Below are positions 1-64,000 of a stretch of DNA of 64,000 nt, piece after piece (the first letter of the stretch is position 1; each line of letters starts with the position of its first letter). The position numbers were made by a program, and so were the translations under genes. This DNA comes from Macrostomum hystrix (lineage: Eukaryota > Animalia > Platyhelminthes): the NCBI GenBank assembly GCA_950097015.1, contig CATNEN010000039.1:11966001-12030000 (forward strand). Direction: 5' to 3'. The notes under the pieces were generated by a model. It was not told the origin of the DNA. It saw only the letters and a list, made by a program, of their open reading frames with translations, and did no database searches.

Positions 1-310
1 TGAATCCCAGATCTCTCAGGACAGTTCAGCCCATCCTTCAGGGACTGAATCCCAGATCTCTCAGGACAGTTCAGCCCATCCTTCAGGGACTGAATCCCAG
101 GTGTCTCAGGACAGTTCAGCCCATCCTTCAGGGACTGAATCCCAGATCTCTCAGGACAGTTCAGCCCATCCTTCAGGGACTGAATCCCAGATCTCTCAGG
201 ACAGTTCAGCCCATCCTTCAGGGACTGAATCCCAGATCTCTCAGGACAGTTCAGCCCATCCTTCAGGGACTGAATCCCAGATCTCTCAGGACAGTTCAGC
301 CCATCCTTCA
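1..310. repeat. 45-bp minisatellite (about 7 copies, runs off the window start) ending at an AG just upstream of ERH
   Basis: Unit TGAATCCCAGATCTCTCAGGACAGTTCAGCCCATCCTTCAGGGAC with period 45. Confidence 0.95.
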
Positions 311-336
311 GTGACACTAGAATCCGCTTCAGCGGC

Positions 337-648
337 ATGTCTCATGCCATTCTGCTAGTTCAGCCGGACCTTAATCGGCTCGATGGTCGCATCTGGGCTG
401 ACTACGACAGCATCAACGCCTGCCTCGAGGGCGTCTGTCGCATCTTTGAGGAGCATCTAAAAAAGACGCATCTGCACTCGCCGACCATCAGCTACGACAT
501 TGGGCAGTTGTTTAACTTCATTGACAGCCTTGGCGATCTGAGCTGTCTAGTACTCAACAGGCCCAGTGGAACCTACGTTCCGCATAACAAAGTCTGGATC
601 AAAGAGCGGCTATATGTGCTGCTGCGCAAGCAGTCAGATGGTCACTAA
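337..648 (+). CDS. ERH: Enhancer of rudimentary homolog, intronless, 103 aa
   Basis: MSHAILLVQP...WADYDSINACLEGVCRIFEEHLK...ISYDIGQLFNFIDSLGDLSCLV...YVPHNKVWIKERLYVLLRKQ matches the ERH signature over its full length. Confidence 0.95.
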   Translation: MSHAILLVQPDLNRLDGRIWADYDSINACLEGVCRIFEEHLKKTHLHSPTISYDIGQLFNFIDSLGDLSCLVLNRPSGTYVPHNKVWIKERLYVLLRKQSDGH

Positions 649-2011
649 CTGATCTTGCCACCCTATGCTTGACTCAGTGATGATTTCAATTGTTTTTGTT
701 CTCGACACAGATACTATACTCTAACTATACTATAACTATAATAACATAATATAGTTAATATGGTATCTGTGGTTGTCTGAGATAGCTTTAAGTTCTATGC
801 GGCACAAAGAAAGCGCTAGTTAGCTAAGTTAGCTGGCCTTGTTTTGGTGTACATCTTCACTTTATGTTATTCTGTCAGAGACCCCCACCCCTAAGCTGGC
901 TGCGTGTGATATCGAATCTCTCTCCTCCCGACTCCCGACTCCCCCTACTTTATCGATCGCGCCGCGCCTTTCCATGCAAGCCTCTACGCCGTCACTTATC
1001 TCTCTATTTTATTGCCTTTCCTCGTCGCATCCTAAAGAGGGTTAAGCTGCTATGTACACTTCTGACGCTGCCAGCCAATGTACAATTTTGACTGAAGTGG
1101 TATTGAAATCTTGTGCGTCTCGTTGAAGTTTATCTAACTATCTTCCGCACAGAATAGCAACAGCTTTCCTTACTTGCTACTGAATAGAAAGTAGCGAAAC
1201 TATTTTACAACAGAAGAGTAAGTGGAAGTGGCCCATCTAGTTAATTTAATATCTGTGGTTCTCGACTACATTTTTTGTGTTTTAACTTTAGTTGTTATAA
1301 AACAGATTTTTGCGGTTTTTAAGGTTTTTTTAATGTGTTTTTGAAAGAAGCTGTAAATTATTTACTACAATATAAAATCTATTTTAAAAACGTCCTAACA
1401 TGTGTTCTTAAACACGTTATGAAATGTCTTCTAGACCAAAGGAAGCTTGTATTCCATTCGTGTATTTGTCCTATTAGCTTTAGTTTAATGGTGTTCCAAA
1501 GCACATTCTTTTATATTGAACTCAAGAAAATTCTTAAATTCTATAGTCGTTTAACATTGTGTTCCTGCACCTGTAATTAATCTGTCTTGTCTTATCTTAC
1601 TTCTAATATTACTATACTAAAGCGAATATAATACACGTGTAATTTTTCGTTTGGCACTACTAATGTATAAAACTGGATATTACAATGGCAGTCTTAAGTC
1701 GTTGCTAGTTAATATTTGTTTATAATAATAAGAGATTATTATCCCACACAGACAAAGCGACCAACACATTTACATAATATTTATTGACAGCAACTTTAAT
1801 AATTAAATTTGCCAAATCTAGCATTTTTTTCGTGTTCCATGTTTTGTACTACGAACTCGTAGTGTGCTACTGTTAGTAATCGCTTGGTAGATATGAATCC
1901 CATGCAATGGTAAATTAAATTATACCGTTATTGCTGCAGGTGTTGCGAGATGTGTGCTTATTCCAAAGTAAAAAGTTTTAAACGAAATGAGCTTCGTGTG
2001 TAGTTTTTCTT

Positions 2012-2662
2012 TGGGTAGATGACCTTCAGTAGGTCATTCACCTTTTCCTTGGGTAGATGATCCTCTATTTCCTCGGTACACAATCCCCTATTTCTTTAGT
2101 AGACCATCCCCTATTTCATTATTAGACAATCCCCTACTACCTCGGTAGAATATCCCCTATTTCTTCGGTAGACAATCCCCTATTTCTTCGGTAGACAATC
2201 CCCTATTTCCTCGGTAGACAATCCCCTGTTTCTTTAGTAGACAATCCCCTATTTCTTCAGTAGATGATCCCCTATTTCTTCAGTAGATGATCCCCTATTT
2301 CTTCAGTAGATGATCCCCTATTTCATCAGTAGATGATCCCCTATTTCTTCAGTAGATGATCCCCTATTTCTTTGGTAGATGATCCCTATTTCTTCGGTCG
2401 ATGATTCACTATTTCTGTGGTAGATAATCCCCTATTTTCGGTAGATGATCCCTATTTCTTCAGTAGATGATCCCCTACTTCTTCCGTAGACAATCCCCTA
2501 TTTCTTCGGTAGACAATCCACTATTTCTTTTGTAGATGATCCCCTATTTCTTTGGTAGATGATCCCTATATCTTCGGTAGATGATCCCTTATTTCTTCGG
2601 TGGATGATCCCCTATTTCTTCGGTAGATGATCCCTTATTTCTTCGGTGGATGATCCCCTATT
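2012..2662. repeat. 23-bp minisatellite
   Basis: Unit AGTAGATGATCCCCTATTTCTTC, degenerate at the left end. Confidence 0.9.
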
Positions 2663-3276
2663 CCCAATAGCAAGCCAAGGTCCGCATACTATAGCAGGCA
2701 CTGAGTCAGCGGTTCTGAATGCCCGATGCATCCGAGGCGGAGCTGATGGCTAAGGTCGGCGCCATAATATGTTATTTTCTTCTTCGCGTTTTTATGAGGC
2801 CGGTTTTATTATCGCTGCTGCTTTTTAGGAGATCCAGCTCGAGACGCCAGGTGCCGCGGCATATTTGAGCACATTTGAGTACCGCTCAGCCTTCGCGTTT
2901 GTCCGGCTGGCTTGTTTTAGCCCCTGTGGGATCTAAGCAGATAGGAATATTATCTGTAATGATCCCATCTGCTGCAACAGAGCGGTATTTTATGTGCCAT
3001 CCTCATGTCTTGCTTTTCCCAGCTTCTGCCCCAATGGGCTGAGAGCCGATGCGAGCGGCCTCATAAACTCAAATCCCATATTTTCTGTTCGGCACTATAG
3101 GCAGGAATATTTCATTCGCGCCAGCTGAATTTGATCGTAAATATTTCCTCGCTCTCTTCGAACCGTTATATTGCCCGCCGGGGAGTGCCGTTTTGTATTC
3201 CTCAATTCGGATCGACTGAGTTGGACACGGAAGATGCAAACTGGACTCAGGATAGTATGCTAGTAGGATAGTATTT

Positions 3277-3650
3277 CTGAAATTCGGAAACCCGACAATC
3301 GCCAAACCGAAACTCGGAAACCCAACAATCATTATCCCCAAACTCGGAAACCCAACAATCATTATCCCCAAATTCGGTAACCCAACAATCATTATCCCCA
3401 AATTCGGTAACCCAACAATCATTATCCCCAAATTCGGTAACCCAACAATCATTATCCCCAAATTCGGTAACCCAACAATCATTATCCCCAAATTCGGTAA
3501 CCCAACAATCATTATCCCCAAATTCGGTAACCCAACAATCATTATCCCCAATTCGGTAACCCAACAATCATTATCCCCAAATTCGGTAACCCAACAATCA
3601 TTATCCCCAAATTCGGAAACCCAACAATCACCAGCCTGAAATTCGGAATC
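3277..3650. repeat. 30-bp minisatellite
   Basis: Unit AATTCGGTAACCCAACAATCATTATCCCCA; explains the periodic ORFs at 3069-3567. Confidence 0.95.
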
Positions 3651-4564
3651 TGACTCAGTATTCAGGCAGATATTGATGCATGAAGATTTAGGGACTCGAG
3701 ATTAATGACTGGCTGTAGCCCTTAGTTACTATTAGATCCTTTCGATCTGCGATGTACAGGCACATTAATTAAAGATTGGAGCTATGGCGCATTATTAATT
3801 CAATGAAATATAAATAGACTTGTTGCCAAGTGCATGTCCAGGCAGTTAAGTTAAAAGTGGCAATCTAAGTTTTTATTAACAATGGCTTTCATATTATTTC
3901 CGCTAATGTGATTCCTGTTGCTATAGGAAATTGAAATGCAATAATAGCAAGATCCCATATGGGGCACTTTACAATGCTTGACTAATGCGCCCACAAAATC
4001 GCGCCCTAGAAGTGACTGCAACATTTTTCAGTGGCTTCATACTATTTAGCAACATAGCTACAGGCTAGAGAATACAATATAATATAAACTATTTGCAATA
4101 TAATGGCAGTTAAACTGGGCCAGCTGCCAAGAACCCACAATGTACGAGAACTAGTTCATTAACTAACCGGTGCGGCTTCGAAAAATTGTCCAGAAATTCG
4201 GAGCAATGAGGTTGGTGTCGGTTGGCGGTGAGGCTATCGTCTGGTGTTTTTTCCGGGCAACGTAGAGAGAGAATGTAAAAAATATCTATTTGCCTATTTT
4301 TATTTCTGGCTTATTTGCATGCGTTTTCAAATGGGACATGTATACGAGCTAGAGAGAATCCGATGCTTAGGTCTGTGTTTACATCCCGATTCAATTGTTT
4401 GTTTATCTGCATCGAAGCTTATAAGATACAGCCCTATTTATCGATCTCTAAATGTACTTTTGCGCAACAGAAGGATAAAAGGCCAGCGAAGTCGTTGGTC
4501 GACTTTAAACAATTCGACAATTCGACCACTTAGAACAAAGAATTACGAAAACCAGACTTCAAAC

Positions 4565-5252
4565 TGAAATTCGGAAACCCAAAACTACCCTACTCGAAAT
4601 TCTAACCCGAAATTCGGAAACCCAACAATTACCAACCCGAAATTCGGAAACCCAACAATCACCAACATAAAATTCGGAAACCCAACAATTACCAACCCGA
4701 AATTCGGAAACCCAACAATCACCAACATAAAATTCGGAAACCCAACAATTACCAACCCGAAATTCGGAAACCCAACAATCACCAACGCGAAATTCGGAAA
4801 CCCAACAATCACCAACATAAAATTCGGAAACCCAACAATTACCAACCCGAAATTCGGAAACCCAACAATCACCAACCCGAAATTCGGAAACCCAACAATC
4901 ACCAACCCGAAATTCGGAATCCCAACAATCACCAACTCGAAATTCGGAATCCCAACAATCACCAACTCGAAATTCGGAAACCCAACAATCACCAACATAA
5001 AATTCGGAAACCCAACAATTACCAACCCGAAATTCGGAAACCCAACAATCACCAACATAAAATTCGGAAACCCAACAATCACCAACTCGAAATTCGGAAA
5101 CGCAACAATCACCAACCCGAAATTCGGAAACCCAACAAACACCAACCCGAAATTCGGAAACCCAACAAACACCAACCCGAAATTCGGAAACCCAACAAAC
5201 ACCAACCCCAAATTCGGAAACCCAACAAACACCAACCCCAAATTCGGAAACC
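4565..5252. repeat. 30-bp minisatellite, same family as 3277-3650
   Basis: Unit AATTCGGAAACCCAACAATCACCAACCCGA. Confidence 0.95.
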
Positions 5253-6287
5253 TGCCAGTCTTCAGCCTGAAAAGCAAATGGGACTAAGTTAGAAAATTCA
5301 GCGAAGCATTTTTCTTTACAACCTTTGAAAAGAAGCATTCAAAATCATTGTACTGAGCCATGGGGGTAGAAAGTCTTGATGAGTTTGTATGCAAAGAAAC
5401 GTAGCATAGCTTCTAAAAACTGACTATACAAAACAGGCTTGAGATAATTTAATTTATTACACTGGCCGGTGGACCAGTGAAAGAGAGGGAGAAAGATTTT
5501 GTTAAAAAAAATTACAGCGAACTAAACCTGCATCAATAGTGACTAGTAGCTCGTATATATAAAGAGAGTCTATATAGATTAAATAACTGTAAGTCATCAG
5601 GTAGCCAGAGCAATAAACCTGTCCGCAGACTTTGCCTGCAGCTCTCACTCGGGGCGCATTTTACTTTGGCATTTACCCCATATAGGGGCATGAATAATAG
5701 ATAAAGCCAGGCACCAACCTAAGCCCTCACCTAAGCTCCGCTCTCTCTGATTGATTACAGCAAAGGCATTTTTTGCCGACTGGTAAAGATGGCACCCGTT
5801 TCTGGTGTTGCGAAGCAGCAGAAGCAGCAGCTACCACCGAGAGATATGGAGACAGAGGCAGAAAATGCCACCCTTCACTGATAAGGAGGCCGCTATCATC
5901 GGGCGCCAAACTACCATTTTTTGTGGTATAGTTATTACCTCACAATACCACAGATACACCCGACAGATAGTGTCTGATTATGCACTTACACTTGGTGAAA
6001 ACACACGAATAAATTCGTTTTTGAACCTATTTTTAAAACTTAAGTTGATCATGAGATAGGTAAAAAAGTGTCTGCCAGTTTTAGATATACTCGTAGTGAG
6101 TTGTGCGTAAAGGAAGCGTATTGTCTGCCATTTAAACTCGAACAAAAAATGTAACAATTAATAAAAATGTTCTCTGGGGAACTATTTTCAAAGGTCGTGT
6201 TCTGCTAAATGGAAGTTTAAAAAATGTATTCTTGCCTGATAAAATCTCGTTCTGAGGAAAATTTCTGTGGGCAAAGCTCGTTTTGAA

Positions 6288-6636
6288 GGGGTCGGTGGCA
6301 GAGCGGTTATCGCGTTTGCCTCTCGCACCAAGGTCCCTAAGTTCGATTCCAGGGCGAGGCCATTTGGGGCGCAGCCGCGGAGAGAAGGCTTGGGGGCTTG
6401 TCGTGCAATTTACGCCCTTGAGGGCCAACCTCCAAGGCACAGTGAAATGTACACTGCCTGACGATGAGAAAGTCAGCGCAGATGTACACACCTGTATGAG
6501 CGTATGCCTGCGTACAGCATCTGTGTGTGTGCTCAGGAGTCAGCGAAATGGGCAGAATTGCCTCATCGCTGGCTGCGGGTCTAGTGTCACTAAATGATGT
6601 GCCACTGCCCGCAGCTCTCCTGCAATTATCATTATT
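6288..6636 (+). mobile_element. tRNA-derived SINE (family A), full-length copy
   Basis: A box TGGCAGAGCGG, B box GTTCGATTCC, body shared with at least 8 other copies in the window, 3' end GCCCGCAGC.CTCCTGCA plus a (TTA)n-like tail. Confidence 0.85.
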
Positions 6637-6659
6637 AAGCTCGTTTTGTGTGAGGGCGG

Positions 6660-6903
6660 TGAGGGGCAGAGTGGTATAACGCGTTTGCCTCTCGCACCGA
6701 GGTCCTGAGCTCGATTCCGCATCGTGGCTCATTCATTTCGGGCGCAGCCGCAGCCGCAGCCAACCTCCAAGGCACAGTGAGAGTGTACAGTGCCTGACGA
6801 TGGGAAAGTCAGGACAGATTTGCACACCTGTGTGAGTGTGTGTCTGTCCAGTGTCACCAAATGATGTGCCATTGCCCGCATCCCTCCTGCAATTATGATT
6901 ATA
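6660..6903 (+). mobile_element. SINE family A, internally deleted copy in tandem with the previous one
   Basis: GGCAGAGTGG...GCGTTTGCCTCTCGCACC...GCTCGATTCCGC...CAACCTCCAAGGCACAGTGAGAGTG...CCTCCTGCAATTATG. Confidence 0.8.
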
Positions 6904-7457
6904 TTAAAAAGCACATTGTTCGTTGAGCCGTTGCATCAAAGTGCCGTTCTCTTGAACCATTCGGAAATCTTAGACCACTGTGTTGGGTCCACAGTGTGTG
7001 TTTGTGTGTGGTCCCACCTTAAACGCAGTAAACTCAGATACACTTGTAATAGTGTCTGAAATGGAAAATAAAGGAATTAGTTCTGCGCATAACGCACAGA
7101 TTTCAGCTGCATTCCCTATTTTCGAACTTGTCTTTTTCTCTCTATCAAGTCGTGTAGAGCTATCTGATTTTGCAGCCTGTTTACAATAGAAATGTGCCGT
7201 GTTTGCTTAAACATTCTCGCTCAGAAACTGCGCGTCAGCATGTGCAACTCCCTAAATCTATCTCGATACTTTGGTTAGAAGCCAAAGTTCTTTTCCGTCC
7301 TCTTTTGCAACTGTTTAAAATCATTTTCCGAGACGGTTGCGCAGACTGAATGAAAGGATTAGTCGTGATTTTAGCCTCTTGCGTGTGCGTGTTTCAGCAT
7401 GACCCATGTATTTAGCCTGAATTTATTCCAGACAATGCACTGGCAGCACTGCACCAC

Positions 7458-8090
7458 TTACAGCCTCTGACTGTGGGATTTACAGCCTCTGACTGTGGGA
7501 TTTACAGCCTCTGACTGTGGGATTTACAGCCTCTGACTGTGGGATTTACAGCCTCTGACTGTGGGATTTACAGCCTCTGACTGTGGGATTTACAGCCTCT
7601 GACTGTGGGATTTACTGCCTCTGACTGTGGGATTTACTGCCTCTGACTGTGGGATTTACAGCCTCTGACTGTGGGATTTACAGCCTCTGACTGTGGGATT
7701 TACAGCCTCTGACTGTGGGATTTACAGCCTCTGACTGTAGGATTTACAGCCTCTGACTGTGGGATTTACAGCCTCTGACTGTGGGATTTACAGCCTCTGA
7801 CTGTGGGATTTACAGCCTCTGACTGTGGGATTTACAGCCTCTGACTGTGGGATTTACAGTCTCTGACTGTGGGATTTACAGTCTCTGACTGTGGGATTTA
7901 CAGCCTCTGACTGTGGGATTTACAGTCTCTGACTGTGGGATTTACAGCCTCTGACTGTGGGATTTACAGCCTCTGACTGTGGGATTTACAGCCTCTGACT
8001 GTGGGATTTACAGCCTCGGACTGTGGGATTTACAGCCTCTGACTGTGGGATTTACTGCCTCTGACTGTGGGATTTACTGCCTCTGACTAG
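7458..8090. repeat. 22-bp minisatellite
   Basis: Unit TTTACAGCCTCTGACTGTGGGA. Confidence 0.95.
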
Positions 8091-8104
8091 GATTTGCAAT
8101 GCCA

Positions 8105-8595
8105 AACTGGGATATACAATGTGTGACTGGGATATACAATGTGTGACTGGGATATACAATGTGTGACTGGGATATACAATGTCTGACTGGGATATACAAT
8201 GTGTGACTGGTATAAACAATGTGTGACTGGGATATACAATGTGTGACTGGGATATACAATGTCTGACTGGGATATACAATGTGTGACTGGTATAAACAAT
8301 GTGTGACTGGGATATACAATGTGTGACTGGGATATACAATGTGTGACTGGGATATACAATGTGTGACTGGGATATACAATGTGTGACTGGGATATACAAT
8401 GTGTGACTGGGATATACAATGTGTGACTGGGATATACAATGTGTGACTCGGATATACAATGTGTGACTGGGATATACAATGTGTGACTGGTATAAACAAT
8501 GTGTGACTGGGATATACAATGTCTGACTGTGATATACAATGTGTGACTGGGATATACAATGTGTGACTGGGACATACAATGTGTGACTGGTATTT
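8105..8595. repeat. 20-bp minisatellite abutting the 22-bp array
   Basis: Unit GACTGGGATATACAATGTGT. Confidence 0.95.
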
Positions 8596-8904
8596 ACAAA
8601 GTCTGCTTTAAAAGGTTAAAAGATTGTTATTGCTCAAATATCTAAAAGACAGTAAAAACATTCTAGTTTTCGGTTGTAGTTTTCTAAGAAATTTTTGGAC
8701 AAAGGTAAACAGTTTTCGTGTACACCAACGCTTAAGTTCCCTCACATATATTATAAGAAACTGCATGTACAGTATACATGCCACACCATCATTACACAAT
8801 TTTCCAATAAGGAATTGCAAGAATTTAAATAAGAAGTAGTTATTGCACTTGCTTTTTCCTAAACGTTGTATAAATATATGTTTGGTAATATGGGATCGGA
8901 CAGG

Positions 8905-9600
8905 ATAAACTGGGATGGGTTGATACTGGACTGGATGGAATGATACAAGATGTGATGGGATGGTACAGGATGGGATGGGATGTTACAGGATGTGATGGGA
9001 TGGTACAGGATGGGATGGGATGTTACAGGATGGGATGGGATGGTACAGGATGGGATAGGATAGTACAGGATGTGATGGGATGGTACAGGATGGGATGGGA
9101 TGGTACAGGATGGGATGGGATGGTACAGGATGTGATGGGATAGTACAGGATGTGATGGGATGGTACAGGATGTGATGGGGTGGTACAGGATGTGATGGGA
9201 TAGTACAGGATGTGATGGGATAGTACAGGATGTGATGGGATAGTACAGGATGTGATGGGATAGTACAGGATGGGATGGGATGGTACAGGATGTGATGGGA
9301 TGGTACAGGATGGGATGGGATGGTACAGGATGGGATGGGATGGTACAGGATGGGATGGGATGGTACAGGATGGGATGGGATGGTACAGGATGGGATAGGA
9401 TAGTACAGGATGGGATGGGATGGTACAGGATGGGATGGGATGGTACAGGATGTGATGGGATGGTACAGGATGGGATGGGATGGTACATGATGGGATGGGA
9501 TGGTACAGGATGGGATAGGATAGTACAGGATGGGATGGGGTGGTACAGGATGGGATGGAATGGTACAGGATGTGACGGGATAGTACGCGATGGGAATGGG
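8905..9600. repeat. (GGGAT)-based 20-bp minisatellite
   Basis: Unit TGGTACAGGATGGGATGGGA with variants. Confidence 0.95.
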
Positions 9601-10069
9601 ATTTGGAGTTGAAGTGGATAAAATGTAATTTAGAGCTAGAATTGCTAACGAGAAGTGTCACGAAAATGATGCTAATCGAGATTCGCCAATATGATTAATA
9701 AGAATGACAGGCATTGTTTACCGAAAGAATCGAAAACTTCGACACTATGAGACTGATAAGCAATTTGTTTTTTAGCCAGAAGTCATTTTACTTATAGAAG
9801 CACAGCAGCAAGCTAGCAATAGCCGTTAAACAGTAACTCATTGAATAACAAATATATAATATTTGTAAGCAATAACTAGTTCAAAGCGACGTACGAGCGT
9901 ACTAGTAAACGACTATATTTACGACAGTAAAGATTTTTCTCCAAAGAAACAATTATGTACAAAAGTGATTGCTTAATTTTTCAACCAGTTTTGAAAAAAA
10001 CTGGAAAAACGTAACGTATTCTGACATCAAATCCTTTTTTAAACAAAAGAAAAACAGGAGATTCGGGAC

Positions 10070-10480
10070 ACAGGATCGAACTTGGGATCTGGGAAGATCG
10101 AGCTGCGAATTTGAGGATCTAAGAAGATATAGATCCCAAATTCAGGATCTGGGAAGATATGGAACCTAATTCGAGGATATGTGAAGATCTAGATCCCGAT
10201 TTGAGGATCTGGGAAGATATGGAACCTAATTCGAGGATATGTGAAGATCTAGATCCCGATTTGAGGATCTGGGAAGATCTAGATCCCGATTTGAGGATCT
10301 GGGAAGATATAGATCCCAATTTGAGGATCTGGGGAGATATAGATCCCAATTTGAGGATCTGGGAAGATATAGATCCCAATTTGAGGATCTGGGGAGATAT
10401 AGATCCCAATTTGAGGATCTGGGAAGATATAGATCCCAATTTGAGGATCTGGGGAGATATAGATCCCAATTTGAGGAACT
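10070..10480. repeat. 30-bp minisatellite downstream of Frizzled
   Basis: Unit TTGAGGATCTGGGAAGATATAGATCCCAAT. Confidence 0.9.
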
Positions 10481-10667
10481 GGTAGCCACTATCGTTGCAA
10501 TAATTAAGGAGCTGCAAGAGATTTGTTAACTCAGTCTGGGAATCATGGGGGTCTGGGAGAACGGTGTAATTAAAATGCATACTTTAGCTAGTCTTAGGTC
10601 CGACAGACAATAAACTTTGACCTTGACGCCGAAAATCTCTGTAGGCCTTCAAAACTGCAGCCTTGAG

Positions 10668-12943
10668 TCACACCTGCGAGGTTCCCGCTGAGAAACTGCC
10701 AGTCATTCGGCAGCCAAGCCGAGAGGAGCCGCCGCCGCCGCCGCTGCTAACGCCGCAGCTTGGATTTCGCGACGTCGGCGAGCCGCACGACTGACCGCTG
10801 GCTGCTCGCCTCTGCCCAAAGCCACTGCCTCCCGCTTTCGCTCCCGCCGACAAAGTCGCATAGGAGACGACGGGTCCTGGACCGCCGCTGCGCTGGCTGC
10901 CGCCGCCGACAATTTTGCGACGTAGCAGTACCCGACAGAAGCAGCGCTGCCAGGCGTCTAAGGACTTGCCGTTGACCCAGACAACCAGACCGGCTGGTAG
11001 GCCCGCGGCCAAAGACATGAACACCTGGGAGAAAAGAAAAAAGAGTTATAAGACGTCAGGCGATGTAAGAAGAGTGACATTGGGAAAAATGACATTGGGG
11101 AGAGTGACATAGTGAAGAGCGACATTGGAAAGAGTGACATTGGAAAGAGTGACATTGGGAAGAGTGACATTGGGAAGAGTGACATTGGGAAGAGTGACAT
11201 TGGGAAGAGTGACATAGTGAAGAGTGACATTGGAAAGAGTGACATTGGGAAGAGTGAAATTGATAGGGGTGACTTTGGGAAGAAGTCACAAACGAAACAG
11301 TGACACAATCCTAGCTTTGCGCTCACCTTGAGCATGTACAGAGCTGACGATGGCCGGTGCTTGGGGCTGCACTCGCCGCCGGGCAGTCCGTTGAGACGCA
11401 GTCCGTCGGCATCGGCGCACTGGGGCTTGGCCAGCACTGCCTCCAGGCTGTCCCGCCAGCGCGGCCGCTCTGCGAATTCGTAGAAAGTGGCGGACAGGAC
11501 GCAGAGGGTGGGCAGGACGAACAGGAAGGAGAACAGGCTAATCTTTGTCATCAGCTTCTCTAAGCGGCGGAAGCTGAGGTCGCCGTTCCATTTCAGGCTG
11601 TCCCGCACTGTGACAGACGAGCAGAGGCCGCAGGACAGGAAGCCGAGGCCCAGCAGTAGGCAGGCGGCGCTGGGGCCGATGACAAACGCCAGCAGGTTGA
11701 ACGGCTGCGAGCCGTCCACCACGCACAGGTGAGTTAGCTCGTCGGCTTCCACGCGGTGCAGCACCAGCAGCAGGACGCTAAGCAGTAAGGGAAGGCCCCA
11801 CGAGAGCAGGTGCATCCACACAGACTTGGCCGACAGGGCCTCGTGGGCCCACTTCTTGACGGCGCACAGGTACCAGCAGACTGTGAGGGCCAGCCACCAG
11901 AGCAGTCCAGCCAGCCAGCTTGAGTAGAGCAATAGGAACACGGCTGCGCACCAATGACCAGCGTAGTGACTGACCAGGTGAAGGTCCTGGCCATCCAGCC
12001 GCGAGCTGCTGCAGGCCAGGTCCGGGCCCAGAGCGGCGCGTAGGACGTGAGTAGACGAGTACACAGAGTAGCAGGCGGCCACCCAAACAATAGGCCGTTC
12101 TGGAAACTTGAATCGGTCGCTGTCTAGCAGGAAGGTGGCCACGGCCAGGCCGGTGCAGGCTAGACAGAGGCTGGCCCAGACCAGCATCCACACGGAGGCC
12201 AGCTGCTTGTCGTCCGGCGTGAACTGCAGGCTGGCGTGACAGCGTGGCGCGCACGAACTGTTGGGCTGCTGACCGAGGCGAACCTCGGCCGCTGAACATT
12301 GTCTGGCGGTGCCGCCGATATCGCTACTGCCGCTGCCGGCGCTGCTGCTGGAGTCTCGTGTCTGCTGATGCGGTGGCTGCGCCGGGGGCGGGAGCAACGG
12401 CCGGTTTGTCAAGCCGTCAGCATTGTTGAGCACAACCTGCTTCTGCCGTCGCTGCATGGCAACTAGTTCAGCCTCGAACTCTTCAGTTTTGGGTATCATG
12501 CAGAGTTGTCTGGATTGGCTGAATGGCAGTGGCTCGCAGGCCAGCCTCTCTGGCCAGGTGTAGCCGAACTTCTGCATCACCGGCAAACACAGGTCGCGCA
12601 CACTGGTGCAGAGCTCTCGACACGGCCGCACCAGCAGACTCTGCTCCCGGTTGCAGAACGGCAGGTGCGCCAGACAGACAAAGAGGCGCAGGAATGGCGC
12701 ACAGCGAGTGTGGATTAGCTCGTCGAACTGTTGCAGCAGGATGCCGACTTCTGACTGCCTGCCGAGCGCTAGATGCTCTGATGTGCTGCTGTAGTTCAAA
12801 CCTTTGCAGGCTGGCACAGTGATTTCCACCGGGGTGCACTGGGTCGCACTGGACTCGGCGCTGTCATCCATGTCGCCAAGCTGCATCTGGGCCCGACAGA
12901 AGACAAGGCCGCACAACAAAACCAGGACGCGGCGCAGCGGCAT
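10668..12943 (-). CDS. FZD: Frizzled receptor (Fzd4/9/10-like), 2 exons, about 657 aa
   Basis: Exons complement(11327-12943, 10668-11024); intron AAG|GTGAG...TTCTCCCAG|GTG, phase 0. Signal peptide, 10-Cys CRD, FKFPERPI, KWAHEAL, LEKLMTKI, KSLDAW (KTxxxW-like) after TM7, C-terminal TSQV PDZ-type motif. Confidence 0.93.
11068..11285. repeat. 15-bp minisatellite filling the Frizzled intron
   Basis: Unit AGAGTGACATTGGGA. Confidence 0.9.
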
Positions 12944-14269
12944 CGCCTTCAGACTAGGAGTTTTTATCTTAGACGGGAAATTAGGCCGACTTTTTCAGCT
13001 TAGAATTATACTCCTGTGGAATTATTGATTTGATTTTTCTTAATAAGCTTCGCTCTGAATGGCAACGAGACAGTCACGTTGGCCTGGAGGGGAACGATGG
13101 CCGTTTTCTTGACTCTTGTATACTTGCCGTCTCAATTTTAGTGCTTCATAATATATTTGTGAGGGGGCTGGGGTGACTTCCATTTCAATTGTCCAATGTA
13201 CGCACGTGGCCTTGCAGGCCTTCATTCATTGGCTAGCCGGGAGGAGGGATTGGTGGGGTGAGTGAACAGCCACCTCTCCTCTAAGCCCTCGCTGGCCCAA
13301 ACACGCTGGAATTCCAGTGCACCCCCACAAAAACACGCAACAAATAGGCTCGGCCGTTTGGGCTTCTGAGAGAAGCCGCGCGAGGCCTTGCAGGCCTGGC
13401 AGATTTACAACCCCCCTGCGCTCTCACCCACCCTCCAGTGTGTCATTAATCAACGTCGGAAGTCGCGGTCGGTAAATCCTGGGCCTCCCCCAATCCCCCC
13501 CGCGGCGCGCATACACTCAGCGTAACACCAAAAAGGAAGCCGCCCCCGGGACCTCAAAACTAAAGTCACAAGCAACTCTTTCCGCTATCTATCTATCCCC
13601 GGATTGTTAGCGAACTGAGGCTGAAGGCGTCCGATCCTAATCCGCTTCGTTGAAGCGATATACTTTTGCCCACATCGGAACCCCCCGACCTCAGCACTGC
13701 TGGTGGCCTATTCTATTATTACGAATCTGCAGCGATAAGAGGGGCGGGAGTTCAGTTTGCCGCAGGATGATGGGATGCCTTTCAACTGGGTGGTTGCCGC
13801 AATGGGGCCGTCAAAGCATGCGGCATTAAATCCGTTGTAAAAAATTCCCGATATCGCGTTGCCTCGATTTGGATGTGATTCGTAATCAGAGAGGCCACCC
13901 AGCCACCCACCTTAAGCCGAAGTTGTTTCACATTTCGAGGGAAAGTAGAAAGAACTGGCTGGCTATGAATATGAGCCTCTTTATTTTCCATTCTGCATTT
14001 CATTGCTTTATTGTTTCTTCCCTTTGAAATTTCTTATTTGGCTACATTGAAGCAAGCTATTTAAAAAGGCAATATATTATTTTGTTGCAACACCAATTTT
14101 TACTGTTCCCAAAAGGCAAACACTGCCAGTGTTTGCAATTTCACCAATTTCAACTTTGAGTCGCAGGTAAAAAATGGTTTAAAATAAAAACCCTAACCTC
14201 CATTTTCTGGTATTCGGCTTTTATTTCGAAGCAATCCATCAGAATCCTTCACCTTTACTGCTGTACCAC

Positions 14270-14700
14270 TGTCCTGCACTACTGGCCTCTATGAAGCGAC
14301 AATGGTCCTGCACTACTGGCCTCTATGAAGACACAATGGTCCTGCACTACTGGCCTCGATGAAGCGACAATGGTCCTGCACTACTGGCCTCGATGAAGCC
14401 ACAATGGTCCTGCACTACTGGCCTCGATGAAGCCACAATGGTCCTGCACTACTGGCCTCGATGAAGCCACAATGGTCCTGCACTACTGGCCTCGATGAAG
14501 CCACAATGGTCCTGCACTACTGGTCTCGATGAAGCCACAATGGTCCTGCACTACTGGCCTCGATGAAGCCACAATGGTCCTGCACTACTGGCCTCTATGA
14601 AGCCACAATGGTCCTGCACTACTGGCCTCGATGAAGCCACAATGGTCCTGCACTACTGGCCTCGATGAAGCGACAATGGTCCTGCACTACTGGCCTCTAC
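14270..14700. repeat. 34-bp minisatellite
   Basis: Unit GGTCCTGCACTACTGGCCTCGATGAAGCCACAAT. Confidence 0.95.
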
Positions 14701-15509
14701 GTATGAAGTCACAATGAATACTAACCAAAGTACTAACTACAGGGAACTTGGTGCGCGAATTCCCAGCAAAAGAAATTGGTGTTTGCATCAATGAGCAAAG
14801 TCGAAATGTTGTTTTCTGTATATTTCAAATTGCTCCGGCTCAAGAGAGTATTTTTCAACGCAGGTTTGGTGCTTTGCAAATGTGTCGAAAAAATGGGAAA
14901 ACAAAGCGTTTATGACCAAATAATCGTTTGTCAAGAACAACCCAGATGCGATGCTAGCTCGTAGGGTGCTTTCAAAGCGACGTGAATTGGCTCGAATTCG
15001 TTGGTATTTACGAATAATGAAACACCCCTCGTACATCCATAAATAGTTTCGACTCCAAGCATTTTCAGATTGTTGGTTGTATATATTTTCCCTCTCTTTT
15101 GCCCCTATGTCTTATATCGTATATTGATTTTTCCGTTCTCGATAATATATGGGGGAATGTGCCTGTCTGTTTCCTTGCTGAACGGCCGCGGCTCTTTGTA
15201 ACTAAAATTTCCTTACGGGACACGAGGCCTCACATAAATCACGGGCCCTAGGCCGGCCCAATACGCCAGTGCTTTGCCTACTTTTATGACTTTTCTTCTG
15301 CTCGAAGAATTGATAAGGATAAGGGCCTCTTTGTAGTCCCCGACAGCCGGTTCTGATAAAGTCAGCTGCTTTAGATTGCCCGCTAGGAGACAACTATAGT
15401 ATGAATTCGAGGACTGCTGCTAGCGGGTGTCCGCATGGGGATCAGTTCCGCCAGGTCAAATCAATAATGTTTAACCTGAACAATCAGAAACTTCCTATTT
15501 GCTCTCCTG

Positions 15510-16562
15510 CCTTCCTCTGCTCTTTCTTATCCTTATCCTTCTCTCACTCCTCCCTCCTTATCCTTCTCCCTCCTTATCCTTCTCTAACTCCTCCCTCCTT
15601 ATCCTTCTCCCTCCTTATCCTTCTCTCACTCCTCCCTCCTTATCCTTCTCCCTCCTTATCCTTCTCTAACTCCTCCCTCCTTATCCTTCTCCCTACTTAT
15701 CCTTCTCTCACTCCTCCCTCCTTATCCTTCTCCCTCCTTATACTTCTCTAACTCCTCCCTCCTTATTCTTATCCCTCCTTATCCTTCTCCCACTCCTTAT
15801 TCTTCTCCCTCCTTATCCTTCTCCCTCCTTGTCCTTCTGCCTCCTTATCCTTCTGCCTCCTTGTCCTTCTGCCTCCTTATCCTTCTGCCTCCTTGTCCTT
15901 CTCCCTCCTTATCCTCCTCTCACTCCTCCCTCCTTATTCTTCTCCCTCCTTATCCTTCTCTCACTCCTCCCTCCTTATTCTTATCCCTCCTTATCCTTCT
16001 CCCACTCCTTATCCTTCTCCCTCCTTATCCTTCTGCCTCCTTGTACTTCTGCCTCCTTGTACTTCTCCCTCCTTATCCTTCTCACTCCTTATCCTTCTCC
16101 CCCTCCTTATCCTTCTGCCTCCTTATCCTTCTCCCCCTCCTTATCCTTCTGCCTCCTTCTCCTTCTGCCTCCTTATCCTTCTCCCCCTCCTTATCCTTCT
16201 TCCTCCTTATCCTTCTCCCCCTCCTTATCCTTCTTCCTCCTTATCCTTCTCCCCCTCCTTATCCTTCTCCCTCCTTATCCTTCTGCCTCCTTATCCTTCT
16301 CCCCCTCCTTATCCTTCTGCCTCCTTATCCTTCTGCCTCCTTATCCTTCTGCCTCCTTATCCTTCTCCCCCTCCTTATCCTTCTGCCTCCTTATCCTTCT
16401 GCCTCCTTATCCTTCTCCCCCTCCTTATCCTTCTGCCTCCTTCTCCTTCTGCCTCCTTATCCTTCTCCCCCTCCTTATCCTTCTTCCTCCTTATCCTTCT
16501 CCCCCTCCTTATCCTTCTCCCTCCTTATCCTTCTCCCTCCTTATCCTTCTCTCCTCCTTCTT
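15510..16562. repeat. Polypyrimidine low-complexity tandem array
   Basis: Reiterated CCTCCTTATCCTTCT(C/G) units. Confidence 0.9.
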
Positions 16563-17049
16563 TTCCCAGTAAAGTTATTATCCTCCGCAACGTGATACTA
16601 CTGAGACCATTGACTCATCGACCACGGCGCAGAATTTGTTCCAATGAATAGCTTTGAGAAAGAACGCACAGCTTTGTGCATCCGGGCATTTGGTGCTCAA
16701 ATAGTATTGCACAATACGCTAGCTTAGTATATACTCGTAGCATTATTATTGCGCATGCTTTAATGCCGGGGTCTGATTATTATCTTATATGCAATGTTCT
16801 GCTTTAACGAGATTAAAACAGGAAAGAGTTAGTCTCTCTCTGTCTACTACTCAATAAATCAAGTCCCTAACCAGACATAGTAAAACTGTCTGTAATAGTA
16901 GACTGTCAGTGGATTCCATAGAGGTTTTATCCAATTGGTTTTAGTGCGTTTGTTTGATTGTGCGCTGTAGTATATTGGAAGAAGAGCGTGAATTTAGGCC
17001 ATCGGTAGGTACCGCCTATTATTCGTTGCACGAACTGTAAAATCCCATC

Positions 17050-18080
17050 CCCTTTCTCATCTCTCCCGTGTCTCATCTCTCCGCTTTCTCATCTCTCCCG
17101 TGTCTCATCTCTCCCGTGTCTCATCTCTCCCGTGTCTCATCTCTCCCGTGTCTCATCTCTCCCGTGTCTCATCTCTCCCGTGACTCATCTCCCCGTGTTT
17201 TATCTCTCCCCTTTCTCATCTCTCCCCTTTCTCATCTCTCCCCTTTCTCATCTCTCCCGTGTCTCATCTCTCCCGTGTCTCATCTCTCCCCTTTCTCATC
17301 TCTCCCCTTTCTCATCTCTCCCGTGTCTCATCTCTCCCCTTTCTCATCTCTCCCCTTTCTCATCTCTCCCCTTTCTCATCTCTCCCCTTTCTCATCTCTC
17401 CCGTGTCTCATCTCTCCCCTTTCTCATCTCTCCCGTGTCTCATCTCTCCCCTTTCTCATCTCTTCCGTGTCTCATATCTCCCCTTTCTTATCTCTCCCGT
17501 GTCTCATCTCTCCCGTGTCTCCTCTCTCCCGTGACTTATTTCCCCGTGTATTATCTCTCCTGTGTCTCATCTCTCCCGTGTCTCATCTCTCTCGTGTCTC
17601 ATCTCTTACGTGTCTCATTTCTCCCGTGTCTCATCTCTCTCGTGTCTCATCTCTCCCGCGTCTCATCTCTACCGTGTCTCCTCTCTCCCGTGACTCATTT
17701 CCCCGTGTATTATCTCTCCTGTGTCTCATCTCTCCCGTGTCTCATTTCTCTCGTGTCTCATCTCTCTCGTGTCTCATCTCTCCCGCGTCTCATCTCTCTC
17801 GTGTCTCATCTCTTACGTGTCTCATTTCTCCCGTGTCTCATCTCTCTCGTGTCTCATCTCTCCCGCGTCTCATCTCTCTCGTGTCTCCTCTCTCCCGTGA
17901 CTCATTTCCCCGTGTATTATCTCTCCCGTGTCTCATCTCTCCCGTGTCTCATCTCTCTCGTGTCTCATCTCTTACGTGTCTCATTTCTCTCGTGTCTCAT
18001 CTCTCTCGTGTCTCATCTCTCCCGCGTCTCATCTCTCTCGTGTCTCATCTCTCCCGCGTCTCTTCTCTCCCGTGTCTCCC
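17050..18080. repeat. 16-bp minisatellite, same unit as inside the hAT MITE at 33207
   Basis: Unit TCTCATCTCTCCCGTG with higher-order variants. Confidence 0.92.
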
Positions 18081-18984
18081 GAACCATCTCATGCAGTTCA
18101 ACCTAGTGACATGTGTTGCAATTTGGTTATGTGGGCCTTCAGAATGTTCGGTGAGCTCTTACACCTCATCCCCATTTCCTAGAATATCCCCATCCCTATG
18201 CCCTCATCCTCTAGTGGCATAAATCTACCTACCCGCTTGCCGCTGACACGATGACGCAACCAGCATTCAGTCGACACACGGCTCCAAGCCATAAATCAAC
18301 AAGAAAAAAACGCAAAGCTAAATGAAATAGAAGCCAAGTCTGTAATTTATGCTCTTGAAACCTAGCCGCGTGCATTTTAGTCGAATCAGTCTACTCACAG
18401 TAGAGAATGAAGCATATTAAAACAATCTGCAATTCAAAAGCTTGATGAAAATCTGTTTGAGGATTCTGACTTGCTACCATATCCTAGAGCTTGTCCAGTC
18501 CTGTTACAATGCTCAACTGACCAAATATAAAATCAATGTTTTTTCTCAGAGGCTCACACGCATGACTGCTCCGTCGCAGGCCCTATGCAGTGCTCAGTTC
18601 TTCCGATGTTACTTGCAGTCAAAAGTGTAGCTATTTGATGACACCAAAGTTAAATATTCATTAGCGCGAGGAAGTCTAGGTGTGCCAATGTTGATTGTCT
18701 GTTTTTCAGTGTTGTCATGCCAACCAGCATAGCAACCGGGCTTGTTGTATTGTTGACTGCACGATCCTGGCTGCAAGGGAAGGGGTGGCTGCTTTTTGTA
18801 TGCGGGATATCAAGAAGGACGCGAGGGGATTTTAGACTAGCCCCTTCAAGTCTAAACTAGACGCCATCACTTAAAACGGAAGAGCAACTGGCCCACTCAA
18901 ACTGGTAAGATGAGAGAATTTTTACTTCATTTATTTTCAATATGTTCGTCATTTTCTTCAACAAGCCTTTTAGCCACCTAATAT

Positions 18985-19605
18985 CCCCCCAGAAGCAGAG
19001 AACCAATGTTCCCCCATAGCAGCAGAGAACCAATGTCTCCCCACAGCAGCAGAGAACCAACGTCCCCCCACAGCAGCAGAGAACCAACGTCCCCCCACAG
19101 CAGCAGAGAACCAATGTCCCCCCACAGCAGCAGAGAACCAACGTCCCCCCACAGCAGCAGAGAACCAATGTCCCCCCACAGCAGCAGATAACCAACGTCC
19201 CCCCACAGCAGCAGAGAACCAACGTCCCCCCACAGCAGCAGAGAACCAACGTCCCCCCACAGCAGCAGAGAACCAACGTTCCCCCACGCAGCAGAGAACC
19301 AACGTTCCCCCACAGCAGCAGAGAACCAACGTTCCCCCACAGCAGCAGAGAACCAACGTTCCCCCACAGCAGCAGAGAACCAACGTCCCCCCACAGCAGC
19401 AGAGAACCAACGTCCCCCCACAGCAGCAGAGAACCAACGTTCCCCCACGCAGCAGAGAACCAACGTTCCCCCACAGCAGCAGAGAACCAACGTTCCCCCA
19501 CAGCAGCAGAGAACCAACGTTCCCCCACAGCAGCAGAGAACCAATGTCTCCCCACAGCAGCAGAGAACCAATGTCCCCCCACAGCAGCACAGAACCAATG
19601 CTCTC
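18985..19605. repeat. 27-bp minisatellite directly upstream of PKD2
   Basis: Unit CAGCAGCAGAGAACCAACGTCCCCCCA. Confidence 0.95.
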
Positions 19606-19660
19606 CCATGAACTATTTAGATTCAGTTTTCAATCGAACAATTTAAACGCAGATACGAAA

Positions 19661-22600
19661 ATGTCCAGTCGACCAAGCAGTTCGAGGGCCCGTGCCCGTG
19701 TAGCGGCTCGGGCTACGACAGCATCAACTACTGGTTTGCAGCAGGGCAGCCAGACGTGGTCCACAGTCAGCGAGCCGCCTCTGAACGACTCGGCTAGCGA
19801 TATTGCTCAGCGGCAGCAGCAGCCTGAGGATAAGTCATCCGGCGATGTCGGCGGTCCGGTCCTTGTTGAAGGAACAGAGGGCTGCTGGTTCAACTTTGTA
19901 AAGACCATGCGTGGTAGGTCAACTGCTATTCGTTTAGTATGGCCCAGCCTCTAATGACTGTCAGTTGGAGGTGGCTGAGGATTCAGTTAGAGGTGGCTGA
20001 GGATTCAGTTGGATGTGGCTGAAGATTCAGATGGATGTGGCTGAGATTTCCGTTGGAGGTGGCTGAGGATTCAGTCGGAAGTGGTAGTTTATTCATCTTC
20101 TTAAGCGTAAGGAACAACTGCGCCTGCATGTGGTTGGTGTGTGAATCCGAAACTCAGATCAGCTAGTGCAATCAACAGAGGTCGCAATAAAACCCTCTTC
20201 TATCATAAAACAGTTGTAAAGCCCGGTGGGCCATGCAGTGCGAATGTACGCGAAATGTGTTAAGCTAGATTTCTTGAAATCTAAGCAAAGCGGCGGCATC
20301 CATTGAAAGTACGAGCGTAGATTCGTCAAGATGATCACGTGATGAATATGCAACCGAATGAAATAAAAAATACTTGGTTGTTGTTCTGGAATCTTATGAA
20401 GTCCCGATTTATGATGTAGCAACCACAAAGACCATGAAGGGAGGGACGTAGGCGGTGTGAGTTAGACTTGGGTTTGGGTTCAGAAAGTGCAGCAGTTTTT
20501 GGATAGAAAAGAACACACGTGGAGGAGAGAGAGGAAGAAAGGTGCGGGAGAGAGGAGGCAGAGCGCGGGTCCATGTGATTCACTTGCTACTTTCAAGTCG
20601 CAGTTTGAACAAACGCACTCCGAAAATAAGAACGCGCAGAGCTGTCCCCGATTCGGGCCTACCTCATGCCCGGCTAGCCAGCCACCCCAAATTCCTCCTC
20701 CTTTCTGGTTATAAAATAATCGCAACGAAAAGAGACCTAGCTGCATGGGATCTCTTCTTTGGCCTCACTAAGTTCTGCCTTTCGTCATCGAGCATGAGGC
20801 AAGCAGAGAGTGGCATAATATAAGGCGCAGGAAGCTTCCGCAGTGACAGAAGCTACAGGGCCTGAGCCCACGTAGAGACCAAGTGAATCCTCAGCAGCAT
20901 GGCTTCCAGACCTCAACAGCGACATTTGTCTCCGTCCTACTCCTATTTAGCCATCTGGCGGACCAACATGACGGAGGACACAAAGACCAACCGGGAGTTG
21001 TACATCAAGACCACCTTGCGCGAGCTTTTGATCTACTGCGTGTTCCTAGTTGTGCTCATGATCCGTGAGTCGACGCTCTGGATGCTAGAAAGACTTCTAG
21101 CACCGAAAAAGTGTTCTAAGCAGACTATTTAATACCCCGCAGTGTCTCTCGGCATGGCCAGCTCGAGCATGTTCTACTACACGCAAGCCCTGAGCGGCCT
21201 CTTTACGGGTACGCCAGCCTCGGACACACAGACTCCATTCACCGGCATCAACAGCATCCCCGGCTGGTGGAGTGTGAGTAGCGGGACAGCTCACAGAATC
21301 TGAAGAATTTGCTGTTGGAAAAACATGATTGAAGGTTGAATTTTAACCCTAGAAAAGCTCAGGGAAGGCTTGCCCCTCACTTTTGTCTTTCTCAGTTCGC
21401 CAAGGGACCCCTGATGGACGGGCTGTATTGGGAGGCCTGGTACAACAACGACAACTTCTCGGACCCGAAGGAGAAGAACTTCATATACTACGACAACAAG
21501 CTGCTGGGCGTGCCTCGAATTCGTCAGGTGCGCGTCCGCAACGACAGCTGCACTGTCGCTGACGACTTCAAGAACGAGATCACCTTCTGCCATTCCTCGT
21601 TCAGCCCGGGGGTCGAAGAGAAGCGTCCGTACGGCTTCATGAACTCGACCGCCTGGAACTACTCCACCGAGAAGCAGCTGGACGGTCGCAGCTTCGCCGG
21701 AGAGATCACTAGCTACCCGGGCAGCGGGTACTACGCGGACCTGAGCCGCACCAAGGACGACTCACTGGCGCAGATCAACCAGCTCTACACCGGCCTATGG
21801 ATCGACCGCGGCACTCGGGCAGTGTTCGTTGACTTCACTGTGTACAACGCCAACATCAACCTGTTCTGCGTGGTCAAGCTAGTGCTGGAGCTGCCGGCCA
21901 CAGGCGGGGCCATACCCTCCTCCGAGTTCCGTACCGTCAAGCTCCTGCGCTACGTGGAGCCCAAGGACTACTTTGTGCTGGCCTGCGAGGGCATCTTCAT
22001 GCTGTTCATTTGCTACTACATCGTCGAGGAGATCATCGAGATTAAACGCAACAAGCTGGCCTACTTCAAGGTCTTCTGGAACTGGCTGGACATTATCGTC
22101 ATCGTTGTGTCTCTGGTCTGCGGTGTCTTCAACGTCTATCGAACCATCACGGTGGGCAAGAAGCTCCAGGAACTGCTTCAGGACGAGACCCGCTTCCCGG
22201 ACTTCGATTTCCTGTCTTACTGGCAGCAGCAATTCAACAGCGCGATTGCCTTCACCCTGTTCCTGGCCTGGGTGAAGTTCTTCAAGTACATCAGCTTCAA
22301 CAAGACCATGACACAGCTGAGCTCGACCCTCAGCGCTTGCGCCAAGGACCTCATGGGCTTCGCTGTGATGTTTTTTATCGTGTTCTTCGCCTTCGCCCAA
22401 CTCGGCTACCTCATCTTCGGCACGCAGATACGCGACTTCCGCGAATTCCATCACTCCGTGTTCACTCTGTTCCGCATCATCCTGGGCGACTTCGACTTTC
22501 ATCAGCTGGAGAGCGCCAACCGCGTGCTGGGACCGCTTTTCTTCCTCCTGTACGTGTTCTTCGTGTTCTTCGTGCTGATCAACATGTTCCTGGCCATCAT

Positions 22601-23897
22601 CAACGATACCTACAGCGAGGTGAAGACTGAACTTGCCAACCAGCCGAACGAGTTCGAGATGGCTGACTACTTCAAGGAGGTAAGAATTGGCACAGCCTGT
22701 CTATTGGGCAGCCTCTTCCGGAAATAAAATGAATAATTAAATTGTTCAGTCAAGATTCAAGCACCTTTTATTGCTGACCAAGATGAATCATTCAGTCGTT
22801 CATCTCCAGTGCGGTGAGCCGTGGGGTACTCCTCAGTGAGGTCTGAATTATTAATATTGCCTACGTCAATAGGTGACTACGGCAAATACTCGACATAGCT
22901 AATGCCGTCACTGGTAGCCAGTTTATTTTCCAATCCAAAACAATTGACCCTCAGCGAGCCGCTAAAGTACTGAAGAAGCTGAACCTCAAGCATGAGAAGA
23001 TTGTGGACATTCAGGGCGCGCTGAAAATCGCCGACATGAACAATGACAAGCAGCTGGACTTTGAAGAATGGCGCGCGGAACTCAAACTGTGAGCACATTG
23101 TCATAAGCCGTGAGCTGTGAGCTTCGGATTTTTTCAGATGGGTAAAGGGTTCGATTCTTAGCCCAATAAAAGCAGTTTGGGTCTTTGAAAGAGGCAAAAT
23201 CTGTCTTTCGCAACAATGACCACGAAGATGAAGTATCTAAGCTTAGCTCTCATGAGCTTAATAATTGCAGGAGGGCTGCGGGCAATGGCACATCATTTGT
23301 TGACAGTTGACCCGCAGCAAGCGAGTACGCATGCTGCTCATTTCGCTGACTCCTGAGCACACACGCACACAGATACTGTACGCAGGCATACCCTCACACA
23401 GGTGTGTACATCTGCCCTGACTTTCTCATCGTCAGGCATTGAACACTCTCAGTGTGCCTTGGAGGTTGGCCCTCAAGGGCTTGAATTGCACAACAATTTG
23501 GCCTTTCCGCGGAATCGAGCTCAGGACCTTGGTGCGAGACGCAAACGCGTTAACCACTCTGCCACTCGATTCAACCCTCTCTGGTGCTACAGCAGGTTTA
23601 ATTTATATCTTTCATCTATCTATTACAGTATTCTACCCCGAAAGTCCAACCAAGACTCGTCACTATAATCCTAATTCTGATCCCCCAATCGTTCGTTTCA
23701 AAAAAAGTCGCGGCTACGCTGACGGAGAAATCGAAGCCCTGTTCGCCAAGTACGACACCGATGGTGACCGAGTGCTGGACGAGAGAGAGCAGCGCGAGAT
23801 GACCTCGGAGCTGGAGGGACAGAGGGTGAGTAGCTGCCGTGGTGTGATATTTATGCACTGTACGAGCGCAATGTTTGGGCCCAAAGTCATTTCATAA

Positions 23898-23930
<33 letters not shown>

Positions 23931-26791
23931 GGACGCTGCGGAGGTTAGAAAACTGCAGCGAACACACGCTGCCGAAAAACGCGGGAGTCAGCCCTGGCAG
24001 CAGCCTGAGGGGAGAAGCCAAGACTCTGCAAGTCAGTTAAAAGGCAATCAAGTAGAGTCACGCGACGGCCCTGTCCACGTCGAAGGCCTTCACTGGGCGG
24101 GTTGAGCAGAAGGGTCGCGAGCGGCGGGCCCGCACCCCTCGCATGAGCCCGCAGGCAATGGCCGGCCAGCATTTGCCGACGCCTTTGCAGGGAACGAGCG
24201 AGGGAGGGCACACGGGCTCTCGCGGTCAGCTCGGCGTTGCTCGCAGTCTCAGGGTAGCGGATGCCAAGCGCCGACCTCAGCAGGTGTCGGTGAGACGCCT
24301 CCAGGGCAGCCTCACGGGTAGGCGTCATCGGCACTGCTTCGAGGCCATATGCAAGGACGGATTCGACAGCTGAGCGGAAGAGGCCGATCTTCAGGACGTC
24401 GGAGGCAGTAGAGTCAAAGATGGTACGCAGAAGGTGGAGGGCGCGCCAGGCCTGTTGCTTGCGGTATTCGATGATGGCGTTGGCGTCCAAAATTTGCACA
24501 CCTAAGTACTTAAAGTCCTTGCAGGTGTTGATGACATTGCCGTCTGGAAGTTGAAGTCTGGAATTTCATAAATTGCGATTCACTAACCCAAACCTGCATG
24601 CTGTCCATTTCACTCTCCAATTTACACAACACAAGACTGACCTGGAGACCAATGCTGTAGGTGACAAGAGCTGAATGTGGCATAAAAAAGCTCAAAGTTA
24701 TTTGTTATACTGTTGTTGAAGTTTTGTTGCAGCTTCTGGTCGTTATTGCCAAGCTTCATTTTCTCTAGTCACGTTTGAGTGAGTTTGATCTGTGCTAACA
24801 CCTGTCTGCCAACGTGATAAATTGTTATGCGTTTATCACAACAGTGTGTTAAAGATTAAGCTTCAGAATTTATTAATTCCAGATTTCCCCCGATTTGAGT
24901 TCCGCTGATTCCCGACTTCAGTTTTTATAAGCTGTCGTAATCCATTCTTAAAGTGAACTGTTAACCAGCCATTAAATGTTCTGCTGCCTATTCCGTGTAC
25001 GTTTATATCATTAGCGATATTCTCATGTGGAATTAGCCGAAAAATTGAGTACTTTCTATTGTTACAGCAACGAGCATGACCTAGTTCAATTTATAAAAAT
25101 AGCAGAGTCGTGGCACCATCTGTCGGTTGCGCTGTTGGGTTTCTCTTTGGATTATTTAGTTTTGAGGGGCAAAGCGATCTTCAGATAAAAATATTTTAAT
25201 CTAAACAAAGCCACTACTTCAAGGCTGGTGAATGGGAGAACGACTCAATGGGGCTCCTTCTCGCACCAAGGTCCCTGAGCTCGATTCCGCGGCGAAGCCA
25301 CATTCATTTGGGGCGCAGCCGCGGAGACATGGCTTGGTGGCTTGTCGTGCAATTTACGCCCTTGGGGGCCAACCTCCAGGTACAGTGAGAGTGTGCACAG
25401 CCTGACGATGAGAAAGTCAGGGCAGATGTACACACCTGTGTGAGCGTGTGCCTGCGTACAGTATTTGTATGTGTGTGTGCTCAGGAGTCAGCGGAATGAG
25501 CAGAATCGGCGGCATGCTGTGCCGTTTCGCATAGCCCTCCTGCAGAAACTTAATTTTGATTAACTCAGAAATTCTAAATAAAAGCCACTCAAATCACTCG
25601 AATCTACATCAACAGGCCGCCATTAACCGCGAGATCGACTCCGAGAAGGCGCGTCCAACAAGTGCCAGGGCCGCCGCCGTTGCCTCGGCTTCGGAGCCGC
25701 AGGTTCGGATGCTCGATCGATAAATGTGTTTTTCTCTTCTTACCCGATTGATTTGATTAGGCCAATGTTCAGTATTTATCTCCATCTCTAACCTCAGACG
25801 CAGAGCAATTGGTTTTAGCTTCGGACTTTTGACGGGGAGGTACGGAGTTCGAATCTCAGCCCTTCGGATAACACTTAATTCCGGTATTGTTTAGGTTCAA
25901 CCAGCTGTAAAATGGGTTACCAGCATCAGGTGGGTAGAGATTAATTCGTAGTTTCAAGTAAGTTAACGGATGGTCAGTGGCAGAGCGGTTTGGGTTAGCG
26001 TTGGTGCCTCTCGCACCAAGGTCCTGAGCTCGATTTCGTGGCGAGGCAACATTCATTTGGGGTGCAGCCGCGGAGAGAAAGCTTGACGGGTTTGTCGTGA
26101 AATTTGAGCCCTTGAGGGCCAGCCTCCAAGGCATAGTGAGAGTGTACACTGCCTGGCAATGAGAAAGGCAGGGCAAATGTACACACCTGTGTGAGTCTGT
26201 GCCTGCGTACGGTATCTGTGTGCATGTGTGCTCAGGAGTCAGCGGAATGGGCAGAATTGCCTCTTCGCTGGCTGCGGATCTACAGTCACCAAATGATATG
26301 CAATTGCCCGCAGCCCTCCTACAACTATTATTATTATTTTTATTCATGAACGAGCTAAGTTGCTTTTATGAATCACTGTAGAATGGGATGCATAGCCTTT
26401 CTAACTTTGACACCACTTGAAGGTGACGTCGGAGGAGTTCAGCGCGCTGTCCCGCCGAGTCGATCGCATGGAGCGCAGCATCGGTAGCGTTGTGTCCAAA
26501 ATCGATGCCGTGCTGGTGAAGCTGGACGCCGTCGAGTCAAGCAAAGCCAAGCGCCGGGAGCAGATGGGCAAGCTGCTGGACGCCATCAACGAGACCGAGG
26601 GCGTCACAGACGAGTACAAGCGCCAGGAGATGGAGCGCATGGTGCGCGAGCAGCTGCAGCGCTTCGACGTCGAGCCTTCAATGGTTGTGACGCCACAGGA
26701 CGAAACCGCCGCTGCCGCCGCCGCAGCCGCCGCCGCCAAGGGCCGCAGTCGCGGGCGCTCAGCTGCCAGCGGATCCACACATCAGAGCTGA
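19661..26791 (+). CDS. PKD2: Polycystin-2 (TRPP cation channel), 8 exons, about 829 aa
   Basis: Exons 19661-19913, 20951-21064, 21143-21273, 21396-22679, 22955-23088, 23708-23825, 25616-25702, 26423-26791; all GT-AG with consistent phases. Motifs [56 protein letters not shown] pore, [17 protein letters not shown], two EF-hands, coiled coil [18 protein letters not shown]. Confidence 0.95.
19960..20085. repeat. 22-bp minisatellite in PKD2 intron 1
   Basis: Unit GTTGGAGGTGGCTGAGGATTCA, about 5-6 degenerate copies. Confidence 0.85.
23260..23570 (-). mobile_element. SINE family A in PKD2 intron 5, antisense
   Basis: Reverse complement of the 6288-6636 element (AATAATTGCAGGAGGGCTGCGGGC...GGAATCGAGC...CCACTCTGCCAC). 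Confidence 0.85.
23901..24562 (-). mobile_element. 5'-truncated RTE-clade LINE in PKD2 intron 6
   Basis: Minus-strand ORF tail ...DFKYLGV...[14 protein letters not shown]...[12 protein letters not shown]; (TTA)n 3' tail; 12-bp TSD ATTTCATAAATT at 23889-23900 and 24563-24574. Confidence 0.9.
25245..25545 (+). mobile_element. SINE family A copy in PKD2 intron 6
   Basis: TCGCACCAAGGTCCCTGAGCTCGATTCCGC...CCTGACGATGAGAAAGTCAG...CCCTCCTGCA; boundaries approximate. Confidence 0.8.
25800..25930 (+). mobile_element. Degenerate tRNA-derived SINE (family B)
   Basis: TCGGACTTTTGA...GAGTTCGAATCTC head and CCAGCTGTAAAATGGGTTACCAGCAT, matching the body at 62705-62729. Confidence 0.55.
25970..26343 (+). 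mobile_element. SINE family A copy in PKD2 intron 7
   Basis: A box TGGCAGAGCGG, full body, (TTA)n tail. Confidence 0.85.
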
Positions 26792-27061
26792 CCGGCTGTT
26801 TGAAAGTGCCTATTTTTCTAAGATGAAACAAATCACAGCTGTCACTCGACAAGCAACCAATAGAAAGATTCTTCTATACTAGCTTAATAGAACAGCACCC
26901 AAGTCAATTAGAAATCCATGATCGAGTTTGTAATATTTGTATTGGTGATCTATTTTTACTGACTAAAAGTCGTCTGATGCTATACATTTACGGACTTCTG
27001 CTAGGCACAGATTTTAAAAGTTGACCCCAAAGACAGCGACCGATGAGGAAATTATACTAAT

Positions 27062-27165
27062 GTGTGAATATCTGCCCTGACTTTCTCCTCGGCAGGCAGT
27101 GTACACTCTCACTGTGCCTTGGAGGTGGGTTCTCATGGGCCTATATCGCACGACAAGCCCCCAAA
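27062..27165 (-). mobile_element. SINE family A internal fragment
   Basis: TCTGCCCTGACTTTCTC...GGCAGTGTACACTCTCACTGTGCCTTGGAGG. Confidence 0.7.
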
Positions 27166-27848
27166 CCGCGGCTCGAACTGTACTCGTACAAGCGTCGACC
27201 AATAGCCCAAAAACACTAGCAGCTTTTTTAAGTAATCGAAAAAAGAAATGAGACAATTTCTATTCAGTGATGTTGCTCTGAACGTAGCAACATAAGCAGC
27301 TGACGGATGAGAACGTTTTCTGTAAAATAAACAATTATGTCATTTTTGCGTTTCACGCATTGGTCAGTGGTCGCTTTTTTCTACCAGAAAATACACCAAA
27401 ACCAATTTCACTGTGCTTAATTTCTCGGTAATGATAATAGAGTCAGGCAATAAAATCATCGAGTAAGAATTGAGAACAAAAAACCTGTACTACTGTGCCC
27501 TTCTCGAACGTTGTGCGAAAATCATTTTAATAACAAATATAAACTAGCTAATAATGTTATGAACCGTTCCTTCTGGCATAAGCAATTTTTTGTTCATTTT
27601 AATAGACTTTCTGGATCCATTGTGGACTAAAAAAAGTGAGCCCTTTTCAAAAATTTCAAAATAATTTAGACAAGATAGGACACATTACATTTAACGCTCT
27701 GCGATATTTTGATAACTGTCAGAATCAATTTATTTTCAAGTACATTGTGCAGCTTATTTAATTAGAGCCAGTAAGAAGTAGCTTGGGATGGTAACAAAAA
27801 ACTTTGTTAGGTAAGCAGAAGTTTTCTCATAAAATTGAGGCCAGGCTG

Positions 27849-29222
27849 TCAGCCGCTGTATGTTGCAGTCTGCTTGATGAGACCTTTGCGTCTGAAAATT
27901 GTTTTATATATGGGATAATGGTATTTATGATCGAATAAATCCATCGTAACTATAAGCTACGTTCTGCAAAAACAGATTTCCTATTATTGGATTTTTACTT
28001 TTAAATCCCAGATTCTGAAATATGTACTAAAACCCAAGGGAATTAGCTGATAGAAAAGTTTGGGGATGTTCGGGGCTGAGTGGCAGTGCCGTTAACGCGC
28101 TCTTGCCTCTCGCTGGGTCCCTGAGCTCGATTCCGTGGCGAGGCCACATGAATTTGGGGCGCAGCCGCGGAGAAAAGGCTTGAAGGGTTCGTCGTACAAT
28201 TTACGACCGTGAGGGCCAACCTCCAAGGCCACAGTGAGAGTGTACACTGCCTGAAAAGCAAGCAGCCAGGGCAGATGTACAGTTCTGCGATCGGGCTTGC
28301 GTTCGGTATCCATGTGCGTGTGTGCTCAGGAATCAGAGGAATGGGAAAAATTGCCTTCAGCGGGTCTACTGTCACTAAATGATGTGTCATTGCCCGCAGC
28401 CCTCCTGCAATAAAGATTTTGAGGAATGAAATGCTGCAAAAATATTAATTAAATCATCATTTAGTAATCAATGTGTTTTTTACTCAGACGAGAAAACGAA
28501 AACTCAGTAAGTTCGGGCAGTATCCTTTTAGGAAATAGATAAACAGAATCACAGCTGCTTATAATCGTGAATTTTTTAGGAAGATAATCAGATTTCATCA
28601 GATCAGGCCAATACGCTAATAGTGGCCTTAATACTTAAATCGCTTATAAAAAATATGATTAATAGCCTTTTAGATAAAAAAATTAACGCGAAAATGTTAT
28701 TCTTTCTTGCCCGTTGCCCAGACTTACCCCTCCCTGACGAACGTGTCCAAAGTGATCATGTCGTTGTCTCCGCCAGGCGGATACCTATCGAAATGGCTAA
28801 GTCCTAGGGTCTCCATGGCCTCCACGTACTGGTTCTTGGTCACGTAGCCCCGGCCAGCCGCGTCCAGCATGTTGAAGATGGCATTCAGGTTTGTGTCGTC
28901 GAATAAGCAGGGCGCCTTCTCGGGTGCCGATTTGCTGCCGCTCAAGTTTTTTAGGTACTCCACCATGAATGCTTTCGGGTCGTCTGCGAGAAATTTTTTA
29001 AGGACGAAAGTTTAGCACCAACTGTACACCATTGACATTTACGACAGTTTATACTTAAAAGTGCATATATATCAATATGAAAGTTGTACAGTGAATTCAA
29101 GCAAACACTAGCTTACTTGGTTGATCAAAGATTAGCTGGGCGCTAAGGTTGTTAAATAATTCACGGATCTTGTGCTTTTGTAGGTACATTTCCGCCTCCT
29201 GCTGTCTTGGCCAGTTTTCCAT
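27849..29222 (-). CDS. EFCAB10: EF-hand calcium-binding domain protein 10-like, 3 exons, 134 aa
   Basis: Exons complement(29117-29222, 28728-28983, 27849-27891), 405 nt, GT-AG. MENWPRQQEAEMYLQKHKIRELFNNLSAQLIFDQPNDPKAFMVEYL (RIIa/Dpy-30-like docking domain), then LFDDTNLNAIFNMLDAAGRGYVTKNQYVEAMETLG (EF-hand), ending GRKGLIKQTATYSG. Confidence 0.82.
28072..28412 (+). mobile_element. SINE family A in EFCAB10 intron 2
   Basis: GAGTGGCAGTGCCG...GCTCGATTCC...GCCCGCAGCCCTCCTGCAATAA. Confidence 0.82.
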
Positions 29223-30635
29223 GTTGTTGCCTTTTAGAGCTATCGGACTGCAATGTAATAATGTCTTTTGTGAAATTATGACTTAAGAACTTTGTTGGAC
29301 AAAATTACACACCAAAGCACAAGAATGATATAGTTATTAAGAGTGTATTAATTATTGTGTCAAAATCCAATCACAAAAAATATAAAAGGAGTATAAAAGG
29401 GATACAGGAAGAGCACTTTAAGGATTTGGAAATCCATATTACAGATATCCAAAAGTTTTTTTTGCGAAACGTAAGAACTTATAATAATAATAACAATGCC
29501 TTACTTATGTTTATGTCAAGTTTTGATTTTTTTCTGCAAAGGTGCACTATCTGAAGATGGAATAAACTTAACTTAACTTGTCGATGATATTCTACAATAA
29601 AAATTCAGAATTCGTATAGATGCATATACTACCAAGTAACTACAATAACTGTGCGACAATAATCGGAACAAAGTTCAGTAATCAAACATTTGATAATAGT
29701 TTATTATCTTAGTTTATTAATATCCACCAAAAATAAAAACCAAACCCAAAATGGAAATCAATATGCATGTTTGAATGAGTAAAATGAGAAAAGTGGTCAA
29801 TTTTGCGATGCATTTATCTAAAAAACGAGGACAATAAGTTTCTTTCTTTGCACATTTGTGTAACTCCGTAACTGTTAACATTCTCGGAATTATAATATAA
29901 AGAAGACCGAAATACATACGTTAAATTGGTAGGGAAACTTAGGCTTCGTCCTAATGTGACGGCACAAAGATCAATATCTGTGTGTGTTATTGTTTTTATT
30001 TTCAAATCAAAACCAAAATTAGAATTTTGTCTAACATCTCGTAGGATTAAGAATCAAACGTATACTAATTTGTTGTACTGGATAAAATATTTAAAACTGA
30101 TCTAATTGCAACTTAAAACACGTTTAACAGCAAAAAATTGATTGCGCAAAACAACTATCATAATTCAATCTAGTCAGCTATACTCGACGATAGAGCATAC
30201 TAAGTTTAATTGTCTCTTCAATTTGGGTCATTCCAAAGACTCACCTATTCCTATTTTATGAAATATCACACCGTATCGTATCATTATACCCTCGTACAAG
30301 TGTCGAAATAATGCTCCATTTCCAATTTCCGATGCCCAAATGAGGCATAAAATCATAGCCGTATTTTGTTGTTTTTAATTGCAGATTTAGTTTAACTATA
30401 CTAGAAACTGTGTTTATTATAGTTACTGAATTTAAGCTTATATTGTTGCCTATATAGTATTCTGCCCTGGCACAGCACGTCAATAATCACGCTGACAATT
30501 ATACATTTTTCGACAATTCGAGCTAGACCTGTGTCAGTGTCAGAATGGCTTCTAAGAGGCGTAGCTAAAACCAGTTAAAAATACCACAGGAACGCATACT
30601 TTACCTAATAGTGATGCTCTAAAATGTGAAACCAC

Positions 30636-33600
30636 ATGGAGGTTGAAAGTGACTGGTCAGACAGAGAAAATACTAGTCAATATGACAAGAGTGACACTGA
30701 CTATGATGATAGTCATGAGGCACCAATATCAGGCTCTAACTCTAATGATGTAATAGTCAGTTCTTCAAAGCTACTAAAGTCAAAAAGAATTACAAAAAAT
30801 AAAGAAATTTATTGTTTTGAAAGATTTTGTATTGCAGTTGGCATGTACTACAGAAAAAACAGAGAACTAATATTTGTTATTTGTCTTAGTGTACTTTGGT
30901 TCTTATCTAACATTACTATACTCAAGTAAGTATTTTTAATCTTATTAATGTCTACTTTTGTAATTTAGGATTTGTATTTTAAATCTATAGTATATCTATT
31001 TTTCTATTTCAGTAGCTATTTGTGTTGGTAGGTAGGCATTAGCATTTAGCATGGATCTATGTAGGCCTAGTCATAGATAAAATTAGCACTATATGCATAA
31101 GACTGTGCCAATAAGCACTGCCATTTGTTTATTTGTAATTTTGCTAATTTATATCTAATTAAAAATTCATTAAAACAATGTAACAAATTCTTTCAAAGAT
31201 GGCCTTCCTACCATATGATTAGCTAAGCCCTATATAGCTATTGTAAAGTAAATCTTACTGCTGATGTTATGTTCTAGGGCTGTTTTGTTGTTATTTGGCT
31301 GTTTTTGGATATTTGTGGAGACCTTTAATTAAAATATGTCTTATAGCTTACTTGTTAGTTTCTTTAGTTGTTTACTTTTATGGGCCTATAATTCTATTTC
31401 AAATTCAAATTGGTAGCACTATATATTTAATATTGTAGCTTAATGTTAAATATGGGTGATGATTATCTTTGTTTATTACTTGTACTGGGATCTTTCTATA
31501 TTCATTTCTGTAATGGCCCTTAATTACTCCTTATTAGTCTGTATTAGTCTTTATTACTATTCATTTGTCTTTATCCTTTTTATCACTTTGTTTTAATAAT
31601 TTGAAATCAATTTATCAATTTCAATTAAGTCTTATCACTTCAGTTATTTGTCAGTTCATCTTAGGCTTACCTGTGGATCTAAGCTTGCAGCTCTTCTTTG
31701 TTCACTTTACTCACTTCTCTTTCTCAATGTTTTGTGAAAATTCTTTTAGACTACCACTTCAATATTTCTAAACATTATTATCTTGAACATTGTACCAGTG
31801 AGAAAAACATAAATTTTTATCTACTTTCTACTTGTGCATTTATACAAAAATTTCACCTCCTCACCTTAGTGACTTTGGGAAGACTTTATTTTCAGTGCAT
31901 ACAAACAAATTGGTGCATTTAAACCAAATTTTATGTGTACTTCAACAAAAAGTAGCATTTTTGGTAGGTAATACTTTCTGAGAAATGTAAAATAAGGCCC
32001 TATCTCAATTAAATCCTAATAAAAAGCTATAGTAAAAATATCAGAAGTATACTCTTTATTTGCTGTTAATTAAAGTCAGATTTTTTATGTTTACAGCTAG
32101 CTAATAATTTATAAACCTAATTTTTGTTATTGTAGTCTGCTTGTCAAAGAAGGCTAGACAATTTCACCAGGCTTGTCTATATAAATGGTTTTATTTATTC
32201 TACCAACCCAGATGTTTATTTTTTTACAAATAAGATTCTCTTTCATTTTTTGTGTAAAATATTAAATTTTCAGGTCTAGCTCTAGATTTCCAAATGCAGC
32301 AATGTTAAAGTATACAATAGGCTATTTCACAATCTCTTTGCTATCACTACTTTTGGACAATGTCAAGCAATATGCACACTATGCACAATAAACACAATAC
32401 ACAAAAAGCTATTGGTTACAATAGGGTTTTATGTAGATCAACTACTTTTTAGCCATATTGCAAACATATCTACTCGTAAGTGTAGGTCACAATGTTGTGC
32501 TAATAATGCAAAGTACTACAATGGTAGGGGTCTATATTATTTATAAATTAGATGTTTAGCACTAGTTTTAGCTTTTAATCTAGTTCCGGTTGTTAATAGA
32601 TTAGGTGCCAAAATAACATGGGACTTCTTAAGTAACCCTTGAACTCTAGAACTGTTCTCCAAATCCCAATATAAGACTTGCCAAAATCTTGGTTAGAATT
32701 ACTTACATTTTGTATTATAGCTAGTTAGAATTTTTTAGTTGCTTAGCTAGTGAAACTACTCTAGTGAAACTAAGTGTCTTTTATAAAAAAACAGGTCCAA
32801 GGAGGTTCGCTATCAACAGTATGGCCCACTGTTCCCACCTGGCCAGCCTGTGCGTGACTACCCAGATGGAGATCTGGGATTTCTGCATCCGCAGAACCGC
32901 AGCAGACTGGACCATCTGCTCATGCTCTATGCTCCATGGGATGCGGAGTCTGTACTGGCCAAAACTGTGTTCTCAGCTTTAGCTCTGATTAATCCGCAGA
33001 TTAGATTTGCTGCAGTTGCCTGCTGGAATGTAACTAGTAAGTTTTCCGTCGGTTTTTGTTCTTATTATTAGACTCGTGTGTTTGGCTCCATTGAATGGAC
33101 TCTGTACATTTTCATTGCTGTGTGTTAATTGTCAGTCTTAATTTACTTATTTGTTATTAGGGCATGGGTTTTAGCTTAAAGCTGTTCCACTTGAGATCCT
33201 GTAGGGCAGGGGTCGGCAAACTCCGGCCCGCGGGCCAGATGCGGCCCTCGAAACTCCCAAATCCGGCCCGTTGCCCCTTCTGACATCTATAGTGTCCTGT
33301 TTCATCTCTCTCGTGTCTAATCTCTCCCGTGTCTAATCTCTCCCGTATCTCTTCTCTCCCGTGTCTAATCTCTCCCGTGTCTAATCTCTCCCGTGTCTAA
33401 TCTCTCCCGTGTCTAATCTCTCGCGTGTCTCATCTCTCCCGTGTCTCATCTCTCCCGTGTCTCATCTCTCCTGTGTCTAATCTCTCGCGTGTCTCATCTC
33501 TCGCGTGTCTCATCTCTGCCGTGTCTCATCTCTCCCCTTATCTCATATTTATACAGTCAATGCGGCCCGCTGTCGTCTTTTAGGTTCTTTCTTTGGCCCG

Positions 33601-36600
33601 CCAGCAAATAAGTTTGCCTACCCCTGCTGTAGGGTTTGAGTTTAATGCTTAATGGTTCAAAAACTAGTCCATGGCTTCATCATGGTGGACACATGCAGGC
33701 ACAGGGGTGAGTGGCAGAGTTCATGCGGTGAGTTCCGGCATTGACGGCCAACCTCCAAGGTGCAGTGAGTGTCTGAGAGAGTCTGTCTGATAATGAGAAA
33801 GTCGGGTGCACACCTGTGTGAGTGTGTGTGCACAGGAGTCAGCGAAATGGGCTTGTGGCACCAATTGATGTGCTATTGCCCGCAGCCGTCCAGCAATAAT
33901 TATTATTAATAATTGCCGTCTATCCTTATTCCCCTAGGCGAATGCTGGCTGCGTTTTCATACAACTCGCTTTCCTGCTTTCGCCCTTCTACTGCCTGGCC
34001 TCACGGAAGTGATTTACAATGGGCCGCTCGATTTGGCCCACATGCAGCGATTCCTGATGGAGGCACCGTTGGGCTATAGGACTGTGCGATCCGATGCAGA
34101 ATTACTTAGGATCACTCAACTGTACGATGTGAGTTTAAAGTGCTTGAAAGTAAATTTTCCTCCTTCGAAAAACTATCTATCCAAAGATATCAAAAGAACT
34201 CAACCTTTTTTCTCAGCATTAAAAGGCTAAGATTATTTTAAATACTTTGTTGGTCTGATCATCAGGTAATGCCTTTAATTATAAACATGATTTCCTTTTT
34301 GTATGTCATTTTTGTGACTGAAATAAATTTTTATCAGTTTTATTTTGAAGCCTGTTGTTATTGACGTCTGCTAAATTTTCTCAGAGTTTATCTGCATTAA
34401 TCGATCCTTTATTTAAACTTTCCACTCGAAGTGCATTGGTGGGCGCTTTCTTACTTTCGATATTATTCTCTTTTTCAAAGTTTTTGTGTCTGATTTGCCA
34501 AAACAATTGCTGAAACTAAAATATTGGCTAGCTATTTATCATTCTTTATGTTGGTTAAATAATTGCTCATCGTCGCTCATTACCCTTCACATTTCCAGTA
34601 GTCGCTCATTACCCTTCACATTTCAAGTAGTCGCTCATTACCCTTCACATTTCTAGTAGTCGGTCATTTCCCTTCACATTTCACATTTCTAGTAACCGCT
34701 CATTACCATTCACATGTCTAGTAGTCGCTCATTACCCTTCACCTTTCCAGTAGTCGCTCATTACCCTTCACATTTCTAGTAGTCGGTCATTACCCTTCGC
34801 ATTTCTAGTAGTCGGTCATTACCCTTCACATTTCCAGTAGTCGGTCATTACCCTTCACATTTCCAGTAGTCGGTCATTACCCTTCGCATTTCTAGTAGTC
34901 GGTCATTACCCTTCACATTTCTAGTAGTCGGTCATTACCCTTCACATTTCTAGTAGTCGGTCATTACCCTTCGCATTTCTAGTAGTCGGTCATTACCCTT
35001 CACATTTCTAGTAGTCGGTCATTACCCTTCGCATTTCTAGTAGTCGGTCATTACCCTTCACATTTCTAGTAGTCGGTCATTACCCTTCACATTTCTAGTA
35101 GTGTCGGTCATTACCCTTCACATTTCTAGTAGTGTCGGTCATTACCCTTCACATTTCTAGTAGTCGGTCATTACCCTTCGCATTTCTAAACGGGTAATTT
35201 CCCCCATATTTCTAAATCAATGTCTGCTGCTTTTCATTTTTTCGGTCATTACCCTAACTAATTAAAAAACTAGTAGTTTTATTAAATTTGTCATTGCCCT
35301 TCAGTGGTATAAAACAGTAAATTAATTTCCGTTTCTTTCAAATAGGTTTTTTCTGAAGTTGTTTTTCTGATTTTCGAATCTTTCCTTTCCTTCCTTTGCC
35401 CTCTGAATTATATTGACCGCTCTGTCTCACTTCCCACCTACGCAGAATGTGGTCATCGGCTGCTACAACCTGTCAGCAAGGCCGGTGATTCCAGGCCTTC
35501 ATCAATTCTATGCTGCCTCCGTGCACGCATTCGACCTGTTCGCTCCGCTGCCGTTTCTACTGCCCGAATTTGACAGCTCGGAGAAATTCCACTGCGAACA
35601 CAATGGCCAGGTTATATTACTGAGAAGCGGTGATATCAGTTTGGTAAGCCTTTGCATTTATCCCCATCCCAATAATCCAGTGTCAGCCCTTATCCCTATC
35701 CCAATAATCTAGTGTCAGCCATTATCCCAATCCCAATAATCCAGTTTCAGCCATTATCCCAATCCCAATAATCCAGTTTCAGCCATTATCCCAATCCCAA
35801 TAATTTAGTGTCAGCCATTATCCCAATCCCAATAATCTAGTGTCAGCCATTATCCCAATCCCAATGACCCAGCGTGTGCCAGCTGTTATCCCAATCCCAA
35901 TGACCCAGCGTGTGCCAGCTGTTATCCCAATCCCAATGACCCAGCGTGTGCCAGCTGTTATCCCAATCCCAATGAATCAGCTATGTATTGATCCCTGCTA
36001 GACACCGGACACGAACCGCTCATTGCGCTGCTCGGAGCTGCTTGGCTGGCTTCGCCAGCACCGGATACCATCGCGTCTCGCCATGTTGCACTCGACCGGA
36101 GCCAAATCTCGCCGCCTCGCCGACATGCTCCAGCCGAAGCCGCCCGCCTCTGCCGGCTCGGTCTCGCCGTCGCCTTCAAAGCGGCCCCTCCTGCTGCTTT
36201 TCGACCCCGGGCCACGGCACTGGGACTCGCCGGCTCTGGTCTGGCTTCGCTTCATCGACGCTGTCTACGCGCGCGACTGCGACAATGCCAAGAGCGACGC
36301 TGTTGACGTAGAAGAAGAAGAAGAAGACGAGAGTCGGCGGGTTGACAGCGGCTTCAAGAAGGCCATGGCTTTGGCTCTGGCTCGGGTCGCCAATGATCTG
36401 CGACTAAAGGCAGAGGCGGCCGCTCTGGGTCGCGTGTGCTCCGATTTGGCCTCAGCCGAGTTGCTAAGCAACCGTTGCTATGCCACTTTTGCGACTGCTT
36501 GGCAGAGGCTCTATGGACAGCGGCCGACGGCATCAGAGGCTGGGGTGCTTAGCGGCCGCCTTCACCGGCTCTGCCTGCTTGCCAGCCTCTGCGCCGCCTC

Positions 36601-38053
36601 TCCGCATAGTCCGGAACGGCCGCCCTTCCCCTCTACTGCCGCCACGTCGTCCAAACTCATGACTGCTGTTCGCAGTCTACACCGCCTCAGCTGTTCCACC
36701 GCCGCTAGCGTTAATCGAACACTCGGCCTGGCCTTCGTCAGCTCGCGCTGGCACCCACATCTGCTTCGCGGCCTACTCGGACCAAACGCCAGACTGTCTG
36801 CTCACGCCGCCGTCATTGTCGACTTGGCCGACGGCGGCGGCTCCGCCACCCGGCTGAACGGACCAGTCAATCTGGCTAGCTTAGTGCAATTCCTTCTGCG
36901 CCATCACGCCGGCCAGCTCCGACCGTTTCGCCGTCCTCCGACGCCGCCGACGCCGCCACTGCGCACTGTCGCTGCCGTTGACTTCCCGGTGACCCTGACT
37001 GCCGCCAGCTTGCCCGCATTCGCTTTGAATGCCAGCCGCGACACTCTAGTCCTGTTTCATTCGCCCGCCTGCATCTACTGTGCGCCCTTTGTTGCTATGG
37101 CAACTCGCATATCGCTCAGTCTAGGCCACCGGCTACCAGTTGGCGCCATCGACGTTTCCGCGAATGATCTGGACGCCACCTGGCGACCAGCTCGAGTGCC
37201 GGCACTGCTGCTCTTCCCAGCCGGCTCACAGGCCGATCCCGTGATCTACTCCGGCCCGGCCACCTCGGCCAGCCTGGTGGACTTCCTAACTAGGCACTCA
37301 TCGGCCTCCATCGGCCTTCGCGCCTGGGCCGGTCTGGCGCCCTGCCACGGTCAATGCCCGGCTCAACAGGTCGACCGGCTGGCTAAACACGTGCTTCGCC
37401 TGCAGGTAGATGGCGTGGGATCTGGGAGGTTCAATTGATTTGGGATCTTGATTCCGGAGGATTGATCGGGTTCTGTTTTGATTTACTTATGAATTCCGTG
37501 TTCCGTTGGTATTTAAATTTATTTGGGATTTTTCGTTTTTTATTTGGGATTCAGAGTTCGTTGGGATTTAGCATTTATGAGATTTCAGACTCATAAATGG
37601 GAATCCTATCCAGTTCTCCCATTTGAGGAATGGTTGTTGGCAACTATTGAGCACCGGTGTAGCCTATCCTCATCTTCATCAACTCAACAGACTCGCCTGG
37701 ACTCAGGCCTAGAGCTGGCCCAGTTTGCTGAGGAGCGACTAGCAGAAACTCGCTGGTCTCTTGGCCGCCTCATTGTGTCCAACTGGCTCCGGCTAGGCGC
37801 TCAACCGGATCGGCCGGCTTCTCCATCGGCTGACGCAGACATTCTGCGACTTCGGGCCGGAGCCTACAGTCGGGTGCTGAACAGGTGCCGAAGGCTGGTG
37901 AACGAGTGCGCGGCCAAGCGAGACCGCAGCCTTCAGCTGCTCATGCGAATGCGCCAAATGCTGACTGACAGTCTTGATAGCGGTGCCACCGAGGCCCAGA
38001 TCGACTGGCTGCGTCTAGCCGGCGAAACAGTTCAGAAAGTCTGGACTGATTGA
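30636..38053 (+). CDS. TXNDC11: Thioredoxin domain-containing protein 11-like, 6 exons, about 895 aa
   Basis: Exons 30636-30925, 32795-33036, 33938-34128, 35446-35643, 36002-37405, 37691-38053 with consistent phases. N-terminal TM anchor, first Trx fold LYAPWDAES...FAAVACW...EC...FP, second Trx fold LVLFHSPACIYC...IDVSANDL...VPALLLFPA, helical C-terminus. Orthology inferred from motif order. Confidence 0.75.
33207..33626. mobile_element. Non-autonomous hAT (Charlie-like) MITE carrying a 16-bp minisatellite
   Basis: TIRs CAGGGGTCGGCAAACT / AGTTTGCCTACCCCTG, subterminal GGCCCG motifs, perfect 8-bp TSD CTGTAGGG at 33199-33206 and 33627-33634. Confidence 0.9.
33704..33913 (+). mobile_element. 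Degenerate SINE family A copy
   Basis: GAGTGGCAGAG...GGCCAACCTCCAAGG...GCCCGCAGCCGTCCAGCAATAATTATT. Confidence 0.7.
34570..35190. repeat. 29-bp minisatellite in TXNDC11 intron 3
   Basis: Unit AGTAGTCGGTCATTACCCTTCACATTTCT. Confidence 0.93.
35658..35975. repeat. About 32-38-bp minisatellite filling TXNDC11 intron 4
   Basis: TTATCCCAATCCCAAT core reiterated with two spacer types. Confidence 0.88.
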
Positions 38054-38089
38054 CATCTTCGGACATTTGGCATAACTAGATTTGATTCT

Positions 38090-38612
38090 GAGATCGGTAG
38101 ATCCGAGTTGTAAATAAGCTATTAAGTTATTTCAAGTAGATCACAAGTTATAGATTAGGCAGATTTAAAATGCAGATTGGTAGATCCAAGTTGCAGATTG
38201 GTAGATCCAAGTTGCAGATTGCTAGATCCAAGTTGCAGATTGGTAGATCCAAGTTGCAGATTGCTAGATCCAAGTTGCAGATTGCTAGATCCAAGTTGCA
38301 GATTAGTAGATTCAAGTTGCAGAGTGGTAGGTAGATTCAAAATTCAAATTAGTAGTTCCAAGTTGCAGATTGGTAGTTCCAAGTTGCAGATTGGTAGATG
38401 CAAGTTGCAGATTGGTAGATGCAAGTTGCAGATTGGTAGATCCAAGTTGCAGATTAGTAGATTCAAGTTGCAGATTGGTAGATCCAAGTTGCAGATTGGT
38501 AGTTCCAAGTTGCAGATTAGTAGATCCAAGTTGCAGATTGGTAGATTCAAAATGCAGATTGGAACACTTAAGTTGCAGATTGGAACATCCAAGTTGCAGA
38601 TTGGCAGATTCA
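38090..38612. repeat. 21-bp minisatellite immediately 3' of the TXNDC11 stop
   Basis: Unit GTTGCAGATTGGTAGATCCAA. Confidence 0.92.
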
Positions 38613-39208
38613 ATTTCAAGGATCCAAAAATAGAATTGCGGACAAGTTTGATGTATCGGCTAGTTGTTATGCTTAACTTCCATTCACTGTGATTTAACAA
38701 GGTGTGCAATATGCCAATATATGTAATTGAATGATACAGTATAGATTGCAAACTGTCTGACTGTTCCAATGTGCAACTGGTGTGTTTTAATGGTGCTCAT
38801 TGTGAACTGTTCCATGGTCTCAGCTAGAAAAACTGATTTGTGCCAAAGCTCAAGTGTTCTTTGAGTTCAAATAAAGTGAATTAATTATGCGGATTCATTT
38901 GGTGTCAGTTTTTTCATTTGCCTCCCGCTGTTTCTGTGTCTGTCGTTCTACTCTTAGTAGTTAGTCTGCCCCTATAGCTGATGATATCCCTATTCCTAAC
39001 ACCTTGATTTACTATCTCTGTTGATTTCTTAAACAAAAGCAAGGATCCCATAAGATAATAGACGCGTGTTTTCATTTTATTTTTTTGTTTTAATTGCCTT
39101 ACTTGTTAGTAGGAATGACGTCTAACTGTTTGTCTCTTGGCTTTGTCTCTATTTTTTTCTTTTTTATTTATGCTTACAGTGCGGATGCTATCAAGGCCTC
39201 TGAAATAT

Positions 39209-39860
39209 ACTTAAGGGTTACTTTCCATTATCCTTAAGGTTTACTTTCCATTATCCTTAAGGGTTACTTTCCATTATCCTTAAGGGTTACTTTCCATTAT
39301 CCTTAAGGGTTACTTTCCATTATCCTTAAGGGTTACTTTCCATTATCCTTAAGGGTTACTTTCCATTATCCTTAAGGTTTACTTTCCATTATCCTTAAGG
39401 GTTACTTTCCATTATCCTTAAGGGTTACTTTCCATTATCCTTAAGGGTTACTTTCCATTATCCTTCAGGGTTAGTTTCCAGGATCCTTCAGGGTTATTTT
39501 CCACGATCCTTCAGGGTTAGTTTCCAGGATCCTTCAGGGTTTTGTTTCCAGGATCACTCAGGGTTAGTTTCCAGGATCCTTCAGGGTTAGTTTCCTGGAT
39601 CCTTCAGGGTTAGTTTCCTGGATCCTACAGGGTTAGTTTCCTGGATCCTTCAGGGTAAGTTTCCTGGATCCTTCAGGGTTAGTTTCCTGGATCCTTCAGG
39701 GTTAGTTTCCTAGATCCTTCAGGGTTAGTTTCCTGGATCCTTCAGGGTTAGTTTCCTGGATCCTTCAGGGTTAGTTTCCAGGATCCTTCAGGGTTAGTTT
39801 CCAGGATCCTTCAGGGTTAGTTTCCAGGATCCTTCAGGGTTAGTTTCCAGGATCCTTCAG
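39209..39860. repeat. 23-bp minisatellite with polar unit change, upstream of U1-C
   Basis: CCTTAAGGGTTACTTTCCATTAT on the left grading into CCTTCAGGGTTAGTTTCC(A/T)GGAT on the right. Confidence 0.95.
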
Positions 39861-39925
39861 GACCAAGAAACCAGATCCTTCTTGTGCCGCACATTGCAGC
39901 AGATCGCAGACCTCAGTCCGCTCCG

Positions 39926-40495
39926 ATGCCGAAATTCTACTGCGACTATTGCGACACATTCTTGACGCACGACTCTCGCTCGGTGCGCAAAACGCACTGC
40001 GGGGGCCGGCACCACAGGGACGCTGTGCGCATGTACTATCAGAAGTGGCTGGAGGAGCAGGTTCAGAAGCTCGTGGACAACACCACCGCCGCGTTCAAAT
40101 CCAGCTCCGGCGCTGCAGCTGGTGGCGCTTTCGGCCGGCCCGGCCGCGGACCGCCAATGTCGATGCCACCGCCGCCCTCCGGTTATCTGCATCACGGCCC
40201 GCCGCCGCCTCTGCCGCCGAACTCGCAGCAGCCGCCGATGCATCGCGGCGGTCCGCACTCCGGCGCGATGATTCCGCCGCCAATGGGACTTGGCCATCAC
40301 CAGCCGCCGCATCATCATCCGTATGGCGGAGGCCCGCCGCCTGGCTTCCGCGGACCGCCCGGCCCGCCGCCTCCGTCTGGCGTGGCCGGCGGCGGACTGG
40401 CCATTGCGGCTCCGCGCGTCCCGCCGATGGTGGCGCCGCCGCGGGGCCTGCCGCCCAGGCCCCCGATGGGCATGCCGCCGCACGGCCTGCGTTAG
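39926..40495 (+). CDS. SNRPC: U1 snRNP protein C, intronless, 189 aa
   Basis: [41 protein letters not shown] matrin-type zinc finger plus a Pro/Gly/Met-rich tail; the true ATG is at 39926. Confidence 0.95.
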
Positions 40496-40574
40496 GCGTC
40501 CAGAAACCTGTCTGGGTGCTGGAGATTGGGGACGTGTACGAACTTGTTTATAAGATAAACGTTGCTTCAGATGA

Positions 40575-40830
40575 CTCTCGTTGATGTAAACAACGATCTT
40601 TGTCGCTATGGACAACATTCTTGGTTTCCATGGACAACAATATTTGTTGTTATTGACACTAAGCCTTGTTATTGACTAAAATCTTTGTTGTTATTGACAA
40701 CAATCTTTGTTGCTATGGATAACAATTTTGTTGCTATTGGCAGCAATCTTTGTTGCTAAGGCCAAAGATCTTTGTTGTTAAGGACGCCAATCTTTGTTGT
40801 TATAGACAACAAACTTCATTGCTATGGGCA
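40575..40830. repeat. Degenerate, approximately 22-bp minisatellite 3' of U1-C
   Basis: GACAACAATCTTTGTTGCTATG-like units. Confidence 0.75.
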
Positions 40831-41424
40831 ATGGTCTTCGTTTCCAGGGTACTTTACGGTATACGATTTTCTTCGCTAATTAGGAAGATTAGTAACCACT
40901 AGGAAGATTAGTAACCACTACTGTCAAAATTTAAATCATCACCAATCAGTAACAGAAAACATTTATCACCATTTTTTTGGTTGCAAATTTGGCCTATATT
41001 GCGATTCGGATAGTTTAATCAAGTTTTCTGACTTAAAATTAATATGTTATTTGTGCACTTTCTATTAATTATTATCCATGCGTTCATTTTTACATTTTTT
41101 AAAGTTAAGACATAACATTGTATTGTATTTTGAAAACACCAAATTTTGGCTTTTATAAACTAACTTTATGTGCATGAAGTTTATGTTTAAAATCGAGAGA
41201 ACTTTAAAGTTTTCCAAACAATATTTATGTTCATATTCTGTCTGTTAAATAAATACCTGTAATTACCTTACTAAACTGCTCGTTTAGTACTATGTTTGTC
41301 ACGACTCAGCTAATGAAATCTAAAATTTACTATATAGCATATAATGATTTCACTTCCCATTTGCTGGTCTGAATCCGGTTGCATTTCATTGGCACCCTCC
41401 AGGTCCTAATTTGTCACCCTCCTG

Positions 41425-41845
41425 GACCTCAGGTTCAACTATCATTCTCCCAAACCCCTCCTAGACCTCAGCTTCAACTATCATTCTCCCAAACCCCTCC
41501 TAGACCCTCAGCTTCAACTATCAGTCTCCCAAACCCCTCCTAGACCTCAGCTTCAACTATCAGTCTCCCAAACCCCTCCTAGACCTCAGCTTCAACTATC
41601 AGTCTCCCAAACCCCTCCTAGACCTCAGCTTCAACTATCAGTCTCCCAAACCCCTCCTAGACCTCAGCTTCAACTATCATTCTCCCAAACCCCTCCTAGC
41701 CCCTTAGCTTCAACTATCATTCTCCCAAACCCCTCCTAGACCTCAGCTTCAACTATCAGTCTCCCAAACCCCTCCTAGACCTCAGCTTCAACTATCAGTC
41801 TCCCAAACCCCTTCCCAGATCCTCAGCTTTAACTATCAGTACCCA
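41425..41845. repeat. 39-bp pyrimidine-rich minisatellite upstream of RPL22
   Basis: Unit CCTCAGCTTCAACTATCAGTCTCCCAAACCCCTCCTAGA. Confidence 0.95.
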
Positions 41846-41911
41846 AATCCCATCCCTGATCCTCTTGACCCCAGCTCTAACTCCCTCCTATTTTGCCCAT
41901 CTTCAGCAGCC

Positions 41912-42298
41912 ATGCCGAAGGTGCCACGTCGGTCCAACCTGAAGGGCAAGAAGAAGAGGCAGACTATCAAGTTCGTGCTGGACTGCACCCACCCTGTCGA
42001 GGATGGCATTATGGACGTGGCCAGCTTTGAGAAGTTTCTAACTGAGCGCATCAAGGTGCAGGGCAAGACTAACAATTTGCAGAATCTGGTCTCAGTTGCG
42101 CGGGACAAAAGCAAAGTGGTAGTCTCAGCTGAGATACCATTCTCCAAGCGCTACCTAAAGTACCTGACAAAGAAGTACCTGAAGAAGAATTCCCTTCGCG
42201 ACTGGCTCCGAGTTGTGGCCTCCAACCGGGAGACCTTCGAGCTGCGCTACTTCAACATCAATAGCGAGGACGCTGACGAAGATGCCGCTGAAGACTAA
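41912..42298 (+). CDS. RPL22: 60S ribosomal protein L22 (eL22), intronless
   Basis: [16 protein letters not shown]...[18 protein letters not shown]...[29 protein letters not shown]...FELRYFNI. Confidence 0.96.
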
Positions 42299-43170
42299 GT
42301 GTGGACTCTGACTGCGACTGTGTTGTTAGTTAGTTAGTTAGCCTGTTTCAAATTGAATACAAGCCGTATTTTGAGGCGCTATCGGCCCCCCGTTTGGTGC
42401 TTGAGCTTGGAAGGATGGCGGTGGATTAAATTCTAGCCGGTTGTCTTCGATTGACTTCACATTTTTTGCGATAACTCATTCGGCGAGTTTCAGTCGATCA
42501 ATTTGTCTGTAAAAGACAGCTCTCTGCCTCTTTGACGATGTTACCATTGGATGACAGAACGGATGCGAGACAGTGAAGCTGGCAGAATAAAAGCCACCGT
42601 TTTACGTCTTTCAGCAGAATTTTTTAGTCTATGGTCAATTAGCCGATTCTTAGCCAATAGATTTGAAGCTAATGGACTCTAATCGATCAACGATGAGCCG
42701 CCACCTGAAGTGCCACCGCCTCGTGTTGACATCAGTTGGTATTTAGGCGCTAATTCTGGGTAGAATTTGAGCTGAACTATTTCGATTAAATTGAATGGTT
42801 TCTTGACTAAATTTGCTGGCTATTTGAAGCGCGTATGATTGCTTTGACAGTTTATCAGTGATGGGATTAAATGGAAGCCTTCTATATAATGATTCATCCG
42901 GGATATGAATATAGAATTTTTCTGTCGATGTGTTGCCATGTGTTGCCTAACAGTATCTACTAATTACCAAAACGCAAAATTAAAACTCTAGGAGAGCTTT
43001 AAACCATTTTGTTAAGAGTTGATATTCCTAATTGCCTAAGCCTAAAGCAGCTTTAAAGTTTATAATTAAAAACAAAGCCAGCCTATACCGTGCAAATATC
43101 TCTGCGTGATATTCCGCCTCCATTTAGCTGCAGCATTATAAATAATTCACGAACACAAGTAATTGGCTTA

Positions 43171-43345
43171 TCATCATTTGTGCGCTTCTGTGGCTGCACC
43201 ACCGCCCACGGACTCGGGCACTTCGCCGAGCAGTCCAACTTCATCGGCAGGCTGGTCTGGGTCACCTTCCTGATGGGCACGTACAGCGGGTTCGCCTATC
43301 ACGTGTACACCCTGTTCGACTGGTTCATCCAGGCACCCGTGCTTC
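43171..43345 (+). pseudogene. DEG/ENaC exon-1 fragment (pre-TM1 and TM1), near-identical to 50425-50597
   Basis: SSFVRFCGCTTAHGLGHFAEQSNFIGRLVWVTFLMGTYSGFAYHVYTLFDWFIQAPVL; no ATG, missense changes versus the intact copy (Y>C, R>H, R>W), truncated on both sides. Confidence 0.85.
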
Positions 43346-43432
43346 AAACATCTGCAGTTTCGGCACGCCATGCCATAATCTCCAGATTTCCTAGTGTGCA
43401 TATTCATTCACCATCAGGACTCCATCTTCCGC

Positions 43433-46400
43433 GGGGGGGGGCTGATGTAGTGACCTTAATTTGCAAAACTTCTGTACGATATTCAATTGACCTTCGAGAA
43501 CATTCTATACAGTACGAAAACATTGATTTCTAGAAAATTCTTCTAAATAGTACAAAAATCAACTTCGCATTTTTCTCAGAATATTCCTTTAGTACAATAA
43601 TTGCATAATTCACCATAAATTATTGTACTCGTATATCTAACACAAACTCTTAATGCGCTTGCATCTAATAATTAACAACAACAACAACAACAACAAAAGA
43701 CGCAAGCCCCAAACGTCAGGGGGCGGCGTCAAATGATGCGCCGCAGAGCCAGCGCGCGAACATGGTCCGCGCCGGTGGCAGTGTCGGGCGCCCTGGCGTC
43801 GCTCAGCAGGCAGTCGACGTAGCGGCGGGTCCGAGCCTGGCCGCGCCTGAACGGGCCCTGCAGGGTGAGCAGAAGGACGTCCTGGGCGGGCTGGCGGCAG
43901 TAGCTTTCGGCCCGAATGACGTGGCCCGCTAGTCGAAGTCGTCGCTGCAGCGCAGGATGGTGGACGGGCGTTGCAGCTGAGCTCTCTCGTACAGAGCCTC
44001 CGTCCCGACGCTCTCGTCAGCTTGAAAGGCCGCACGGAGCAGCCCCGAGTGCGCCGAGTCTAGCTGCCGCTCCAGCGTAGCCGTCAGCGTCCACGACTCG
44101 GCGTTGTACAGCAGGACGGTCTCGATCACCGCCTGCCACAGCCGAGCCCTCTGGCGGTCAGGCAGCGCTGTGGACTGGAGGACGGCCCGGATCGAACGGT
44201 AGGCCGCCCATGCGAGTCCTCTGCGCCGCCGGATGTCGTCTTCCACGTTGGGCACCAGACCGCCGAGGTAAGTGAAGCGCTGGCAGCGTGCGAGCGAGAT
44301 GATCTGCCCGTCTGCGCCGCGGCACGTCAGGTCCGCTGGGATGTCGGCCGGCACGGTCAGCACCTCGGTCTTAAGCGTGTTGATCACTAGGCCGACGCTT
44401 GATGCCACCTCAGCCAACCTGTCAATCTGGCGCTGGGCACCTTCGACAGTCGAGGACAGGAGGGCGAGGTCGTCGGCGTAGCCAAGCACACTGAGGCGCT
44501 TCTCATCGTGGCGGCGACCGATGCGTCTGCGTAGCAGGAAGCCGTCTTCAGCCGAGGGGAGCGCAGTCCGAAGCACCCAGTCCAGGAGAAGCACGAAGAG
44601 GAACGGGGCCAGCGTGTCGCCCTGCAGCAGTCCTGACGAGGTGGCAAACAGGTCGGACAGGCCGTCCGCCGTAACAACAGCAGCGCGCGTGTCGCGATAC
44701 AGCGACATGACAGCGGCGACTAGCTGCTCTGGGACCCGGTAGGCACGAAGGACTAGTGGAAGCGCGGCCCTCGACACCGAGTCAAACGCCTTGCGGAAGT
44801 CGACAAACACGACGATCAGCGTTGACTGGCGGATGCGCGCCTCCTCGATGACACGGCGGAGTGCGAGGATCTGGGTTACTGTACCGCGCTGTGGCCGGAA
44901 CCCGTTCTGCTCGTAACGGAGGTACGGGTCCAGCACCGACTGCAGGCGATCGAGAAGCAGTCGGTTGAAAAGCTTCGCGGTGCAGGACATAAGCGAGATC
45001 CCGCGGTGATCTTCTTTCCGCGTTGTCCCGGCCTTCTTCGGGATCGGCACGATGTGTGCTACGGTCCACTCGGTGGGCGCAGGGGCGCCGGCGAGCACGC
45101 GGTTCATGGTGCTTGTGACTTGGGAAGCCACACAGCGGAGCCGCAGCGCCTCGACCGGAACCTCGTCGGGGCCGAGCGCCTTGCCGCCAGATGTTCTCCG
45201 AGCGAACCGTACAACATCCTCCACAGTGACTGGGCTGGTGCGAAAATCCTCCTCAGCTGGCAGGGCCGTGTCCGTCGGCAGTGCGAAATTGGCTGGCAGC
45301 GGGGGCGAGGGCGCATTCACAATGCCGGCGAAGAAGTCGCGCAATTCATTCCTGCGCTCCTCCGGAGTGTCGCCGGCCAGATTTAGCGCCACACGCCTCT
45401 TGCGCCCCGTAAGGGTCCGAACGGCCGTCCACACTGCGCGGCTCCTCACGTCGGGGCCAGCTGCTGTGATGGACTGGATGGCGTCGTCGACTGCGGCCTG
45501 CTGCCGCGTGTCCAGAAGACGCGCGAGCGCCTCCTCGGCGTCACCAGTGGGCCGTCGGGATCTTCGGAGTCGCTCGATCTTTAGCCGCGCCTGCCTGATC
45601 GTTGGATCGCTCTGCCAGACTGGCTGCGTCCGCTCCGCTGGTCGCATCAGCGGGACCGTCTTCTCAGCTGCAGTTCTCACGGCAGTGCTGATGTCGGCGT
45701 ACTCCGCTTCGCGCTGGTTTCCAAGCGCGCCATCGAAGGCGCCCGCGAATTGGTACTTTACGCGGGGGTCCAACAAGGCACGATAGTAGCGCCGTGGCCG
45801 CTGCTTCGGAGGTCGGTAGAGCGGGTCTTTGAGCCGCAGGTCGCAGAGCAGGAGTCGGTGGTCAGACCGGAGAGCCAGCGGAGCCATGGTGTCGCAGTTG
45901 ATGACGCGGCGGTGCTCGCGAGCGCGGACCAGCACATGATCGAGTTGCGCCAGCCGCCTCGTGGCATTCCGCCCACGCGCGTTCCTTCGTCTCCTCTTGC
46001 AGCCCGCGAAGGTGACCAAGCGGGCCGGGGGCTTGCGGAAACGGGTGTTAATTGACATCAGGTCCAGCCGTTCTAGCAGGTCCTCCAGCGCATCCGTGTT
46101 GGCGTTCTCGCGTCCCGTGACGAAAGGCGATCGCTCGGACCTACGTGGAACTGCGTTTAGGTCTCCGAGCACCACCAGCGTGTCGCGGTTTGGCACGTCT
46201 TCCAGCTGTCCGGCCAGAAACTCGAAAAAGGCGAGAGCTTCATCCGGGTGGGCAGCCGTAGGGGCGTATGCGCAGAAGAGCCGGATGCAGCGAGCGCGCA
46301 GGCGCAGGTCAACCCGCAGCAGACGCGGGGAGAGTGGGGCGCAGTGCACGCTCTGCCGAAGGCGCGGTCCGATCAGCACGCCGACGCCGCCACGCCCGCG

Positions 46401-47019
46401 GCCGTCTGCCGACGTGTACAAGAGGCTCCATCCGGCTCCAAGGTCCTCATTTTGAAGGCCTGGCTCCGCCACAATAGAGACCTCCTGCAGCATTATGAGG
46501 TCCAGCTGTAGGTCGTGGGCCAGCTGGACGAGCAGAGTGCGACGCCAGGGGGCCTTCAGGGTCCGGCAGTTCAGCGTGCCGAGCCTGAGGCGACCACCTG
46601 GTACGGCTAGGGCCCGATGACGTTGGGCCTCACGGTCCCCGGCGCCACCCGGCGGATCCGATTCAGAAGCGGCAGAGACCGGGGGCGACTGGCGTCTTGA
46701 AGCACCGCGAAGTCGCCCACGCCGGTTGCGCTCACGTCGCCGCTCAGTGCGACGGTGTGCGCTGCGCTGTCCTCTGCTCGTCCCTGATGTGCCTATTTAA
46801 TTTAGGCAATCTAATAATTAATTGCCTAATTAAATTTGTTTTACCGTACAGTATATTTCTAGAAACTTCCGGAAACACTAAAATACATTGTAAATATACT
46901 GCACCCGATCCAGCAATATTCAAAGCTTTTCTGATCTCATACGAGACTCAATAAACAATACAAAAAACCACCGCCTAGCTCTTAATTACTCGCGAACTCG
47001 CGACCACAAAACTGCTACA
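43433..47019 (+). mobile_element. Putative PPT plus 3' LTR remnant (about 430 bp) interrupted by the RTE LINE
   Basis: G9 tract at 43433-43441, then TGTAG at 43446 ... CTACA ending at 47019 (inverted termini), AATAAA near 46950; the 3' part recurs at 50012-50164. Confidence 0.5.
43676..46808 (-). mobile_element. RTE-clade non-LTR retrotransposon, near full-length APE endonuclease plus RT
   Basis: Frame open from about 46795: GTLNCRTL...MLQE, AYAPT, LGDLNA, LDHVLV, SDH (APE); KALGPDEVP, FVDFRKAFDSV, GLLQGDTLAPFLF, GYADD, FTYLG (RT). Frameshift near 43950 with the tail RRLRLAGHVIR continuing to TGA at 43729. (TTG)n tail; 13-bp TSD ATCTAATAATTAA at 43663-43675 and 46809-46821. Confidence 0.95.
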
Positions 47020-47177
47020 ATACAACTTATTGTAATTGTATTAATATGAGTACAATTATTTAATACAACTTAATATAACAAAGCCAGCCTATACCGCGCA
47101 AATATCTCTGCGTGATATTCTGCCTCCATTTAGCTGCAGCATTATAAATAATTCACGAACACAAGTAATTGGCTTAT

Positions 47178-50011
47178 TGTTATGTCTTCTTCTTCTGTTT
47201 CAACGATGATTACTGCCTCAAGGCTATCATCGGACATCAAAGTCTAAGGCGAAGAAGCTATAGTTTATTGTACCGCAGTTCACGGCCTATAACTGCCTCT
47301 AGCAAGCGCACGCCAAGCACTTGCTTTTCGTGCTACAGATATTCGTCGGCTCTTAAAGAAATAAAAGATCCTACCCTAGACAATAGACATGCAGGAGGAA
47401 ACTCAAGTGCATTAGTAAAAGTCCATCTGGTATGTTGTCTATACATACTCGTAACATTCCCCCTTTTGTCAATTATAGTTTCTGTTTTGTCAGTTCTCCG
47501 CTTAACTATACTGTAAGCGATCCGGTCTTCTCAACTTGCTTCGATCTCTGTGTCCTTGTGCCCACGCCGTCTGCTCCAGGGTCAGCGTCATCCTTGTCTG
47601 TGTCCGCTGCCCGAGTCTCTCCTTGGCTTGGCACGTCTTGGACCGGTTGAGTTGATTCGTCCTCTCGCCGCTCTTGCTCTGTGGTAATTGGGTCGCTCTG
47701 AACTTCCCTAGGATCCTTCAGAATAGACGGTAGATGATGAGCTTCCGTCTTGTTGTGCCCAGGTAAATCTGCTCTGACGATTTGATCGACGTGTCGCTTC
47801 CAGACTTGTCCGTTGACCAACAATCGGTAGGACAGGGGTCCTGTGCGGGCGATCACCTTGGCAGAAATCCACCTGTTCTCTCGCTCCCTTCTGAAGTCCA
47901 ATGTCAGAACTGAGTCTCCTTCTTGAAATTCTCGTACAGATGATCCTCTTTCGTCTTGTCGTCCAGTGACATATGTCTGCTTGTTCAAGACTCTAGAGTA
48001 GGCATCCGGCTTGAGAAAGTCCAACTGTGTCCTGCGATTGTAGCATAGCATCATCTCTGCTGGTGTTCTACCGGTTGTTGAATGCGGTGTGCTGCGGTAG
48101 CGAAACAGGAAGTTCTGCATGCTCAATATTGGATCACCGTGAGTCTTAATTCCTGCTTTGATGGCAGACTTTGCTATTTGCACCATTCCTTCATTCAGTC
48201 CGTTGGTACGCGGATGTTCAATAGCTGTCAAAATCTGTCGAATATTATTCCGCTCCAAGAAAACACGGAACTCAGCTGAGCAGAACTGACTACCGTTGTC
48301 ACTCAACACTTGCTGTGGAATTCCAAACCGCGCTAACGTTTCCCGTAGTCAATCAATCGTCTTGCTTGTAGTTGCGTGCTTCATTGGAAAGATCTCAACC
48401 CATTTGCTTGTTGCATCGACCACGACGAGCCAATAGTATCCATGGAATGGTCCCATAAATTCCAGCTGAATCCTCGTCCATGGCTTTTCTGGCCACACCA
48501 AAGGCTGAATTGGCGCTTGTGCAGGCAGATTTCTCTGCAGCTGGCAGCCTTCACAACTTCGGACTAAGGTCTCAATAGACTTGTCTATTCCCGGGAACCA
48601 GACATGAAGTCTCGCAAGCGATTTCATGGCAACAATGCCAGGGTGTCCATCGTGAAGCAACTCCAGGACAACTTGCTGTACACTTCTCGGGATAACTACT
48701 CGCAAACCCCAGAATAGCACTCCTTGCTCAATGCACAGGTCGTTTCTCTTCCTGAAGTACTGTTCCAGGCTTGAGTCACAGGTCTCTGGCCAACCGTTCT
48801 GGCAGTAACGAACAACCTTCCGAAGATCAGCGTCCTTTTGAGTCTCGTTGCGAATCTTCTCCGCCGTGATTGGTAGCATTGCCAACCTGACCTGCAGTAG
48901 TTGATCGCTACGGATGCCCTTTTCTTGCACTGGCAGTCGTGAAAGAGCGTCGGCATTCGAATGATCTTCTGTCCTTCTGAACTTTATGGTGTACTTATGA
49001 GCTGAGAGTAGTACGGCCCAGCGCTGAAGTCTGCTTGCTGCGATGCTCGGAATGTCTTTCTTGTCTCCGAAGATGGTCAATAGCGGCTTATGATCAGTGA
49101 CTAGCACAAAGTGATGTCCAAATAAGTATTGATGGAACCGCTTCACTCCAAACACAATAGCCAACGCTTCCTTCTCTAGCTGAGAGTAGTTCACTTCTGG
49201 CTTGGAGAGTGTCCGCGAAGCGTATGCAACAGGCTTTTCACCATTCGGCATCATGTGAGATATGACAGCCGACTCCATACTTCGAAGCATGCGTTTGCAA
49301 AATAAGCTGCTTAGCTGGATCAAAATGTGCTAACACTCTGTCAGAAGTCAACGTGTCCTTCACCTTTTTAAATGCTGCACTGCACTCTTTACTCCAGTGA
49401 AAGTCAACATCCTTGCGTAACAATCTGTTCAGAGGAACCAGAATCTACGAAAGATTCGGAATGAACTTGGCGTAGTAATTTATCATTCCAATCAGAGATC
49501 TCACTTCGGTGACATTCGTTGGTTGTGGGGCTTCGTGAATTGCCACGACTTTCTCCTTCGATGGATGAATTCCATTTTCGTCTATGACGTAACCCAGAAA
49601 TTGAACCTTAGCAATTCGGAATTCGCACTTCTTCTTGTTCAGACGTACGCCATAGTCTGAGAGGCGTTCCAAAACAGCTTCCAACTTTTTGTCATGCTTC
49701 TCCAGACTCGTTCCAGACACCAAGATGTCATCTATGTAGACCACAACGTTCAAACCTTGCAAAATTTTCTCCATGGCTTCCTGAAATTGTGCAGGTGCTG
49801 ATGCCAGTCCCATTGTGAGTCTATTGTACTGGAACAGTCCGAGATGCGTGTTGATAGTTGCAAACTTTCTGCAGGCCTCTTCTAGTTCCAGCTGTTGAAA
49901 TGCTTGAGAGATGTCTAGCTTGGAGAAAATTCTTCCTCCATTCAGAGTAGCAAAGATTTCATCCGGGCGCGGCAGAGGGTATACTTGTCAACCTCCAGTT
50001 GGGGATTCAAA
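47178..50011 (-). mobile_element. 5'-truncated, degenerate Ty3/Gypsy LTR retrotransposon (RT-RNaseH-integrase plus 3' LTR)
   Basis: YPLP...FSKLD, VYIDDILV, YASRTLS...YSQLEKEALAIVFGVKRFHQYL, LHDGHPG...CEGC, SDNGSQF, RSTPHSTTGRTPAE in broken frames. PPT AAAAGGGGGAA adjacent to LTR 47178-47456 with TGTTA...TAACA termini. Confidence 0.93.
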
Positions 50012-50316
50012 GTCCGGAAACACTAAAATACACTGTAAATATACTGCACCCGATCCAGCACTAATCAAAGCTTTTCTGAAAGCTACGAGACTCAATAAAC
50101 AATACAAAAAAACCACCGCCTAGCTCTTAATTAATCGCGAACTCGCGACCACAAAAATGCTACAAAACAACTTATTATAATTGTATTAATACAATTAATT
50201 AATACAACTTAATATAACAAAGCCAGCCTATACCGTGCAAATATCTCTGCGTGATATTCTGCCTCCATTTAGCTGCAGCATTATAAATAATTCACGAACA
50301 CAAGTAATTGGCTTAT
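50012..50316 (+). repeat. About 305-bp local segmental duplicate of 46868-47177; the last ~100 bp also occur at 43074-43171
   Basis: CCGGAAACACTAAAATACA...CAAGTAATTGGCTTAT present in direct orientation. Confidence 0.9.
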
Positions 50317-50391
50317 AAAGCTGCTAGCAGCAATTGTTTCTCAGCTTTTGATAAGCTCTTACCAAGGTTGATGCACGCGTCACAGTTCCCG

Positions 50392-53300
50392 ATGAGTAGT
50401 AGCGCGAAAGCCGATGCACCCAGCTCATCATTTGTGCGCTTCTGTGGCTACACCACCGCCCACGGACTCGGGCGCTTCGCCGAGCAGTCCAACTTCATCG
50501 GCAGGCTGGTCTGGGTCACCTTCCTGATGGGCACGTACAGCGGGTTCGCCTATCACGTGTACACCCTGTTCGACAGGTTCATCCAGGCTCCTGTGCTCAC
50601 CACAATGACGACGTCGACTCTACCGTTCCAATTCCCAGATGTGTACATCTGCCCTGCTCAAGCCGTCACTATGAGCAGAATCATTACAGCGCTATCCATC
50701 TCAGGCATAGACAATCTAGAACATTTAAATAAGCGGAGCATCAGCGAAAAGATTTCTCTCTACAGATTTGACGTGACGCGCAATCAAGACCTAAATGAAC
50801 CAACCAATGCGCTTCTGAATGTCCTACAGAGCAACGAGGAATCTTTGATGAAGACGCTTCAGTATCCTCTGAACGGTGAGTTTCCTATGGAATACTTGGG
50901 AAAGAAAAATATTCTTCTAACGTTTGAACAGTAGAAAGATAACGCTATTTTTACCTTGGCGAAAAACCACGCGTGGGTATTTCAAATACCCAATGCCACC
51001 TTCGCTCCCAAACCGAGTGACCGATTTTCGTCAGAGTCCGCCTTATGAACCAAAATTTTCCGCCCTTTACGATGTCAGCATTGTCGAGATTCTCATCGGT
51101 TCTTGTCGGAGACGCTGGCGACAAGGATAACTAGCATTGCTCTGTATAAACTTCTATCGCTAATCTATATTAACTAGTATTGATATATTACCCCCTCCTC
51201 CCTGGCAGTTTTTTTGCTGCACCCGAACGGAGCAACGCAAGCACACGAAACACGGGCCAACTTTTTGTTGCGCATCTTCTGAAACAAAAATTAAGTTACT
51301 AGCTCTTTAGACCGTCGAGATATTCAATGGTTCTGGCCGAAGGTCACACACCCCTATACATAAATTAGCACTGCGCCTCAGTGCGGCGAATGTGCCTGCA
51401 TCATCTCCGTCTTCGGTGGTCACCTACCTTTATCTAGACGGATTAGCTGGACCTTCAAGGGGTACAACAGGTGGAACTAGGCCACTATGGACACCCTGAC
51501 GCGAATTTCTCCAGTTTCAGACTGTCAACCAATCAGTCACCACCCAACGCTGTTAGCATTCAGGCGCTGCCAAAAAAATACGCGATCGCAAGATCGCTAA
51601 TCTGCTAGGTAGTTACTAATTCGAAAGTATAGAGAAAGAAAGGCAAGCCTACCCGGTTTTTGGGTTTATTTTTCAGAACCGTAATGCATTTTTAGTCGCG
51701 GAATAGGGTCCGTTTGGCGAAAATCGACAAACGAACTCTCGTATAAAAAAACTAATATAAAAAGATAAGCCTTTGATCCACCTTTAATTAAACACCGTCA
51801 CAAAAACCATGCAGCCTCCGTAACTTTTTCAAAAGAAATGTAGTTTTTCGTTCTACAGGCGTACCATTTATAAAAAACTTCAACCAGTAATTAAAGACTT
51901 CAGTCTTCATATTTTGGATGAACGAAAGAATGAACAATATGGAAAACCTCCGGCTGTCATTAAACAAAAGATTTCTGTTTTTCGGGCCTCGGGTGTAACG
52001 ACTGTCCATACGCTAAATTGAAAGTAATTAAAAGCACCCCCAGACCCCGGCAGTACCAGTCTGAGAGCCACCCCTAGACCCCGGCAGTACCAGTCTGAGA
52101 GCCACCCCTAGACCCCGGCAGTACCAGTCCGAGAGCCACCCCTAGACCCCGGCAGTACCAGTCCGAGAGCCACCCCTAGACCCCGGCAGTACCAGTCTGA
52201 GAGCCACCCCTAGACCCCGGCAGTACCAGTCCGAGAGCCACCCCTAGACCCCGGCAGTACCAGTCCGAGAGCCACCCCTAGACCCCGGCAGTACCAGTCT
52301 GAGAGCCACCCCTAGACCCCGGCAGTACCAGTCTGAGAGCCACCCCTAGACCCCGGCAGTACCAGTCCGAGAGCCACCCCTAGACCCCGGCAGTACCAGT
52401 CTGAGAGCCACCCCTAGACCCCGGCAGTACCAGTCCGAGAGCCACCCCTAGACCCCGGCAGTACCAGTCTGAGAGCCACCCCTAGACCCCGGCAGTACCA
52501 GTCTGAGAGCCACCCCTAGACCCCGGCAGTACCAGTCTGAGAGCCACCCCTAGACCCCGGCAGTACCAGTCTGAGAGCCACCCCTAGACCCCGGCAGTAC
52601 CAGTCTGAGAGTCACCCCCAGACACTCCAGTACCAGTCCGAGGGAACCTGTTCTTTGTCATTTCAATATTTAATTATTCTACGAGTATAATTAAAATATT
52701 AACTACAATTTTAGCTGATAAGCGTCAATGCCGAACTACGCCAAACGGAGAAGATTACACGGGGGACGCTCACTACGCGGCCGTCTACGGGTTCCCTAAT
52801 TTGACTGTCGAGGGTTCGAATCCGTCTAAATTTGAGCCTAGCCCATACCGGCAGCTCAGGCGGTGCATGAGTTGGAACGATGCCGCTCGGATGCTGAATC
52901 AGTCGTCTGTCGCTGTCAGTCTGGCTCACCGGCTGCTGTCACTTAACTTCTCCGACAGTGAGTCCAGGTGCCGCTCCCCGCCTGAACTGCCGCTAGCTGA
53001 GTTCCTTTCAGTCGCCTCGCGTAAGTTGAAAAGAAAACGAAAAATTAGCAGAATTTTCTCGAGCCCCTGCTTTTGAAATAAGTAGTGGTTTTAGACACGT
53101 GATTTTTATTGTAAGACTACCAAGCCATTTTACAAGATATTCGAGATATATATATTTCTGACCGAAGGTCACATTTTTCCCTTAAGAGCTAGTGTATTTA
53201 ACACGGATACACGAATTCACGCTGTGCCTCAGTGCGGCATTGCCAGGCCTTCAAAAGTTATCAGCACGTCACCCGAATAATGTGTGTGCATCGTCTCCCA

Positions 53301-56300
53301 CTTCGGTGGTCACCGATTTTCCACTAGACGGAGCTGCTGGACCTTCAAGATAAGGCGCCAGCCGACTATGAACACCCTGATGCAAATTTCTCCCATTTCG
53401 CTGATCAAGCCTCAATATTGGGCGAAGCTCAACCACAGGACCCCGCCTAGTCTGTCAACCAATCAGTCACCACCCAATTCCGTGAGCACCGTCAGCAGGG
53501 TGCCTCCAGCTGACTATGGGGTCCCTAAAGCGAATTTCTCCCATTTCGCTTATCTAGCCTTGATGTTGGGCTACACTCAATTACTTCTTGTTGAAGGTCC
53601 AGCAGCTCCGCCTAGATAAAGGTGACCACTGAATTCGCAGATGATGCAAGCATATTCTGATTATGTGCTGATAAAGTTTGAAGGCCTGGCAAGGCCGCAC
53701 CGAGGCGCAGTGCAAATTCGTGTAGAGGTGTGCATGAAATACACTAGCTCATATAGGAAAATAAGACCTTCTGCCAGAACCGTTGAATGTCTCGACGGTC
53801 TGAAGGGCTGGCAATTCTTGCTCCAGAAGATGCGCAGCAAAAGGTCGGCCCGTGCTCTTGAGTTTCGTGTGCTTGCATTCCTATGTTCGGGTGCAGCATA
53901 AATAATTGCCTGGGGGGAAATCCTCCCTTGGTACTTCTACTGTTTAAATTTTCTATGTCCAAAAGGTAAAAAATGTGCAGCAAACTCCGTGGGCGTAAAT
54001 GATGTTGGGAGCTTCAGAATTGATAAAGATGATTTCCGCTGATCTACGTAAATTGGGGCCTACTGGGGTCAGGGAAACAATGTCTTCGTTCTTCGCGGGC
54101 CTCTTTTACTAGACCTTGGTCCAGTCGCTCTTATCAGCTTATCGACTTGCTACTGAAGTTTAATAAACAAATTTTTAGGACCAATCTTTCAAAATGTCGG
54201 TTGTTTTCCGATTAACGTGACGGAATCGCCAGGCTTCAATTTCACATGCTACAAGCTGGGAATTAGCACAAATGAAGCTTGTGCCGAATGCTGCGACAAG
54301 CGCAATTTCCCGTTTATGGCGATCAGCTACCAGGACTGCTTCTGTGGCAACAGCATTGATGGATTCGAGAATGTCGCAGCCGTTTGTGATTCCTGCTCTA
54401 ACGACAACACGAAGCGATGCGGAATAAAGGACATAGCTGCAACTGTGCTTCGAATTCGTGATTTCGGTTAGTGTGGATCAGTTTTCATTTGAAATCGTTG
54501 GATCTACTTCTTAAGTTTGTCAGGACCTGCTAGTGAAACTGTTTATTCCAGATAACAAGCCGCTGCATATTGGGAATTCCAGCTTGCTTAGGTCTCTGTC
54601 TTATGGACCGTATTGCTTCTTCACTGACGAGCCAAGTGGCAGACTAAATGCTGGATTCTGTGACATTCCGTTCTGTCGTGAGTTCTACCTCATCGTTCGC
54701 TCTGAGCTCTTGGCCGCATTCATTTGTAACAACGAATATTTTGTTCGTTGATGTTCGCTGACCAAATTCGCTCTCATGTTTTACTTTTTCATGTTTGTTA
54801 TACTCGTAGTACGAGCTATGCTTCCTTGCAGAGAATCTGTTTGTTGCAACAAAATTTCATCACAATAACTATTACTAGCATTTTCGAACAACTACGATTG
54901 TGTCGTGAGTTCTGCAGACGAGTCAACGGAGCGTGGGTATCTGTCCCGATACGCAGGCCGGCTGAATGTATCTGCCTCGGGTAGGCAGTGCGCGCCTTGG
55001 AGTCGGGTGTCGACGATTGAAGAAAGCGTTGGTCGCTCTAGTAAGTTGATCTATTTTAACTTTTTTATTCAAAACTTCCAAGCTTAAAACTTACCATACC
55101 TAATAAAATATAGCTGAAATATAATTTCCGGGTGTCATTGGCTCGATCCCGGCTTCAGTTTCAGGAATGTATGGAAAATTGCACAAGGTTTACATCCAAA
55201 CTCCTGATGGCATAGAAAACACCACTGACAATTTCTGCCGACCAGTCACCATCGTTGTCGATGCTGACGATTACCGAGCGACATCAATGTTCGCGTGAGT
55301 AGCGCTGCATCCTTTCCAGGCTTTTCCATTTGATTTTTTCTTCTATATCAGAATTAATTCCAAAAATGTTCAGACGGTACACGGTGATCAACTCCGAAGT
55401 GCCGGTGTGTTTCACTGAAAACTTTCTAGTTCCCCGCACACCGGTTATATTCTACGTCGATGATTTGTTCAAACAGTCGTTTGAAACCTGCTCTGTGAAA
55501 AAGTGCTGTGAGTCTGTCTCTCTTTTTGTGACTGAAATTTGCAAAGTTTATTTTCTAAACAAAAATATGATACTTGTCAAGACCCTTTTGTGATACTGTT
55601 ATGTAAGATCTTCGCCGAAAATAAGTAGGTCATCACAATAGAGTAGGTTGTTGATTTCTTTATTCATTATATTGGTGTTAATGTGGAATTTAATATAGCA
55701 CTCAATGGGTCAATGTATATGGAAAATAGTTTTCGATTTGATTAGAAGACAATAATTTAAACCCTCTAATATGGTCATCGAGTTTACCGTAAATAATTAA
55801 TGCCAACAAACGTGCTGTCGCAGGTAGCACGTATTTTCGCAGCGTACTGTACAGAATAATGACTCTCTGCTTTAGACGAGGTAACTCCTAGCATCAAAGG
55901 CAGCGTCCGAGAGTCTGTTGGCAGCCACCTGCTGGCCAGACAGTTCGGCAGCGACCTGAGCGTCGGCCTCGCCGACTGCAGCTTCGCCAAACAAAAGTGC
56001 ACAGCCGAGCACTTTGTGAATGTCGCACATCCGCAGCTGGGCATGTGCCACCAGTTTCTGCAACAGAAGTTCACCCACAACATGACTAGCACGCAGGTGG
56101 CGGAGAGTGAGTTATCAATCAAGTACTTCACGGATGCCACTGACTCCGATGGTCAGACGGTGTCCAACATTGATAGGCTGACAGAAGCTGTTGCAGGCCA
56201 GCGAGCTGCTTCTGATGACTCCAGTAGGGTCGCCTTTAAGGTAAACGTTTTCTATCGTTTCTTTTCTTATTCAATCGTGAGCAGCATGCCTTTGTTGCGA

Positions 56301-59300
56301 TCTCGCAGGCGATCATCGTTCCTGAGAAAACTTTCCCTTGGGCCTCAAAGAGTGTTGACGTAGCTACTGCTCAGCGTTTGGATGTGCAGCTGAGATTTGA
56401 TAGGTATCTGAGACTCTCAACCGCTGGTAATCCTTGCCTGGAGACAACAGAAATGGTCACCTACCGACTGCCGTCCTGGACATTATCTCCGTCGAATGAA
56501 GAGACCAGGTTGGCTTTTTCTATTCCAAAACTACATTTTGCTTGCATTATTTCACAGGTTATTAATAGTTTTTGAACACAATTTCCTCAATATCAGCATC
56601 GATTTCGGCGCTAAAAATTTTGTCACAAGCAACTGGACTGAAAAGCTAAACAATTTCAGAAACATGCTGCTAAATAGTCCAAGGTCAGTCTGTTAATCAA
56701 TGTGCTACATTGCCAATCTGCCTGAAACAGCAGAAAAACCACTGGATTACTTTTGCGCCAAAATTTTTAGCGCCGAAGTCAACACAGAAACAGGACGTCC
56801 ATTCAGAATATACGATCGGGAGGACTGCATCAACAGCTATGTTGTCAAAAATTTCGTTCAGAGCTGCAACTGTCTCCCATCAATTCTGCCGATTCGGGAA
56901 GAACTGTTTTTGAACTATAGCTACTGCTTTGATTTGAATAAGGCAGGTTATATCACGGCCGCCACCGAGCAATGCTTCATCAACCAGGTGTTGAAGATCA
57001 CTGAGTATCGATTTGAGGCCCTAAATCTCTGCAAACCGCCCTGCAGTGTATTGGACTACAGCACACGATACGCAACTTATCCCTGGCCCAACTTGCTGAC
57101 TGCTAAGTCTCTTGATTTCATGGCAAATGCCGCATTCAACTACGGCTATCCGAGAAAAATCAGCGTGTTTAAAGGTGTCGCCAGCATCTATGCAACATAT
57201 CTGAGAGCTAAGAGACTCGCCGATACTCCTGTGAGTAACCGCAGCACGGAGGAGGTCCAGGGCTACAGTAATGAGCTGGAAGCCTTTCAGCACCGTCTGG
57301 CGCAGCTCAATGTCCAGGTGTGAAATTTGAGTTTGATTTTGAGCACTTATTATCATGTGATGACGATGCTAATTTTACTTGCTTTAATTAACGATAACAT
57401 AATCAGTTGGTGAACAAAGACCTATTGAGTCGAATTTAGTCATTAAACAAATTATTTTTAGCAAATTATACGTGTTGAGCATTGGGATGACATAAATATA
57501 AAATCTACGGCTAAGCGGTCAATTATTGACGTTATAAAATCTGATGTGTGTTATTAAGGAAGCGAAAGTCCTCAGCGCTTTTAATCAGCGCTTATCCTCC
57601 GATAATGCGCAAGCAGAGAAAGGACCAGCTGCTTAAATTTACCCTTAGACCTGGGGTCGGCGAACTCCAGCTCGCGGGCCAGATGCGGCCCTCGAAGCTC
57701 CGAAATCCGGCCCATTGAACCTTCCAACATCTACAGTATCCTGTCTCATATTTCACCTGTCTCATATTTCACTTGTCTTATCTCATCTCCGCGTCTATCT
57801 CATATTCTCATATTCCTAGGAGCGTACAGTCAATGTACATTCCCGCTGTCGTCTTCTAGGTTTTGGCCCGCAAGCTAATAGGTTTGCCGATCCCTGCCGT
57901 AGGCGAATGTCTAGGGAAAATACGGCATGACAATTTACATACGATTATAAAATAGCTCGTAGCACACTGCAAGAATACTATTACAAAATGAAAGCAATTA
58001 ACTCGTAGTAAAAGCATGCCATTACCCCACACAGGCGTATCGGTCTCGCGGTCAGGAGATCTCCGAGGAACCAGCCTATCCCGCCAAGAACCTGCTGGCT
58101 GACATCGGAGGTAAGCGAAACAATTGCTGACATGTGCTCTTTTTTCATAGAAAGACCACGGAGGAATTTCAAATCACCACATTCCTAGTTTTTCTGTATC
58201 TCCCAAATCTGTTCAATCAATGTATAAATAATCAGCGGTCCCAGTGCGTGACAACGAATTTTTTTACTCGCGCCTATCGCATTTCGCATTTTTATGAAAT
58301 TATGAAAACCTTCCCGTCGATTATCTACCAACGTCTGTCGGAGGGACGAATTATTGTCAGATTTTCTATGCTTTATTGAGGTAAAGAGGACGACAATACT
58401 CCACTGCCACCTGGATTCCAAGATGAGCTAAAGGAACTCGCTATTGAAATTGCCGATCTTCCTGTTAGCTCGCGGAGGCAGATGGACGCAACTTTCTGTA
58501 GTTCTTGAAGAGTCGTGGATTGACTACTGATCTAGGAAGAGTTGAATTATGACCAGTTAAACGTTTCAAACATGTTCGCTTCTGCTTCCTTTAACGTCTC
58601 AAACATACACCTAATCTGCTTCCTTCGCTGTTTTAAATATATCGTTAAAATAACGAAACCGAAGCGATGACAGGAGAAAAATAGCGACAACATTCTGTAT
58701 GCAATTATCCCCCTTTTTAATATTTGACAGGTGCTCTCGGGCTGTGGTCAGGAATCTCCATTCTCACGATCTGTGAGCTAATGGAACTCTTTCTCTACAT
58801 TGGCCGAGGTCTTGCCATGAGAGACGGAGACGGTGTTGCCAGGAGAGACGGAGACGGTGTTGCCAGGAGAGACGGAGACGGTGTTGCCAGGAGAGACGGA
58901 GACGGTGTTGCCAGGAGAGACGGAGACGGTGTTGCCAGGAGAGACGGAGACGGTGTTGCCAGGAGAGACGGAGACGGTGTTGCCAGGAGAGACGGAGACG
59001 GTGTTGCCAGGAGAGACGGAGACGGTGTTGCCAGGAGAGACGGAGACGGTGTTGCCAGGAGAGACGGAGACGGTGTTGCCAGGAGAGACGGAGACGGTGT
59101 TGCCAGGAGAGACGGAGACGGTGTTGCCAGGAGAGACGGAGACGGTGTTGCCAGGAGAGACGGAGACGGTGTTGCCAGGAGAGACGGAGACGGTGTTGCC
59201 AGGAGAGACGGAGACGGTGTTGCCAGGAGAGACGGAGACGGTGTTGCCAGGAGAGACGGAGACGGTGTTGCCAGGAGAGACGGAGACGGTGTTGCCAGGA

Positions 59301-59428
59301 GATACGGAGACGGTGTTGCCAGGAGAGACGGAGACGGTGTTGCCATGTCGACTGAAATTTCACTGCCACATTATGAGATGAGTGACATTTGCACGGAAGG
59401 AAGTGTGAAAGAAGTGAGCCGGTTTTAG
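50392..59428 (+). CDS. DEG/ENaC channel subunit with an extracellular kringle(WSC)-kringle insertion, 13 exons, about 1213 aa (paralogue 1)
   Basis: Exons 50392-50875, 52715-53020, 54179-54466, 54552-54677, 54879-55040, 55165-55294, 55374-55507, 55876-56240, 56309-56508, 56558-56683, 56771-57317, 58035-58110, 58731-59428; 3642 nt, GT-AG, one open frame (alternative ATG at 50371; exon 10 least certain). DEG/ENaC motifs FCGYTTAHG, TM1, FPDVYICP, DCSFAKQKC...HPQLGMCHQF, DC...SCNCLP...YC, CKPPC...YPWP, LLADIGGALGLWSGISILTICE. Confidence 0.88.
51195..51560 (+). repeat. Interspersed repeat (MITE-like arm) in channel intron 1
   Basis: GCTGCACCCGAAC...TGCGCATCTTCTG...CTGCGCCTCAGTGCGGC...TTCGGTGGTCACC...GCTGGACCTTCAAG; recurs direct at about 53160-53480 and inverted at about 53590-53917. 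Confidence 0.7.
52036..52640. repeat. 34-bp minisatellite in channel intron 1
   Basis: Unit CACCCCTAGACCCCGGCAGTACCAGTCTGAGAGC. Confidence 0.95.
53140..53917. repeat. Large imperfect inverted-repeat (foldback/MITE-like) element in channel intron 2
   Basis: Left arm GAAGGTC...CTGTGCCTCAGTGCGGC...CCAGGCCTTCAAA...GGAGCTGCTGGACCTTCAA; right arm TTGAAGGTCCAGCAGCTCC...TTTGAAGGCCTGG...GCCGCACCGAGGCGCAG...GACCTTC. Confidence 0.7.
57651..57896. mobile_element. Older hAT MITE copy, same family as 33207-33626
   Basis: CTGGGGTCGGCGAACT...GGTTTGCCGATCCCTG; flanks CCTTAGAC/CCGTAGGC (6 of 8 match); only 2-3 degenerate internal units. Confidence 0.8.
58820..59344 (+). repeat. Coding 24-bp tandem repeat (RRDGDGVA, about 22 copies) in the channel's cytoplasmic tail
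   Basis: Unit AGGAGAGACGGAGACGGTGTTGCC, in frame between TM2 and the stop at 59428. Confidence 0.9.
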
Positions 59429-60407
59429 TTTGAAAATGGTATAATTTACTCGTTGAAAATTGACAAAAATTGTTAGGTGACACGGGAGAGATAGGATACA
59501 GGAAAGATAAGAGAGTACATATAAGACAGGAATGGGATTTAGAAGCTTGCGGACTGCAGGTTGACGACCCCAGATCTACTTTGCAAGAAAGTATTGCCTT
59601 GCTTTCCTTATTTAGTAATTTAATAGACTTTGAATCTCGTAATTAACTCTGCTAATAATTTCATGAAGTTAATATTTTTTCGCCATGCTGTCAAAGCAGA
59701 TTTTTTAGAATTTTGATTTTGTTTCCTATTTATTTTTCTAAAGCTAATCTCGATTCGGAAACAGTTTCGCACTCATTCATCTATTTTTACGCTTGCTAGA
59801 AATTTCTGAGCTTTTGCAATTTTAATAAACAAAAAAATGTAATCTGGCCATTATAATTCGTCTAAAATTGCATTACACCACTCGTAAAAACGGACAATGT
59901 CTTTTTATAAATTTTGTTTCAATTATTTGCGGCAAGATTCGATAATTTCGGGGTGGGATTTACACCTGAGATTTCTACTTGAAAATCAACAGAGACGAAG
60001 TCCCGTAATCCCAATAGTATTTTATTTGTACGAGTTCAGAACTATGGGAACGGTTTTCAAATGCGATAACGAAAAATGTTTAAAAACTGAGCTTTAAAAA
60101 CTCACCCTACTTTATTTCATTCCTATCATCACAATATACTATCGTTTGCATCATTCCACTCCATTCCGTTTAGGAACCTGGGCCTGATCTATGCGTAGAT
60201 ATGCCTGATCAATCATTCAATTGAGCATAAGCATAGGCTGAGTTGACTTGCATCCCATCTGTATTATATTTTTATTGCCATCACCCAACTGGACAGTGGG
60301 ATGTGGTCATTGAAAATAAACTCAGTTAATAATTGCTTCCTCACGGTAAAATATATACCCATGTTTCTGGCTAACGAAACCGCTTGGGAAGCACTAACGA
60401 ACAAATC

Positions 60408-63400
60408 ATGAACAGCCGTTCCTCTGTCTATGTGCCACTGCTGAAGCAGTTCTGTGGCTACACGACTGCTCACGGACTGGGCAGATTCTCTGAGCAGTCC
60501 AACCTCATCGGCAGGCTGATCTGGGTCACCTTCCTGATGGGCACGTACAGCGGGTTCGCCTATCACGTGTACACCCTGTTCGACAGGTTCATCCAGGCTC
60601 CTGTGCTCACCACAATGACTGTGTCGACGCTGCCATTCCAATTCCCGGATGTGTACATCTGTCCTGCAACTTCAGTGACTATGAGTAGGGTCATTCGGCA
60701 ATTATCCTTCGCGGATATAGACTATGTCGAGTCTAGTCGCGGGAATACTATAGAAGAAAAGCTTCTTACCTACGCTTTCGATATCACTGATTACAAACAC
60801 CTCAGTTTATCGGTGAATGCGCCCACGAAGGCTCTGCTAAATGTCCTACAGAGCACAGAGGAATCACTAATGGCTGAATTTCAATTTCCACCTGATGGTG
60901 AGTAGGCAAAATCAGTCATTTTATACCCTTATAAGTTTTTGTACACTTACATGCAAATCACTCCATAAAACAGTCAGCAGAAGCGAGTGCCGCACCACAA
61001 TGTCAGGACAAGAGTACACAGGCAACGCGAGCTCCGCGTTCGTCTACGGATTCTCATCTTTGTCGGTCAAGTCTGTGAACACTTCCGCCTTCGTGCCCAG
61101 TCCCTACAGGGAGCGCAGGCGGTGCATGAGTTGGAACGATGCCGCAAGGATGCTGAATCAGTCGTCTGTCGCTGTCAGCCTGGCTCACCGGCTGCTGTCA
61201 CTCAACTTCTCCGACAGCGAGTCCAGGTGTCGCTCTCCGCCTGGACTGCCCCTGTCCGAATTCTTCACGATTGCCTCGCGTGAGTTTACAAATAAAATCA
61301 TCAGTAGCCAGTACTTTATAGGAGACATGTGTCACTTACGTGGGAATTGATTTCCATACATCCGTGTTGAAAGGGGTCTGTGGCAGAGCGGTTAAGGTGT
61401 TTGCCTCTCGCGCCAAGGTCCCTGAGCTTGATTCCGCGGCGAGGCCACATTTACTTGGGGCGTAGAGGCGAAGAGAAGGCTTTGGGGGGCATGTCGTGCA
61501 ATCGACGCCCTTGAGAGCCAACCTCCAAGGCACCCCCAAGTAAGAGTACACACTACATGACGATGAGAAAGCCAGGGGCAGATGAACACACCTGTGTGAG
61601 CGTACGCCCTGCGTACGGTATCTGTTTGTGCTCGGGAGTCAGCGAAATGGAGCTGAATTGGCTCCTCGCTGGCTGCGGGTCTAGGGTCACCAAATGATGT
61701 GCCATAGCCCGCAGCCCTCCTGCAGTTATTATGATTATTATCCGTGTTGAATCGTCTTGTGGCGTCTTGGATGTATCAGGGGCTCTCGGCCAGAATCGCA
61801 ATATGTGCTCGTGATTGGTTGTTGTGTTCATGTTGTTTTTATTGCTCATCCCAATACCAGCGCAGTTGTTAAAAACTCCCTTTAATTCTACGTACAGGTC
61901 CCATGTTCAAAAATGTTGGCTGCTTACCAAAGAAATTACTGCAGACTGATCGTTTCAACTTTACCTGCTTCAAAAATGGCCTCGGCAACCAAGAAGCCTG
62001 CGCGGAATGCTGTGACAAGCACAATTTCCTCTATTTAGGAATCAGTTATAGTGACTGCTATTGCGGCAGCAGTATCATCGGATTTGAGAACAGCTCAGAG
62101 ATCTGCGACAGCCTTTGTAAGAACGACGCGAAGAACTGCGGCTCCGAATCTGCTGTTACAGTTCTGCAGATAAGGGACACTGGTTCGTAATCTTCCTGTT
62201 TTCCTATCCGTAAAGTTCAATTGTAAAGTGCAAAGTGCAAAAGTGCGAAACCGTTTACTATATGTAACCTCATTTATCAAGGTATCAATATTTTAGTTTG
62301 CTGAAACAACCACTCGAAGGTCATAAAACAGTTTCTTACTCGTAGAAAAAGTTATGGAGGCTGGTTTTCGCCGAAAAGTGCACTATGGAGCTTAAAAAAC
62401 TCTCTTATTCTGTTAAAATTCAGTGACTGTGTTTGTTTCCATATTTAGACATTTATCGATTTTTTTCAAGCTATATTTTTTAAGCATCAAATTCATATTT
62501 TAATTTTTTCTGCATCAAGCTCCAGAAACAAAACAAAGCCACTCGAAAAACATATATATATTTAATTGTTGAAAAATGGAGGTTGTAGCCTAGTGTTTAG
62601 GGCATCGGACTCACGACCTGAAGGTCGGGGATTCGATTCCCGACTCCACTGAAACAATTTGTGTCCTTTAGCAAGACACTTAACTCTGCATTGCTTCAGT
62701 TCACCCAGCTGTTAAATGGGTACCAGCATTAGCTGGTATAATTGAAGGTGGATGTGGCGTCCCCCCAGTCCATGGACTGAACAGCTGTACGCAGGAAGCA
62801 GCCTTATTGCTGAGGAGCGGGAGTGCGTCTGGGCCGAACGGGCTCAGCGTCTCGACGCCAAATGGGCGGATGTCAGCGTACTTGGCAGCTGCTGCGGCGG
62901 CACGAGGGCCAACAGCAGAGGCGTGCAGGTGACTTGGGGCGCAGGTGCGAGTGACTTTCGCGTCCCAGGCCAACGGCAAACCCCAGCTCGAACGCCACCA
63001 CAGTGACGCCGTCGAACCGGCGGCAGTCGCTCCCTCCCAAGAAAGAAATTAGCATTTTGTTTTTTCTGTGGCGGATATTGTTTAAATATTTCGAGTTGTC
63101 TGCGTAGACGTTGTTTGTGTTATTATTAACGGACAAGTAAAAAATAGTCTCAAGAGTTGGGCAAATTAAATGAAAAAGAACAGCTTTGGATTTTTCGTAT
63201 ATTTTTTCTAAAAAGTTTCCCGTCCTTCCACTCCTAGTGGAAGGTCCTCGTTTCTTCGTCAGACAGAAATAACCAGCACGTGTGACTTTCTCATTACACA
63301 GACAGCCGGCCATTGCACATCGGAAACTTCAGCCAGTTGACAGCCTTTTCTAGTGGACCATACTGCTTCTTCACCGAGCAGGAGAGTGGCAGGCTCAGCG

Positions 63401-63914
63401 CTGCCTTCTGCAATATACCCTACTGTCGTGAGTAGTAGGCTAGTAGTTGTAGGCTAATAATTAAGATATCGCTGGTTTGTCTGTCTCAACTCCCTTCGCA
63501 CCATGCCCTCCCCCGACCGTGCATTCCGGCCTTTCCCCTTGCGTTTCAGTGGCAATAGATGGGCTTAGGGGCTGATGGTAGGGCTTCGAAGCCCTTACCC
63601 TACCCTGGGTTTTGAGTAGGTCCTTGTTCTAACAAGCAGGCGCTTATTTGATCTAGCAAGAATAAATTCTTGGTTCAAATCACATATTTTATTTTAATCA
63701 TTTTCTCTATAGTTCGCTTCAACAATAAACACAAATCATTCAGCGATTTCAAAGGACTACGATTGCATAGTGAGTTCGGAGGACAAGTCCACTGAGCAGT
63801 TGACACGGTCTCGCTACACCGGTCGGCACAATGTCACCAACACCGGTCGTCAGTGTATGCCTTGGAGTCGCGTGCGAAACATTCAGGCCGACATTGTCGC
63901 AAAGCACAGACATA
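60408..63914 (+). CDS. DEG/ENaC kringle(WSC)-kringle channel, paralogue 2; partial, continues beyond the window
   Basis: Exons 60408-60897, 60974-61279, 61898-62182, 63302-63427, 63744-63914; same intron positions and phases as paralogue 1. FCGYTTAHG, FPDVYICP, CRTTMSGQEYTG...CMSW...CRSP, WSC exon, GPYCFFT...FCNIPYC, YDCIVS...RYTGRHNVTNTGRQCMPW. Confidence 0.88.
61373..61740 (+). mobile_element. SINE family A in paralogue-2 intron 2
   Basis: GGGGTCTGTGGCAGAGCGG...GCTTGATTCC...GCCCGCAGCCCTCCTGCAGTTATT. Confidence 0.85.
62577..62740 (+). mobile_element. tRNA-derived SINE (family B) with CORE-like body
   Basis: tRNA-like head TAGCCTAGTG...GATTCGATTCC followed by TGTGTCCTTTAGCAAGACACTTAAC and CACCCAGCTGTTAAATGGGTACC; 3' boundary uncertain. 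Confidence 0.7.
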
Positions 63915-64000
63915 GTGAGTAAGCGTTAGAAAACTCGATACAGATAGTAAATGCGCCTATGAATCCAAAGGGCCTATGAGCGCCCGAGGCTATATGAAAA

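What the first reader, a model, noticed from the sequence alone, without database searches (positions are those of the whole stretch)
50392..63914. Tandem DEG/ENaC channels carrying a Kremen-like kringle/WSC ectodomain cassette
Seen: after TM1 and FPDVYICP, and before the conserved DCSF..C...HP.LG.C segment (the variable finger region), about 380 aa are inserted. They read as kringle 1 (CRTTPNGEDYTG...RRCMSW...SRCRSP...GPYCFFT...FCDIPFC), a WSC domain (NVGCF...EACAECC...FMAISYQDCFCGNS...VCDSC...RCG...TVLRI) and kringle 2 (DCVV...RYAGRLNVSASGRQCAPW...NFCRP...PVCFT...FETCSVKKC). The HG gating motif, thumb cysteines and TM2 GG-LGLW-GIS filter are intact. A second paralogue repeats the architecture with identical intron positions and conserved cysteines, so this is unlikely to be a chance join. 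Established: kringle plus WSC is the Kremen ectodomain pairing; WSC binds glycans and occurs in polycystin-1 and fungal wall sensors; the finger region confers ligand or protease gating; other extra-domain DEG/ENaCs exist (C. elegans EGAS with EGF repeats). Inference: a receptor-channel family gated by protein or glycan ligands, or tethered to matrix for mechanosensing. I do not know of a described channel with this architecture.
Basis: partly seen in the sequence, partly recalled or inferred. Interest (0 to 1): 0.92.

Follow-up and report, generated by a model that had tools for sequence, protein, structure and literature searches.

The report
Sodium channels with kringle-WSC-kringle arm
Two neighbouring flatworm genes encode DEG/ENaC-type sodium channels whose outer "finger" carries an extra arm of about 384 residues (a kringle split by a WSC domain, then a second kringle). 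I found no paper describing this design, and its role is untested.

Summary
Gene 1 (50392-59428, 13 exons) and gene 2 (from 60408, running off the window) are DEG/ENaC genes: Pfam ASC is above cut-off, and the HG motif and TM2 are intact. Six extra exons (384 codons) sit in the finger region.

- **WSC exon:** passes Pfam's cut-off.
- **Kringles:** both fail Pfam's cut-off. Profile-profile alignment to this genome's own kringles supports them, and a predicted fold of kringle 2 from a Macrostomum lignano homologue matches only kringles at the top of the list.
- **Order:** the WSC exon lies inside kringle 1, between Cys3 and Cys4. This is not the serial Kremen order, and there is no CUB domain.

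All outer boundaries of the cassette are phase 1. Gene 1 and gene 2 share only exon sequence (dN/dS about 0.2). The genome holds 11 such loci. The only database relatives are uncharacterised M. lignano proteins built from RNA-seq transcripts, and they carry the same joined order.

No RNA could be checked for this species, and the nested kringle 1/WSC fold could not be modelled. Function (ligand-binding or tethering arm) is inference. No paper describes the design. The scan found the same family earlier on other pieces of this genome. I class it as a new variant of a known kind.

The parts
50392..50875 (+). Gene 1 exon 1: start codon, HG motif (TAHGLG), TM1, FPDVYICP, first finger helices. The donor is phase 1.
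   Evidence: Pfam ASC 2.9e-15, profile positions 1-124. Aligns to FaNaC1 residues 8-89. Donor |GTGAGT.
52715..53020 (+). Gene 1 exon 2: N-part of kringle 1 (Cys1-Cys3, with a 23-residue insertion after the Y-x-G motif). Phase 1-1.
   Evidence: hhalign of the family's E2 against this genome's kringles: P 1.1e-5, kringle positions 1-59. hmmsearch. Strong splice sites. Invariant C, G, Y, G, C, W, C, R.
54179..54466 (+). Gene 1 exon 3: a complete WSC domain on one phase 1-1 exon, lying between the two halves of kringle 1.
   Evidence: Pfam WSC 35.1 bits, cut-off 27.8. The family profile hits the Kremen1 WSC at 1e-7 and yeast Wsc1 at 3.5e-8. I chose donor 54466 because it fits the length of the M. 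lignano homologues.
54552..54677 (+). Gene 1 exon 4: C-part of kringle 1 (GPYCFF...FCDIPFC, Cys4-Cys6). Phase 1-1.
   Evidence: hhalign P 2.4e-4, kringle positions 63-81. Strong acceptor and donor.
54879..55040 (+). Gene 1 exon 5: kringle 2, part 1 (Cys1, Y-x-G, Cys2-x-x-W).
   Evidence: hmmsearch with this genome's kringle HMM, E 6.1e-5. hhalign P 1.8e-7. Pfam Kringle is sub-threshold at 15.6 bits. Donor |GTAAGT.
55159..55294 (+). Gene 1 exon 6: kringle 2, part 2 (IQTPD...NFCRP, Cys3). An alternative acceptor lies 6 nt downstream at 55165.
   Evidence: Splice contexts. Maps to P0024 residues 464-497.
55374..55507 (+). Gene 1 exon 7: kringle 2, part 3 (PVCFT...FETCSVKKC, Cys4-Cys6). The donor is phase 1.
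   Evidence: Maps to P0024 residues 508-551. The homologous M. lignano module folds as a kringle.
55876..56240 (+). Gene 1 exon 8: the channel resumes (GSHLLARQF...DCSF..C...HPQLGMC).
   Evidence: In the family profile this segment aligns to FaNaC residues 192-238. 70% identical to P0024.
56309..56508 (+). Gene 1 exon 9: channel ectodomain (IIVPEKTFPW...).
   Evidence: 68% identical to P0024 residues 672-737.
56597..56676 (+). Gene 1 exon 10: a small exon. Its donor is the weakest site of the model.
56731..57317 (+). Gene 1 exon 11: cysteine-rich part of the ASC domain (Pfam profile positions 289-389).
   Evidence: Pfam ASC 1.2e-10. Maps to P0024 residues 765-950.
58035..58110 (+). Gene 1 exon 12: the pre-TM2 segment, ending LLADIG(G).
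   Evidence: 76% identical to P0024 residues 951-975. Donor GAG|GTAAGC.
58731..59428 (+). Gene 1 exon 13: TM2 (ALGLWSGISILTICELMEL), a cytoplasmic tail holding a 24-bp x 22.4 in-frame array (58808-59345), then the stop codon.
   Evidence: TM2 aligns to FaNaC TM2.
60408..60897 (+). Gene 2 exon 1 (ASC N-terminus and TM1).
   Evidence: 74% amino-acid identity to gene 1 exon 1, dN/dS 0.24. Donor |GTGAGT, phase 1.
60974..61279 (+). Gene 2 exon 2 (N-part of kringle 1). 306 nt, as in gene 1.
61898..62182 (+). Gene 2 exon 3 (WSC).
   Evidence: 55% identical to gene 1 exon 3. Phase 1-1.
63302..63427 (+). Gene 2 exon 4 (C-part of kringle 1). 126 nt, as in gene 1.
63744..63914 (+). Gene 2 exon 5 (kringle 2, part 1). 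The remaining exons lie beyond the window's end.
   Evidence: hmmsearch E 2.4e-5.. Continuation shown.

Best explanation
These are two tandem members of a DEG/ENaC channel subfamily found so far only in Macrostomum flatworms.

Shown:
- The channel core looks intact: N-terminal HG motif, TM1, cysteine-rich ectodomain, and a TM2 with GLWxGxS.
- Six extra exons interrupt the finger region at the place that matches residues about 175-192 of Aplysia FaNaC.
- Those exons encode a disulfide-rich arm of about 384 residues. It is a divergent kringle with a whole WSC domain inserted between its third and fourth cysteines, followed by a second divergent kringle with enlarged loops.
- The arm is under purifying selection and is kept in three subfamilies that are older than the split from M. 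lignano.

Inferred:
- The arm was assembled by exon shuffling, because every outer boundary is phase 1 and the WSC domain is a single phase 1-1 exon.
- The proteins form trimeric sodium channels with three such arms projecting from the top of the ectodomain.
- The arm works as a built-in binding module for a glycan or protein. It either modulates or gates the channel through the finger, or anchors it to extracellular material.
For: - ASC and WSC pass Pfam cut-offs exon by exon.
- The closest solved relatives are FaNaC, ENaC and ASIC, and TM2 aligns residue for residue with FaNaC.
- Kringle evidence: the E2, E4 and E5 exons of all paralogues are the top hits of a kringle HMM built from this genome's own kringles, each in the correct register.
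- hhalign gives P 1.1e-5 for E2, 2.4e-4 for E4 and 1.8e-7 for E5.
- An AF2 model of the kringle 2 module of M. lignano (P0012, pLDDT 73) has kringles as its top 18 matches among 48,161 chains. Z is 4.4-5.9, with 71-79 residues aligned.
- The gene model has strong GT/AG sites and compatible phases. The coding sequence is 0 mod 3 and colinear with P0024.
- Constraint: only exons are conserved between gene 1 and gene 2, and dN/dS is about 0.2.
- There are 11 loci with the same exon order.
- Three subfamilies are shared with M. lignano.
- M. lignano GenBank proteins with the joined order come from RNA-seq-built transcripts.
Against:
- Because all cassette boundaries are phase 1, skipping the whole cassette or only the WSC exon would stay in frame.
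- Both kringles fail Pfam's gathering score, even in the contiguous M. lignano proteins.
- The only model spanning kringle 1 and WSC was unusable (pLDDT 38), so the nested fold is not shown.
- Gene 1 carries a 22-copy minisatellite in its tail, which could be a sign of decay.
- No functional data exist.
Confidence: 0.7

Rival explanations
1. The cassette, or only its WSC exon, is an optional alternatively spliced module. The main product would then be an ordinary channel made by joining exon 1 directly to exon 8, and the long form would be a minor or tissue-specific isoform.
For: All cassette units have phase 1 boundaries, so any skip keeps the frame. Some M. lignano predictions lack parts of the cassette: P0009 lacks the C-half of kringle 1, and P0023 lacks part of kringle 2.
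Against: No database protein joins exon 1 to exon 8. The short M. lignano entries are C-terminal fragments, not skipped forms. The RNA-based full-length models P0015, P0007, P0011 and P0024 all include the whole cassette. The cassette is under purifying selection in 11 paralogues.
Confidence: 0.15
2. The proteins no longer conduct ions. The DEG/ENaC scaffold would serve only as a membrane anchor for an adhesion or receptor ectodomain.
For: Extra-domain DEG/ENaCs of C. elegans (EGAS-1 to EGAS-4) gave no currents in oocytes (PMC10424705). Three other M. lignano DEG/ENaCs did not respond to the peptides tested (PMC9234716).
Against: The HG motif, pre-TM2 and the TM2 selectivity motif are conserved and align with FaNaC. 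The channel exons are the best conserved parts, at 68-80% identity to M. lignano.
Confidence: 0.1
3. The cassette exons belong to a separate gene nested in a large intron of the channel gene, or the loci are decaying pseudogenes.
For: One paralogue (C25, locus L008) has an in-frame TAG in exon 2. A degraded third copy lies just beyond the window. Gene 1's tail holds a minisatellite.
Against: The cassette has no start codon, signal-peptide exon or stop codon of its own. It lies on the same strand with matching phases. M. lignano transcripts join it to the channel. All 13 exons of gene 1 are free of stops, with dN/dS about 0.2.
Confidence: 0.04

Closest known systems
FMRFamide-gated sodium channel (FaNaC) and other DEG/ENaC channels (ENaC, ASIC, Pickpocket)
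   Same: Pfam ASC domain, HG motif, two transmembrane helices and a TM2 with the GLWxGxS motif. FaNaC is the best solved match (1.3e-18). The extra sequence sits in the finger. From general knowledge, not tested here, the finger binds FMRFamide in FaNaC and carries the protease-cleaved inhibitory tract in ENaC.
   Different: About 384 extra residues of kringle/WSC/kringle replace a stretch of about 17 residues in FaNaC. None of the solved channels matched gave a kringle or WSC match. The genes have 13 exons, whereas most of this genome's more than 100 ASC genes are intronless.
C. elegans EGAS-1 to EGAS-4 (EGF plus ASC domain ion channels)
   Same: DEG/ENaC subunits that carry additional extracellular protein modules (PMC10424705).
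   Different: The modules are of a different kind (EGF, against kringle and WSC) and in a different phylum. I did not check where the EGF repeats sit relative to the finger.
Kremen1/2 ectodomain (Kringle-WSC-CUB)
   Same: Kringle and WSC domains occur in one ectodomain. The family's WSC matches the Kremen1 WSC at 1e-7, and the Kremen1 kringle is among the fold matches of kringle 2 (Z 4.1-4.7).
   Different: The order is nested, not serial: kringle N-part, WSC, kringle C-part, then a second kringle. No CUB domain was found. Yeast Wsc1 matches the WSC slightly better than Kremen does. Nothing points to common descent.
Uncharacterised Macrostomum lignano proteins: PAA86857.1, PAA82974.1, PAA47210.1, BOX15_Mlig006056g1, UniProt A0A1I8IYW4 and others
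   Same: Same family and same architecture. P0024 (BOX15_Mlig006056g1) is 39-80% identical exon by exon and lies in the same clade as the window's two genes.
   Different: They come from a different species: the window's ribosomal protein eL22 is 92% identical to that of M. lignano. They are annotated only as hypothetical, 'WSC domain-containing' or 'amiloride-sensitive sodium channel' proteins.

Membership tests
DEG/ENaC (Pfam ASC, PF00858) | Match to the ASC profile above the gathering score | tested here: met
   Exon 1 scores 56.7 bits and exon 11 scores 41.4 bits, against a cut-off of 23.6. The M. lignano homologues score 76-131 bits.
DEG/ENaC (Pfam ASC, PF00858) | N-terminal HG motif, two transmembrane helices, and a TM2 with the G/S-x-S filter | tested here: met
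   The sequence reads TAHGLG, a TM1, and DIGGALGLWSGISILTICELMEL. TM2 aligns with FaNaC TM2.
DEG/ENaC (Pfam ASC, PF00858) | Forms a trimeric, sodium-conducting, amiloride-sensitive channel | not testable with these tools
   This needs expression and electrophysiology.
WSC domain (PF01822) | Match above the gathering score, with the conserved cysteines | tested here: met
   Exon 3 scores 35.1 bits, against a cut-off of 27.8. The family profile hits the Kremen1 WSC at 1e-7 and Wsc1 at 3.5e-8. The cysteines are invariant across homologues.
Kringle domain (PF00051) | Match above Pfam's gathering score | tested here: not met
   The best score is 15.6 bits on exon 5 and 18.9 bits in the contiguous protein P0002, against a cut-off of 34.3. 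PDB kringles are hit only at E about 0.02.
Kringle domain (PF00051) | Six cysteines in kringle order, with the G-x-x-Y-x-G, C-x-x-W, (N)xCRxP and GP(W/Y)C(Y/F) motifs | tested here: met
   The motifs are present and conserved in both modules. hhalign against this genome's own kringles gives P 1.1e-5 for E2 (positions 1-59), 2.4e-4 for E4 (positions 63-81) and 1.8e-7 for E5.
Kringle domain (PF00051) | Kringle fold | tested here: inconclusive
   For kringle 2 of the M. lignano homologue P0012, the top 18 matches among 48,161 chains are all kringles (Z 4.4-5.9, 71-79 residues aligned). Foldseek's best E-value is only 0.32. The window's own kringle 2 was not folded because it is split over three exons. 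For kringle 1 with the nested WSC, the model was unusable (pLDDT 38).
Kremen family | Serial Kringle-WSC-CUB ectodomain on a single-pass membrane protein | tested here: not met
   The WSC is nested inside kringle 1. No CUB match appears in any exon or homologue. The membrane part is a two-helix channel.

The most novel reading that the evidence does not exclude
The kringle[WSC]-kringle arm is the channel's own receptor. Binding of an extracellular glycan or protein (mucus, matrix, prey or mate surface), or pulling on such an attachment, would be passed through the finger to open the pore. That would make this the first DEG/ENaC gated by a macromolecular ligand or by a built-in extracellular tether.
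Probability: 0.2. Interest if true: 0.85.

Novelty: new variant of a known kind. Interest (0 to 1): 0.6.

Why it matters
The finger is the part of DEG/ENaC channels that sets what opens them: peptide, protons or protease. Here evolution has grafted a large binding-type module onto exactly that part and has kept it through many duplications.

If the arm gates or tethers the channel, it would give a natural, genetically tractable example of how these channels are coupled to extracellular partners. That question is still open for touch-sensing channels.

The close relative M. lignano has a published transgenesis method (PMC5730564) and carries direct homologues, so the idea can be tested.

The WSC exon nested in a disulfide-closed kringle loop is also a clean case of a domain inserted into a domain by exon shuffling.

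Tried and rejected
- **Joined model.** I did not search or fold a joined spliced model of the window's genes. Exons were searched one by one by reference. The sum of exon lengths and the exon-by-exon alignment to P0024 stand in for it.
- **Nested fold.** AF2 of P0002 (652 aa, spanning kringle 1, WSC and kringle 2) gave pLDDT 38 and was discarded.
- **Foldseek.** The kringle 2 model gave no match at E <= 0.001.
- **ESM Atlas.** No usable hit.
- **Exon 8 against the PDB.** No hit on its own.
- **Profile of exon 2.** Searched against 1.84 billion representatives, it found only M. lignano proteins plus three low-complexity false hits: P0005, P0008 and P0010.
- **Cassette of P0015.** Searched against 5.8 billion proteins, it again found only M. 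lignano.
- **A false exon.** An 'EELNY' stretch at 58536 looked like the pre-TM2 motif. I rejected it because the true pre-TM2 exon is 58035-58110.
- **Weaker splice choices.** 53000/54592, 55027/55188 and 54457 were rejected on site strength and on fit to the homologues.
- **Other ASC loci.** I fetched three other ASC loci reported with very long open frames (L011-L013). My own scan did not reproduce those frames, and I dropped the matter.
Full report
**What is in the sequence**

The + strand between 50392 and 59428 holds a 13-exon gene, gene 1. A second copy, gene 2, starts at 60408 and runs off the window's end.

I scanned the stop-free stretches one by one, by reference, against Pfam:
- Exon 1: ASC, 56.7 bits, profile positions 1-124.
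- Exon 11: ASC, 41.4 bits, positions 289-389.
- Exon 8 and the TM2 exon: weaker ASC matches.
- Exon 3: WSC, 35.1 bits, above the 27.8 cut-off.
- Exon 5: Kringle, only 15.6 bits, well below the 34.3 cut-off.

The HG motif (TAHGLG), TM1, FPDVYICP, the DCSF...C...HPQLGMC segment and a TM2 reading DIGGALGLWSGISILTICELMEL are all present.

**Gene model**

I chose the GT/AG sites by phase, by site strength and by fit to homologues. The exons are:

| Exon | Coordinates |
|---|---|
| E1 | 50392-50875 |
| E2 | 52715-53020 |
| E3 | 54179-54466 |
| E4 | 54552-54677 |
| E5 | 54879-55040 |
| E6 | 55159 (or 55165)-55294 |
| E7 | 55374-55507 |
| E8 | 55876-56240 |
| E9 | 56309-56508 |
| E10 | 56597-56676 |
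| E11 | 56731-57317 |
| E12 | 58035-58110 |
| E13 | 58731-59428 |

- The exon lengths sum to 3639 nt, which is 0 mod 3.
- Every exon aligns to consecutive segments, abutting or at most about 10 residues apart, of the M. lignano protein P0024, at 39-80% identity.
- E10's donor is the weakest site in the model.
- The cassette exons E2-E7 total 1152 nt, or 384 codons.
- The boundaries E1/E2, E2/E3, E3/E4, E4/E5 and E7/E8 are all phase 1.
- All searches used single exons by reference, or database proteins.

**The cassette**

*Kringle 1 is split by the WSC exon.*
- E2 carries kringle Cys1, the G-x-x-Y-x-G motif, Cys2-x-x-W and the CRxP cysteine (Cys3).
- E4 carries GPYCFF...FCDIPFC (Cys4-Cys6).
- The complete WSC exon E3 lies between them, in the loop that the Cys3-Cys4 disulfide closes in a canonical kringle.
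- E5-E7 encode a second kringle-like module with long loops.

*Pfam does not accept the kringles, even in contiguous M. lignano proteins, so I tested them three other ways.*

1. I built an HMM from 12 canonical kringles of this same genome and searched it against 2,877 six-frame stretches of the window and eight paralogous loci. Its top hits were almost all E5, E2 and E4 exons. Each matched the expected part of the profile: E5 at positions 5-35, E2 at 1-17 plus 22-60, and E4 at 62-86. Unrelated stretches first appeared at E about 0.2-0.5.
2. Profile-profile alignment (hhalign) gave these results:

| Exon family | P-value | Kringle positions matched |
|---|---|---|
| E2 | 1.1e-5 | 1-59 |
| E4 | 2.4e-4 | 63-81 |
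| E5 | 1.8e-7 | 7-30 |

3. I modelled the 144-residue kringle 2 module of an M. lignano homologue (P0012) with AF2, using the family alignment (pLDDT 73). Against 48,161 representative chains, its 18 best matches were all kringle proteins, including uPA, factor XII, HGF, plasminogen, prothrombin, ROR2 and Kremen1. Z was 4.4-5.9, with 71-79 residues aligned at about 3 Å. Unrelated rows below them aligned only about 43 residues. Foldseek ranked a kringle first, but at E 0.32.

The model meant to show kringle 1 with its nested WSC failed (P0002, pLDDT 38). The nested fold therefore rests on sequence alone.

The family profile matches the WSC domains of yeast Wsc1 (3.5e-8) and Kremen1 (1e-7).

**Where the cassette sits in the channel**

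- In the family profile, positions 24-129 align to Aplysia FaNaC residues 65-175.
- Positions 554-602 align to FaNaC residues 192-238.
- The cassette therefore replaces a stretch of about 17 residues in the finger region.
- FaNaC is the closest solved relative (1.3e-18), followed by ENaC, ASIC5 and Pickpocket.

**Evidence that this is not a chance join**

- blastn of gene 2 against gene 1 finds only exons, at 70-88% identity. The introns have diverged beyond detection.
- dN/dS is 0.20-0.24 for E1, E2 and E5. In E3 and E4 the synonymous sites are saturated, while pN is 0.19-0.28.
- Gene 2 has the same phases and nearly the same exon lengths in the window.
- Gene 2 continues beyond the window with all remaining exons, but there the E11/E12 intron is absent.
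- The genome (220 Mb, 42 contigs) holds 11 loci with an E2-like exon:
  - three on the window's contig;
  - five in a tandem row on contig C25, one of them with an in-frame TAG;
  - two on C8;
  - one on C30.
- The ten loci fetched around a WSC match, the window's two included, keep their cassette exons in the same order (E2, WSC, E4, E5; one lacks a detected E2 and E5 inside the fetched stretch) at 30-45% identity, and four of the eight further loci also show an exon 1 match.

**Relatives elsewhere**

- A profile of E2 searched against 1.84 billion representative proteins found only seven true hits, all from Macrostomum lignano.
- The cassette of P0015 searched against 5.8 billion proteins again found only M. 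lignano.
- The full-length entries (1033-1091 aa) have the order TM1, kringle 1 N-part, WSC, kringle 1 C-part, kringle 2, then the rest of the channel.
- According to PMC5730564, the GenBank annotation of that genome was made from an RNA-seq-built transcript assembly. The joined form is therefore supported by transcripts in the sister species.
- The short entries in the same clusters are C-terminal fragments, not cassette-skipping forms.
- A tree of the kringle 1 N-part shows three subfamilies, each holding loci of this genome and M. lignano proteins. The window's two genes are sisters of each other (96/96). They lie in a 97/97 clade with P0024, P0003 and P0015, unresolved among them; P0024 is the nearest by path length.
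- The window's ribosomal protein eL22 (41912-42298) is 92% identical to that of M. lignano. The organism is therefore a close relative, not M. lignano itself.

**Origin**

- This genome has more than 150 WSC exons, mostly in giant tandem arrays.
- It has about 28 kringle matches.
- It has more than 100 ASC matches, most of them spanning nearly the whole profile in one open frame, so those genes look intronless.
- A phase 1-1 WSC exon dropped into a phase 1 intron of a kringle, and that unit placed into a channel gene, fits classical exon shuffling.
- Nothing ties the cassette to Kremen beyond the two domain types. The order differs and no CUB domain was found.

**Function**

This part is inferred, not shown.
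- The channel exons are the best conserved parts (54-80% identity to M. lignano) and the pore motifs are intact, so a working channel subunit is the most likely reading.
- The arm is cysteine-rich and lies in the extracellular loop between TM1 and TM2.
- It sits on the finger. From general knowledge, not tested here, the finger binds peptide in FaNaC and holds the protease-sensitive tract in ENaC.
- A built-in binding or tethering module that modulates gating is therefore my best guess.
- Optional splicing of the cassette cannot be excluded.

**Literature**

- Searches for ENaC or degenerin together with kringle or WSC found no paper on such a channel.
- The FaNaC comparative paper tested three other M. 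lignano DEG/ENaCs (Mlig049925, Mlig051885, Mlig041003), not these.

**Earlier notes of this scan**

Other agents reported the same family on other pieces of this genome, and the nested WSC as well. I treated those notes as leads. My own tests agree with them. One note says a paralogue is transcribed, which I could not check.

**Limits**

- I only observed the retroelements upstream of gene 1.

**Verdict**

It is a new variant of a known channel family, already present in databases as unnamed predicted proteins, and described in no paper I could find. Its function is unknown.

Noticed in passing
window 58808-59345: A 24-bp array of 22.4 copies at 99% identity lies inside the last coding exon of gene 1. 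It adds about 180 residues of RDGDGVAR repeats to the cytoplasmic tail. All three frames are open through it, so the open frame alone does not show that it is tolerated. The M. lignano homologue P0015 has only two degenerate units there.
   Followed up: partly
window 43090-43533 (+): A partial duplicate of gene 1's exon 1 (FVRFCG.TTAHGL.HFAEQSNFIGRLVWVTFLMGTYSGFAYHVYTLFD). It loses similarity after TM1 and has no downstream exons. It is separated from gene 1 by retroelements.
   Followed up: partly
window 43929-46493 (-) and 47506-49813 (-): An 854-residue open frame that reads like the reverse transcriptase/endonuclease of a non-LTR retrotransposon. Next to it are frames that read like the integrase and reverse transcriptase/RNase H of an LTR-type element. 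That element is flanked by repeated stretches near 46.9 kb and 50.0 kb, and ends about 300 bp before gene 1's start codon. These labels come from reading the translations; no family search was run, and the elements were observed only.
   Followed up: no
window 41912-42298 (+): An intronless gene for ribosomal protein eL22, 92% identical to that of Macrostomum lignano. I used it to place the organism.
   Followed up: yes
window 1-52700, e.g. 2041-2662, 7458-8088, 15550-16559, 17055-18078, 52035-52642: The window is unusually rich in minisatellites: more than 15 arrays with periods of 15-45 bp and 10-65 copies each. One of them is a 34-bp x 17.9 array in intron 1 of gene 1.
   Followed up: no
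L024 (G000:C39:12029001-12039000) and L025, beyond the window's end: Gene 2 is complete there but lacks the intron between exons 11 and 12. About 2 kb further on, on the minus strand, lies a degraded third copy. It keeps kringle 2 and channel exons but has lost the N-terminus, the kringle 1 N-part and the WSC exon.
   Followed up: partly
own genome, e.g. G000:C1:8.45-8.50 Mb, C7:5.91-5.94 Mb, C39:10.68-10.70 and 12.92-12.94 Mb: A massive expansion of WSC-domain exons: more than 150 scored and 436 candidates, in long tandem arrays. The genome also has more than 100 ASC (DEG/ENaC) matches, most of them spanning nearly the whole profile in one open frame.
   Followed up: no
L008 (G000:C25:5184142-5184411): One member of the five-gene row on contig C25 has an in-frame TAG in its kringle 1 exon. 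It may be a pseudogene.
   Followed up: no
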